In this document: positions 1-64,000 of the stretch, piece by piece | Numbering within the stretch: the stretch's first letter is position 1 | How the letters are laid out: the number at the start of each line of letters is the position of its first letter | The notes under the pieces: generated by a model | What the model was told of the DNA's origin: nothing | Database searches by the model: none | What the model saw: only the letters and a program-made list of their open reading frames with translations | Position numbers and translations under genes: made by a program | Source of the DNA: Marsupella aquatica | Lineage: Eukaryota > Plantae > Marchantiophyta | NCBI GenBank assembly: GCA_973895155.1 | Contig: OZ316893.1 | Coordinates: forward strand, 12,974,359-13,038,358 | Length of the DNA: 64,000 nucleotides | Reading direction: 5' to 3'

Positions 1-2
1 TT

Positions 3-2382
<2,380 letters not shown>

Positions 2383-4440
2383 AGAGAGGGAGAAATGTCC
2401 AATGTTTTCTTGTCTCAGAAATCATAGCTCATTTTTGGCTGCAAATTCAAAGGACTGTAGACAGTACAGGCTTCTTCGAAGCATTCGAAAACGTTGGACT
2501 TTTCACATTTTTTGTAATCAAATGGAGAAGCCTGTTTTTGTAGTGTTAACAGTGGTGGATACATGGGATGCTTCTGTTTTTGAGTGTAACCTCGTATCTG
2601 AGGTCATCTGAGTGAAGGATTGCAGCGCATTTTGACAGCCTTTACTGCCAGCCAATTCTTCCCAAAGTCATTTTTCATTGTTTTTTGGCACGATAAATGT
2701 TAACGTCATTAACATCCTCGCAGAGCACGAGATGGCTCAGTGTAGGAAAATCAATGGTTGGAATTTGAGAGCAAGAGATGGCTCTTGTGTACAATCAAAT
2801 GGCTCAATTTTAGGAAATCTTTGGTTGAAATTTGATCTCTCCCACTCCTCATGTAGCGTGGAAACAGGAGTAATTTTGAAAGTTGCGGTAGAGAATGTAG
2901 AAGCTCTTGGTTTGAGGTTTGAGGTAGATCTCTTTAATGGAAATAGTTAAGATGAATGAAGGTGCCTAATATGAGGATGCCAAGGTTACAAATCAACAAA
3001 CACTATATCGATGGCACTGACAGAAGAGCGTACACAAGCAGACTATATCATTGAATCAGTACATTCTGGCAAAACCGAGATGAAAATAGGAAGAATTGGG
3101 AAGAATTGACTTTGCTGGCAACTTATTTTGTTCAGTTCAAACTTTGAAAAACTCCTAAAATATTGTGTCCTGTTCTTATACTCTGGTGTCGGCTACAACT
3201 ATACAGCCGGGAAATGTATTTCCAGACAGGATTCACTTACAGTAACCAAGGTCAGGGTAGGGTTCTAGACTGTAACCCTGCTACCTGAATGTTCAAAAAG
3301 GCTTTGTGGCTGCCGCCAGTCAGCTTGTTCTCACATTCCGGACGCAGACATTGGTTGTCCTATTGTTGCTTGTCACAAGGTAAGTGGAGGGCATCCTTGA
3401 AGTGGAAAAGAAAACTTAGATGCGAGATGAGCTTGAGTTCTGCAATTAGTCTGTGTAAGAAGACTGACTTTCAAGCACCATAAGCACAGTACTCAACCTC
3501 AACAGTGCTTTGAGAAATTGTTGGCTGTCTTTTGCTCACAGGTAACAGGACCACTAGCGAATTTCCACATCGGACTTGAAGATAAATGTTGTTTACGGTA
3601 GAGGCTTAAAACTTGAGGCTTACTTCTACATGCACGACTCTGATAAGGACGGCAGTCTAGTGAAAGTTGTCTCGTCCTAGCCTTTCTGTACACTGAAGCA
3701 ATCTGTGTTGATGAGGCTGAGATTCACGGCTCCTCATCCGAGCTTTTCACTAAAAGATGCGTATTGCAAGGGATTTCCTCGAGTTGGTGGGTATAGCTAA
3801 CCAAAGGCCAGAGGTCTAGTGTTGAATACGTGAACCAGGAGCCTAGACGCCAAATTACCAAACATCTTACGTGGAGATCACTCATCGAACCAAATTTACG
3901 AAACTCACAAACGGTGAAAATTGGCAAGCTGCATCATAGTTCAATTAGTTCTAACCAAAGCTACATTTCCGCCTGTAAATGACCCACAGTGAGTCTCACA
4001 ATCAAAACATTGTGGAGTTTGTAGGAATGAGACCGTAGTGTTTATCAATGATCTGTTTTCATAACCGTACAATGCTAATGTTGGTGGTTTTACCCACGGA
4101 GTTCTACCCGAGACAAGAGATTAATTTTTTCCCTGGAAATAATAGTTGATCTTCCTATAATACAGGTAGGGAACCGCCATCTTTGATGGGACCCAGGGCA
4201 ACAAAATCTCATGATTCATAGAGATCACCGACAGCTATACCCCTCTTACAACCAAATTGGCATGTCAAATCATCAAATTGTCTGTACAGAGCTTGAGCAG
4301 GTTGCTACGCGCAGGCCAGCAGGCAGAGGTTAAATAAAACTACTTGAATGACTAAATTTCCTCATGATGTCCTCTCGTCCTCTGGAAAATAGAAGAGAAA
4401 GAACAATGCCCACGGAGTTACCATCGTCTTGTTGCATTGG

Positions 4441-7400
4441 TCACCCAAGAAGCTCACTTATCGGGGGACGGTCCATGACCTTGGTTGTCTGAGATGCCAA
4501 TTTTGCTACGTCTGGGTTCATATGAGGCATATGGGGAATTTGTGCAAGGAGGTCTATACTTCGACGAAGAACCCGGGCCACATCACCTTCATCCATGCCA
4601 GAATCACACATCAATTCTTTCCATGTTACACCTGCAGCCCATGCCTCTACCATTCCAGCAAACGTTATATCAATGTGACAAGGAATGTTGACTCCCTGCT
4701 CATGTTGCAGCTGCAGTAGCCACTCTGTTGTGGTTTCCATTGCCACCATCCACTCCTGCACTGGACGTGATGCCTCATACAAGAAGGTATTACCACCTTC
4801 AGGCCGTGTCTTCAGACCCTCCGACACAAGACAGCCACAAACAGCAGCTAGCTGTGCAGATGTCAGTGAGAGCACTGCCTCATTTGAGAAAACCAACGCA
4901 AGCCATAATTCATTTTCTCCTCTTACAGCAGATGCTGTTTGTCCCAAAGGAAGTAGCTCACTCGTCTGCATGTTGACTGCCCCAACTGCGTTCAAAACTT
5001 CAACCACTTGAAGGAACTCTTTCCAACCTGAAGGTGCCATCTGCTTTATACGATTGGATATTCGGGCAGCTTTATCTTGCAATCGAGCAATCTTTTCTAA
5101 GCGAGATTTCTGGAGAACCACCAACTGATGCTTTTCCCTGTACCCCTGTGTTCTCTTCAAACTCTTGCGCAGAAGAGATATTTCCTTCTTCTTTTGGGCC
5201 ACCAGAGTCTCAGCCTCAAGCACCTCAGGAGGGACTCCGGAAACACTCGACTTATTGCCACTTGAAGCTTCGACAGCCTCTTGGGTAGCCTCCATATCAC
5301 TGACCAGCGTTTGCATCACGGCCTTTTGCTCCCTGACGAGTTCTTTCAAGTCGAGATACTCCGTCAGCTCAGTCTTTGTGAGCCTTTTCTCCAACACCAT
5401 GGAACTACTCTCTGCCTGAGTCTTTTGGACAAGTCTTTCCACCTCGTCTTCAAGCTTGGTCACCTGCCTCCTTGCGGAGTGCATGACCTCACTGCCAACG
5501 TAATTTCCAAAACTCTGCTCAATTAGCTCTCGTGCGTCATCGAGAGTTCTTCCAAATGGGACAGCTGGCAAGTCCCCAATGGAAGGGTTTGAAGACTTTG
5601 CAACCTTTCCTCCTGCCAAGAGGTTCAAAGCCATACCATAAGTTGCCGTAAATTGAGACACAAGAGGATCAACCCCAGCAAAGAGGATTTTGCAACATTC
5701 CTCAGCTCCTTCGAAGGGGGTCTGAACCACCACCACATGACCCTGTTCATCAATTCCTCTACGCCCTGCCCGTCCTGCCATCTGAAGCATTGAGTTGGCA
5801 CTCAGAAGAGCATGGCCGGCATCCCCTCTTTTGCTCAGGGTAGACAACACCGTTGTCCTGGCAGGCATGTTAATTCCAGCTGCAAGGGTTTCGGTAGCAA
5901 ACACCACCTTCACAAGTCCTCGTTGGAAAAGCTCCTCAACAAAGGCTTTCCAGGTGGGCAAGCAGCCAGCGTGATGTGCAGCCACGCCTCGTGCTAGAGG
6001 CTCCACAGCCGTCTCTCTCACAGAATCTGGATGCTCCTCCTTAAATTTGGCAATGGCTTCCTTAACCTCTCTGGATTCCTCCTCGGAAAGAAGAGTGGTG
6101 TCCTGGAGATATTTCACAGCAGTGTCACACCCCCTGCGACTGAAAATGAACCAGATGGCTGGAAGCACGTCTCTTTCTGTGAGCTGAGCTAGAGTATCCC
6201 TAACTTGGGGAACCTGCCTCCGTCGAATGAATTGCAAGGCTTCTTGCGAGAGCCGTTCTTCCTCAGGTTCTTCCCATCCACCACCTCTCCATCTCCCCGG
6301 TCTGCTCTCGTTGGACCTGCTGCTCCTGCCATTCAGCCTTTTCCTACTCAGTGAACGTCTCCTTCCCCTTCCCCCCTCAAATTCCTCTTCGAATGAATCA
6401 TTGGAGGACCCACGATGGGAATTGGTGAGAGACAACTTCCAATTCATTTCTGTGCCTTGCGCGTTGAGCAAAGGAAGCAGGTCGTAGCGAGTGGAAAATT
6501 GCCAGGTTAAGGGCACAGGACGTCTTGTTCCTGTCACCAACTCGGTAGGGCCATGTACCTGTGCAATCCATCCAGCCAGATCCTCGGGATTTGCAACTGT
6601 GGCAGATAAGCAGATCAGTTGCACCTCTTTGGGACAATAAATCACAGTTTCCTCCCACACTGTGCCGCGTGAGATATCGCTGAGGTAGTGCACTTCATCC
6701 AGGACGACCGTGGTCACGTTCTCTAGGCGACTTCCTGCGTCTGAGTTTCCAGGATTTTGGTACAGCATGTTCCTACATTGAAATGAATAAACTTCAATTG
6801 ATTTTCATGTCCTGAGAGCTGCAAAGTTGAGCTCTAGGCGTTTGATACAGAATACATCTCAAATTGAATTCAGTAAAATAGGTAACTTCAAAGTCTACGG
6901 AACCCCAAACTTTAAGATAGAGGACATTGTTACAGAATGTAACAACACGCAATACCTGAGAATCTCTGTAGTCATGACCATGATGGGAGCTTCTCTGTTG
7001 ACTGCGGCATCTCCAGTGAGTAGACCCACATTGGCCTCCCCAAACAGCTTTCTAAACTCACGTAATTTCTGGTTCGAGAGAGCCTTGAGTGGCGTGGTGT
7101 AGAACAACCGTTTTTGCCTGGCAAGTGTTGCAGCAGCCGCTGCTTCAGCGATCAGAGTCTTTCCACTGCTTGTGGGAGCACATACCACGACTGATGACCC
7201 CTTGAGGAAACCCTCAATGGCCAGCCGCTGAAATTTGTCGATTGGAAAGGCATACAGGGCTGCAACATCCGCTGTGGTTACAGTGAACCCATCTGCTGCC
7301 TGAACCCGAGCACAGAGCTTAGAAACCCTAGTTGCCGTGCTCTCACGAATTTCTGAGCTGCTGGTGCCAAACTCACCACCACTCGGAGGAACACTACCAT

Positions 7401-7839
7401 GCTCCAAATCCTGCATGCTCTTCTGACCATCCAGCTCAATCCCCTCATCCTCCAAAAACCCTTCAATTTCATCATCATCGGAGTCATCGGAGTCATCATC
7501 ATCCGAGTCATAGTACTCAAAGTCATCCTCCTCATCATCTTCCTCCTCCTGGTCCACCTCATTTGCTGATCCCACAAAATTGGGAGCCTGCCTGCCACTC
7601 CCCAAAACTCCCTCTTCATTGCTTCCAGTCAAGGTTCCACCAGCAGCCAAACCCAGTGGGGAGCGCACATGCCTGGCCCAGTACTCCCGAGCTCGTGAGG
7701 GCTCTAGAGTAACTCTTTCCTTCCTAGAGAAATCACCTTTCCCGAATGTCTGCCTTTCCACTGAGACACACTGAACTCTTGGCAGCCCAGCTGCCTGAGA
7801 ATTCGGCAGAAATATAGCGGATGCACTCATAGTGCGCAT
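4441..7839 (-). CDS. ISE2: ISE2-like chloroplast Ski2-family DEVH-box RNA helicase; two exons (7839-6956, 6772-4441), ~1071 aa
   Basis: Transit-peptide-like and acidic N-terminus; motifs APTSSGKT, TTPLKALSNQK, DEVH, SAT, ATETLAAGINMPART, QMAGRAGRRG; DSHCT-type C-terminus (DEGDVARVLRRSIDLLAQIP). GT-AG intron 6955-6773 restores EILR|NMLY. Confidence 0.92.
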
Positions 7840-8559
7840 GGCGTTCGACGCCAGCTCGACCCAGATGATGAAATGGACAGAGGATTAGCCAGCCTAGCTC
7901 TGGAGTGTCCAACAGAAACCCGGCACTTCAGAGATCCTCTCCTTCTAACTTTGTGAGCTATACATGGCTTGATTCGGTGATTCTTACAATCCAGAGACTG
8001 AGGGAGCAGCTCCACGGGACATTCCAAACAAATCCGAAGACTTCTGCCCCCTCCCGGTCCAGCAGCCCTGCTAAGACCCTTCACTAGGCATTGGCATTCC
8101 AACGAGGCATAAAGAATTTCAACCTCATCCTCCAGCTCTACAATGAGGTCCAAGCGCAGTACATTCCCAGCAGATGCAAGAATTTCAGGAAGACAAGGCA
8201 ATTTGGGTCGCTCGAGCTGCGTGTGGACTGGACAAACTGCGTTCGCCCCAGCCCCAAAACTAGCCTCCACAGTCAAAAGAACTAGACAAAAGTTCCGTGA
8301 GCTTTCGTCTGGCAGTCAGCACTCAGAAGCCACCATTCAGCACATGAATTTCACCACCGCAACGCACGACTGTTCATCAATTCATCAACAGACAGACAAC
8401 GCCCTCCTTCGACAGAAGAGTAGTGGGCATTGCGGGGTGGGCACGCCTCTCATGCGTCTGGAGATTCGGGTGCCTTTCCGTTTCTCCATAGCAAACTCGA
8501 GAGCTCTCAATGTTGTCCAGTACCGTTCCATAGTTTGGGTGCCTTTATATTACTGCTTT

Positions 8560-8790
8560 ACATCCATAGCAAACCCCACAGCTCTCAAATTTGTACGTTA
8601 CTTGTACTCTACCTCCATAGCTCTCTAGAGTGTTCAAAATTTATCAGTACTTTACCTCCTCCATAGCTCTCTAGAGTGTTCAAATTTTACAGTACTTTAC
8701 CTCCTCCACAGCTCTCTAGAGAGCTATCAAATTGAATATGCGGTACTTTACCTCCATAGTACAAACTTTACAGTAGACTTGTCAAATTGT
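8560..8790. repeat. Degenerate ~45-bp tandem repeat upstream of ISE2
   Basis: About three copies of ctccatagctctctagagtgttcaaa..cagtactttacctc plus decayed flanking copies. Confidence 0.8.
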
Positions 8791-9884
8791 GTACTCCCCC
8801 TTCTTGATGAGCTTTGTGTAAGTGTCAAGGTGTTGGAAGCCATCTGATCACCCATCCATGGGCCCCACTCTAACTAGACCAGACCCCAACTTACATGGTG
8901 TCACTCAAGGTTTCTTAAACTTGCTGTTCTCATTTTTTTTCCAGTCAGCTGTTCTAATAAATCTGTGTCTACGACCTCAACCATAACCAGACTTCTGGAC
9001 CAACTTAATCCACGGGCCTCCAGGTTTGAGATGGGTTTCAATACGCTCGCGTAAGAAATCTATGTCTGTGACCTCGACCACAACCAGACTTCTGGACTAG
9101 AGATGGCTCAGCGTCAGGAAAATGAGATGGCACAGCATTGGGAACTGAACATGGCTCCGGACCGGGAACTCTGAATGCCTCATGATACAATAAATCCACT
9201 AGGCAGCACCCTTGTGTCAATGATTATTCTTTTATTACAAACCTTTAGAATGTTATGACGGTCATGAAAAAGGGGATCTCACACCTCAAAGGTCTCCTCA
9301 TGCACAATGTCCATGGCATCCTAAAGCTCCAAAAGTCCGGGTCATCATCCCCATATAGAGATTCATCCTTTGCATCTGAGGCATATTTCTTCGCAATATG
9401 TTCCTCCAAGACCTCATCCTCTTCTCTATCTTAATCCCATGCCTCATGGTGGGCGGTCTGGAAATTATACAAATTAGAACACTAGCAGTAGAACCCAAAA
9501 AGCCTTACTAAACCCTAAATTATAGAAGTTTAAAATTGTATTGGAATAGACAAATATAGTAGTTATAAATTAGTGGGTCATATTGGACTTTAGCAACCTT
9601 AAAAATAGAATCATATGTTCAATTCATATGCTCGGGCATCTTTGGGAAAATTGCAAGGAAATTGTGGAATAACAAACTGTCTCAAATATATAACCATTTA
9701 AGGTTTTTTGACTATTTCGCGTGCAGCAACAACACGAGTGCAAATTGGATGGATATTTTGAAACTTGTAATTTGGAATTCATACTGGTTTGCCAAGTACG
9801 ATAAAGATTTCTGAGAGGATTGTACTGGCCCAACCAACAACCCAAAACTTTCATACACTTGGTTTTCACAAGTCTCAGCATGAT

Positions 9885-10171
9885 CTCGGGGGGTTAACTA
9901 AGTGTATATTTTGGGGTACCACGTGCGATCCTAGCCTAATATAAATAGACCTATTTTATAAAGAAAATATTCCAAGAATATTCTCTATTTTCAATATTAA
10001 TAACCTATTTTACTTTATAAAAGGTATATATTAAAGAATATTCTATAAACATGAGTTTATAATACCTTCTTTTGCCTCCTACCCTTTTTAAAAATTTAGT
10101 TAAAATCTGCCAAAAATACCTATTTTGGATCGCACGTGGTTCCTAAGATTTTTGATAGTCAACCCCCCGAG
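9885..10171. mobile_element. MITE, 287 bp, 16-bp TIRs, 8-bp TSD
   Basis: TIR CTCGGGGGGTTAACTA / TAGTCAACCCCCCGAG (1 mismatch); inner inverted pair ccacgtgcgatcc / ggatcgcacgtgg; AT-rich core; AGCATGAT duplicated at 9877-9884 and 10172-10179. Confidence 0.9.
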
Positions 10172-10811
10172 AGCATGATGCAATAATTGTTTTTTAATAT
10201 GTACACGAGGGTTACCTATAGGTTCAATCCGCAACACTGGTCCAGAAAGCCACATCATTTGATTTGATAGAAAAGTCATTAGTCAACATTATTATTATCA
10301 AAATATTCTCATGTTTTTTGAATAACTTACCATACTTCGTATCCAATCCAACCTTCTGACCATCTAATATCATCAATTATAACGTACATCTCAAACTATG
10401 GAAATAAAGACTATGTTGGGTACAACAGCCCCGGCCATGGGGAACTACCAAAAAGTCAAATGAGATAAGCTCATGCAGCTAATGGCTTGGAATGGCATAA
10501 GCTTTAAATAAACATTTGGAGCCAACAATGCGATTATCTTAATAATCGCGGGATGCTTCTTTCGGCGCTTCGCGCCTTTTGCCAGATGGGCCGGCGCACA
10601 AAGTTGACTCAAGTTGCAGGAACCTTTGCTCAAATAATGGGAAAGGCTGAAATATTTGTTGGCGGGAGTGTAGCGGAACCGACGGAAGAAACTACTAAAA
10701 CTAAGGCCAATAGAGGTGAGTTTAGACCAGTTACGCCTCCCGCACTCGATTGCGTCTTCTATGGAGACATTTACAATATAGACAACCTTTGGCTGGCTAT
10801 AAAAGGCTAAA

Positions 10812-11013
10812 CCTTTTGATTATTTCCCACGTTTTACGAAGATGCAAAAATGTTTTGAAGGAATCATGACACACAATATTCTGGATTGTTTAGACTTTAC
10901 AATAATTAAAATGCAAATCAAAATTCCATGGCTATATTTGAAGCTATTCAATTACAAATACCTATTGTAGCTTTGGTGGATTCTAATATTCCAAACAAAT
11001 TACATAAATTAAT
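10812..11013 (+). pseudogene. rps2: NUMT: mitochondrial rps2 fragment, frameshifted
   Basis: Translates PFDYFPRFTKMQKCFEGIMTHNILDCL, then after a frameshift NANQNSMAIFEAIQLQIPIVALVDSNIPNKLHKL. This closely matches liverwort mitochondrial Rps2 as I recall it. Confidence 0.8.
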
Positions 11014-14000
11014 ATGAGGTTGTCCAAAAATCTGTGTGGGTAACCTGCCTCCCTACGGGGACCAACGTGACACCAGGTCCAATCCAAATGGGTGATTGTG
11101 GAGATCATCTCATCGACATGAAAGGCCAAAACCAGGCTTTATGATTTAAGTTTATAGTATAGGGTTTTATAAGGGTTTAGGATTTATATAAATGACTTAT
11201 GGCAAGGTTGCTCTCAAACAAACCAATACCAATGACTAGGTAATGAATGGTCGATTAGACAAAATAGTGCAACCTAACTTACAAAACCCTAAAATGAAAT
11301 AAAAGCCAAATCCAGGGCCTTAGACTAAGTCTCTACAATTATGTAGACTGAAACAATTTTGCCCAAAGAAATAAGTGGCAAAAGAATTTTTTAAATGCAT
11401 TATATGAACACAAATATGCATGGCACCCAAGTTGGAAAAGATAATTGTCTCATAATTGTACCTGAAGTGGTGGTTGTGAACACTTACTAGAAGAAAAGGA
11501 CCCTGTTTGAGACCCTACCTTACATGACTTGGTTGAGACCTTGAACAATAAGTGACTCCATAATTATTGGTGTCATCTTAGTAACACCTTGTCAACTGAG
11601 TTTTACTCAATTTTTGGGAAGTCATATCTATAACTTTTTGGAAAGTTGCAAGTGTAACTTACTTAAGACAAATTTTCCCAAGTTTTATAAGTGACTCACT
11701 CCCCACACGATTATGTATGTGCGCACAATATTGAACAATGCAATTATAATTATAGCACTTTTTGGCACCTTGATAACCAGTGTTGCACATATGAACCATA
11801 TAACTTTGGCTCATATTAAATAATAACCCGGACCCACATCCCAAATCCAACCCATACATAATGACAATATTTGTTGCACAAATGAACAATCTCGGTCGAG
11901 TGCACGCCATGCATATGTCAATTGTCATACCATATATTGACCCACATTTTCAAACTTTGTTATCGCATACCCCATTAACCAATATTGGATTACCCATCCC
12001 TAATGTGCAGGTGATGCACACTTCACCTAGTTGCGTGCTCACTAGCTTCCACTCTAGTTAAGTAATGTCAATGTTTTCTAAACTCCAACTTTGATCGAGT
12101 TCACATGTAAAAGGGACTTCAATTCCAAACTCCAAGACACACAAAATCCACTGAACCCGACATCATTTTCTAAATTCGGTCTCCAAATATACCCCTTAGC
12201 CAATATCAGATGGCTGGATATCCCTTCATCTAGGAATAATGAACGGCCCAATATTAGGGTACAATGCAATGCCTTTGTTGCAGGACCACTTCTACTTTGA
12301 ATGACTTCTAATGCGTGTTGTCCTCGATCGGGTTCATGAACCCCTTCATATAATGGACCATGTTGCTAGTTTACACATGTTACATGGTAATGCCTTTGCC
12401 CATTGATAGTTTTGCCCGAACCCCTCATGCCAAAACCCTTGGGAGAAACGATGAGTGCCTTCACGCGCATAGAGTGTCGGCATTTCGTGAGCGGGAACGA
12501 CCTTGCCTCACATCGCCAGACTTGGGCCCTAGGTTTACCTGAGTGAATCCTATCGAGCTGCAACCTTGAAGCTTGTCTCCACTGTGGACATTGCGTCATT
12601 GGACTGAGTTGTGGGTTTAGGCTAGGTTACTACGAGCTTCTATTCTTGCAGTTGTGACCAACAATTGAGGAGCTGCGCTTGGGGAGCTTATTTTGTTGTA
12701 GTACTGTCATGGATGAGGGGTTGTGGATCGGAGGACCGGGGCGCTGCGACATAGAATTTTTTGTTTCTATTCATTTCAACATTGGATCACCGAGAAGGCT
12801 ACAACCTCTCTATCTTATTCCTACTATCTAGCAGTTGCAGTAGTTGGAAGGAGGGCCGAGTGGCAGACATTTTGTCAGTGGAGGACTGAGCTGCGGGTTT
12901 GGTGAGGCGTCTAAGCTGCAAGCTTCCATATGTGACATTGCTAGCTTTGTGAGCTCTCCTAAAAGATAGAGGTTGGGCATAGCTAGAGTTTGCAAATCCT
13001 CAGTAACATGGAGCGTTGACATGGAGTTTTAGTGACAAGAAAATTCTAGGTTGTGCTGATTGGTTTGAGTGAATGTGAGCTGCGACCGACCCAAGCTGCA
13101 CTCTACGACCAGTCAACAACATGATGATGCATTTGAGATAAAATGTTTCTCCAACATTGAATATGTATGTAGGGTAGAGTGTGATGAATCCATACACATC
13201 AAACACACACGCTCATGTTAGTGCATTTCAACAATTTCATAGTAATCAGTGATTTCTCTAACTCTGGACATTCTTTTGTCCAATTTTTGATCATGAAATT
13301 TCCAACACCAATTATTCTTTTCCCTATAACTTGAGTTCTAGAGTACATTGTATGTTATGCATAGATTTATTAGGAGTAGCTTGTTAAGCTTCATATATCT
13401 TGATCAAAAAATTTCAAATATGATATTGATAAGTCTCATATTTATCTACAATTTAGTTGACTTAAATTTCCAAAAAGTTGTTATGAAATTTCCAAATTGT
13501 TAATAATATTCCAGAATTAGTGAAACCATTGACAGTAATGATCGAGTGGACAATTGTTATCCACTTCAATGGATGAATTAACAATTTGAATTTGATTGAT
13601 ATTTACAACAAAATTAAAAAAACAAAATGAGAGACTTCTTGTTATAGCCTATGTGCACGTGTGTAATTATATGTTGTTATTACTATGCAATCAACTATGA
13701 TATACTACGTGCATAAATTATTTATGAAAATGCAGTGACTATTGAATTTAGTCTTTCCAATTGTCGATATCTTTGGCTCTTGCTTTGACTCCTACTTGTT
13801 GTTGACGATATTGATGATGACGAACAGATCCTTGTAGATTTTGCTCGTCTATTGTTGGTTGATTGGTGAGAGCATATTTATTCCATTGTTCAATTTGATC
13901 ACTAAATAAAAAATTCTCAAAGTCATCATTTGACAAATTATACTCATTCATTGTAAAATTGTCAATGAGAATCGAATCTATTAGTGTCATCATCAGATTC

Positions 14001-15438
14001 TCTTGAATCATTTTTTATTATCTTGCTATATTTCCATTGGTGGTATTTATTTCAACAAACTTTGTTGCTCATACTTTTGTTCATAAAATATTTTTAAACG
14101 TATAGTTTTTAATCTTCTTCATGCACTTAAACAAACAAGCATAATGCCATAAATAATTGCATGTTTCTAAAATAAAAACGAATTCAGACCCATGGATATA
14201 AGCACCAGCTACATGTTCTATATTTTCTTGAACAAAATTTTTTCATACTTTTATTTATTTTTATTTGTTAAAATACATCTCAACATCTTTCGGATTGACC
14301 TCCATATCCAAAAAAATATTAGATTGTCATGTAGGATCAATCACATGATGTAAATTAATAAAACTATAATTGATCAATTTTGATTTATCCTTATCCGAGT
14401 GATCATCCAAATCAGCAATGTTCATTTGCTATATCGCATCTTGTAGATTTGTTATTCATGATTACCTCTTGTAATGCAAATTGATTCTTCAAATTATCAA
14501 TGATTCATTTTTTCTCTTGAAGTTATGTCATTTCATTACATTGATATTCTTTTTGAGTAAGTTATTTGTTGAGCCTTGTCATTTCTCCATCTTGTCATAT
14601 AGTTGGACCTACTCCCTCATCTCAAAAATAGTTGTCGTTTGAATAAATATATTTTCCAGTGTTTTCATCTTCAAATGATTGTGTTGGAGTTTTGACTTGT
14701 AGTAGTCAATAATATCAACTTCACAAAACTCAAGATATTACTTTGTGCAAAGACTATTCTTGATCAAATCACCACTACCCAAACTCTTGCCCGCAAATAT
14801 TTTTCATGCTCAATGTTTTCTTCTTGGGATCCAAAATACCGATAAACTTTGCTGGTACATTGGTACTTGCAGGGATTAAAATGTTTAATGTTTTGTTTGG
14901 TGTGCTTACACTTTCAAATTCTATGAAGAATTGTTGAATTGTAGTTGATTTCTTGTTCTAATGCATAAGCATTTTTTGCGTATGATCTATATCTTTCTAT
15001 TGGATCTTTTGTTGGCTATTTATATCAGAATATCTTTTCTAGTACTTTTATTCCTATTACCTGCGACATCCATAACAGACTAGTGCACAGAGTAGGTCAT
15101 ATGTTCTTTTTCAATTTCCGATGATAATCCATCCTCCATTTGAGGAGAAATTCAGCAATACGAAGTAGAACAAAATGAGGATAAACCAAACTCATTTTGC
15201 CTTGCGTCTTTCCTAGAGCATACTTTCAAAATTGTTGTTAACAATTCTTCACTATTTCTATTTTAGACATGATAAACTTCTCTTGCGACCAAAACTTTGT
15301 GGCCTATAAATCCTCATCAACAAAAATGATTTTGGTAAAATTTTGAAACTCCACCGCGACATGTTATAATGAGTTATTCATTGTGAGGAGGTCTCACAAT
15401 CGGTGTTATGATATTCCATTAAATATCGATGGTATTAT

Positions 15439-17080
15439 TGTCAACACCTTGCAATGGGGCTTAACTCTCTACTAGAGTTAACTTCACCACTTATGCCCCT
15501 TCTTATCGTTATCCGGGTTCCTAGGACAGGTGAATAGCAGGATAGGAGGTCTCTTTCTCCTTAACTCTCTTTTTTCTCACTCACACACCTGACTAGGTAA
15601 TTTTATTTCCACCGCTGGAAAGATAACCTCAAAGGGTGGCTATCACTCCCTTGCTTTCCCTCTGGAAAACACTCACACAACCCTACTCCCGATCTCAACA
15701 CGGCAAGTGCCCACCCACAAGTTGTCCCCACAAACTCCCCATGTGGCTGCCCCTCCAAGAGTTCCCTCCGTTTACTTCACCATGAGCTTCAAGACCATCA
15801 CTTCCTATCTCAACAAGGCAAGTGCTTGGTCCCTCCGTCACTCCCTGGCTTCAAGCCTCACCCCTCTTGGTGTTGAGTCACATCTGAGCTTGCATACACA
15901 CTCACTGGATTCCAATAACTGTTGGATAGACACTTCAAGACTGAGGCTTACGCATGAGCCTTTACTGCAAGGAATGGTACAAGATGAGATCACAACACTT
16001 CCCCCTACCCTCTCCTTGCTGTCTACCTAGTGGACTAGTCCCCTGTCCACACTCTCTAGTGCCTTAAGCCAATGCTGACTCTCCCTAAGTGAGATCTCAG
16101 CCCCCAGGCTCTCAGCCTTCAAGAGAATGTGCAAATGAACAAGTGAGGAGACAACCCCCTGGTTCTCCTCTTTATTTCAACACCCCAGGGCTCCAAACCA
16201 ACCCAAGCCAAACCAAACCAGGCCTAAGGTGCTAACTCAAGTTAGTGGTCACCCTGGAACTTAACCCAAGCGTAACTACTTTCCCGCTAATCCTTAACCT
16301 GGGTTAAGTTTCTATCTTAATCGCAGGTCAACTTAACTACAACCAGTACTCTGGTTTCCACACAAGACCTGAACAGCGGCCACCTCTTAGTGAGACGAGA
16401 AACCAGGGTACCCCCTTGGTAACCGAAAACCACTTGCAACCATGTAATGGGTGCAATTTGGACTGGCTAAACCACTTTAAATGTAGTTGTTCCACTCTCC
16501 ATTGTAGTGACACATTACACATTCTTTGAAACAACTTGTAATCAAGTAAGTAGTGGGGTGTTTTTAGGACTGACCACAACCACTTTTCATGTGATTCCAA
16601 GCCACCATACCTGAAGGACTACCTATATCACTAACTTTTTCTGGAAACATAGAGATTGAAGGAGTGCCTATTAAATTACCAAAGTAGTGCTTTAAGGAGT
16701 GATCCCAAGGGTAATTAAATATAGAGAAAATGAAAATAAGATCAAACCAAGTTTAGGGCTTATTTGGTAGCACCACTAGCGGTACTTCTCAAGCTTTGCA
16801 TGATTTACACACTTTAAAGGAGCAGGGTATGAAAATTGGCAATTGGGGGTTTCAGTCATTTACCGTACTCTATTCACGCGGTCTATAGTTTGCATGCATG
16901 CTCAAAAACAATTGGGCAATAGGCCTCATCTTGATCATGTCATGTCTCACACAAAAAAAGGTGTGTTGCAAGAAATAAATACATTACTACCTAAATACAC
17001 CACCAAAGATTTTTGGTGTATATTGGAAATTATTCATTTTTTTCTATAGTTAGAAAGGGCCGGGTAGTCATGACTTAGCA
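15439..17080 (-). mobile_element. Probable solo LTR (~1.64 kb)
   Basis: TG...CA ends (tgtcaacacc...gacttagca) flanked by ATTAT on both sides. The left end resembles the reverse complement of the right end of the 23826-26989 solo LTR. Non-coding. Confidence 0.55.
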
Positions 17081-20029
17081 ATTATTTTCAGGGGTTAGAC
17101 GAGGGGCAATGTTGAGGTGGAACTAGTACATTCCACTAATTGGGGCGCAACTACATTATACAAAATTGGGGGGAGGGCGGGATTGGATTGGAGGCAAAAC
17201 ATAAGGGATGGATAGGATGGTGTAAATTTAACATTTTAATCAGATGGAGTCGGGGCCTTGGATTATCCCCCATGTTCATGGTTGAGATCACTCAGGGCAA
17301 TTTCCCTTCATGCCGACTGTACGTTGAGATCACTCAGGGCAATCTCCCTTCATCCCAACGGCTGAGATCACTCAAGTTCGCGCCAAACAGCCCTTTGTCC
17401 CTCAAAGCTTCCTTGGATTTCATTCGCGATGTTATTTTCTCACTAAGTATTGAGCCTCAATGCTGAATGTGGTGGTTTTTGTCTGGCACAAAGGATAACA
17501 GGCTTGTGGACGATGCAAGGTCGCGCTGCCATTTTGACTTAAAACTCTTGTTTCTGAAGGTTTTAGGGGTCTATCGGCCGTGAGCTGGGGCTTCATTCAG
17601 TTGCGCTACAAGGGTATCACTTTTCCAAACGGGAGTTGGAACCACGGGCTATGATTGCATTTGGTGAAGCCGTGTGGTGAGTGCGGAGCTTGGTGCGGAG
17701 TGCTACGGGAGTGCTGCAAGGTCGTGTTGCTTTGTCCGCACTACAGCTCTGGAAGTAGGGGTTGTCGATCGATGCTTGTGGATTTTGTGAAGGAGAGTGT
17801 GCAGCTGCAATTGCAGGACCGAGGTGCGGAGTGTTCCAGCTTGACATTTTCAGAAAGGGAGCTATGAGGTTGCTGCCCATGAACCGAAGGGTTTAGGGGT
17901 TCTCATCGGTCGTCTTTCTTCCTGGCAGCGGGTCAGTGTGGAAGGGCTGAAATCGAGCTTTGAGTGACCTCAACTAAGCCGCCTGGAGGTTTTGGTTTCA
18001 GTTTTGCTACAAGCCTTGCGGACTTTTAAGGGAGTGCAGAGCTGTAGGCTGCCGGAGAAAGTTTTCAACTGTAATTGCGAGCTGCGATTGAGGTCTGTGG
18101 GCTGCGAGCTAGTGATTGAGTAGAGGTTTAGTGGTTTGGCAAGCTTGGTGGGACATTGGAGACTCAAAGGTCATCAGTCAAGCTCATTGTTATTGGGACT
18201 GTTATCCAATGTAGTTGTGGATTTTTGAGGGTTGGCTGCATTTTGTCGCCTCCAAAGCTGTGGAGTGTGGGTTGCGATCAAAGCTCATCAATTTTCTGAA
18301 GTGGAGTGCAGGCCGGAGCTGCGGGAGTAAATGTGGGCACGGTGCACTTTGGAGTTAGGGTTGCGATCAAGGCTCATGCATTTTTTCTAAAGTGGAGTGT
18401 GGAGTTGCAAGAGTGCAGAGTTGCAAGAGTGCAGAGCTACAGGAGTGCAGAGTGCGGTTGTTTAGGGCAAGGCATTGCTCTTGGAACTGCCATCAAGCTG
18501 ATCGAGACCGAGTTGCTGTCAAGCAATTCAAGGGAGGCTTACGCTACTGGAAGCACTACTGTTGCATAAGGTGGACTGCAGCTTGAAGGAGCTTGCAAAA
18601 GTAGTCAAAGGAGGCTCAGCATACTCGCCACTCCTTTGATTCAAGGTTAGTGAAGCTTTTGTGCTTCTTTCACTTCCTGGCCATGCTCTGTATTTCTTTT
18701 AGCTTTCTTGAACCAAGTATTGGGTCTGTCCTTCCCTGAAACAACTGTTGGGTCTCCTTTTCCATGGCCAGCTTCAGTTGCGCCTTGTTTTCTCTCGTCA
18801 CCGAGCTACTTGCTCTCTACTACAAGTCCGGGGCTGATATTAGTTGTTTGAATGTCTTGGTTATTCTGTGCAATGGCTTCCCGAATGTATTGTTGAGGTA
18901 GCATACATTTCTCTTGGGATCTAGCTCCTCTACCTCAGTTTCATTATTCGTCTTTACAGTAGTCCTAGGGTGACCCGTGGATTGTAGTGCGCTTGCTGTG
19001 ACTGCACACCAATTGAGCTGCTTTCCTTTCCTTTGCATTGAGATTGAGATCGAGTTATCAACCTTCAATAGTGGAGCTTCACCAAGTAAGTTTTGTGATT
19101 AAGTTTTGGTGGAGCTCACTATTGTTGGCCCTATCCTCCATCTCTCTGTTGGCATCCCTGTCCTTCATCTGCTGCTGTTGTGATATGCTTGAATGGGTCT
19201 AGAGAATTGATTAGGTTGCATGACCAGCAGATTTGTCATGATTCTCTTTGAACATAATCCTTTGATCCTTTTAGTGCTTAGTTATTTCATTCTTAGTTGT
19301 CAATCATGTAACGTTGAGTCCAGACAGATTTAGCAGAAGAGTTAGCAAGAACAGATTGCACCCTCATCAAATGAAATGAGTGGAGGATGTCATTTGCAAT
19401 TGTTCTGAGCAGATCCATTGCTAGATCTTCTATTCTATGCAATGTGCATTATACCTGTCTACTATTGATTTGTATGGTAATATATTTTTGTTTTCAGTCG
19501 TCTATTACAAAGTGATTCCGTGCATTGTTGTTACTATCTCTAACTTCTGTGTTGCCTCTGATGAAGGTGTTGAGTTAACCCTTTAAGCTGCTTCCAATCA
19601 AGCTGTCGAGTCAAGCCGACAAGCTGCCTCCAATCAAGTTGCCGAGTTAAGCCTTCAATAGTGGAGCTAAGTGATCTAGCTCTGTGGCACTTGAGTACAT
19701 CGAAAGGACCGAGGTGAGTTTCCCTAAGTAACCACTATTGCTGTGAGCAATCTTTGAGTGCAGAGTTGGCATTTACTTATTTAGCATACTGGTCTTTGCA
19801 TTGGGTAATTTGAGTGCAGTCTTCCTCTCCATGTTCCGGGTTAATTGTTTAAATAGAGACTGTCTACTGGTTCAGAGTTGAAATAGAGACAAATTTGCTT
19901 CCATTCTTTTGGAGTGTGGTTCAGGGATACAATACACAAGGCTAACCTGGATGACAATGAGGACAAGTTATTGTTGACTGCAATTTCTTTTCCACCAAGC
20001 CAGATCGAAGGCTTTGTCTTACAATTCAA

Positions 20030-20460
20030 TGAAGGCTTTTGGGAACCATTATAGAGTGATGCGCTGCAAAGATAGGAATGGCGAATAGCGTGAGATGTCC
20101 ACTCTCAAGGACACTGATTGTCAAGGATATGCTACATTCAATTCAGGGGTGGCCACAACTTTCCATGAGCAGATCAAGGAAGAAACTGGGGTGAATTTGG
20201 CCAAGCTTACATATGTGGGGGTTCTGACATATATACTTGTGCTTGACTATGGACCCCTGTTACATTTTGAACCAGCCATAATCTTGAAGGCAAAGTGGAT
20301 GCGGTCTAAGTGGGGAGAGGACAGGTCTAATTTATCAATGAAACATGATGAGACTAGCCTATGGCTTGCCAATTTTAATATGCCTTATCCCTCAATTGAG
20401 AAATTAGATTATGTCTGGCCCACTCAGATTGAGTAGGTTTTCTTCTACCCAAACACAACT
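20030..20460 (+). pseudogene. En/Spm (CACTA) transposase C-terminal DUF4216-like relic
   Basis: GNHYRV...TFNSGVATTF...YVGVLTYILVLDYG...ILKAKW...WLANF...DYVWPTQIE*VFFYP follows the DUF4216-type pattern, with in-frame stops. Element ends not found. Confidence 0.6.
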
Positions 20461-22608
20461 AGGGCCTCTTGAAGACATGTTCTCCATAAGGAAAGGAGGT
20501 CTCGACGAGTTGTTGAGGGTATAAATGACCTTGAGTTTAATCATCTTGTGGATCGTCATGAGGCTGTTGAGGCTGAGCTTATTGCAACAGCTAACAGACA
20601 AGTATCCTTGGATGAAGAAGAAATTGTAGTTTTTCAGGAGATGGCAATGTTGACAAGAAGTGATAGTGATGATGATGATGTCTGGGAAGATGAAGAAGAT
20701 TCAGATGAAGAGTGAGAATGTGCCTATTGGGACAGGAAGTACTGATTGCTCTTTGGTGATAGTGTTTTTTACGCAGTTTTGAATTGAAATGCATGATCGG
20801 TCTGGGGTGAAAGGTTCTGAGAATGCCTATGAGACACAAGGGAATAGAAATATAGCAACCAACAAAGCTATACTTGACCGGTCCGTAGAAACTGCTCCAA
20901 GTGATTTAAAGTATGTACTCTATCCCTATATAGTTTTGAATTTATGCCTTGACTTTATTACTAATGGTTCACACTCATGACATTGTCAGGGTGATTGCAG
21001 TTTACAGGGAGAGGCAAGGCACAAGCGGTCAAAAGCAAGGTAAAGGGGGTCTAAACCTGGCAATATTAGTACCCTTATAATACCATCAACTAGTACTTAG
21101 AAGGTAATTAAATGAAGCATTTGCTTCACATGTTTGGGCACACACTGGCAAGATCTAAGGAGAGTTTGTATTACATCTACGGTCGAGGGAGGAAGAAAAG
21201 GTAGGTGAACATTAAGCGAATGGATTCAAAACTACCGCCAAATTGCACATCCAAATCAAGGGCTCAAAGAAGAGGAACAGCGGAGGAAGCATCTAGGCCG
21301 TTTAGGGAACTTGGACCGTGGGGGGGAACAAGTAGAACTCCCGCTATGGATTCCCCCTCGTTCATTCTCCTTTCCTGCCAAAAGGCTGTGCATTTTGTGG
21401 CCGCAAGGAGTCTAGCTCCACCATCGTTGCCAAGTCTCTAAGCGCATTTTGTGGCCACAACAATTGATGGTGGAGGGTGGACTCTGTTCTCGTCTACTTC
21501 TGTGAAATGGTGTATGATGTTCCCGTTCTCGTTGATGATTTTTGTTTTGCGTATGGCCACATTGAACATTCAGTAGCTTGTAGTGAACTACAAGTTGATT
21601 TGAGATTGATTGGCTAATGCATTTCATGTGTAGAAATCTTAGAGGAATCATCAAGCTATAGTTGAGAGCTTATTGCAAAGGAAGCAATCACCTGGGCTGG
21701 GGCCGGACATGAGCGAAAACCTCCTCAGCGCGCGGGCTCTGTGAGATAAGGATGTTTATGAAAGAAGGGTTAACTAACCATAAATTTTAGAATTTTTACA
21801 TTTAAGATCTCAAATGAGGCTGAAGAGGGACCTGAAGACTACTTTGAAGTGGTATGAGACTTTCAAGCCCATCAGAGGTCAACCCGGATTGATATTAGAG
21901 AAGGAGGATCGACCCGAAACTTTTTACTATAAGCCGTGATGAGATATAAAATCTTATACCGCGACTCTATTGAACAACAGCTGTCCATTGCCAAAGTTTT
22001 TAAAACCATAAGTCAAACACAGGCACGACCAAAGCAGAATCCGGATATAAGGAAGGAGAGTCGATCCGGCCTCTCACACCTCTCAAAGCCGAACTTAGTA
22101 GGCTTTGAGTTCCCAAGCGCATTAGGCTGTTTAAGCAGTAGAGTGAGGAGGCTCTACCCTTTTGGTAGAGGATCTTGGGTCCGGATTATAGGACCAATCT
22201 TGCATTGCATGATGAGAGCCTGGATATGAGGGTACTGACTAATTCGTTGTGAGGGAAATGCCTACTCCACCGCTGGAAGTGAAGGCAGGAAGTTTTAGAT
22301 CCTGATCGTGGATACATCGGTTGTGAGAAGGGAGGCCAGGTCGAACCGGACATCACCATTGCAGGACCGATTGAGTCCAGATTTTCCCCACATTAGATGA
22401 ACCTGCATTGTGGTTGACAAAATCTTGATGAAATTCTTCGGAAACGATTTTTAGTTGATCAGAAACGCTGCTGCCAGGTCGACCCGGAGATTTGTACCAG
22501 TGGTCGACACCGAAGAGATTGAACATTCTGAAGCCGCATCATTGTTGAGCTCGCCGTAGAGGAGGCAGACCATTTACCAAAAATCAATTTGCTACTTCCA
22601 GAAATCTT

Positions 22609-25600
22609 ATGGAGCAAGGGGCGGATCTAGCCGGAATGTCCACTTCTCGCGTTTCTAAGGGGCATTCAACCTCAACATCACCTGCACCTACTCCGGTTAA
22701 AGCCCATGTGAGACGATCAAAGAGAAAGGAGGTCCCCATTGCCATGAAAATTCTGAGGCCAGCTATTCCGGACAGTGAAGCTGAGAAGGTCAAACTGAGG
22801 GAGTCTTTGCTCAGGATGGACTGTGAGTCTCTGATGGAGCTACCCTAGAGTTATCAGAGCGAAGATATGATCAGAGAGATCCGATCCAAGGAGTGTCCGA
22901 CTGAGTTTAAGGATACCTCCAGAGGCCGACCTGAGCGATGGACTTAGATGATGGTTGCAAGAGCTTTTGTATTGGAAGATGAAGGAGAAGGTCCAGTGGG
23001 GAGAGTTGTCAACCTAATCCTTCCTTACTTCAAAGGAGCCATCAACAGTAAGGACGGGTTCAATATTTCTAAGTGTTTGGATCCTGATCTGAGACAAGTC
23101 TTCAGCTTTCTGCTACCCCTGCTGTACCCTGAGAAGCCAAGAAAAGTTATTGTTGGAGTTGGCTCTACCATTGTTGCTGCTTACAAGGGAGAAAGAAAAG
23201 TCAACTGGGCTAAGCTTATCTTTGATTTAATATAAGAAAGTTGGTACAGAACCTGTCCAACAAGAGTCCTACTCCCCTCTCCTGCTACTTGGCACATCTA
23301 TATAGCTTTGAAGGAGTCTTGTTTAGAGAGGAGAAGAAATTACTATTGGCCAAGTTCAACTTCATAAAGTATGGAGAGACAGATCCAAATATCACCTAGG
23401 CCACCTCTGATGACAGTGAGGATGAGGAACCAGTAGAGACAAATCCTTGAAAGACCCGGTCTGCTGCCCGGAACCTCGACCCGGACTTTGCCGACCCGGC
23501 CTTCGTCGACCCGGCTGAATTTCTGGATGCACCCGGCCATGCCTCCCTAGACACCCTAGCTGATTTCCAGATCATCTCAGACACATTCCAGAAGGTGAAG
23601 AGGAAGACCACTGTGATGGAGAAGGCCATCACTGACATTTCTCAGAAGTTAGGAGTGAAACCAGGGCAGATTCTTGAAAAGATCTCCACCATGAGTGATG
23701 CCACAGATAAGAGGAAGTTGGAGAAGGAGAATGAGTTTCTCAAGAAGAAGGTATCTAAACTCAAACAACAGTTGGAAAGGAGTAAGAAGAAGAATGAGCT
23801 TGAGCATACTCTCCAACTCAATATCTGTGGGATGGCTCAGTGTCAGCTAGTGTAGAGAAACATGACATTCTTTCGTTTAGAAGAGGAAATAGTTAGGGAA
23901 AAAGTTTTAGTGCTATCAGAGTAGCTAGGTTTAGGGCACTTAAGTAAGAAGGGAAGCTTAGTAGAGGTAAGAGGGAATTTAGTTATGCAAAGTTATCTAG
24001 GGGTAAGCAAGTTACTATAGGAGGGGCAGGAAACTAGTCCGTCCTTAGTTATAATAGGCGACTAAGTCGGGACCGAAAAATGACCCGACACCGGACATCT
24101 TATTTTTGGCTGATATTTCCCCCATGGGTGCTGGGAGGTCCCTAGGGAACCCTGAAAAAGTATGAAGTCAAGTGGGGTCTTAACCTAGGAGTTATAAGTA
24201 TTTTGGCAAAAATCAAAGTTACCAAATAGCGGGTCCCGGGAAAAATAGCTGATGGGTAAATGTAGGGGTTCCAAGTTTGGAAGTGGGTTAAGTATGGTCC
24301 CCTCTATCCCTAGAAACTTGTGGGACAACTTTGTCACACTTGGTTACTTTTTGGGAGCATCTCAAAGTTGAGAAGAATTTTGGAAGACATAAAGACTTGA
24401 CCCTCTTTGCCTAATTTTAGAAAAGTTGTTATAGGGTTTTGTTTATATCTTAGTAAACCCGGACATAGTCCTATGTCCATAGAATCAGTGGAGCTACTCA
24501 GAAGTCCTTTTGGACTTATGTGTGAGTTTTGGAGGGGGGTCCAAAATCGCCCCAAAATGCTGTTTTTCCAAAAAAAAAATGTATTTTTTTCTAAGTGTAA
24601 ACCGCGTGGGCGACGATCACGCGGCGAGCACGAGGCAAGGAGGAGCGAGCACGAGGCAAGGAGGAGCAAGCACGAGGCTGGTGAGGACGTCAAGCACCGG
24701 GAGGCTGTCCAAAGGTGCTGCATGATTACTTGAGGAATCAATTGAGCACAAGGGCGGCTGAATTGAAGGAAGGGCGGCTGAATTGAAATGGCTGCTGCTG
24801 ATTGAAGAAGCAAGGGCTGTTGCTGATTGAAGAAGCTATGGCTGCTGAGAAGGAAAAGAGCTATGGCTGCAAATTAGGATCGCTGCTGGCTTTGAATTGG
24901 GAAGGCTGCTTGCTGCTATGACAGCTGCACACTAGATTAGAGGTGCTCCTACTAATCAGGCACGAGATGCTCATGAGAATTGGCTGGCTGCTGCCTTGAT
25001 GCTGCTGAATTGAATGATGCTGCTGCTAGCTGCGAAATTGCAAAGGTGGGCAGCTACGAAATTGAGAAGAGAGACCTGCTTGACTGAGAAGGAATCAAGC
25101 TATGGTTGCTGCTGCTGTGCTTCAAATCTGCTGTTGTTGTGCTGTAAATGCGCTGATGTGACTGTGCTGCTAGCTGCGAAATTGACTGTGTTGCTAGCGG
25201 CAAAATTGAAGAGGTGGGCTAGCTGCGAAATTGACTAGGCTGGCTGTGAGCTATGGTGGCTGTGAAATTGAGGGGCTGGCGGCTGATCAGCTGGACTGCT
25301 GCACAAGAAAGAATCCAATAGAGAATGCTGTGGTTTTAGATTGAATTCACGAGAGAGAAATGGCTGCAAACATTGCTGTCCTTACAAATTCTTCATAAGA
25401 AACATGAGTATAATGAGAGTGCTCTCCCCTCATGACACGTGGAATCCCCATAAGGGGCATGTAAGGTAAGTGTAATCGGGCCGCCGCTTACACCCGCTTT
25501 ACACCAAAAACAGGCCTTGGGAGAATGGGCATAACTTTGGCTAGAGGTATCCGTTGGGGCCCAAATTTTTTTGTGCTGAGTTAGGGGAAGATAAGGCACC

Positions 25601-27522
25601 CCCTGGTGAAGGTGGAACCCCAGAAAAGTAATCACTCAAATATATTTTTAACCGAGGCCACGAGGGAGTCCCGACAACTTGCAAACCAAAGTCGGCATAG
25701 GGGAATGAATACCAGATTTAGGGGCTGACCTTTCTTGCACCCATACCACTTGAGTTAGGCTCTAGAGAAGGGTACTTACCTTTGGCCAAAGGTGTAAGGC
25801 CATCAAGTTAAGAAAAGTAAATATAGGGGGTAGTTTACTTAGGGTAGTAAAGGGGTTACAAGTAAAATAAGGCCAACTTTGACTAGGCACAACTTGAGAC
25901 TCACTCACTCTTTTTGCGAGCTTTCAAGTGGGTTGGTAAGCTGGTGAGGAGGACCATAAGTGGGAGTAGGTTTGGAAGTCAAAGCATACCACTCATGTGT
26001 GGCATATTCCAGGGCTTGGAAGGAGGCAAAATAGCAAGTAGTAGGGTGGGCTATGAACTATAGAGTTGGACTTTGTGTGTTAGGAGGACTTGGGGGAGGT
26101 ATAGTTGGACCCCAGGTCAAGCTTGGTGTGATGTGGAAGGAGATAGTATATAAGGAGGAAGTTTTCATTTGTTAGGGACCGGGAGTCTCATCTCTTAAGT
26201 GAAATCTCTACCTTGCCAAGGTAGGGCTAAGCTTGAGAAAGGAGAGGTGGTCCATGCTTAGTGTGGAGAATGTGTAGTGAACTTTTGTTGTAAAGGTGAT
26301 GCAATAAAAGGAGACTTACCAATCTTCATTGTGACCATTAAGTGTGAGTGCATTTGAAGTATATGAGAGCAAGAGAAGAGTCCATGCTATGGTATAATCT
26401 TGGTCTAAGCTTGAAGGGGATGTGCTAGTACAAAACCAAGGCCAAGGAGGCAAGGTTAAGGTATAGCATTACTTTGAGACTTAGAGAGGATTATAGCTTG
26501 AGGGTGGAAAGTACTTTGCTTGGTGTGTGGTGTTAACAAGAAGTAAGAACAAGAGGAAGAGTCCTTAGATAGAGGAGCCTTCTCTAGGGCTCAAAGGGGA
26601 TGTGTGGACCCAAACCAAGGCCAGGGGGGCAAGGTTGAGGGGTAACACTACTTTGAGGGTCTTGAGGAGACTTAAGCTTGAAGAGGAAAGTACTTTGGGT
26701 TCTTGGGTGTTTGTGTGAGAATCTACTCTAAGGTGACAGCTTGGAGCGGAGATCCCCCTTGCTGATCCTTGGAGTAGAGGAGAGGGGAAGGGGTGAGTAC
26801 AAAAGTAGTCAAGGGGACTACCTCTCTAGAAGTGGAGAGTTGAAACTACTTATGTATGGAGTGATTGGACATTGTAAGCACACTTCAGAAGTTTTGTCAA
26901 TCCTTTGTGACCCTGGTATGACATGGAGCAGGTATTAGGTAGTCTTTTGGGGAGAAAAGCCGCTTAAGCTCCTTGGCAAGTGTTTGACAATATCACTCAA
27001 TCTTTGGATCTGATTGAGCCTTTGACTAAGATAGCTTCTCTGGATCTTCTTAAGGCCCAAATTTATGATGAGTATTTGACCAAGAACACCACACCCATCC
27101 TTTTCTCCAAGATTAACCATTTAGTGGTAGATGTGAGTACCAAGGTGGATGATGCACTTACGGGCCTCTCAAAGACCTGTGAAGCCTTAAGGGAGATGAG
27201 TGACTTGACTACAGAAGAGCTATTAGCTGATACTGAGATTCCTGCCTTTACTACCAGATCTTTCTCTCCTAGTCCTCATGAAGGAGTCTATTCCACTGGC
27301 CCCTCATCACCCCTCAACCCTCCTGGTTTCCCCACTCCCAGTACACACTTCCACTCCCATTCTTACACTTATTCTCATGACCCAAGTGCCCATCAGGAGA
27401 ACATGGATATTGACCCGTCCATCCCTTTTACCACTGGCCAACAGAGAGTTTTCCTTCGACCAGAACCCCTTGCCATGGCTAACCCTGAGGAGGTTCCTTC
27501 CCAAAAGCTAGAACCAGAATAG
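22609..27522 (+). pseudogene. LTR-internal accessory ORF, copy 1 (retroelement-associated protein of unknown function), broken by stops, a frameshift and a solo LTR
   Basis: ORF fragments (RGRPERWT, FLLPLLYPEKP, KVNWAKLIFDLI, coiled coil KLEKENEFLKKKV, Pro/His-rich tail) are colinear with copy 2. Confidence 0.75.
23826..26989. mobile_element. Solo LTR (3164 bp) of another retroelement family inserted in the 5' LTR
   Basis: TG...CA ends; 5-bp TSD ATATC at 23821-23825 and 26990-26994; empty site visible in the 3' LTR (~62960). Contains internal tandem repeats and no pol domains. Confidence 0.92.
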
Positions 27523-28528
27523 AGTTATATTTAGAGAGTTAGAGCCACATTAGTTTAGACCTAGAAATAGCTATATAGATTAGTATATGAGTAAGTAGAC
27601 TCCAGTATTTTGTTAGTATATCCATTGAAGACTCTACTCCATTTTTGACTAGGATAGTTCACTTTTATTTACATATTTCTTTAGACTTGGGTTTTGAAGA
27701 GGCATGTCTTTTCATAATCTCCACTTTTAGTACAAAAGGAGGAGAACCCAAAGTCAACCCTGGGAGAGAGAGATGCATTTGATTTCCCCATTTTGATTTT
27801 GGAGAAATCTATGTCTTTTCTTCCCTTCTTTTTACCATGGTTAAGTAAAGAGAAGTTTCAAGATTAGCAATCCTTTGAGTTGTTGTGCAATATTCAATGA
27901 ATACTAGCGTGTGCCTATGATGATATTGGAAGATCAGCAAGGTCTGTGACCAATTCATATAGAAGATTCACCAAAGAGAAATTGAAATTTACGTGAAACT
28001 CAAATAAGCAATCTTAAGGATAGTAGGAGAAGTAAACCAATTCGAGTATCCTAGTACCGTCTTAAGCAAGACCTGAAAATTGTCTCGGGTTGATTTACAT
28101 TGTTGTCTTCTAAATTCAAGAGATGGAGAAGAGTTGCTATGAGAAATCAAAAAGCATATACAATGTTGATTTCCGAATCTTAAATTACGCCATAATCCTT
28201 ATTGAAGGAGTGGTGATGGTCGGAATTCAATTTCCTTGCGCTTTGAAACCTCCTACCTACTCTCTCTAGTTTCAATCTTTGTTAATTCTAGTCTTTATTA
28301 TTGCATTGTGAATCCTAAGGATTACCCACTTGAGTTTGTGGTTAAACACTTATGTTAAGGAGATCATTAGAAATCTCTCCAACCTAAGAATGTTGGTGTA
28401 AACTTCTCAAATTGTGTTAATTCAGTCTTTTCAATCTTATCCACTCCTAACGGGAATGAAATTGAGTTGTTAAGGAGTAAATAGTCATTTAACTCTTTAT
28501 CACCTTGCTACATACTGCACACTCTTTT

Positions 28529-28546
28529 TGGCGCCACTGCTGGGGA
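28529..28546 (+). promoter_or_regulatory. Primer-binding site (tRNA-Asp/Athila type)
   Basis: TGGCGCCACTGCTGGGGA versus canonical TGGCGCCGTTGCCGGGGA (3 mismatches), preceded by the T-rich spacer typical of Athila elements. Confidence 0.8.
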
Positions 28547-28668
28547 GTAACTTAGATTGGGAGACCTGCCGCGACAGTGGATGTCAAAAGGAGATCAACA
28601 AAAACAAGTCAAGAAGTAACAGCAAAAAGATACTTGATTAAGGAAAAGAGGCTGGAACCTCCTAAGTT

Positions 28669-29597
28669 ATGGTGAGGAGAAGTCGACCTCAAAAGAGGGA
28701 GAGAGCCCAAATCAAGTCAAGAGAGAACCAAACCCAAAATATTAAAGATGCTACTACACATTCAAGAGCAACAATTGTGCGAAGTAGTGGAGGAAGTTAC
28801 TTTTGGGGAGGAGAATTGATTAAAGTTGATTCATGGGACACGAATGTTTTTCTTGATTGTTTGTTGATTTTTAGAAGATTTGTAAATGGGAGATTCAAAT
28901 TGGTGGAAGCCACTTATGATGAAAAATTTGACAGGATTGTATTCCTGATTTATTGAGGGACCGCCACATTGAAGAGGAAACCCTAGACATAGAAATTGAA
29001 GAGGAATTAAAGGAAGCATTGGCAACATTGAAAGGAGATCAATATTGGAGAAACAAGCTTGACAATGTACTAGTGAAGTTCTATGAGAATTCAAATGTAC
29101 TTCTAAATGAAGAGAAGCTTGTTGTGACTTTGGAAAGGCAAGAGTTGATAGGAACATTGGACCATTATAATAGAAACGGTTGGATTCTACTCAAGTGGAA
29201 GGATTGGAGTGCAGGAAAACCCTGCTTTCAATGGAGTTCCGATTTGCCAGAAATGTTTGATTTGACCAATGTTTTAGTATTGAAGAGACTTTGGATTGAT
29301 GATGGTGAGTATAAGTTATTACCCATCAAGGATGAGAATGATTTTGAATTTATGTTAAAGAAGCACAAGCACCATACTATTTGGGCGTCTGAAACAGAGG
29401 AAATCAAAATCAAGGAGACGTTAGCCGTATTACATGAGATTAGTGAACCTTGGGTAGATACACTTGATTTCCTAGAAAATCTATTGAATGGATATAGGAC
29501 ATCAAGTAGAGCAAGTGGTGGTGAACAATGGATTCTTCCAAGTAGATTTAAATTGATACCCCAAAATGCCGAGACCCCAACCAAGATCACTTGGTAG
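28669..29597 (+). pseudogene. Extra ORF between PBS and gag (~300 aa, one frameshift), unknown function
   Basis: Overlapping ORFs 28669-28956 and 28953-29597 with globular, Trp-rich composition. Confidence 0.55.
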
Positions 29598-30117
29598 TTT
29601 TAGAGTTGAAAACATTAGGGATTCTTATTTGTGAACGAGAGTACTCAGTCTAAGAGGTAGACGAGGGATTCACTGGTTATCAATCACATGGTGGGAAGGA
29701 GATCTCCTACATTTAGTAATTCTCAAACTGAACGGAAGGATCAGCGGAGAAAGATACATTGTTATTTCAATTCTAGAATTGGCCAGAGACCTCATGACCA
29801 GGAGGAATGATAGGAGAAGAGATCAGCAGTAAGAAGATTGTCTTTTTGGAAGAGGAAGTAGGGAGAAGAAGAGACCCGGACCAATGTCCGACCCGGACCC
29901 GAACATTTGTCCGGGTAGGCCATTGTCCGACCCGGATCAGAAGCCGGGTCTGAATCGTCGTACCCAAAAGGCACCCGGAAACTCAGGAGGTAAGAGGTAA
30001 ACGTCGTGACCTAGGGAACCTCAGGGTGGACCCTCGGCAAGAAAAAAAGAGGAGTATGTCCAGGAATCTCATGAGGATCGATTCATTCAATTATTCCAAT
30101 CAGATTTATGAGTTGGT

Positions 30118-31346
30118 ATGTCAAACGAAGGAAAGTCAAATTGGAGAAAGAAGAGTAACGTTGACTTTGAGGACGAATCATCAGGAGTGACATCAGTGCA
30201 GCCACGACAACTATTTCCTGATTCACCACCTGTTGGGATCGTTTCTGATCGGCTGACGGAACTCCAAGATAGATACGGAAAAGGGAGTATTGAAAACCCT
30301 ACCTCAAGTCGTCCAACCTACATTAATTTAAGATCTGGACCTAAATTGGTACCACCAACCCAGATTGGTAGGGGATCTATACCCACGGGAAGAGGACGTC
30401 AAAAGTCTACAAGTTTAGACAGATTGAAGACCCCTCGGCAGTTCCAAACCTTGGGTACGGCAAAATTTGAAGAGGATTGGGAATTGGAAGTCCAATCAGA
30501 ACAAACTGAAACTACCTCTCCAGAAATTGAGGAACAACATCCAGAGGAATCGGGTGGAGATAATGAAGTTGACCTAAATAAAGCATATTTGGATGACGAA
30601 TATAACACCACTGATCCAGAATCGCTTGTGACTCCAAGCCCTCCAACAATTAGCGGTACTAGCAATTCAAGTGTTCCACCTAGTACACTGCGTGCAATTG
30701 TGAATTCTGTAAGTAGTATTTCCTCTCAAAGAAATCCTACCTCCACCATGACGAGTAGAGGAAGAGTTAAGTACGAAAACTTCTGTGGAAAGAAGGCAGA
30801 TGCTGATACTTGGATTGAAGACTTTGAAGCCATTGCCACTTCAAATGGCGATGACACCCCCGATATGAAAGCTAAAATCTTTGGTGGATTAATGAAAGGA
30901 GAAGCAAGAACCTGGTATTCAGGATTGCTGGACAAAACAGATTGGGCCACTGTAAAGGCTGAATTTCTCAATGAATTCAAGGAAGAAGGAGCTACCTTTC
31001 GGGCCTTCACTCGACTCAGTTCTGTTGCAATGAAGAAAGGAGACTCCCTTAGAGCCTATATGCAACGAGTAAGTAAGTTGGCTCGGAGAGTAACCCCCAC
31101 ACCTGGCGCTCACCTGGTAAAGGAATGGTTTATCCAAGGATTGTATCCAAAGATGAATCGTTTTGTGCGGAGATCAGAACCTGCTACATTAGATGAAGCC
31201 TATTCCAAGGCCCAATCTTATGTTGATTCAGAAATGAGCCAGAGGAAATAGTTGGTAAAGGAGCTGAGATAGGAAAAAGCAAAACAAAAGAAAGGGAAGA
31301 AGAAGGGAAAGAAGAAAAGTAAGAGGAAAGACGAATCTTCTTCGTC
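30118..31346 (+). pseudogene. gag: gag, 5' part (Retrotrans_gag capsid domain)
   Basis: FCGKKADADTWIEDFE...MKGEARTWYSGL...DWATVKAEFLNEF...WFIQGL. Premature TAG codons near 31250-31270; interrupted by the CACTA element. Confidence 0.88.
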
Positions 31347-34300
31347 CACTAGTAGAAACCGGGGCAATTTAGACCATACCTTATAGGACTATGCCCACTA
31401 AGTCCTTTTTCCATACTTAAAATGACTCGCACCCATTGCACCGGTTTTGTTGAAGACTAGAAAAGACTATGAGTGTTTTATGGTTTACTAAAAGACTATG
31501 AGAAGTAACCTTGCTACTTTGCGAAGGGTGAATAGTCTAGCACATCATGGGTTTTATTGTTGGCTTTTGATAATGGTCATGGGCGGGTACACAACTGATG
31601 TTTTGACCTCTGAACCAACATCCCGCTATAATGGTACTCAATTTGGACAATGTTCACTTATGTTCAGGAGGGATAATTCTATAAAGAGGGTGATAGCAAG
31701 GGGCATATATAACTCATTCAATGGCCTTATTTGTGACCAAAAAGGTTTGGGGTTTAATGACTTCAGTGGGGTTCATGTTTAATATAGGGTTAGCAAGACT
31801 ACAATAATATGTCACTCAGAACACTTTAGTTCATGGAGGGTGGACTACGGATGGATGGTCAAGATATTATTGGCCATTACTAAATCCATCTATAAAAGGC
31901 CGAGATACACAAAGGTAGATTTTTACCGGTCCTTTTTCATACATTAGAGCTAGGCCACATTCTTGCACCGGGAATATTGCATTTTAGGATTGGATTTAAT
32001 GTTGGGCAACCTTAATCCTGATTATGGCACAATAGAATGCCACTATGTGCCGACCATGTATGTGCAAATATGACCATTCATTGCCTTTTTAGGGTAATTT
32101 GCCAGGCCATTTTTGCCTTGTTGGAGTCCACTAGTGTTTACAGAACATATGCTTCTGTGCTCAACAGCTCACCCCAACGGTTAGGGCTTTGTAAATTCCT
32201 TCCCCTAATTCTGTTTAAGGGTTTACGCTTAACTTTTGGGCCGGACTAAACTACATGGGCAAGGCGCGGGAGAATTCATCGTGACTTAGTGGTCTAAACA
32301 AGGTGGTGGGGTCTTGGGTTGGGTGTTCGGGGTTTTGCCAAAGGGTTTTTCATTGACAATGAGCTTTCTCGATCAGTCCAAGCGCCATGCTGCCCTAAGT
32401 GTATACACTCTTGCCATCCCAAGCACCTCACGCGAGCTGTGAGCAGTTGCATCCTCCTGTTGTAAGTGCATTGATCTGCCAAGCGTTCAAATGCAAAGCT
32501 GCTAGCGTCTACTCCCTGTGCTGGTTGAATGTGTAGCGTTGTCTTGTGACGATTGAAGATTGCCCCTTACCTTTTACCGCCATCGCTGAATGCAGGATCA
32601 ACCCGAATATAGCACCTGTGCAGAGGCATTGGGTGAACATAGTGAATGCCATTTGTGTCTTGTGCAAGGTTGCGGGCCTAACATTCTTGAGTCGTGAGCT
32701 GCAGACTACATGCGACTCCAAAGGAGGCATTGGGGAGGACACGGTGAAGCAACAAGGAGCGGCGCGGGAGCTTAGAATGGGCCAACGCTAGCTGAATCCA
32801 ATCCAGGAGATGTTGCGCTAAGGTGAGACTCTGAGTTTAGGGTTGCTTCAGTGTCCAAGTAGGTTTTCTCTTTGCGTCGGCAGCTAGAAGGTAAGCTCGG
32901 TCCTCATTTTGTGCAATGTCTGCCTGGCACTTGGTTCTTGATCCCTACATTGTCGTCTGCCGCTCGGCTGCTTGCGAAAGGGATCGAACAGATTGGAGAT
33001 CACCATGGACTGACATTCAGGCCTGGGTCAAGCAAGGAGGTTAGAGTTGAAGTCGCCTATGCTTGGCCTTCTCTATTTTCTCTGCTTGCCACTGCCTCTA
33101 TTGTTGCTTACCATTTCCAGCTGGTGAAGCTGCATGCAGGTTGCATCTATTCTATGGGCGCGCTACGGGTGTTTTATGGATTGTGGACTTTATGTGGTGC
33201 GAGAATCGGTAACAACATGAACCGGCCCTCACATGAATCGGCCCTCACAGAGATCCAGATGCAGGGCCCTCACAGAAAAATGCACCTATGCAGGATGCAC
33301 AGGGCCCTCATCAAGTGCCAGGTAGGTGGGCAGCTAGAGAGAAATCACATAATCCATACCCTAGAAGGAGCCAGAGTTATTGGCAAGGGATGCCTGATGA
33401 TTATGATGATGACTATGATGGAGCAGAAGATGGATGGGATGAATATGAACACCCAAAGTGTGGTAGAGACGGGTACAGAGGGCAATGGAAAGGTGAGGAG
33501 GATGATTGGACAAGTAAGTGCCTTGTGCTAGTGATTTTGTGATGGTAGTAGAGATTTAGCTCAATATGGACTTATCTGATGTCTAGCTAGGGCAAAGAGT
33601 TCATCTTACAGGTCCATCAGTGTGGCATGTACCTGTTGGTATGCAGACTCTGATTGGGACAATCACAAAAACAACAAAGGCCATCCACGTTCAGATAGGA
33701 GGCAATCATTCACAGGCGGGAGAAACGGCCCTAATTCTTCAAGACAAAGCAATTGGACAGGTGGTCCAGAACCATCTATGCGCCAAGGGAGAGGTAACTT
33801 GGTCATTGCAGAATTGCTCTGAAGTCCAGTGTATATTTGGCAGCAAAATTTATGCCTCATACTTACCTAATGGATCCCGTAAATGTGCAGGGACTCCAGG
33901 GAGGTTTGGACAATGCAATCCAGGCCGTGGGGGGAGATCAGGCCGTGGAGGGACCCCAGGCCGTGGGGGGACACCAGGCCGTGGAGGGACACCTAGTAGC
34001 GCTTCAGGGAGTACCAAGGCAGGAGACAGTAACAAATTTGGTAAAGTAGAAGTGAATTCCGAAGGTTGGATAACTCCCACATGTGGTGGTAAGAACCGTT
34101 GGCATTCTGACCTAAGAGGAGAAGTATTGCGTTGGTTAGATTTGAGCATTACAGAGTTTAGGAGTCAGAACAAAGCTGATTGGGCTGCTATCTGCAAGGA
34201 CATTCTTGAACGGTGGGACTATGTTGGTAATGATGGTAAGGGCCCAGTTGAAGATTGCATATCAGATTATGCAATGAGGATTTTGAAACAAGAGAGGCAT

Positions 34301-37175
34301 AGGTTGAAAAGGATGTGGATAGACAATGGTTCTAACAGGAGAATGCCACCACCCCCATCATTGGAACTGGATCAATGGACACGGTTAATCAAAGGGTTCA
34401 TGTCGGAGGCTGGACAGAGCAAGAGTGAACTGATGTCAAATGCTCGAGGCAAAGTGAAACACCTTTCACAGGTTGGGAGAGGAAGTTATGCTCCACTGAA
34501 AGAACAATTGGTAAGGCAGTGACATGCCTGATAGTAAGCCTCAAACTTATCATCTTGCTACCATTATTACATTTTCATTGACAATCAACACTTGGTTTCA
34601 TTCATATGTATGTTGATGTGGACTGCAAAAGAAATTGACAGGTGAAGAACCATCAGCACAAGAAGTGAGAGAGGAGTTCATGAAACAAAGGAGTGAGGTG
34701 ACAAGTGTGACTTCCAAACAGGTGATTATGTTGTAATTTTGTATGTTCTGTGACTATTTGGCCTTGAGCATCAGAAAGAAATGTAGTAGGAAGTAAGCAA
34801 CCAGTTCTTGGGGACAGTTATCTGAGATATGTAAGTTGTGTTATGACAGGGAACTGTTACAACTCTCACAGAGATGTGTGAACGGTTGAAGTCATTAGAG
34901 TGTGGACTCCCTCGAGTGGAAAGTAAATTGGCTGATCGTTTGGATATTGTGGAGGCATCTGTAGCAAACCTTCTTGCATTAGTGGAATCTAATTTCAAGC
35001 TTGTGATTGAAAAATTGGGTGGTTCCCCCAAACAATGAGGGCAACATTGTACAAAGTGTGCCCTTGTTAACAAAAAAGGGAATTGGCAAATCTGACACAG
35101 GTATGGAAATGACACCGGCCCATTGTTCATTGTGTCCTATGTTCAAATGTTAGAAGTAAGTTTTCATGAATTGAGTGAATGGTTTGAATGCAGGAAGAGT
35201 GGAGGCAGAGAAGGACCCTGTAATCAGTAAACAGAAGGGCAAGAAGGTTGCTGAGATAGGTAACCTGCTATGATCCAGTACATTACATTTGAAAAGTGCA
35301 TGGAGTTTTGTGAAGCTTAAGCCGGTTGGAGGTAATCTTTTCTGTAAGAACTGGTTGGATCAACTGGGATCTGAAGTGTCATCATGATTGATGTATCAGG
35401 TGATTCAAAGAGCAATAATGAAAAAGATGTGCCCAGTGCCTCAGTGACCATAGCCAAGGAGGTACCAGGTAAGTTGATGCTTTAAATTCCTCTATATGAA
35501 TGTTGAGAAACAATTCAGTGGTTAATAGATTCAACTTGAATATTGTGGTGTGTTTATTGATCAGCAGAAGCAGACATGGAGGATATGGCAATGGCAAAGA
35601 AGGGGAAGAAGGCTGTTCATAATGGTAAGGAGATAGTGACAACTTTGTGGTTGGTGATAGTACATTTAGCACATGTGATGGGTGATTGACTTATGTTGGA
35701 CATGACACTAAATTGTAGTTGATGCAGAGTTGACAGACTCTCAACCAAGTGGGAGCAGGGTGAAGCGACGTCGAAACTTGGGAGCAACATTGGATGCAAG
35801 TAAGATTGTAGATGCTTCATTTGAAGCAAGTACAATGTTGGCAGATACTGAGATGATGTCGCAGGAAAATCCTGCTACACAATCGGAAGTGTCAAATATG
35901 GATGCAGATTCTTTGAAGAAGAGTGTAGCCAATTCTCGATCACCAGCACAAAACACTCGTGCCAAAGTCATGACTCGCAACCAAGGTATGAATAATGTCA
36001 TGTATAAGCCACCCAGGAAAGCCAAGAAAAACAGCCAGGGTAAGGTGGAGGTGATAGCCACAGCAGAGCCGGTCCATAATCTTCTATCATGGGAGGATGA
36101 CTCGTAGGTATCTATGGGTACAGGCATTTTGCGACCGGATCATGCTAAATTCCATGGCAAAGTGGTCCCGGATGACCATGTAGTAGTGTTGTTGACTACA
36201 GTGATTGTATCTGATTGTAATTTGCCATTTTCGAATAGAGATGATGATCCACCTCAGGAAATAATTGCAGATGCAGTAGGATCTCTTGTGCTCTGGCCAA
36301 CAGAGTGTGTTAGTCTACAGTGACTGAATGCAAGTGAATCATGTGAATTGTGTCACATTTTGACATTGCCTTGGAAAGATCCAAGAAATATCTGTACCAA
36401 TTTTTCCATTTGGTAAAGAGGATGAAGGAGCCGTTGTGTGTGACATTGATATTTCTGAATTTTGTATGTATGAAACAAGTTATTGATGTCAAACTATGGC
36501 TCTATGGTGATTGTCTATGATACTTGAATCTATTTTGTATCATTTCAGTATTAGTGTGTATGGTATAGAGGAATACTTTGTGACCTTCTTTGTAGTCTAT
36601 GATGTTTGAATCTGTGAATTCATATTAGTGTACATGGTATAAAAGATGGCTTTCTGAAACTCTATGTGTTCTAATGTTAACATGATGAATGGTGAGCTTA
36701 TAGAGTGATTTCATTCCAAGTACACAATAAACATGAATGGAATGTGTTATTTGTGCACAAGAGTGAGTTCATTCCAAGTAGTATAGTGGGGTTCATCACT
36801 CATATCCAGTTGACATGAAAGACTTATACATACCCCACAAAGTGTCTACTTTAGTCGTTTTATAAACCCACAAAGTATATTTAAAGAATACCCTCCATAA
36901 CCTTTTTAGTTGTTCCCAACGATTACCATCGCAGCCCATAAAAGACTGAAAACGACTCACCAAAGTTACCCACACAAAGACTAAAAGAGACTGAAAATCC
37001 AGTCTATTAAACGACTTATAAACTAGTTCTATAAAGGACTCAGTTGATTATAGTAACAAAACATACGACTCGCAGTCCTATAAAGGACTGGAGTCCTTCC
37101 TAGTCGTTTTCAAGTCCTATACGGTACTGAATAGTCGTTTAATGAGGTCTAAATACCCCCCGGTTTCTACTAGTG
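31347..37175 (+). mobile_element. CACTA (En/Spm) non-autonomous DNA transposon, 5829 bp
   Basis: TIR CACTAGTAGAAACCGGGG / CCCCGGTTTCTACTAGTG; 3-bp TSD GTC at 31344-31346 and 37176-37178; subterminal aggact/aagact repeats. Removing it restores the gag Ser-rich tract. Confidence 0.95.
33620..36323 (+). CDS. TnpA/Ptta-like accessory gene of the CACTA element (spliced, probably decayed)
   Basis: GRGG repeats, then RHRLKRMW...PPPSLELDQWTRLIK...KSELMSNARGKV...GRGSY (Transposase_24-like) and a C-terminal FHGKVVPDDHVVV...DAVGSLVLWP domain. Several GT/AG exon borders. No TnpD core seen. Confidence 0.65.
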
Positions 37176-37178
37176 GTC

Positions 37179-39325
37179 TGAGACTTCCTCTTCTGATTCC
37201 AATAGTGACGACTCTTCTAGCACCTCCAGTAGCGACTCAGATGACTCATCTTCGGACTCAGACTCGGATAAGGACATAAAACCTAAGAAGGTGGACACAA
37301 CCAATAAAGCAAAGAAGGAAGTGGAAAAAATGAAAGGAATGTTGTCCTCACTCACTAAGGAAATGAAAAGTCTGTCTGTGAATTTAGCTTCTATAAAAGG
37401 TCCAAGGAAAACACCACCACTTTTAAGACACAATGTTTGGTGTTCCCTTTGTAGAAAGATGGGGCATTATCCCCATGAGTGTCCCACGGCCTCCCGAGTC
37501 AATTATGTCTTCAATGATGAAGGAATGGTAGAAGGGAATTATGAGGACCCTTCTTACCAGACTGTGTTCCCTGAAGTGGCGTATCAAATCCAGACCGGAC
37601 CATCAACTCCCCCTCCTGTTCAATACTTTCCACCGCCACGACAAATCTCCAATTTCAATAGGCCAGTATATAAACCTCCTATGGCACCACCAGGAGGATA
37701 TCCCCCATGAAATCAAATGAATAGGGGTGAGTGTTGGAATTGTGGATCAAAGGATCATTATTCCCCTTCATGCCCATGGCCAAAGAGGGATACGGGGTAT
37801 TCACCAATGTGTGGTAATTGTGGACAAGAAGGGCATCTTCCATTGGAATGTCCCCAACCACCCAAGGCCAAGATGATGGTACGATATGTGAAGGACCCGC
37901 CTGCTGCACCAATAAAAACAGACTCAGCCGTCAGGTTGATTTACCTAGAAGAAGACACAGACCCCCATTTTGAACAATGTCGGCTTGTAGATCAGAGTGA
38001 AGAAGTGACTCCCGACCAGCTTCCAAAAGTGAAGAAATGGCAGGATCTCATATGGTTACAACCGTTGGCGGGTATTACCTATGACCGTGATTGTGAACAT
38101 TTAATAAAAGAGGAAGAAAAAGGACAGCCAAATCTAAGAATGCGCAATAGAGATAGGATCCTGAATATTTTTGCAACCACCAGGTCCAAAAAGACACAAG
38201 AAAAGGAGGAATTACAAAAGAAACCTCGAAAGAAATCTGAAAAGAAGCAAGACAAACCTAAAGGATCGGTAGCTGTGGCGAAGGACAAGGATGATGCAGC
38301 ATATGACCGTTATGACCCTAAGTATTTTCTGCCAGACATTTCAAAGGAAGTAAAGGAGATACTCCAAGAAGAATTAATGGTAGAATCAGCACCAGTAGCA
38401 GAAGGTCCTATTGTAGGAAAGAAGCAAAGTCCTGGTGACAACATCCCTCTTAAGAAAGTTCAATTTGAAGTAGATCCTGTTCGACTAAGAATTGATGGCC
38501 TTCGTTCTCCTTACAATATTGTTGAGGATGTTAGTGGTTTAAAAGCCAACATTACCTTTGGGGAGTTATTGCGCTCCAATCCAAATTTTCGGAAACAAAT
38601 GAAGACTCTAGTTTCTTCTAGGCGAAGATCCTTCAAATTGCCTAGTGTTCACCAGTGTATGCAAATTGAATCAAAGGACTATGGACCTCCAGAAATTGAA
38701 GTTCAAATTGCAGGTTGTGTGATTACCAAGGTACCTGTTGATGGTGGCTCTAGTGTAAATATCATGACACAGGCTATTGCAACAGAGTTGGGATTCCTTA
38801 AGTTTGATCCTACTCCCAAAATGACCAGACCAGAGTGATACCCGCTGGAGCCATAAAAAAGGTGGATACTATAATTGGAGGGCGCAATTTCAAATTAGAT
38901 TATATCATCATTCAACCTAGCACTCCTTCCTTCCCAATTCTTCTTGGACGACCATGGCTGTACATGGCCCAAGTTAAAGTTAATTGGCATGCCAAACAAT
39001 TTTCATTTGGTTCGCCTCGAGTTATCCTAAGTTGGGAAGACAACCCCATCAAGGAGAAACAGAAGAAGATGAGGGGTATACCTCTGAGTCCACCATCACA
39101 TCTTCCGATGGGGAAGAAACACCTTCCAGGAGCAAGAAGTCCAAAGTGCAACTAAAGGAAGAGGATGTAAGATTTTTAGATATTTTTGAGTTTGAAGCAC
39201 CAACATTAAATGAAACCAACGGAGCTAGTTCCCTGGACCACCCAAACTTGCACCATTTAACAAGGGAGACTCAACCCGGACCCGGATTCAATGAGACCCA
39301 AAATCCGGACAAAAGTCCGGATTGA
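37179..39325 (+). pseudogene. gag 3' part (three CCHC zinc knuckles) and aspartic protease
   Basis: CSLCRKMGHYPHEC, CWNCGSKDHYSPSC, CGNCGQEGHLPLEC; VDGGSSVNIM and ILLGRPWL; stops and frameshifts. Confidence 0.9.
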
Positions 39326-39361
39326 CAATTTAAGGACCCAGACCCGGCTCAAAAAGGAGAA

Positions 39362-40936
39362 ATGGAGGACTTCTGGAACTCAAAATCTTCTGAATTTTTT
39401 TCTGAGAATAATGACGGAAGTAAGGCACCTACTGGTAAAATTCTAAGTTCAACTGATGAGTCTGTTGACAATTATAAAGAATTTCAACCTATGGGGTTTA
39501 CGGAGGGGATTGTGGATCCAAAAGCCTGTCAGAAAATTGAAATAGAACCTGGTAAATTCCTTAACATAAGTAAACACATTCAAGGAGATTTGAGGGAGAA
39601 ATACATAGATCTGCTGAGACAATACCGAGACGTGTTTGCCTGGAGCCACAAGGACATCAAGGGAATTCATCCTTATTTGGGACAACACCGAATTGATCTT
39701 CTTGAAGGATCGGTACCAATCTGGCAAAGACAGTATCGACTCAATCCTAAGTACTCCATTATGGTTAAAGAAGAGATAGATAAGCTAACTGAAGCAGGAT
39801 TTATTTTTCCAGTACTCAGCAGCGAATGGGTATCCCCCATTGTCATTGTTCCCAAGAAGTTTGGACCTGATGGCAAGGTCAAGATCCGTGTGTGTCAAGA
39901 TTATCGCAAGCTCAATGCGGTTACCAGGAAAGATCACTACCCCCTACCATTTATTGACCTCGTTTTGGACACAGTAGCCGGTCATGCTCTATTCAGTTTC
40001 CTTGATGGGTATTCAGGATACAACCAAGTTTCCGTGAGGGAGGAAGACAAGGATAAAACCACTTTTACAATAGATTGGGGTACTTATGCTTTTAATGTAA
40101 TGCCGTTTGGATTGTGTAACGCTCCTGGAACATTCCAAAGGATTATGATGATCATATTCCAAGAGTATCTTCATAGATTTCTAGAAATATTTATAGATGA
40201 TTTTTGTGTTTTCTCCTCCGCTGAATCTCATCTTGCAAAGCTAAGACTTACTTTTCAGAAGTGTAGAGAGGCTCAACTTTGTTTACACCCAGATAAGTGT
40301 TTCATTGGGATGCAAGAGGGAATTCTTCTAGGAAATGTAATTTCCCAACAGGGAATCGCAATGGATGCAGAGAAGGTGAGAGTTATTGAAAATCTGAAGC
40401 CGCCCACTAACCTTAGAGAGCTTCGAGGTTTCTTGGGTTATGTAGGTTACTACCGGAGGTTCATCCGCCTTTATGCAGATCTGGCCATGCCCTTAACACA
40501 ACTGCTAAAGAAAGATGTGGAATACCAATGGACAAAGGAGAGACAACACGCCTTCGAGAAACTCAAGAGTAAACTTACTTCCACACCTATCTTAATTCCA
40601 CCTGATTGGAATAAAGATTTCCATGTATACATTGATGCGTCAACATTTTGTATAGGAGCGGTCCTAAGCCAACAAGATGACAATAAGAAGGACCATCCTA
40701 TTTATTATGTCAGCCGACAAATGAATGCGACAGAGAAGAACTATTCAGTAACTGAACGAGAAGCCTTGGGAGTGGTTTTTTCTTGCAAAAAATGCAGGCA
40801 TTACCTCCTGGGAAACCAAAGAAATCTCTCGAGTTATTTCAGCTATGCACACCAAAGAAGCTGGAGGGCATTATGCAGTGAATGTGACTGTCAAGAAGAT
40901 TCAAGCGGCCGGATACTGGTGGCCGACTATGCATAG
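39362..40936 (+). pseudogene. pol: Reverse transcriptase and truncated RNase H
   Basis: SEWVSPIVIVPKK, RVCQDYRKLN, FLDGYSGYNQ, MPFGLCNAPGTFQR, FIDD; RNase H YIDAS...GAVLSQ...NYSVTERE, which breaks off after RHYLLG. Confidence 0.93.
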
Positions 40937-41909
40937 GGACACCTATCAGTATATCAAAGCTTGTGATCCTTGCCAAAGGTATGGTAGACCATCTTCCTCT
41001 TCTCATTGGCCACTAACCCCAATTCTACCATTGGCACCTTTCGAAAAATGGGGAATTGACTTCATAGGCCCTATCCAACCTGCTGCCGCTCGGACATGGG
41101 CTCGATACATTATCTTAGCAACCGACTATGCCACGAAATGGGTTGAAGCTCGAGCGACTAAGAAAAATGATGCAGCAACAGCCGCCAAGTTTCTATTTGA
41201 AGACATCATCACCCGGTTTGGATGCCCATTGGAATTGGTCAGCGATCGAGGTTTGCATTTTCTTAACCAAACTATTCAACATATCACTGACTTATATTTA
41301 ATCAAGCATAGGAAAACAACTCCCTATAATCCCAAAGCAAATGGATTAACGGAGAGGGCAAATGGGCTAATGGGGCAAATCTTAACCAAGATTGTGTCCG
41401 CACACAAAACTGACTGGGACCAAAAACTCCATTCTGCCTTGTGGGCATATCGGACAGCAGAGAAGATCACAACTAAACACACACCTTTTTACTTGGTATA
41501 TGGCTTAGCAAGTATTGTGCCCATTGAGTTTGATCTTCCTACCCACCGAATTAGTTCCATTAATAGATTAAACATCAAAACCAGTCAAGATCTCAGGCTT
41601 GTCGCTTTGGAAAAATTGGAAGAGGATAGATACCTTGCCTTAACCGAAACAAATAAACAACAGCAAATGAGAACTGTTTGTTACAATCGGAAGATGAAGA
41701 AAGTCGATATAGAATCAGGGAATTATGTCTTATTATATGATAATTGGCACATGGTTTTCCCAGGGAAGTTGCATACTCGGTGGTTAGGGCCATACTTGGT
41801 GAAAGAAGTCTTTCCCAATGGATCACTGCAGTTAACAGATTTAGAGGGTGAAGATTTACCTACTAGGGTAAATGGCTCTAGGGTCAAGAAATATCACATG
41901 CCACCTTAA
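40845..41909 (+). CDS. Integrase (HHCC + DDE), no chromodomain
   Basis: H..GGH...CDPCQR; WGIDF, LVSDRG, PKANGLTERAN; GKLHTRWLGPY; VNGSRVKKY. Confidence 0.93.
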   Translation: MHTKEAGGHYAVNVTVKKIQAAGYWWPTMHRDTYQYIKACDPCQRYGRPSSSSHWPLTPILPLAPFEKWGIDFIGPIQPAAARTWARYIILATDYATKWVEARATKKNDAATAAKFLFEDIITRFGCPLELVSDRGLHFLNQTIQHITDLYLIKHRKTTPYNPKANGLTERANGLMGQILTKIVSAHKTDWDQKLHSALWAYRTAEKITTKHTPFYLVYGLASIVPIEFDLPTHRISSINRLNIKTSQDLRLVALEKLEEDRYLALTETNKQQQMRTVCYNRKMKKVDIESGNYVLLYDNWHMVFPGKLHTRWLGPYLVKEVFPNGSLQLTDLEGEDLPTRVNGSRVKKYHMPP

Positions 41910-41937
41910 TGAGGTTTGCGAGGGCGCTGCACCAGTT

Positions 41938-41950
41938 GAGGAGGGGGCTA
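41938..41950 (+). promoter_or_regulatory. Polypurine tract
   Basis: GAGGAGGGGG(CTA) immediately before the TG of the 3' LTR. Confidence 0.85.
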
Positions 41951-42772
41951 TGTGAGATAAGGATGTTTATGAAAGAAGGGTTAACTAACCATAAATTTTA
42001 GAATTTTTACGTTTAAGATCTCAAATGAGGCTGAAGAGGGACCTGAAGACTACTTTGAAGTGGTATGAGACTTTCAAGCCCATCAGAGGTCAACCCGGAT
42101 TGATATTAGAGAAGGAGAATCGACCTGGAACTTTTTACTATAAGCCATGATGAGATATAAAATTTTATACCGCGACTCTATTGAACAATAGCTGTCCATT
42201 GCCAAAGTTTTTAAAACCATAAGTCAAACACAGGCACGACCAAAGCAGAATCCGGATATAAGGAAGGAGAGTTGATCCGGCCTCTCACACCTCTCAAAGC
42301 CGAACTTAGTAGGTTTTGAGCTCCCGAGCGCATTAGGCTGTTTAAGCAGTAGAGTGAGGAGGCTCTACCCTTTTGGTAGAGGATCTTGGATCCGGATTAT
42401 AGGACCAATCTTGCATTGCATGATGAGAGCCTGGATATGAGGGTACTGACTGATTCGTTGTGAGGGAAATGCCTACTCCACCGCTGGAAGTGAAGGCAGG
42501 AAGTTTTAGATCCTGATCGTGGATACATCAGTTGTGAGAAGGGAGGCTAGGTTGAACCGGACATCACCATTGCAGGACCGATTGAGTCCAGATTTTCCCC
42601 ACGTTAGATGGACCTGCATTGTGGTTGACAAAATCTTGATGAAATTCTTCTGAAATGATTTTTAGTTGATCAGAAACGTTGCTGCCAGGTCGACCCAGAG
42701 ATTTGTACCAGTGGTCGACACCGAAGAGATTGAACATTCTGAAGCCGCATCATTGTCGAGCTCGCCGTAGAG
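41951..42772 (+). repeat. 3' LTR, left segment
   Basis: Near-identical to 21740-22561. Confidence 0.95.
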
Positions 42773-43632
42773 CCTTGGGCCCTCACTCTTAGCATATTAA
42801 GTGAACCCCCCTGAGAACAGAACCCCCCTTGTACCCCTTCTTAATATTTTTATTGTCATTAAAATATCTCTTGTTAGTATAAAAATATTAATTTTCACTG
42901 TTAAATTTGACCCTTTTGTAACTTATAAAAGAGTTTTTTGAGTAATAGAAAACACCCTTGACTTTTTAAAATTATGAATGTCATATAACATGTAAACAAT
43001 TCAAAAACATAGATGGTATTTATACTTGGACACTTGAGAGTGGATCCACTATGCTCAGGTATACTTTTATATAGGTCAATAAAATTAAACCAAATAATAG
43101 TATCTTTGGTTGCTTATAGACCTCATAAAAGTGAACTAAATTAACACTAGAAGGATCTAACAAAGAGAAGATTATGCTCTACTACCCTGGTCAGGAGGAA
43201 TAATGGCATGATTGTATACTAATGCTAAAATAATTTATCCTGAGATTGGGCCTGAGATAAATAGGGCACGCCTTCAACCCTTTGCACCAAATGTTCAGTA
43301 AAGTTCTTGGCAGCTTCTTTTGAACCTGATGCATCAAACCATAGATTAATAGTTGATTTTAGACAATACTCATAACACAAGGAAATCATTACTCAAAAAT
43401 ATGGAAATAGTACCATCAGATTTTCTTTGGCTGTAATTATTACTTAGACATGGTGGGTAATTTTCCTGTCATCTCTGCAATCAAACAATTGATTACAATA
43501 TAAGAGACAATATCAAAATCATATTCAAAGCCTTTCATAGTAATCACATACTTGAAGTCTATTTGGGGAGAACATAATTCGATTTGGCATACATACAATA
43601 ACATTGAAAGTTGCTTACCCTATTGTATAAGA

Positions 43633-46600
43633 TTATTGAATTTTGTTTTTGGCAAAATTATCAAGAGCAACTGCATCATCTGGATGCAATTGAAAAATTC
43701 CTGGACATAGTGGATCCACTGTCAAGTGTACTGTTGATATAATACAGTCCAAATCGATGAATTGTGGATCACACACATTGTAGGCAAATTTATGCCTACT
43801 AGTTCCAATCTGAGAAAACCATTGGAACATAATTTTACATGCCTCCTCACCACCAGGCCTATCAAGCAAATCCAAATCACTTCTTGCTCTGTCCATTTTC
43901 CCACCATATTTTTTGTGTATAGATTGAATTCTGCCTATCCACCACATATATTTTGGTGTCGTACTTGAAGACATTACCACAACTGCACCTTTTGGTCTCT
44001 TCGGATTTGGAAGAGAATCGTCTGGTCTACTGCCACCTCTCTTTCCTCGTCCTTTTCCTCTCACTATTCGTGAAATTGCTTCTGAACTTCTAGTTTCAGG
44101 AGCACTGTATGTATCATCTAGGAATAGTACTCCACAGTCGGAACCTACTGTAACAAACATTGTTTGAGCACCTGCTCTAACATTAGGTTTGTCCACTAAA
44201 TTATTGAAGGAGTGATTTTGCTTTATCCGAGTTAATCTGTCTTTATTGAGGAGAGGGTTGAGGGTCAACTGGCTGACCAAAGTACTTTTGTAAATTGATC
44301 GATTTCGGTATTCTACTATTGGCTTCACATCCTGTTTTGCTGCTCCATATATCAAGTCAGAATGCATGATCCCCATGGTGGCCTCCATTTGAGCAGCAAC
44401 TCCCTCTACATCTGGGTCTGCATATATCAAAAGTTGTTCTATTGGGATAGGAGACTCAGAGTCCTCTTCTGCAACTTCTGTTTGAGCCAATAAGGATGCA
44501 CGCTCATGAGAGGTTGTTTGACCTTCCTCAGATTCCTCCACATCCCGCCCTCCATCTACTAATGTATCAACATTCACATCACACCAACTACCAAACTTGA
44601 CCCCTTTAGCTTCCATCTTCCATGGGGAATTCCACCACACCTTGTCTCTGCAAGATGTGGAAGGGTTCATCTGTAACTCAGTGCACGCATTTTGGGCAAG
44701 TTGGAAACCTTCTTGTAGAGCAATCACTATTTCTTCATTTGTTTCAATCCCTGCATAGTCTATTTGATCTGCTACAATAGGAATCCCTATCGGGATTGTA
44801 GTGAGCATCATCCAAATGTTTTCATGTTTTTAGTGGCTCTTCCCTGCACCCATCATTCCTTCAGCCAGATCCATTGCAGCCAATCGATTTCGATTGGTAG
44901 CACATTCTACTAACTCAGCCAAGTCATAACTTCATTCATGACCATTCATACCTCCTACAGCAGAGAAAAACTGCTCACAAACATCTGACCCAGTCAAATG
45001 CAATGGCACTGGAAGATGTCGAAAATTGTCCCTAAATTGGATTACCAATAGGACCACAAAATGAACTGACATCTGAATGTCAAGGAAGCTTTGCATGGGA
45101 ATGCAATTTTTTGTGAAACTGATTGGTTGTGTATTCCCTCCCACTGAATGGTTTCCATGAAAGCACCATTGACGCCATAGTCTAAAGAAGAACCCAACCT
45201 TCCCACAATGGACAATCCTCTGTCGCAAACTCAGACTAGTGTTCAGAAATATGTCAATGTAGTCTGCACATATCCTAGTGTAAACTTCTGTTCCAAGAGT
45301 CTGTTCAACTCTTGCATCACCACGTTGACGAAGCATCCGTAAGGAGGACTGTACTTTGCGGCTACATAGTCGTTGTGCACTAGCCCAATTTTGCCTATCT
45401 TTCCTTGACTTGTCCTCTTCATTCAAGCCATGATCACTATTCAGGTACAATTTGTAACAGGTTATGATGTGACTGAGGTTCGCCATTTCTGCTCCTAATT
45501 TCAAAATACGAGAAGTGGAATCCAATGGGTTCACTAGCTTCTTCCCATTATGAATAAAGTCTTGATCATGCAACCCATATGCATGGATCAATGGTCCAAC
45601 AGTGGTCATAGAGTGGGTCAATTTCCAAGCTTCCCACCTCAGGTCCTGCCTTGGCCCCGGTATCCCACTTCCAGAGTAGTCTTCCAACATAAGCTTTCTC
45701 CTCCGTGCATCCCCATCGCTAGCATGACCCAATAAGGGTCCCACTGACTCTAGGCAATGTGTAGTCCACAGTGACGCTAGGCTATTCCATTGTCGCCTGA
45801 CCCATGGAGCATCAAACTTGTTACATGTGCCAATCCCCATGATGCATAATCGAGGAAACCCAGCAACAAGTGCATTTACTATCAACATCTTGCCTGGTGC
45901 GCTACAACATAATTGTCAAAGGCATCTGCAATGTTGTTGAAGCCAACTTCTCCTTCCCCCACCAGGATCTCCAAGCCAACACTACACTCATGGTCAATTT
46001 TTGTCCCACAAAATCCAAGAAGGGTGTCATGTTTGGGCAACCATCTGCAATCAATAGCAGGTGGGCTCTTCATTAGTTGTGTTCAATTTTTGTGTGTACC
46101 ACAAAACAATCTTGAGCAAAAAGAATAACCAGAGCAAGAGGAGGAAATGAGTAGTCACCTCACAGTCCTCTTCACACAAGTCTCATCCTCTGCCAAAAAG
46201 CATGGAATGGGTCCTTGTATATTTAATCGAGCTTTCAGTTTGGAAAATATTTCCGCAACAAACTGAAATTGCTCTGCATGAATTCCAGCACGAAACACTG
46301 CCATGCCTCTTCGGTCCCGTTGAAGGGTGTTGATGGTAGGACCAATTCCATTGGTTGCAAGACAATCAACAACTCGCCTTCCACCATGTAAAAATAGTGT
46401 TTGACAAAGGAGCTTGGTTCCCAGCTTAAATCGATATCCTATCTTTTCCCTATTGATGTTTTGTGCTATGTCAGACAACATATCCCATAGAGCTCCTCTC
46501 CCACCAAAGGCACCTCGTTTGTGTGCCAATATTATTGAGTGACAAAATTTCAACACAATTGCTTTGTTTGGTTCCTCATAGTGAAGACACGGCTTCACTA

Positions 46601-48361
46601 ATATTGGGGACTAGAGCCTTTGCCATGAGCAACTTGTGACTCAAGATTCTTTGCAATTTTCGCTCTCTCAAAACTTGGTTCCTGTAACTTTTAGCATGAT
46701 ACTGGACCTCTGGAATAGTCAAGTAATCTAAGCGCCTACCTTTCCCAGTTGTTCTAGAACCTCTTTTCTCAAGAGCTTTGTACTCCCTATAAACCCTGAG
46801 TCGAAAATCCTGCTCTGTTTTTATGCTAAAACACTACGAGCAGGTCAAATCTATAAACCCACCACCAAGTTCTGATATTCGTCTACAATCTTTGTGTCTA
46901 AATAAACCAGAGATCACACAACTTTCCTGAGTTATCAAACACCACACCTCTGCCCTCACTATGGGCTCTGCATACCAGTTGCCATCTAATTTAAGCTGGT
47001 CATTTAAGATCTCCTTGATAGGCCTGGTATCTGAACCATATTTCACCACATCACGCCATAGACCCCAACATAGTAAAGAGAGATTGTCAAGTATACCTTT
47101 GTCTTTTGAACTAGAATTGGAAGCTCCTCCACTTGAGGGGCGAGTTAAGAACCCAACTATTTTTTGTTGTAAACTTGACATCTCTTCCATCTGGCGCACG
47201 AGGTCTTCCAGGCCGACCACTATGCACTGGGTTGCCCCTAGCAGGCCTTTGACTTCTTGTGACATAATTGAGATGACTCAAACCTCCCACATGGGCTTCC
47301 AAATTGGACTCTAGATTGCGTTGTTTTGGAATCAATGTCAGGTTTTCAGCACAAAACTCACAACGAAGCTTGAACTTGGCCAACTCTATAGGCTCTTTGT
47401 CCACATCACCTACTACTGTAAATGTGTCTTGCCCAACAATCCCACCAACAATCTGAGCTGAGTTGATCTTCTCCACAATCTTGACATGTTGATCAAGTAT
47501 GGCTCTATCATCCAGAGTACTAGCTTTAGCTCTCTGAGCAATCTCTCTGTGATCCACTTTCTCACCCCTGTTAGATGCTACACGTCGAGCATGCTTTTTG
47601 GATGGCAAGTGTTTCACTCTGAAGTTTGTAAACACATTATTGACCATAGTTTTATCCACACCCTTCACATTGCTACATGCAACTGCTTGATATCTGTAGT
47701 CACACTCGCAACACTCAATATGCCCACGAGGCACACCATCCTTGTCCCAGGTTCTGACTTTCCATTTGTGGTCCACACACTTAAGAAAAGTCATCCACTC
47801 TCTCAACTTTGTCACAGAAGTTTCCCATGCTATCTTGAGGTCCTGAGACATCAATTCAGACTTTAGGCTGATTTGAGGCTCAACCTCCTGGGATGAGGGT
47901 CCACCTGTAGGCTGGTTCTCTTGGGATGGGGCCCTGGATGGGGCACTCGCAGGCTGGGTCTCTTGGGATGGAGATCCACCTGCAGGCTGGTTAGAGGGTT
48001 CATCTATTGTAGGAGTACCAACTTGGTCTCCACTAGATGTGCTACCAGGTCTATTGGACGCATGGCTGCTTCCAAGAACTTGTTGTGACCCATTCTGCAC
48101 ATCTCCTTGGACAAAATTGTTGGGGTATTTTGGGATAATGACAATCTTTCCACCACAATCCTCTACTAGATTGTACCTCTCAAATTTGTCCAACATTCTA
48201 CAAGCAAGGTTGATGTCCATGAAATGGAACTCAAAGTCAAAACCTGACTCCAAGTTCTTTCTAGCATCATAAAAGGTTTCACCAATCTTGTAGCTATAAG
48301 ATGTCAAGGGTTTACGTTCCCCTGACTCTGAGTCTGCTTGAAAAACAGTGGTAGGCGGCAT
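43633..48361 (-). pseudogene. P-element/THAP9-like DDE transposase with N-terminal zinc fingers; intron(s), frameshifts and stops
   Basis: Successive minus-strand ORFs give CCEC..H..H and CEFC..H..H fingers, GPTINTLQR, LAEDET (D1), HASDGD (D2), QDFIHNGKKLVNPL (DxxH motif), DRQNWASAQRL and GSDVCEQFFS (E). GT-AG intron 46158-46045 joins VR|WLP. Confidence 0.72.
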
Positions 48362-51300
48362 CCTCTGAGTCCCACGTTTAATTCCCTATCCAATTGACAT
48401 ATGCTAAGGGCATAGGCCTGCAAACATAGAACAAGACAAGAGAAAAACACCACAATCAAAATGGACACAATTGGAACACCTCAAAGAGTTATGGGTTACT
48501 TTGTAAGGACCCATTCAATGACAATAGCATGGGCATTTTTGAATTTTTGGCTTCCTACAAGCAGCCTAAGGAAACCCACATGTCAAGACCGCATCCACCA
48601 GACCAATTCCACAAGGGCCTTGCCCCATCCCGGCCATTTCTCGTGGTAATTGGCTTGTCTAAGATCCATTGCAGCTTTCTCCTTTCGGGTGGGAAGGGAC
48701 GTACCCTTTGCATGCAAGGACTCTGGTTTCAGCGTAAGCACAAGAGAGTATGAGATCTACACATGGCCATTTAAGCTTGTCCCAGTTGAGCTTGTCCTAG
48801 TCTGTGCTGGGTCCATGTGTAGTCGGGGCCAGGCCCATCACTCCAATCTCTCTCCTTGACATGTGCAATGGGTTGTTTGGAATTTATTTACTCACAGACT
48901 CGCTCAGAGAGGCTGGACCTTGCTTGAATAGCGACATCCCTTGGACAACCCAAACCCTATGGCTAGGCTCTAAGCAATCCTTACCCCCCCACTTCCAGGC
49001 TACCTGCACCTGCTTCGCCTCCAAGGAGCGCTAGATTGCCAGGGATGAAATCTGGCAAGCTCCACTGAGGGCATTACTTCCCCAGTGGTCTCCTTGGATT
49101 TGATGTACCCTACAAACAATCCTATATCTACAGCAAAAAGACAAAGCATAATTCACAAAACATAATGAAATGCTTACCTGAGCAAACACACAAACCCCTG
49201 TTTGTGAGCAGATTGATAAAAAAGACAACAAGCAGGAATCAATAGTACAAGAGACAACAAGCACGAATAAGCAGCAGTGATTCATCACATACTTGTGTAT
49301 TTGCAATGACTGCTTGAACAAAAACTAGATCCACATTGGAACTCGACCATGATAAGCCTGCTGCAGACAAACAACAATGAGTGAATGGAGATGCACGAAG
49401 CAACAACTAAATTCCTGGACTTTCTTGGCAGTGTAAAAGCTAGCAATGGACAAAACAGAGATAACAAGCAATTAGAAAACATACCTGAAGTATAAAAGTG
49501 CCAACAATAACTCGAACAGGGGTGGCATTCATTGATAGTAACTATTCTTATCTGCAATAAACTTCAAGCCCTACAAATCCACCAATAAAGAGAATCTTAC
49601 AGGATATCAACAGGATATATACCACGGCTAAAGAGCTCACAGGGCAAGAGAAAAATCTACATGGGGTACCTAATATCCCACAACACACTTGATGCACATA
49701 TAGGACGGCAAGACTCAAAATCTACCGATGCAAAATACTAGACAGACTAGCTAGTAGACAATCTAACTTGTCTGAGAATCTGCATGGAGCCTTTCTATCA
49801 TTTCAATGGCATCATAAGGCTTGTCAATCCTCAATAAATGGATATATAGAACAACCACCTACAAGCTTTTTCTGCCTCTGGTTTATCCAGACGGTTGCGA
49901 TCCAACTTGACTCCAACAAAGAAAAGCCCTTAATCTCCTTGTGCAAATCACTGACGCACCAAAGGCAAGAGCAAGGGTGTCCTTTGTTTGCTTACAAAGA
50001 AACCCTCTCCTCCTCCTCTGTAGATGCCAAGCGCTCTTCCCTAGCTGATTCTTGGTCTACATCTCTCCTCTTTGTTCAGCTCTTCTCCTCCGTGGCCTGG
50101 TCACCAGCAACCTCCAACAAACTCCTGCATCCCGTCCTGCATGCCTTCTTGCCTAAGGCAAATCATTCAATGAATCAATAAATCAAAGAATTTCTGAAAG
50201 GCCACATAATGTTTTTGAGCAATTCCTGTACTCTCTGAATAATGCAGTGGGATACTACTATGACAGATTGATAGTATTCTTCAACATGCACTTACAAGAA
50301 CTTAAAGTTGGCAGTAGGGTTGTTGACGCGATTGAGAAGCTGCACGCTATGGTATGCTGTGGTATGCTACCAGAGAATTTGTTGTTTTGTAGGGACCCTG
50401 TGTGCCACTAGAAAGACAATGTAGTCGCATATCACTAACTGAACATCAAATTGTGTAATGATCGGCATAGATTGTAGACCCGATTCTATATGGGAAATCA
50501 ATCTGCATGTAAATGCGTAAGAATGTGACAGAGAACTCAAAAACCACCTTGATCAGCTGGACCTTCAGATCACTCGATCTACAGCACCGTCTGTAGCACT
50601 CCCTTGATGCTAGATCCCACTACTGTAAAGTCCACCAACCTGTACAACACGACAATGTTTATTGGATGTGAGGAAAACAAACACCACCACTTAATGCAAG
50701 CGGTAATGCAAGCCTAAAAAGCTGGCAATAACATCCCACATTGGACAGATGGCGCTAAAGAATGCAAGCCTGAAAATATCACTTGGAATAGTCGCAACTC
50801 AAGAATCATCGCCTACTTAATTTGCCTATCCCTACTAATGCTATGGTTCACTCATCACGTGAAGACGTTTTAATAAGAATGCAACTATGTGACAAGGTGA
50901 GGCGGATCAGATAGAGGTACTTCACGCTAGAAGACAGGGCCAATGCGAATAGGGTGAGATGATTAAAAAGTCCACACGAAGAGAAATGTACCCGGAATGT
51001 ATCTACTCTAGACTGCTAAGACATGGGGCTCGGGGCCGAAGGTTTCTTAGCTGATTGTAGAGGTGAAACCAGGGGCAAAACATTCTGAAGACTAGCCAGT
51101 ACGTGAAGTCATGACCAGGTCCAGTCACATGCACCGGCTCTTAGTTGCAGACCAGCTCACTTCGGCTCCGATCGCATGCACCCAGCTCTTAGTTGCAGAC
51201 CAGCTCACTTCCGCTCCAATCGCCGCTCCAATCCAAGCCTTGCTCCGGGCCGACTCCTATGCTTGAACATTTGGGTCAAAGGTAGCTAGTAGCTCACATC

Positions 51301-52034
51301 TCTAGCTCACTAAAACTCAGCTTCAACCAGTTGGCCATGCTCGAACATTTGTTGATCCACAAAACTTGGCACAATGTCTTCAGCCCTACACTACGGAAGT
51401 TTTCCTGCAGCCCCGCCTACAGCTCACACCTTCAATGCACGTAGGTTGTAGGTCCAACTTCCAGCACCTTGCAGGATAGCAGGAACATTGTACAATCATA
51501 GATCGAACGTCCAGGTTGGCTTCTCCCACTTGAACATTTGAGTTTCAACTAGGTTACACATCACCCCATGCATAAGCACAATTATAGCAAAATGTATGTG
51601 AACACTTTGGTGTCTGTCAGCCAAAGTGAATGTACTTGAGGTGAGGACTGACAATAAGAGGGAGTATCCAAGGTCACATAATGAGATGAGAACTGACAAT
51701 TAGAGGGAGTATCCAAGGTCCATAGTCCTAACTGGTACATGGGCCGGTATGACCTTTTGACCCTTGAGCATTGTAGCTTAGTTCAATGAAAACAGCAAAA
51801 AAGAGTGCTAGGAACTCAAGGAGAAACTTTGTAGTTGGGCTTAGGTTAATTAATGTATCATTAATCATGCACTAGTAAGAGGGCATCAAATTAAAGGGGT
51901 GCACAAGCCCTCCATGTCCCCAAGAGGTTTGACAAGAGTTTGAACGTACTCACCATCTGGCTCCACTCTCCCTCCCACTCTCCCTTGAAACTTAAAATAA
52001 AACAAGTTGTAACTATTTAATGGGGAATATGATA

Positions 52035-52505
52035 GACATGACACAACTTAACCATAACTTGTTTGCCTACAAGTTACTGCACTAAGCCATTCAAGCACAG
52101 GTTCAAGTTCCATTCATTTGTAATAAGAAAACTCAAGTTATCATATTGCGTTACAAACTGCAGTTCTTAAAAGATACTTGCCTTTGCTACGGTCAACAAT
52201 AATCAAGTTTTTTCATAACAAAAAATTGCAACTTACCTGAGCTATTAAGACATGACACAACTTACCATATAATTATATTACAACTTGCAATTCTCTAAAG
52301 ATACTTAACCATAACTTGTTTGCCAACAAGTTACTTCACTAAGTCATTCAAGCACAGGTTCAAGTTCCATTCATTTGTAATAAGAAAACTCAAGTTACCA
52401 TATTGCGTTACAAACTGCAGTTCTTAAAAGATACTTGCCTTTGCTACGGTCAATGATAATCAAGTTTTTTCATAACAAAAAATTGCAACTTAATTACCTG
52501 AGCTA
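52035..52505. repeat. ~210-bp tandem duplication downstream of the dioxygenase ORF
   Basis: gacatgacacaactta...accataacttgtttgcc...ttacctgagcta occurs twice (from ~52035 and ~52249). Confidence 0.9.
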
Positions 52506-52574
52506 CCACTCTACAATGATTAATATAAAGCACAACAATGGATCACATCCAAAATGCAAGCTCAATCAATTTGC

Positions 52575-54080
52575 TTAATCAATGTCCCAATCAATGTATT
52601 TGGGATGAGATTTGGAAGCCATCCCATTTGATAAAATTTTACATAATCCTTGACTTGAAAGTTTGGCTCTCTTAGCATGTGCAAATGCTCTTCCCAACTT
52701 TTGATTTAATGCCAAGGCAACCACATATACTAGATCTATTGTCAAGCTTCTTAATGAAGTCCCATGTCTATCCCTTCCTCTAAAGAAAAATGCATCCCCG
52801 TCAAGAAGTGGCATTTGAATACCATAGTCCATAATAGTGAAATATCCTCTTTTACAATTTCTTGTCAAATTAGAGACATATGCCATTGTCCAAATTGATG
52901 TATCAGCATCTTGGTGCATAGTGTTGCAATAATTTTTACTCAAAAACATAGGGTATCCTGGTACTCCTCTTTCAAAGGCTTTAGTGTTATTGAAACAAGC
53001 TCTAAATTTTTTCTCTAGTCTTAGAAAAGGTTCATTCAAAGAAATAAAATGATCCAAGATAGGAGAAAAATGTCTTCCAAATAAAACAAGCAAAACTTCA
53101 AAAAGTAAACGATGAGAAGTTCTTTCATGCAATTCTTCTAAGCTAGGTCTGCAAAATGGTGATCCATTTGAAAGTTTTTTCATATTTCTATAATAGGTTA
53201 TATTCTCCACCTTGTTTTCTACACGATTGATTAATGGTCCCACTGCTCTCATATTTAGTTTTAAACTACTTCTTTTATCCATGCGAATAACAGGATTCTT
53301 AAAATTAAATTGAACTTCAATACAATCCCTTACAATTGGTCTTGCTTTGAGGTCTAATGCTCCCTTTACACGTCCTCCAATATAAACATTTTCTTGTTTT
53401 GTCACCCAAGGTTCTCTTTCAATCCACAACTCCATTTTTGTAGAATGATGCATAACATAAAAGTTCTCAGGAATAGGTGTCCATAATATAGATGGACATC
53501 TATTTTTAGTTTTTCTCTTATTTTGTTGAAGTGGTTTTTTCAGGTCACTTGATATCAAATATGTCCCATCATAGGATTTACAATTTTCTTCATTTTGTCT
53601 CCCAAACATTTTAATACCTCCATCTTTTTGCAACCGTGGTATTAAAAAAGTATCAAAATGATGCTTTTGAGATTCAAAAAAATTATGTTGATCTTTTCTT
53701 AATTTTGTAATACTTTCTTTCATTCCTCTAGGTAGCAAGTCCAATGCATATCGTGTTTCGAACATAGAGGATAACAATGTCCATATCTCAGTATTATAGA
53801 GTATTTTCCATCTCTTAGCTTTCTTTAGATATTTATATCCTGAAAAAAATTTATTTCGGCATATTGTTTCACATGTGTCATCATAAGTTTGCAAACCATA
53901 ATTAAATAGAAACACTTCATATACTACCCATTTAAGGAATATTTGTAGATTAAAGTAGTCAAATCCCACTATTTTGATAACATCATAAAAATATAGTTCA
54001 CAGTCTCTTAAGTTCAAGTTATTGGATTTGTTGAGTGTGGCCCGGAGTGTGGTTGGGAGTATGACATTCCCTGCAATCAA
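52575..54080 (-). CDS. Protein with a C-terminal TET/JBP-like 2OG-Fe(II) dioxygenase domain
   Basis: 501 open codons in AT-rich DNA. The segment SKNYCNTMHQDAD...GYFTIMDYGIQMPLLDGDAFFFRGRDRHGT shows the N..HxD.D, G.F..DY, GD and HGT pattern of TET/JBP-like DSBH enzymes. An AG acceptor at 54072-54071 suggests an upstream exon. Confidence 0.65.
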   Translation of the reverse strand: MIAGNVILPTTLRATLNKSNNLNLRDCELYFYDVIKIVGFDYFNLQIFLKWVVYEVFLFNYGLQTYDDTCETICRNKFFSGYKYLKKAKRWKILYNTEIWTLLSSMFETRYALDLLPRGMKESITKLRKDQHNFFESQKHHFDTFLIPRLQKDGGIKMFGRQNEENCKSYDGTYLISSDLKKPLQQNKRKTKNRCPSILWTPIPENFYVMHHSTKMELWIEREPWVTKQENVYIGGRVKGALDLKARPIVRDCIEVQFNFKNPVIRMDKRSSLKLNMRAVGPLINRVENKVENITYYRNMKKLSNGSPFCRPSLEELHERTSHRLLFEVLLVLFGRHFSPILDHFISLNEPFLRLEKKFRACFNNTKAFERGVPGYPMFLSKNYCNTMHQDADTSIWTMAYVSNLTRNCKRGYFTIMDYGIQMPLLDGDAFFFRGRDRHGTSLRSLTIDLVYVVALALNQKLGRAFAHAKRAKLSSQGLCKILSNGMASKSHPKYIDWDID

Positions 54081-54139
54081 TCATCGAGTCAATAACACTA
54101 ACATACAATATTTGTTTTACATACAATCAGGCATAAATC

Positions 54140-54616
54140 CTACATGAAATATTTGCATAGAGGGAAATCCCCATCCCAAACATGAAGTCCATATGTACAT
54201 CCCAAATCAAAATTTTCATACAAATTAATAATCTTTGTCACTGTTCTTGGTAAAGTTGTGCTACACATACCCTTGCTCCCATCTTTAGTTTTTGAAATCA
54301 CTCCTCTGTCCCCTGCTCTTGCTCTATTCTCTTCCTTGTTTTTTTTCCTTGGCTGGAACGGTTTCTTGATGTCTTGCTCAAACTTTCGTTTTGAGTTTCT
54401 TGACAGAATTTGTTGAAGCTTGCCCTCTTGCTGGCCATAAACCGGACCATCTTCATGCGAACGGTTAACCTTGGGATTAAACTGATCCATGAACTCGTGC
54501 ATGTGCAATTCTTTTTCTACTCTCCTTACCACAACACGTTCTTTTGGACCAAAAAAAGTACCAAAGGTGGAGTCATTTGGTAGATGCTTCATCTTCTGCT
54601 TCATCTTATTCTCCAT
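54140..54616 (-). CDS. Basic 158-aa ORF, probable upstream exon of the dioxygenase gene
   Basis: Same strand, ends ~70 bp before the acceptor; Lys/Arg clusters (NSKRKF, PRKKNK) resemble a nuclear localisation signal. No canonical GT donor identified. Confidence 0.4.
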   Translation of the reverse strand: MENKMKQKMKHLPNDSTFGTFFGPKERVVVRRVEKELHMHEFMDQFNPKVNRSHEDGPVYGQQEGKLQQILSRNSKRKFEQDIKKPFQPRKKNKEENRARAGDRGVISKTKDGSKGMCSTTLPRTVTKIINLYENFDLGCTYGLHVWDGDFPLCKYFM

Positions 54617-56102
54617 CCTTACTACTTACAATTAGGTAACACTTTTCTGCAAAAAAAACAATACCCTCATTCTTAGATCCTACCCAACAAAACATCCCAC
54701 AAAACATTTTAAACATATTTAAGGGCCAGGTCAGATCAAAGAGCACTGCCATGTTCATTGCCAGCAAATAACAAGAACTAGAACAAAACAAATAGCGTTG
54801 GGGATGACACTATGCTAAACTGTAAAGTAAGTGGGAAACGGGGTGGGAAAGTAAGCAAGACCCACAAAAAATTGTATTTGCAACCCAATTCAATCTTCAA
54901 TGGCAATACTTATGGGCCCAACAAGCTAGATAATATCATAGAGGGAATTGATACTTTTTATCTAATAAATGACAATATGACAAGGCCCCAGTCAAGGCCC
55001 CAGTCAGGGCTGTGAATGTAAATTTCCTGCATCTGGAATTAATATGGAGAAGCAAGCTGGAGACGCCTTACTATAAAAATAATGCAATTTTTTCATTTTA
55101 CTATGAATAGGCTGTCATGTTGCAATATAGCATGGGAGAAGAGAGCGGGAACATGAGGAGTAATACACATCATCAAAGCAGGCACAAGAGTGAAGAGTAC
55201 CATCATAAAACCCAGGTTGCATCCAACCTGTGCGTACTCATCACATTGCTTTGCCGTGGAAAGCACTGACCAAGTTCACACATTCATGTGTTGTGCAGTT
55301 TCAAACTCCTGCGTGTAGAGAGCCAGACTGAGCAAGCACCTGAGTACATCAACTAGTGGGGCGCGCATGCAACAATTCAAACTACCGGACAGGATGCAGA
55401 GCCGCGCCAAGAGCAAGTAGGAACTTGACGCAATAGTTTGCACGCATAGAGTAAGGCCCTTGAGTAAGCACCTTCAAGAACGCTCTGTCTCACTTCCCAC
55501 ATTAGCATCGCTGATAGGAAAATGGGAAGGTAGGAAATCTGCTTGAAGAAGCACTTTGCTCACATCTCTTCCGTTACATCGCTGAAATGTATAGATTTGG
55601 GAGCCTTTATTGATTTTGCCTCTACCTACTTTGGCAATTTCTAGTCCAGCCTACTACATCAATCGTCACCAACACCGGACCTGTACTGCCTACCGACATT
55701 GGACTTGTCCCCGCCACCAACATCGGCCTTGGTGACCCATGACTGTGGACCAACCCGGGGACCAATCCTGCATCCCATTTTTGGACCTCCTCAGTCCTCA
55801 CCAAACCTTCATGGCTGTTTTCACCGACTTGTAGACTTTTAGTTTGACAATTTCTTGACTGTTCTTCACCGACTAGTGTGGGTGCTGGTTGTTGGCAACT
55901 ACAAGTTACTGCGCTCTCTGTCGTTTCCTCATCGTTCATCATGATGATCTTATTCCCAATCTATTATGTTGGCGGAGGAAATAGTCTTGCTCTCATTTAC
56001 TCATAGTTTTTCACACTAGATCTTATTTTTGATCTTATGCAGCTGGCGGAGGGAATAGTCTTGGGGCCAGATGTCTTTGATTAGAGGACAAAAGGATCGT
56101 CG

Positions 56103-56501
56103 TTGTTTTTTATTCTTTGCACCATTCGTGGTCTTTGCACAATTGGTTGTCAGCCGCCTGGTCAGCCGATCAATAAGGACGGCACACCAAATGGAAATGG
56201 ACTCATCCTGGCCAACGCTACATGGCAATTTGATGACTTCAATTTTGACAATGATAGGAATGTGTATTTGGTCAATGCTGCAAGTGGCAACTTGATACTG
56301 AGGGTCTCGCCCGACGAAAGTCATCAGCAAATCATTGCCGGAGACATGAACTCAACCCTGATTGCGCAACCAACTTCTGTCACATTTTGGAGGGGGCCAT
56401 GTGACCAAAACACTCTGTACGTGACTTCTGCAGGAGGGTTGCTTGCATCGATTAATGGATCCATCATCGATGGCGGTCAGGTTATGGCAATGAGAGAATG
56501 A
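56103..56501 (+). pseudogene. Captured C-terminal fragment of an SMP-30/gluconolactonase-like beta-propeller, fungal type
   Basis: PINKDGTP..G...FDDFNFD...IIAGDMNSTLIAQPTSVTFWRG..D..TLYVTSAGG...INGS...GGQVMA matches the C-terminus of secreted ascomycete propeller proteins as I recall them. Confidence 0.6.
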
Positions 56502-56503
56502 TG

Positions 56504-57116
56504 TCAGTCATGTTCCGCACCAGATCTGTGTTTTTGCTTTAGCTCTCGTAGTAGCATCCCCAATGGGGATCTCGACAGACTGCAACACAGGGGGCAAAGA
56601 CGAAAGGAATGGCAATGGCCCGGACTTCTAGAGCCGTTGCTCTGCCAATTCTCATCACCAGGTCCCAATCTCTCGTGGCTCCGAGGCCAATATTGTGAGG
56701 CCAATATTGTGAGGAAAGATTGTGGCCCCAACTACAACGTTATTACCGTGAACCGCATCTACTCCGTAGATCATGGGAATTGCCAGCCGAGTAGACAATG
56801 CTTGCCTCTGGAACCTGTCGATCATTTCTTGCCACAAAATGGCATTGTTCGGAGTGGGCGTGCTTCCTCCCCCATTGAGCACACTACTGACCATGTATCG
56901 GTACACATTCGAATCTTTCATGACGATTGTTCGTTTGATCTGCATCATCTGCCCAATCTTTTCAGCCACCGTCATCCATTTCAAGAGATCCTGCACCCTC
57001 GCCTCCACGGGTTGGCTTCCATCCTTGTATAGATTGTAAGCCACCGTAGCATTGAGAATATGAAAACATAGGAGTATAACACAAAGTGCTCGTCTCGCTG
57101 CTGTGGTCCCACCCAT
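56504..57116 (-). pseudogene. Captured N-terminal fragment of a plant GH3 beta-glucosidase/exo-glucanase
   Basis: Signal peptide, [59 protein letters not shown] 14-bp tandem duplication shifts the frame, which resumes GATRD...ATALEVRA...[11 protein letters not shown]. Confidence 0.9.
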
Positions 57117-58754
57117 GGCGATTCAGTGGTCCCTGGCAGCTTCATGTTCTTTCTTTACTAGTTCTCTCGATTGTTTGCCTCACTCATCACATGGGAAGTA
57201 CGAGAGGTTTCAACACCAAGGAGCACCAACATTGTACGATCTAGACAATCTAGGAGGTTGGTTTTCTCATTGAGTTCCTTCTCCTAAAGTTCCAACAGTC
57301 CGAAATAGTGTCGAATAGACGATCATTTATGAACAGTATTGATTGACCAAATCACACTCTATTAATTGAGGAGACGCAAGAGATTAGAAGCATAGTTCTA
57401 GGTGTGGTTTTCCTTATCCGAGAAGCGGCTATCCAGCCATGTCTTTGCATTTATTAGCTTAGCTTTTGTCTTTGTATGGATCGACGACATAGTATGGCTG
57501 CGACAAAGTCACCACTCTGAAATAATATCAATTGGATTGTGCTATCACTGATTGGCATAGTTAACGTTGGTCTATGCCAAATTTGTCTACCACACGCATA
57601 GACAACGTCGATTGCTGATGACCAAGGTAGGCTACCAAATTGGCACTCACGTCCATGCCATTTTTGTCACCTTGTAGACCAGAAATCCCAGGCCATAAAG
57701 AGACACACCGTCACGGTAGTGTAACAATTTCTCCCGGTACTTAAATTCAAATCTTGGGCAGATTGCACCGATTTGCAATCTGTGAGTCATTTGCAATGAG
57801 AAAAAGAGGTACGTGGAAATAGTGACGACTTCTGGTCCGGATGTAATAGCCTCTGTGAATGATCTAGCTATCTATCTATCCACTAGTATATAATTGCTTG
57901 AGCTGCAATAGTCTGGGACTGTTGCCTCATTGATGGGTCACGATTTGCTTCTGACCTTTGTTTGTGTTTTTATTCTAAGCAGACACTACGTTTTTTTAAC
58001 ACACTATCCATTCTGGTTGTCAACTACTGCCGCCTCTTTATTGGTGAATCTGCTCCATGCATGTAAGTTACCGGTATTTTGTACACAAATTCAGAATGAT
58101 AATGAGCTATTAGTGCTCATTGTAAATTTGACGTTAATGTGTATTCTCGTTGCTTATTTTGTATTCCTATTTGCCTGAATGACAACACGCACCAGATGGC
58201 TTGATCCTTGAATTGCTAGTCGTGTCTGAGTTGAGAGACCATCTTGGCATCTATCGGCAATTGGAGGATCCCTTTTTGTAAGGAAATCTTTGCATTTGGC
58301 ACACAAAGCTGCTTGAATGCAAAGAAGTGTGAACAGCAAAGCCTTCAAACTAAGCAATTTAGTTCTAAGCCTTCGATGAATTTTCTTGAATTTCCCTCTA
58401 CTTATCAATGAGGAGAACGTGCTGAAGGGATGTGTGTGTTTTTCAGAGAGGCAACCACCTCACTGCAGTCGGAGTGTTGGATTACATTGGCTACCTTGTG
58501 AAGGGACATGTTTGTCCACAAGTACGTACATCTATGCCCAATTTACATAGCATATAACTTGATGTTGATCCTGTTTCTGGAAGGTATTTTACGCCTTACA
58601 TTACAAAAGCGCAACGATTGAGAGTTGCCTTGTTAGTATTGTGTGTTAGTACACGGTAATGACACCGTCTCTTCTGTTTCACATTTAAATTGATAAAGAC
58701 TTGTTAGAGTGCAGCATATACCAGAGTTATTGAGGATTGATTACGGTGGGACAG

Positions 58755-58859
58755 ATTGACTTGACAAAAGGGGGCCCTGGAACCTACCGCCTGCATCTCA
58801 ATGGATCAGAGGTTGAAGCCAAACTTCAAAGTATTCGTGATGGTGGACTCCTTGTGTAG
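58755..58859 (+). pseudogene. Captured single exon of eukaryotic acetyl-CoA carboxylase
   Basis: AG|IDLTKGGPGTYRLHLNGSEVEAKLQSIRDGGLLV*|GT corresponds to the plant ACC1 segment just before the biotin-carrier domain. The last codon is TAG, probably from CAG. Confidence 0.8.
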
Positions 58860-61702
58860 GTATATTGTTTTATCCACTCCTTGTGTAAGCATTGGACTAC
58901 CATACTACGTCAGAGCTTCCAACTTAGTGTCGTGCTAGCTTTACCAGCATAATTAGTTCTGGAATTTGGGCCTACTACTGTAAAATTTCAGAGTCTAACA
59001 AGTGCTGCACTTCATTATATTGCAGCTGGATGAGAATAATTTTGGCCCTTAAGAGACCTCGTGCAGAGAGTTTCTCCTGAGACGGATGACAAAGGGTGAT
59101 CGAAATCAAGGATATACATTCCTCTATGGATAAGTATATCTTTAGCCCATATTCCCTACTTTGTAAGCTAGTACATATCTTCACTTACGTCTTCCTGTTT
59201 TAGGCTACAATATTCCTGTTATTTCCTCTTAGTCTACCGTGCTCAGACGTCACTTGATGAGTGCAGTATAGCAGTCCTGATAGCAGTACACAATTCTAGA
59301 TCATAAGGGATTTGTGGCCGTTCTTGAAAACAGAATGGAAAAGGGCACATTAGTAAGGCATTGCTTGTTTGTTAAATTGCATAAGCACAAATCCGGTTGT
59401 CCAATTTCTGATTGATACTTTGGACAATATGCAATTTGACGACAAGGATCTAGAATGATTAAAATAGTGATTGATGTGGCAACGATCTAGAATGATTGAA
59501 ATAGCAACTGATGTGGTAGCTATGCCGGCAGAAAGAAATTTAGCAGGTGCTGAGGATTTTGTTCTGGTATGGCTTGTGCGCAGGTGCCCGCCAAGTGGAT
59601 TTTGTGTGAGCTCACTATTCGGCTTCCAGGTCCTTGTGGGATGAATTACTTCAAGTTTAAAAGGTCAGATAAATAAGACAAGCTCATCGCTGGACAGCGT
59701 CGAAGTAGATGAAAAGCATGTCTATCATGTTCAAATGTAGTTGGAGTTGGACTCACATTCTTGGATCAGGACTGTTGCTGACTTTTTCAGTTTGTTGTTT
59801 TATGGTAGGGCTCATGACTTACCTCAGTGATGCAACCGGACCTACAAGACACTTGCTAGTGAGGACAAATTTCACACAAGAATCAAGGTCTAATAGCGAT
59901 TCAAATCTGTTAGGCTGTATTTCCTAATTGTTTAATTCAAAGATGCCCTAGCTACAGGTGTCCAGGCTAGGCTCTGACATTGACTAGTATCTCTTAGACT
60001 GGCACTTTTTGGTTTATTATGATTGTCAAGATTGGCCCTCTTTTCACTGTATTCATTCACATCATTCATACGGGCACTTTCTATTTGTTCATTGTGCTCT
60101 TTTCACTGTACTCACAATGATGCTGCTTTTTTGACAGATTTACTTGTCATTTTCTATATTCCAATAGGGACTGGAGCACTGTTTATGTTGTCCATATATG
60201 GGTCACATTCAAGTCCTCAGAGTGACCTATGGTACCAGCAGTAAATAGACCTAAAAGTTAACATTTTAAGAGTCTGGATGTTTACATCGCGGTGCTCTCT
60301 CGTTCTCGCTCTTGTTGGACCATTAATGTTGCTTGCAAGTTTCCATGTAAGCTTGAGATCCAAATCTTCTTGATCTCCATGCAAACTACTATTCACCTGG
60401 TTGATATTGTTGGACTACCAGGTATTTCTGCTTTCCACATTTGACAGCGTGGGCAAAGGGTGGTGTAAAAGGCAGTTGGTGTAGTTTAAGCTACTTTGCA
60501 ATCTTAGCCAAGATCTTAGCATCTTTGTCAAATTCTCATAGGCTAAATTTAGGTTTTAGCTAAGTTCTAGTGCAATTTTGGGGAAGTCGAGGGTCAGTAC
60601 AAGGTTAAATTAAAAAGGTGGAGTATGTTTAAGAGGCAAAGCCATGGACAAATTAAGGACACTATAATTTCTATATAATATATATAACATTATCAAAAAC
60701 ATTTTAAAATCTTCAGAAAAATCCCCCAAAGCTGGTTAGTTTGGCGGTACACCTGTAATAAAAAAAAGCAGTGGGGGGCAAACATACAAAGCAAGACTTT
60801 CTATTAGTGTATCCATTCCTTCACTACTACACCACAGCCCGCATCAAAGTTATTGATTCCTCTAAGTTTGATCAGTTCAGCTGAGTGGCATACTTCATCG
60901 ATCTTGTAGTCACTACTACACCACAGCCCGCATCAAAGTTTGAGTGCAAAAAGGAATGCACAGTAATGAGGAATGACAGTTATGGTGGCTCTGAAATCAA
61001 CACGGTCAACACTGCAACGGGCACCACAAGCGGGACAGTGTAACTAGCATGACCAAGGTGAGGAAGCGCAAGGGTGATCCAATGAATGAGCCCTAGCAAG
61101 ACCAACCTGCTTACTACGCACACCTGCCTGATTTGAGAGAGAAAAAGTCTTGACCTTCTAAATGGGATCAATCCGGGGTTCACACCTTGGCCGACCCTAA
61201 AATCCTGAACCTCAACCAGGGCCTTAACCAAGCCGGGAACCAAACTCTCCCTAGAGGTCCCTGGTCCAGCATGTGGATGACTTTTAATTGCCCTCCCCCT
61301 GCCCCTAGCCTTCCCCCAAATCCATTCAAAACATGTTATGGGTGTGTTATGGAACTAGAAACTCCCTTCAAATTAAATTTTAATCAAGGATATCTGGGAT
61401 AGTGAATAACATTGAATTTATTAACCATTTTACTATTTGTACTTGTGTACCAATGAGGTGTTGACATGTGGACCAACCATATAGTGACACTTGTCATTCC
61501 AATTTTGAGTACCCTTGCATAACAAAATGTGGCATATGTTTAATAAAAGGCTTATTTCTTAGAATGTGCAACACATATATATTGGGACCTTGACTACTTC
61601 AAAAAATATTATAAAAATTACTTTCCATTCAATTAAAAATACCCTTGCGAAGTTCGCACATACTCCTTGTATTACTAATACTGAGGGCCCAGGGCCGTAG
61701 AG

Positions 61703-64000
61703 GAGGCAGACCATTTACCAAAAATCAATTTGCTACTTCCAGAAATCTTATGGAGCAAGGGCGGATCCAGCCGGAATGTCCACTTCTCGCGTTTCTAAGG
61801 GGCATTCAACCTCAACATCACCTGCACCTACTCCGATTAAAGCCCATGTGAGACGATCAAAGAGAAAGGAGGTCCCCATTGCCATGAAAATTCTGAGGCC
61901 AGCTATTCCGGATAGTGAAGCTGAGAAGGTCAAACTGAGGGAGTCTTTGCTCAGGATGGACTGTGAGTCTCTGATGGAGCTACCCTGGAGTTATCAAAGC
62001 GAAGATATGATCAGAGAGATCCGATCCAAGGAGTGTCCGATTGAGTTTAAGGATACCTCCAGAGGCCGACCTGAGCGATGGACTTAGATGATGGTTGCAA
62101 GAGCTTTTGTATTGGAAGATGAAGAAGAAGGTCCAGTGGGGAGAGTTGTCAACCTAATCCTTCCTTACTTCAAAGGAGCCATCAACAGTAAGGACGGGTT
62201 CAATATTTTTAAGTGTTTGGATCCTGATCTGAGACAAGTCTTCAGCTTTCTGCTACCCCTGCTGTACCCTGAGAAGCCAAGAAGAGTTACTGTTGGAGTT
62301 GGCTCTACCATTGTTGCTGCTTACAAGGGAGAAAGAAAAGTCAACTAGGCTAAGCTTACCTTTGATTTAATAAGGAAGTTGGTACAGAACCTGTCCAACA
62401 AGAGTCCTACTCCCCTCTCCTGCTACCTGGCACATCTATATAGCTTTGAAGGAGTCTTGTTTAGAGAGGAGAAGAAAATACCAATTGGCCAAGTTCAACT
62501 TCATAAAGTATGGAGAGACAGATCCAGATATCACCCAGGCCACCTCTGATGACAGTGAGGATGAGGAACCAGCAGAGACAAATCCTCGAAAGACCCGGTC
62601 TGCTGCCCGGAACCTCGACCCGGACTTTGCCGACCCGGCCTTCGTCAACCCGGCTGAATTTCCGGATGCACCCGGCCATGCCTCCCTAGACACCCTAGCT
62701 GATTTCCAGATCATCTCAGACACATTCCAGAAGGTGAAGAGGAAGACCACTGTGATGGAGAAGGCCATCACTGACATTTCTCAGAAGTTAGGAGTGAAAC
62801 CAGGGCAGATTCTTGAAAAGATCTCCACCATGAGTGATGCCACAGATAAGAGGAAGTTGGAGAAGGAGAATGAGTTCCTCAAGAAGAAGGTATCTGAACT
62901 CAAACAGCAGTTGGAAAGGAGTAAGAAGAAGAATGAGCTTGAGCATACTCTCCAACTCAGTATCACTCAATCTTTGGATCTGATTGAGCCTTTGACTAAG
63001 ATAGCTTCTCCGAATCTTTTTAAGGCCCAAATTTATGATGAGTATTTGGCCAAGAACACCACACCCATCCTTTTCTCCAAGATTAACCATTTAGTGGTAG
63101 ATATGAGTACCAAGGTGGATGATGCACTTACGGGCCTCTCAAAGACCTGTGAAGCCTTAAGGGAGATGAGTGACTTGACTACAAAAGAGCTATTAGCTGA
63201 TACTGAGATTCTTGCCTTTACTACCAGATCTTTCTCTCCTAGTCCTCATGAAGGAGTCTATTCCACTGGCCCCTCATCACCCCTCAACCCTCCTGGTTTC
63301 CCCACTCCCAGTACACACTTCCACTCCCATTCTTACACTTATTCTCATGACCCAAGTGCCCATCAGGAGAACATGGATATTGACCCGTCCATCCCTTTTA
63401 CCACTGGCCAACAGGGAGTTTTCCTTCGACCAGAACCCCTTGCCATAGCTAACCCTGAGGAGGTTCCTTCCCAAATGCTAGGACCAGAATAGAGTTATAT
63501 TTAGAGAGTTAGAGCCATATTAGTTTAGACCTAGAAATAGCTATATAGATTAGTATATGAGTAAGTAGACTCCAATATTTTGTTAGTGTATCCATTGGAG
63601 ACTCTACTCCATTTTTGACTAGGATAGTTCACTTTTATTTACATATTTCTTTAGACTTGGGTTTTGAAAAGGCATATCTTTTCATAATCTCCACTTTTAG
63701 TACAAAAGGAGGAGAACCCAAAGTCAACCTTGGGAGAGAGAGATGCATTTGATTTCCCCATTTTGATTTTGGAGAAATCTATGTCTTTTCTTCCCTTCTT
63801 TTTACCATGGTTAAGTAAAGAGAAGTTTCAAGATTAGCAACCCTTTGAGTTGTTGTGCAATATTCAATGAATACTAGCGTGTGCCTATGATGATATTGGA
63901 AGATCAGCAAGGTCTATGACCAATTCATATAGAAGATTCACCAAAGAAAAATTGAAATTTACGTGAAACTCAAATAAGCAATCTTAAGGATAGTAGGGAT
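61703..64000 (+). repeat. 3' LTR, right segment (runs off the window)
   Basis: Colinear with 22562-23825 plus 26995-28027. Confidence 0.93.
61776..63492 (+). pseudogene. LTR-internal accessory ORF, copy 2 (~570-aa consensus)
   Basis: ORFs 61776-62087, 62088-62348 and 62446-63492; two TAG stops and one frameshift. Confidence 0.75.

What the first reader, a model, noticed from the sequence alone, without database searches (positions are those of the whole stretch)
42773..61694. Giant P-like DNA transposon carrying a TET/JBP-like dioxygenase and gene cargo in a land plant
Seen: an 18,922-bp insert with 13-bp TIRs and an 8-bp TSD, bounded exactly because the empty site survives in the sister LTR. 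It holds a P-like transposase, a co-oriented HxD...H dioxygenase ORF and several captured gene pieces. Established: TET/JBP genes travel with KDZ and Plavaka transposons in fungi, canonical TET genes are not recognised in land plants, and some plant transposons encode anti-silencing factors (VANDAL/VANC). Inference: this may be an undescribed mobile system pairing a P-type transposase with a DNA base-modifying enzyme that counters or rewrites cytosine methylation.
Basis: partly seen in the sequence, partly recalled or inferred. Interest (0 to 1): 0.93.

Follow-up and report, generated by a model that had tools for sequence, protein, structure and literature searches.

The report
P-type transposon carrying TET-like plant gene
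A 19-kb jumping gene with a broken P-element-type transposase, in what is likely a liverwort genome, carries an unbroken gene predicted to fold like the TET enzymes that oxidise methylated DNA, a family reported absent from land plants, which likely helped some copies of the element escape silencing.

Summary
The insertion is real: 42773-61694, 13-bp TIRs (12/13), 8-bp TSD CCGTAGAG, empty site in the sister LTR. The transposase is dead here (3 stops, 3 frameshifts). A relative's model matches P-element transposase (Z 28.1, next 9.5), and the protein groups with liverwort sequences. The dioxygenase is an open two-exon 613-aa model. Every listed Foldseek row down to rank 21 is TET/JBP (CcTET, NgTET1, CMD1). 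It has 27 divergent relatives, none a named plant protein. HxD...H is kept, but the 2-oxoglutarate-binding RxS arginine is replaced in 17 of 18 aligned rows, so it is not a canonical TET.

Against a fixed pairing: a complete 6.1-kb relative (L003; 26-bp TIR, 8-bp TSD) has no dioxygenase, and contig depth hints that transposase-like DNA is 5-13 times more abundant. No second insertion carrying both genes was shown. Transposon-borne TET genes are published for fungi, and 2OG oxygenases for red-algal elements. New here: the P superfamily as carrier, a land-plant host, and an altered co-substrate pocket. Verdict: new variant of a known kind.

The parts
42765..42772 (.). left target-site duplication CCGTAGAG
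42773..42785 (+). left terminal inverted repeat (13 bp)
   Evidence: positive control
43633..48361 (-). P-superfamily-type DDE transposase pseudogene (about 1,500 codons; 3 stops, 3 frameshifts, intron 46158-46045); EDET, SDGD, DxxH and EQFFS motifs present
52046..52505 (.). tandem duplication of about 200 bp (95%) downstream of the dioxygenase stop
52575..54070 (-). dioxygenase exon 2: helical domain plus TET/JBP-type double-stranded beta-helix; R266, H389, D391, D393, H439 (numbering of the 501-codon ORF)
54071..54270 (-). predicted 200-nt GT-AG intron (phase 1)
   Evidence: no transcript evidence
54271..54616 (-). predicted dioxygenase exon 1 (basic and charged, 115 codons)
   Evidence: inferred from in-frame splice signals
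56085..56501 (+). captured fragment, weak beta-propeller (SGL-like) similarity
   Evidence: E 0.06; E 0.004
56542..57122 (-). captured, frameshifted 5' fragment of a plant-type GH3 beta-glucan exohydrolase
61682..61694 (-). right terminal inverted repeat (13 bp)
   Evidence: table 8 record 16
61695..61702 (.). right target-site duplication CCGTAGAG
22554..22561 (.). empty site in the sister (5') LTR of the host Ty3/gypsy-type element; the LTRs differ at 70 of 3,115 aligned sites

Best explanation
This is a dead copy of a large cut-and-paste transposon of a divergent P-superfamily clade, and it carries an open gene predicted to be a TET/JBP-type iron dioxygenase that likely serves as an accessory anti-silencing enzyme of one sub-lineage of the family. 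Shown: the boundaries, the insertion into an LTR, the broken transposase, the open dioxygenase frame and its retained iron triad. Predicted: both folds. Inferred: the gene is a long-term resident of mobile DNA, not a fresh host capture. Its product would flip 5-methylcytosine into the pocket (Arg266, Asp393) and modify the methyl group, so that host methylation readers or maintenance no longer act on the element. Because the RxS arginine is gone, the co-substrate is probably held differently from canonical TETs: either 2-oxoglutarate through Tyr401/Arg444, or ascorbate as in CMD1. The GH3 and propeller pieces are neutral, Pack-type cargo.
For: Fold: all listed Foldseek rows to rank 21 are CcTET, NgTET1 or CMD1 (best E 1.8e-7). 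VIA Z 13.6-14.6 over 201-254 residues for CMD1, NgTET1, TET2 and CcTET, against 13.6 over 170 for the best AlkB. Atlas score 0.96 to Tet_JBP clusters. The best named viral match is a JBP1/TET domain protein. Family conservation among aligned rows: R266 10/10, H389 22/22, D391 21/22, D393 22/22, H439 20/20, which fits selection for iron and base binding in a deep family. Residence in mobile DNA: the gene lies inside the TIRs with no ends of its own; CG o/e is 0.26, like the transposase (0.29) and unlike the host helicase gene (0.49); none of 27 relatives is a named plant protein (20 of 27 looked up); several relatives are fragments or frameshifted on contigs of 0.7-4 kb. In X1, X2 and X4 contig depth over the dioxygenase equals that of the adjacent spacer (1.0-1.1x; 1.6x in X3), while the GH3 bin is 1.6-2.8x. 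This hints that the GH3 piece has a host donor and the dioxygenase does not (depth is a poor copy measure). The frame is open while the transposase and cargo are broken. A near-identical right end sits in another flank in run X2, which also holds the dioxygenase at 99%. Precedent: PMC12730594.
Against: L003 is a complete 6.1-kb family member without the gene, and 0 of 11 transposase loci (1.2-8.4 kb, mostly partial) hit the dioxygenase profile. Summed contig depth over the transposase is 4.9-13.5 times that over the dioxygenase in 4 of 4 runs, and depth at 42820 inside the left end is 40-80 times higher (table 4), so most related copies seem to lack a copy at 85% identity or more. No contig links transposase and dioxygenase at a second site. 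The open frame is not significant by itself (about 2.4 disablements expected, P about 0.09). The gene and the element are CG-depleted, and the sister LTRs differ almost only by transitions (67 of 70), so this DNA has not escaped methylation over its history. The RxS arginine (1/18) and the base-stacking aromatic (0/18) are missing. The model is modest (pLDDT 59) and Pfam scores are below cut-off.
Confidence: 0.5

Rival explanations
1. One-off passenger: the dioxygenase was picked up once, from another mobile element or from the host, along with the GH3 and propeller fragments, and does nothing for this transposon.
For: It sits beside true junk cargo. It is about single-copy while the transposase is multi-copy. 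L003 lacks it. Its GC3 (0.24) is lower than the transposase's (0.32-0.42). The open frame could be chance (P about 0.09). Kojima reports passive transfer of TET genes between transposon families (PMC12730594, passages).
Against: It is full length and co-oriented with the transposase, unlike the broken cargo. There is no depth hint of a donor copy in 3 of 4 runs. It is CG-depleted like the transposase. The nearest relatives of transposase and dioxygenase are about equally diverged (75% and 73% aa), a weak hint only because those records are not linked.
Confidence: 0.25
2. Accessory gene, but not a 5mC oxidase: the protein is catalytically dead or re-purposed (a methyl-DNA binding shield, or an enzyme for thymine, 6mA or RNA).
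For: The RxS motif, the base-stacking Phe/Tyr and the following His/Arg differ from TET2, NgTET1 and CMD1 across the family. AlkB structures come within 1-1.5 Z of the TET hits. CcTET also acts on 6mA (PMC12730594, passage).
Against: The iron triad is nearly invariant in 20-22 rows, and the Asp at the place of CMD1 Asp350 (which reads cytosine N4 and excludes thymine) is kept in 22/22. CMD1 is active without a 2OG-binding arginine.
Confidence: 0.15
3. Domesticated host gene: bryophytes own an unrecognised TET-like gene family, and this element engulfed the host's copy.
For: About single-copy in 3 of 4 runs; spliced gene model; deep family with at least four subclades.
Against: No named protein from annotated Riccia, Calypogeia or Adiantum records appeared among the dioxygenase hits, although their transposases did. 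Many relatives are fragments. Composition is unlike the host gene.
Confidence: 0.1

Closest known systems
TET/JBP-carrying fungal DNA transposons (Kojima 2025, PMC12730594; KDZ, hAT7, IS3EU, Harbinger, EnSpm, ESTA, Plavaka, Helitron)
   Same: A TET/JBP gene inside TIR/TSD-bounded DNA transposons, without ends of its own; close relatives without TET exist (hAT7); proposed anti-silencing role, untested.
   Different: Carrier is of the P superfamily (not among the 11 lineages listed); host is a land plant; the dioxygenase belongs to an unnamed family below Pfam cut-offs and lacks the RxS arginine; multi-copy co-mobility is not shown here.
Drosophila P element transposase (PDB 6p5a, 6pe2) and the P superfamily
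   Same: Fold of the catalytic core with its insertion domain (Z 28.1, 420 residues aligned, rmsd 4.2), DDE plus D(2)H motif, 8-bp TSD.
   Different: 12-14% identity; no THAP Pfam hit in 35 of 35 proteins; about 1,500 aa with a long C-terminal region; ends begin CC/CT...GGG, not the CA of canonical P (recalled); element 19 kb against about 3 kb.
Chlamydomonas CMD1 (PDB 7cy8; PMC7854593)
   Same: Top VIA row (Z 14.6, tied with NgTET1 and TET2) and highest identity (14%); green-lineage TET homologue without a working 2OG arginine; by offset counting Ser/Thr at the place of Thr337 (20/21), Thr at Thr399 (16/20), an aromatic at Trp358 (Tyr 15/22), Asp at Asp350.
   Different: Phe416, Arg418 and His249 equivalents are not matched; CMD1 keeps Arg410 in sequence; CMD1 is a host gene. 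The mapping is by sequence offsets, not by coordinates.
Red-algal giant Plavaka elements with PAG3 (bioRxiv 10.1101/2025.02.11.637652)
   Same: Large DNA transposon with an accessory putative 2OG oxygenase thought to modify its own DNA.
   Different: Different transposase superfamily and host; PAG3 is ParB-fused and was not assigned to TET/JBP.
VANDAL/VANC of eudicots
   Same: Plant DNA transposon with an anti-silencing accessory gene (as described in PMC12730594 and the Bostrychia preprint).
   Different: MuDR carrier; VANC is a sequence-specific binding factor (recalled), not a dioxygenase.

Membership tests
P superfamily (broad, catalytic core) | DDE triad with D(2)H motif | tested here: met
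   D723 32/32, D842 32/35, D894 35/35, H897 34/35, E1089 35/35 (P0003 numbering); the same motifs are in the window copy. Definition from PMC3698922 passages.
P superfamily (broad, catalytic core) | RNase H fold with the P-type helical (GTP-binding) insertion | tested here: met
   Model of relative L003 (pLDDT 88.6): Foldseek E 7e-11, VIA Z 28.1 against 9.5 for RAG1. The window's own broken copy was not folded.
P superfamily (broad, catalytic core) | TIRs and 7-8-bp TSD | tested here: met
   Window: 13-bp TIR, 8-bp TSD. L003: 26-bp TIR, 8-bp TSD; 1 of 200 flank shuffles gave any such pair.
Metazoan P / THAP9 family (narrow) | N-terminal THAP zinc-binding domain | tested here: not met
   No THAP hit at E 0.5 in 35 of 35 family proteins; other Cys/His clusters are present.
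TET/JBP dioxygenases | Double-stranded beta-helix with TET/JBP-type elaborations | tested here: met
   model pLDDT 59 overall, higher in the core.
TET/JBP dioxygenases | HxD...H iron triad | tested here: met
   H389 22/22, D391 21/22, H439 20/20.
TET/JBP dioxygenases | Upstream Arg and post-HxD Asp/Asn for base recognition | tested here: met
   R266 10/10, D393 22/22; correspondence to CMD1 Arg244 and Asp350 is inferred from alignment and offsets.
Canonical 2OG-using TET (TET2, NgTET1, phage TET) | Distal Arg (RxS) binding the 2OG C5 carboxylate, followed by an aromatic base-stacking residue | tested here: not met
   Phage TET RYSVVYY and P0080 RYSVVVV align with window VYVVALA; Arg in 1 of 18, Ser in 1 of 18, aromatic in 0 of 18. 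MAFFT shifts the phage row by a few columns, so the register is set by eye on the Tyr.
Canonical 2OG-using TET (TET2, NgTET1, phage TET) | Pfam Tet_JBP or 2OG-FeII_Oxy_6 above cut-off | tested here: not met
   PF20515 15.1 bits against a cut-off of 27; 0 of 27 relatives reach either cut-off.
TET/JBP dioxygenases | Oxidation of 5-methylpyrimidine in DNA | not testable with these tools
   Needs an enzyme assay.
CMD1-type (ascorbate-using) enzymes | Vitamin C pocket (Arg244, His249, Thr337, Trp358, Thr399, Ser414) | tested here: inconclusive
TET+ DNA transposons (Kojima 2025) | TET gene inside the element's termini, without its own TIR/TSD | tested here: met
TET+ DNA transposons (Kojima 2025) | Several independent insertions carry both genes | tested here: inconclusive
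   No genome held; run X2 shows a near-identical right end in another flank and the dioxygenase, on unlinked contigs.

The most novel reading that the evidence does not exclude
Bryophytes harbour an old, unrecognised, transposon-borne TET/JBP family, here on a giant P-type element, whose rebuilt co-substrate pocket uses ascorbate or another non-canonical co-substrate to write a modified cytosine on plant DNA: the first enzymatic source of oxidised or hypermodified 5mC in land plants and an enzymatic counterpart to VANC.
Probability: 0.17. Interest if true: 0.92.

Novelty: new variant of a known kind. Interest (0 to 1): 0.64.

Why it matters
[quoted passage not shown] This window gives a concrete, open candidate gene in a land-plant genome and 27 relatives, so the question becomes directly testable by expression and mass spectrometry. 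It extends the transposon-TET partnership from fungi to a further superfamily (P) and to a host lineage with heavy CG/CHG silencing. The family-wide loss of the 2OG arginine with a kept iron triad suggests chemistry worth measuring. Separately, the transposase defines a large P-superfamily clade without Pfam annotation in liverworts, ferns and a coral, with complete young members (L003, L005-L008).

Tried and rejected
No genome is held for this window, so copies could not be counted directly. The search for homologous proteins found nothing for the 501-aa ORF (0 of 7,591 candidates) and 2 proteins with the family profile. Sequence searches of PDB gave no TET hit with the ORF, the profile, P0080 or the phage TET, and no transposase hit with the transposase profile. 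Viral contigs gave no relative for the dioxygenase, P0068, P0080 or the transposase alignment; phage records gave none for the dioxygenase core and one weak Tet-like hit for P0080 (E 0.2). A recent viral origin is therefore unsupported but not excluded. No RNA holder was listed; this says nothing about expression. Runs X5 (share 0.06) and X6 were never laid, so nothing is drawn from them. Run X2 has little cover at 58.9-60.9 kb; no contig joins across it, so I draw nothing from it. My first nested-element scan missed its positive control because of an exact 5-base seed; the corrected scan passed the control and found 4 pairs against 0-6 in shuffles. The CHG deficit of the dioxygenase exon (o/e 0.39) is largely explained by codon content (12 observed, 14.7 in synonymous shuffles), so it is not used; the CG deficit remains (10 against 19.4). 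My first splice test was off by one base and was corrected. The careful transposase tree did not finish; the quick tree is quoted. Lanisha was considered and rejected: it is EnSpm-like with 2-5-bp TSDs. hAT, RAG/Transib and Mutator-like folds scored far below P; KDZ/Zisupton has no solved structure that I know of and was not tested. No complex was predicted. Literature: searches returned 0 papers; searches listed none on a land-plant TET gene or a TET-carrying P element (titles and abstract starts seen); one search was uninformative because 'tet' matched unrelated words. Iyer 2009, 2013 and 2014, Yuan and Wessler 2011 and Hashimoto 2014 are not held, and Repbase cannot be searched, so an earlier mention of moss or liverwort TET genes or of plant P elements cannot be excluded. 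Supplements of PMC12730594 were not opened and those of the preprint are closed; either could list related sequences.
Full report
1. Observation. It runs from 42773 to 61694, with 13-bp TIRs (12/13) and CCGTAGAG on both sides. The joined flanks match the other LTR of the host Ty3/gypsy-type element across one CCGTAGAG at 22554-22561. The two LTRs differ at 70 of 3,115 sites, 67 of them transitions, which bounds the age of the insertion from above. Contigs of four public DNA runs from two studies cover all 30 bins of the stretch. One contig of X2 follows the right end and leaves the window exactly at 61694 into another flank. The structure is not an assembly artefact, although one of these runs may be close to the window's source.

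2. Transposase. The minus-strand gene (about 48361-43633) aligns along the whole 1,529-aa Calypogeia fissa protein P0003 (44-60% per block; 71% in the core). It is dead in this copy: three stops and three frameshifts. A search for longer relatives gave 54 proteins, with names from Calypogeia, Riccia and Adiantum; one cluster includes the coral Oculina patagonica. In a quick tree of 26 rows the window groups with Calypogeia (support 99), next to Riccia, so the host is likely a liverwort; this is inferred, not shown. No family member reaches a transposase Pfam cut-off, but weak hits are to the TNP-like (P-type) RNase H and GTP-binding domains. Conserved motifs are EDET, SDGD, DxxHxxKK, DRQNW and an invariant Glu. 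A confident model of the intact relative L003 (pLDDT 88.6) matches P-element transposase with E 7e-11 and Z 28.1 over 420 residues, against 9.5 for RAG1. It is a divergent P-superfamily clade without a detectable THAP domain.

3. Dioxygenase. The 501-codon ORF extends through a 200-nt GT-AG intron to a basic upstream exon, giving an open 613-aa model (no transcript evidence). Pfam gives only PF20515 at E 0.024. The language-model search gives 0.96 to Tet_JBP clusters. A full phmmer scan of 1.84 billion representatives found 27 relatives at 23-73% identity. I looked up 20 of the 27; the only one with an organism name is from the amoebozoan Planoprotostelium, and the other 19 are unnamed or 'hypothetical' on contigs of 0.7-4 kb. 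Their hosts are therefore unknown. The AlphaFold model is modest (pLDDT 59), yet all listed Foldseek rows to rank 21 are CcTET, NgTET1 or CMD1. VIA ranks CMD1, NgTET1, TET2 and CcTET first, with longer alignments than AlkB, and the best named viral match is a JBP1/TET protein. In alignment A1, after dropping five N-terminal fragments and one near-duplicate, the iron triad, an upstream Arg and the Asp after HxD are almost invariant. Aligned with a phage Tet-like protein, the last strand RYSVVYY becomes VYVVALA: the 2OG-binding Arg and Ser are present in 1 of 18 rows (P0080 only) and the stacking aromatic in none. The CMD1 paper (passages and section 9) shows that a TET homologue can work without that Arg by using vitamin C. 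By offset, this family has Ser/Thr, Tyr and Thr at CMD1's Thr337, Trp358 and Thr399, but lacks Phe416 and Arg418. From memory, NgTET1 also has a Tyr at the Trp358 position, so that residue does not decide the co-substrate. Twenty-one rows form one group apart from the phage protein and P0080 (93/89, long-branch caveat).

4. Do the two genes travel together? For: the gene lies inside the TIRs with no ends of its own. It is whole while the GH3 and propeller cargo is broken. It is CG-depleted like the transposase. Depth hints at no separate donor copy in 3 of 4 runs. X2 holds both the dioxygenase (12 differences in 1,463 bases) and the right end in a new flank, on unlinked contigs. Against: L003 is a complete 6,096-bp member with 26-bp TIRs, an 8-bp TSD and one unbroken 1,520-codon frame, and it has no dioxygenase; its transposase is 52% identical, so it is a distant subfamily. 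None of the 11 metagenome loci hits the dioxygenase profile, though most are too short to test. Summed contig depth is 4.9-13.5 times higher over the transposase than over the dioxygenase; the tool warns that this is no copy number, and dioxygenases under 85% identity would be missed. The open frame alone has P about 0.09. The pairing is thus real at this locus, probably true of a sub-lineage, and not a property of the family.

5. Mechanism. Most likely (0.5): an accessory enzyme of a sub-lineage that modifies 5mC on the element's DNA and weakens host silencing. Shown: anatomy and conserved residues. Predicted: folds. Inferred: substrate, co-substrate, benefit to the element. Rivals: passive passenger (0.25), inert or re-purposed protein (0.15), engulfed host gene (0.1).

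6. Comparison with what is known. Kojima 2025 (PMC12730594; I read part 1 of 7 of the text and passages) lists 11 fungal transposon lineages with TET/JBP genes, none of them P and none in plants. The Bostrychia preprint (passages) describes a 2OG oxygenase on red-algal Plavaka elements. [quoted passage not shown] PMC11065753 (passages) places CMD1-like proteins in green algae. PMC3698922 (passages) supplied the P-superfamily features. PMC12344493 (passages) had nothing on plant TET genes. Earlier notes of this scan list many TET-carrying transposons in fungi, diatoms and Naegleria but none under 'moss' or 'liverwort', and none similar in sequence; they are unchecked leads. It works like a fungal TET+ transposon. 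It is a member of the broad P superfamily and of the TET/JBP fold clade, but not of the THAP-bearing P family or of canonical 2OG TETs.

7. Verdict. New variant of a known kind; interest 0.64. The principle is published, but the carrier, the host lineage and the altered active site are not in the papers I could search. Most novel reading: a transposon-borne land-plant TET family with non-canonical chemistry (probability 0.17, interest 0.92).

Noticed in passing
L003:192-6287: Complete, apparently intact P-type element: 26-bp perfect TIRs, 8-bp TSD, one unbroken 1,520-codon frame; a candidate autonomous member of a P clade without Pfam annotation.
   Followed up: yes
L005-L008: Four about 99% identical copies of another member; three share one right end (CCCGGGG... 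read inward) with three different flanks, one beside a cellulose synthase gene: recent activity.
   Followed up: partly
P0043, P0048: Two P-type transposases end in a PTM/DIR17-like Tudor domain (E 1e-8 to 1e-9), a possible chromatin reader for target choice.
   Followed up: no
P0035 cluster: The same transposase clade includes proteins named from the coral Oculina patagonica, so it spans land plants and cnidarians.
   Followed up: no
window 23826-26987: The 5' LTR is interrupted by a 3.16-kb insert with TG...CA ends and an ATATC duplication, like a solo LTR.
   Followed up: partly
window 62374-63492: The host LTRs contain a 372-aa ORF with a coiled-coil region and no Pfam family; a long ORF inside an LTR is unusual.
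   Followed up: no
window 30112-31251 and 37174-38838; 33587-34522: Two gag-like regions between the LTRs and a weak En/Spm transposase fragment (E 0.1): probably further nested insertions.
   Followed up: no
window 48586-49150: Upstream of the transposase, contig depth is high and many contigs leave the window at 48586 and 48655: a repeat shared with other elements.
   Followed up: partly
window 43030-43062 and 43697-43729: 33-nt inverted repeat (88%) between the transposase 3' end and the subterminal region.
   Followed up: no
window 4441-7884: Host gene: two-exon DExH helicase with a DSHCT domain, resembling chloroplast ISE2 (name recalled).
   Followed up: partly
P0080: A Planoprotostelium fungivorum hypothetical protein is a TET/JBP-type protein with an intact RxS motif and the nearest named relative of this family.
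   Followed up: partly

Follow-up and report, generated by a model that had tools for sequence, protein, structure and literature searches.

The 64-kb stretch of Marsupella aquatica DNA analysed here (the window) probably contains a decayed copy of a cut-and-paste transposon whose transposase, with a predicted P-type fold, belongs to a separate clade lacking the THAP domain and likely inherited within land plants; all 18.9 kb of this copy would have moved as a single unit, its cargo including a gene likely related to the TET/JBP enzymes. The ends of the element were located through the LTR that it splits. It occupies positions 42773-61694 (18,922 bp), where it interrupts a Gypsy element in its 3′ LTR, and has short terminal inverted repeats (TIRs) and an 8-bp target-site duplication (TSD); the twin LTR, within the same window, keeps the empty target site at 22554-22561, with one copy of CCGTAGAG. 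The first-pass annotation had reported an 8-bp TSD, and the exact pair and the empty site bear this out, but far outside the 43633-48361 to which it had confined the element; the cargo and the TET/JBP-like gene were missed. The main parts are, in order:

42765-42772, no strand: left 8-bp TSD, CCGTAGAG, single copy at the empty twin-LTR site
42773-42797, plus strand: left TIR, agreeing with the right end at 12 of its first 13 bases and imperfectly as far as about 25 bp; in keeping with the terminus pattern of the family
42801-42830, minus strand: two subterminal G-run motifs, the first (42801-42815) resembling the TIR type of locus L004 and of the MITE described below, in outward orientation; summed contig depth is high at 42820
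43030-43062, no strand: 33-bp inverted duplicate of part of the transposase 3′ coding sequence, in a copy-specific stretch (low-depth contig 42823-43469)
43633-48361, minus strand: pseudogene of a DDE transposase with predicted P fold, about 1,530 codons, with three frameshifts and three premature stops
48362-49640, minus strand: upstream region common to several copies, with candidate 5′ UTR splice sites at 48418, 49177, 49361 and 49484 (putative splicing)
49640-61400, no strand: low-copy internal cargo of about 11.8 kb, delimited by summed contig depth
61400-61694, minus strand: right terminal region, common to several copies and closed by the right TIR (61670-61694), with contigs departing from the window at 61694
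61695-61702, no strand: right 8-bp TSD, CCGTAGAG

Two candidate TIR pairs surround the gene, and only the 42773/61694 pair has an exact TSD. Contigs of other copies depart at base 61694 into unlike flanks (three contigs each in X1 and X2). A 9-bp TSD was considered and rejected, because these other copies end at 61694 and because only a length of 8 bp puts the TIRs in register. The subterminal G-runs are possible transposase-binding sites. An Rfam search of the element gave no match.

The transposase gene, read from 48361 to 43633, is collinear with a 1,529-aa protein of Calypogeia fissa (P0003), residues 1-1528 of which are spanned by four tblastn segments at 44-60% identity; its motifs are therefore not a matter of chance. 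The frameshifts lie near 47171, 46591 and 45884 and the stops at 46834, 44932 and 44830, a decay on which the first-pass annotation was silent. Every motif that it had listed is present on the minus strand, and in the order it gave, including DRQNWASAQRL at 45399:

47273-47713, minus strand: two zinc-finger-like motifs, C-x2-C...H-x5-H
46185-46187, minus strand: putative first catalytic Asp, in AEDET (motif from 46193)
46045-46158, minus strand: spliceosomal intron, 114 nt, GT..AG, phase 2, at the same position in locus L001
45715-45717, minus strand: putative second catalytic Asp, in SDGD (motif from 45720)
45550-45561, minus strand: DxxH, start of the helical insertion domain (motif DQDFIHNGKKLVN from 45567)
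44974-44976, minus strand: putative catalytic Glu, in SDVCEQFF (motif from 44988)
43636-44310, minus strand: conserved C-terminal region, predicted to be beta-rich

In an alignment of 111 rows, the catalytic columns are conserved almost throughout: the first D in 100% (92 rows), the second D in 96% (108), the H in 99% (111) and the E in 100% (102). In 89% of 103 rows an Asp stands three residues ahead of the catalytic Glu, where D528, a GTP-binding residue of P transposase, would lie. The two C2H2-like fingers that had been noted in place of a clear THAP domain hold up well: all 15 aligned N-termini retain seven of their eight ligands and 12 of the 15 retain the eighth. The THAP (C2CH) pattern occurs in 0 of 20 N-termini, and Pfam gave no THAP match in the window pieces or the homologues. 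The intron, also correctly noted, has a counterpart at the same position in L001 alone; it is missing from the other 9 of the 10 loci that cover the junction. The C-terminal region gave nothing credible in Pfam and PDB sequence searches and is assigned to no family; it may be BAH-like.

The fold comparison used the AlphaFold model (pLDDT 85.5) of P0013, an intact relative that shares 43% identity with P0003, and not a model of the window gene itself. This model matches the Drosophila P transposase (6p5a) with Z 23.8 and rmsd 3.3 Å over 409 of 442 residues, covering P residues 137-569; Foldseek gives E 1.4e-11. The next structural matches are Transib (Z 9.3), RAG1 (9.1), ISCth4 (8.5) and Hermes (8.5, rmsd 7.9). 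In the predicted structure an HTH precedes an RNase H domain that is split and contains D/D/E, and there is a helical insertion domain of P type. In the ESM Atlas, the nearest clusters are two unnamed, Basidiomycota-rich ones (0.97), followed by P/THAP9 clusters (0.87-0.96). All this agrees with the P-element relationship first proposed. The order D, D, DxxH, E is a P signature, and the family shares with the P superfamily, in which TSDs are 7-8 bp long, the predicted core fold, this order, and TIRs with an 8-bp TSD.

At the level of sequence the link is much weaker. Identity to P transposase is about 15%; Pfam gave no match at all on the window pieces and weak P-family matches in 4 of 64 homologues (2 of a first 16, 2 of a further 48), one of them above the cut-off; and a PDB search with the 111-row family profile, at E 10, did not pick up P transposase. 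This weak profile link, with the lack of THAP, leads us to treat the family as a separate P-fold clade. Membership of the canonical animal P element/THAP9 family was rejected, the N-terminal THAP domain being absent.

The first-pass annotation had named profile matches to hAT, Mutator or another established plant superfamily as evidence that would overturn its assignment; no Pfam match to hAT, Mutator or KDZ appeared. For hAT, no Pfam domain was found in the window pieces or the 64 homologues, and the Hermes match is poor in both Z and rmsd; only the 8-bp TSD is held in common. Mutator elements have a MULE domain, long TIRs and a 9-bp TSD; no Mutator/MULE Pfam domain was found, the IS256-like ISCth4 reaches only Z 8.5, and the TSD here is fixed at 8 bp by the terminus at 61694. 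Kolobok, which duplicates TTAA, is set apart by its TSD, since the window element, L004 and the MITE have three different 8-bp ones. KDZ gave no Pfam match in the window pieces or the 64 homologues, in a library that presumably contains the KDZ/Zisupton and CxC models. Zisupton likewise makes 8-bp TSDs (PMC12730594).

Compared with Drosophila P (6P5A/6PE2) and THAP9/Pdre, the family is alike in its predicted HTH, split RNase H and helical insertion domains and in D/D/E with DxxH, as well as in its short TIRs, 8-bp TSD and internally deleted derivatives (PMC7776569) and in single-branch intron gains (PMC3698922). It differs in having two C2H2 fingers and a Cys module and no THAP, in a length of about 1,500 aa against 751, with an extra C-terminal domain, and in its land-plant hosts. 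Termini differ too: P element termini begin CA.., while those here read C[CT][CT][GT]GGG..CAC.

The Repbase criterion for membership of a superfamily is PSI-BLAST sequence convergence (PMC4455052). It is unlikely, in our estimate, that the clade is a separate superfamily, or a named one whose structure is not known (Novosib, or a branch of Kolobok), and merely P-folded. The low identity and the lack of a profile match to P in the PDB would fit such a reading, as would the missing THAP, termini beginning CC or CT, the clade's own Cys module and C-terminal domain, and a diversity of 1,077 clusters at 50% identity. Against this, the structural match extends over the HTH, RNase H and all of the insertion domain, with a Z 14 units higher than that of the next family; four homologues match P-derived Pfam models, one of them above the cut-off; and the TSD is 8 bp, as in P (PMC7776569). 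The structural ranking covers the listed families only: since the fold lists include no Kolobok, Novosib or KDZ structures, it cannot place these three.

Trees were computed under LG+G4 and are unrooted; the larger has 95 rows (82 of the 111 alignment rows, those with all four catalytic columns, plus 12 added rows and the window) and the smaller 38 of these. In the 38-row tree the window groups with Calypogeia (100/100), then with Riccia (99/97), and the clade that also takes in Adiantum has 100/100. The named plant rows comprise liverworts with an unlabelled clade, plus ferns, and the coral clades (Desmophyllum, Oculina) fall outside. Inheritance within land plants is the likely history of the clade; the tree being unrooted, an ancient transfer into the stem of the land plants may have come first. 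The description "poorly described bryophyte lineage" was thus half right: a literature search, with Repbase/Dfam entries outside its scope, found no P elements reported from land plants, but "bryophyte" is too narrow, since the clade also contains fern proteins and has coral and unlabelled clades as relatives.

No positive evidence emerged for the horizontal acquisition that had also been suggested. A recent transfer into the bryophyte lineage from fungi, algae or animals is, we think, very unlikely, even granting the related coral clades, the Basidiomycota-rich clusters nearest in the Atlas and the lack of any seed-plant name among the named matches: the liverwort rows group together, and with the fern rows they make up a single clade that has good support and a long stem (0.45), with the corals outside, and identity to non-plant rows is just 25-38% or so. 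Nor did transposase relatives appear in IMG/VR, GTDB genomes, plasmids or BFVD (E 0.001).

Several related copies help to interpret the termini. L004, 6,096 bp long, is complete: its 8-bp TSD is exact and its frame of 1,520 codons is open; L003 has perfect 14-bp TIRs and no matching TSD. The window itself holds a further likely member of the clade, non-autonomous:

9885-10171, no strand: 287-bp MITE with L004-type termini and 8-bp TSD AGCATGAT

The complete relatives of 6-9 kb and the MITE have related 14-bp termini, which recur in 8 of 37 loci when scored with a pattern derived from these same sequences. A second copy with this transposase subfamily between these exact TIRs was not seen. The cargo has a lower depth, taken as summed contig depth and not as copy number, than the transposase and the right end.

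These observations bear on the possibility that the transposase comes from a 6-7 kb element without ends of its own, nested in an unrelated 19-kb non-autonomous element, for example one of hAT type with an 8-bp TSD. The shared, higher-depth part around the gene is confined to about 43450-49640 and is flanked by low-depth DNA; the L004-type TIR motif at 42801-42815 faces outward; and the MITE has the L004-type terminus rather than that at 42773. Still, no TIR and TSD pair was found around a shorter unit, the 42773 end fits the relatives' 14-bp terminus pattern, and the distance from gene to left TIR (860 bp) is comparable to that in L004 (934 bp), so that we regard nesting as decidedly unlikely.

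On the preferred reading, of one 18.9-kb mobile unit, the cargo is, most likely, a copy-specific passenger, either Pack-type or composite. Its recognizable contents are:

52575-54616, minus strand: TET/JBP-like dioxygenase gene model, 613 codons without a stop (exons 54616-54271 and 54070-52575, with a 200-nt GT..AG intron)
56085-56501, plus strand: fragment weakly like an SMP-30/gluconolactonase propeller (Pfam E 0.059, below the cut-off)
56655-57122, minus strand: fragment of a glycoside hydrolase family 3 (GH3) gene (Pfam E 9.3e-10); related contigs skip about 750-880 bp here

The first of these is likely related to the TET/JBP enzymes and would be a dioxygenase in fold and activity. Its putative iron triad HxD...H consists of H389, D391 and H439 in the open frame, with HxD at 52916 and the distal His at 52766, spaced much as in CMD1: the distal His lies 50 residues on, against 52 there (PMC7854593). 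In the ESM Atlas, 24 of 30 matches carry Tet_JBP, at 0.96, and its features match Tet_JBP clusters, although the recognition value (1635) is in the weak range; the match to PF20515 (E 0.006, 17 bits) is below the cut-off of 27, and a single-sequence fold has pLDDT 32. Set beside CMD1, NgTET1 and the phage Tet_JBP clusters, the frame has no alignable homologue (none in a word-index homologue search, PDB, PHROGs, phages or IMG/VR) and, judged by spacing alone, no 2-oxoglutarate-binding Arg at +10 to +15 after H439; for lack of this distal Arg it is filed as TET/JBP-like and not as a canonical TET.

Among known cargo carriers are the Pack-MULE and Pack-CACTA elements, and anti-silencing is known from VANDAL. 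Like the former, this element combines terminal regions common to several copies with a variable interior holding host gene fragments (GH3, propeller); unlike them, it has a transposase of another superfamily, short TIRs and a whole, unbroken gene model in its cargo. TET-carrying DNA transposons were found, in our literature search, only from fungi, where they belong to 11 lineages (among them Kyakuja, Dileera, Zisupton, hAT7, IS3EU, PHISTA, EnSpm, ESTA, Plavaka and Helitron) and are proposed to escape silencing by oxidizing 5-methylcytosine (PMC12730594, which also cites VANDAL anti-silencing). The present gene resembles these in lying within a TIR element, where it sits upstream of a transposase that reads the same way, an arrangement also seen in some hAT7 families, and resembles the fungal PE-type TETs in its very weak sequence likeness to solved TETs. 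It differs in its land-plant host, its P-like carrier (not among the 11 lineages), the single copy seen in place of a multi-copy family, HxD instead of HxE, and the missing distal Arg.

By analogy, the gene might be a functional part of the family that would oxidize the element's 5-methylcytosine and so aid its escape from silencing, an idea we consider unlikely. Its placement between the TIRs fits, and the 613-codon model is intact against six breaks in the transposase; its 501-codon frame compares with a maximum of 185 in 2,000 shuffles, and CHG is depleted in its exon (z -3.3), and not significantly in seven other frames, consistent with long residence in methylated DNA. Yet its depth is at the copy-specific level, far below that of the transposase, none of the 37 related loci, most of them short, has a TET-like match, and an unbroken 1.8 kb is not rare at the break rate of the transposase (by estimate, about three breaks expected). 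The low Pfam, Atlas and fold values and the lack of homologues and of the Arg (positions from PMC7854593) weigh the same way. The fuller proposal, of an ancient, unannotated, THAP-less P branch in land plants with a liverwort member that carries a working anti-silencing TET/JBP dioxygenase, possibly using a co-substrate other than 2-oxoglutarate, is quite unlikely.

For the decayed 18.9-kb copy itself, the C2H2 fingers, Cys module and HTH would bind the termini in place of a THAP domain, and a transposase oligomer would pair the ends and excise the element. Donor cleavage in the P superfamily is staggered, with long 3′ overhangs. The excised element would then be joined to target strands 8 bp apart, with repair producing the TSD. 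Its last jump would be later than the LTR pair (2-3% diverged), and may have been driven by this gene before its decay, or in trans by a less damaged copy.

P elements have been treated as mainly animal and protist, with hosts including Trichomonas, dipterans, Ciona and vertebrates (as listed in PMC3698922). The P-fold clade described here, with its 1,077 clusters, has been overlooked by standard profiles in liverworts, ferns and corals; transposon annotation in early land plants therefore likely misses a whole class. Drosophila P transposition needs GTP, and the clade lends itself to a natural test of whether P-type transposition requires THAP and GTP, with L004 among the intact copies available for it. 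Elements of this type can move a 19-kb cargo. An active TET-like passenger would bring plants into the arms race of the fungal TET transposons and provide a candidate oxidative DNA-modification enzyme for bryophytes; if the fuller proposal is true, this would be the first TET-carrying transposon outside fungi, with TET-type base modification in a land plant directed against silencing by DNA methylation.

When the window is compared with itself, two LTR copies appear, and an insertion interrupts one of them. The split copy is the 3′ LTR of a Gypsy retrotransposon, and the inserted DNA is a P-like element; the features discussed here are:

4441-7884, minus strand: DExH/DSHCT RNA helicase gene, two long frames, almost without introns; similar to plant ISE2
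9885-10171: MITE, 287 bp
21740-64000: Gypsy LTR retrotransposon, with long LTRs, 2-3% diverged, at about 21740-28030 and from about 41950 up to where the window stops
30112-41909: Gypsy gag and pol
31347-37175: CACTA-type element nested in the Gypsy element, with TIR CACTAGTAGAAACC, 3-bp duplication GTC and a 311-codon frame (33587-34522)
42773-61694: P-like element, 18,922 bp
43633-48361, minus strand: transposase gene
48586-49134: higher-depth repeat upstream of the transposase, perhaps a small insertion; contigs show a 120-bp back-jump, and many have loose ends at 48586
52046-52505: tandem duplication (~200 bp, 95%) that follows closely on the stop of the TET-like gene, with splice-donor-like sites inside
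52575-54616, minus strand: TET/JBP-like dioxygenase model (TET-like gene) in the cargo

The entire 18.9-kb unit jumped once, with an 8-bp duplication: an exact CCGTAGAG stands at both element junctions, bearing out the target-site duplication (TSD) proposed in the first-pass annotation, and the empty twin site has it only once. In the terminal inverted repeats (TIRs), 12 of the first 13 bases match. The LTR pair is 2.1-3.0% diverged, and the last jump can be no older than this implies. Among the matches listed, at least three contigs in each of two sequencing runs of related samples (X1 and X2) depart from the window precisely at 61694 and continue into flanks that differ, which makes 61694 a terminus common to several copies; the rows listed for X3 and X4 include no such contig. 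Summed contig depth in X1, which is no copy number, is 170-560 over 43504-49515, 470 at the right end and 41-123 across the interior; being lower there than over the transposase and right end, it shows the interior to be low-copy. Contigs span the transitions at 49.6 kb (49452-50946, in run X4) and 61.4 kb (60911-61650, in X1).

The ends of relatives were read from 37 metagenome loci. One (L004) holds an entire element of 6,096 bp: its frame of 1,520 codons is open, it has TIRs, and its 8-bp TSD is exact. Three others (L009-L011) have a common right end with three different flanks. Termini are common to copies, and non-autonomous relatives exist; the MITE, probably one of them, ends in termini of the L004 type and is flanked by a separate 8-bp TSD. 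In locus L003, perfect 14-bp TIRs stand 8.8 kb from each other, with no matching TSD found around them; a second, unassigned frame within these TIRs (L003:7003-7524, 174 codons) means that other family members also carry extra DNA. Eight loci together contain the pattern C[CT][CT][GT]GGG-n4-CAC 10 times, against 1.2 expected, and the window contains it once, at 42773, against 0.3 expected; these counts are descriptive only, since the pattern was drawn from the same ends. At L007:5593 a family terminus directly adjoins an LRR gene, so an element may have inserted into a gene of disease-resistance type.

The transposase gene is a single long reading frame, read from 48361 to 43633, but broken: four tblastn segments (44, 54, 60, and 56% identity) cover the 1,529-aa Calypogeia fissa homologue end to end, with frameshifts near 47171, 46591, and 45884 and premature stops at 46834, 44932, and 44830. 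The window copy is a pseudogene. Less damaged copies exist, since related-sample contigs from all four runs lack the stop at 44932 and often the four extra bases at 47171. The first observations on this gene are confirmed: the motifs named (D, D, DxxH, E, and others) are all present in the order given, the catalytic columns of a 111-protein alignment being nearly invariant (D 100%, n = 92; D 96%, n = 108; H 99%, n = 111; E 100%, n = 102); its spliceosomal intron is a 114-nt GT..AG intron at 46158-46045, shared in position with locus L001 but missing from the 9 remaining loci of the 10 that span the junction; and its two C2H2-like fingers (C-x2-C...H-x5-H) are conserved, with seven ligands in 15/15 N-termini and one in 12/15, and a THAP pattern matches none of 20 N-termini. 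An extra Cys module sits N-terminal of the family's coiled coil. Distant members (P0043, P0048, P0154, and P0170) have C-terminal Tudor (PF21743), SAP or C1 domains, which suggests that modules binding chromatin or DNA were gained there more than once.

Pfam does not recognize the window transposase pieces, P-derived Pfam models match weakly in 2/16 and 2/48 homologues (one above its cut-off), and a family profile did not find P transposase in the PDB. Fold comparison used an AlphaFold model not of the window gene but of an intact relative, P0013 (pLDDT 85.5). Its best match is Drosophila P transposase (Foldseek E 1.4e-11; in structural alignment Z 23.8, rmsd 3.3 Å, 409/442 residues), followed by Transib (Z 9.3), RAG1 (9.1), Mutator-like ISCth4 (8.5) and hAT Hermes (8.5); of the rival superfamilies, hAT and Mutator were compared directly. 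ESM Atlas neighbours are two unnamed Basidiomycota-rich clusters (0.97), then P/THAP9 clusters. Fold and Atlas together back the P-element kinship first suggested, and placement in hAT or Mutator, far lower in fold score, is not what was found. Kolobok elements duplicate TTAA; the 8-bp non-TTAA duplications argue against that identity. The match covers P residues 137-569, which can be read as the HTH, split RNase H and GTP-binding insertion domain described in PMC7776569; a P-type catalytic architecture is predicted. One candidate GTP-contact Asp, placed by spacing, is kept in 89% of 103 rows. Because THAP is absent, the transposase is best filed as a separate clade with a P fold, outside the animal P/THAP9 family.

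At 50% clustering, relatives of the transposase core number 1,077, most of them nameless; those named are from Calypogeia fissa, Riccia sorocarpa, R. fluitans, Adiantum nelumboides, Desmophyllum pertusum and Oculina patagonica, with no seed plant among them. P elements occur in Chlamydomonas. No prokaryotic, plasmid or viral relatives were found in IMG/VR, GTDB genomes, plasmids or BFVD at E 0.001. An unrooted tree of 38 rows has the window as sister to Calypogeia (100/100); the pair joins Riccia (99/97) and then an unlabelled clade (98/97), and all these with Adiantum and two loci form one clade (100/100, stem 0.45), with the coral row outside; a 95-row quick tree gives the same groups. A cellulose synthase gene lies beside one fern-side family locus and an LRR gene beside one in the unlabelled clade. 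All this fits inheritance within land plants, and the nearest protein points to a liverwort as the likely host. The horizontal acquisition proposed in the first-pass annotation finds no support as a recent transfer, liverwort and fern rows forming one clade, and its "bryophyte lineage" is too narrow, given the fern; an ancient transfer of the clade is still conceivable, because the tree has no root.

The cargo includes a GH3 fragment (E 9.3e-10), a weakly matching propeller fragment and an open frame of 501 codons, where 2,000 shuffles reached 185 at most. Joined to an exon upstream across a 200-nt GT..AG intron, this frame gives a 613-codon model without a stop. This TET-like gene has an HxD and, 50 residues on, a His; the corresponding spacing in CMD1 is 52 (PMC7854593). 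Its Tet-like Pfam match (E 0.006) is below threshold, and Tet_JBP appears in 24/30 Atlas matches at 0.96, mostly phage clusters, of low recognition value. A canonical TET is nevertheless argued against: the positions 10-15 residues beyond the distal His lack an Arg, no homologue was found (word-index homologue search, PDB, PHROGs, phages, IMG/VR), and no usable fold was predicted. Nor is a family-level role in the element favored, summed depth being low over the gene and none of the 37 related loci having a TET-like match. The exon is rich in AT, with a GC3 of 0.25, and depleted in CHG, with a z of -3.3 where seven other frames range from -1.7 to +0.8; stretches at 10000-16000 and 26000-29000 are likewise AT-rich or CHG-depleted. 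The more striking reading, that the TET-like cargo would be an active anti-silencing enzyme, is improbable. TET genes are reported in 11 fungal transposon lineages, none of them P and none from a plant, in the sections available of Kojima 2025 (PMC12730594); the carrier here is P-like, its host probably a land plant.

During transposition, the C2H2 fingers, Cys module and HTH would recognize the ends in place of THAP; the ends would be paired, the element excised, and strands joined with an 8-bp stagger by the D/D/E residues. The element may have been mobilized in trans, or its transposase may have decayed after insertion, and the interior might have been captured through Pack-type filling or when two nearby ends paired.

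P-like elements are listed from protists and animals in PMC3698922, the accessible text of PMC7466625, on Physcomitrium, does not mention P elements, and a criterion for superfamily classification is set out in PMC4455052; PMC5718144 added nothing. The lineage had been called poorly described, and it looks so: in mostly open-access full-text literature, neither P elements from land plants nor plant transposons that carry TET genes were found reported. The transposase clade is real and under-described, within a known superfamily.
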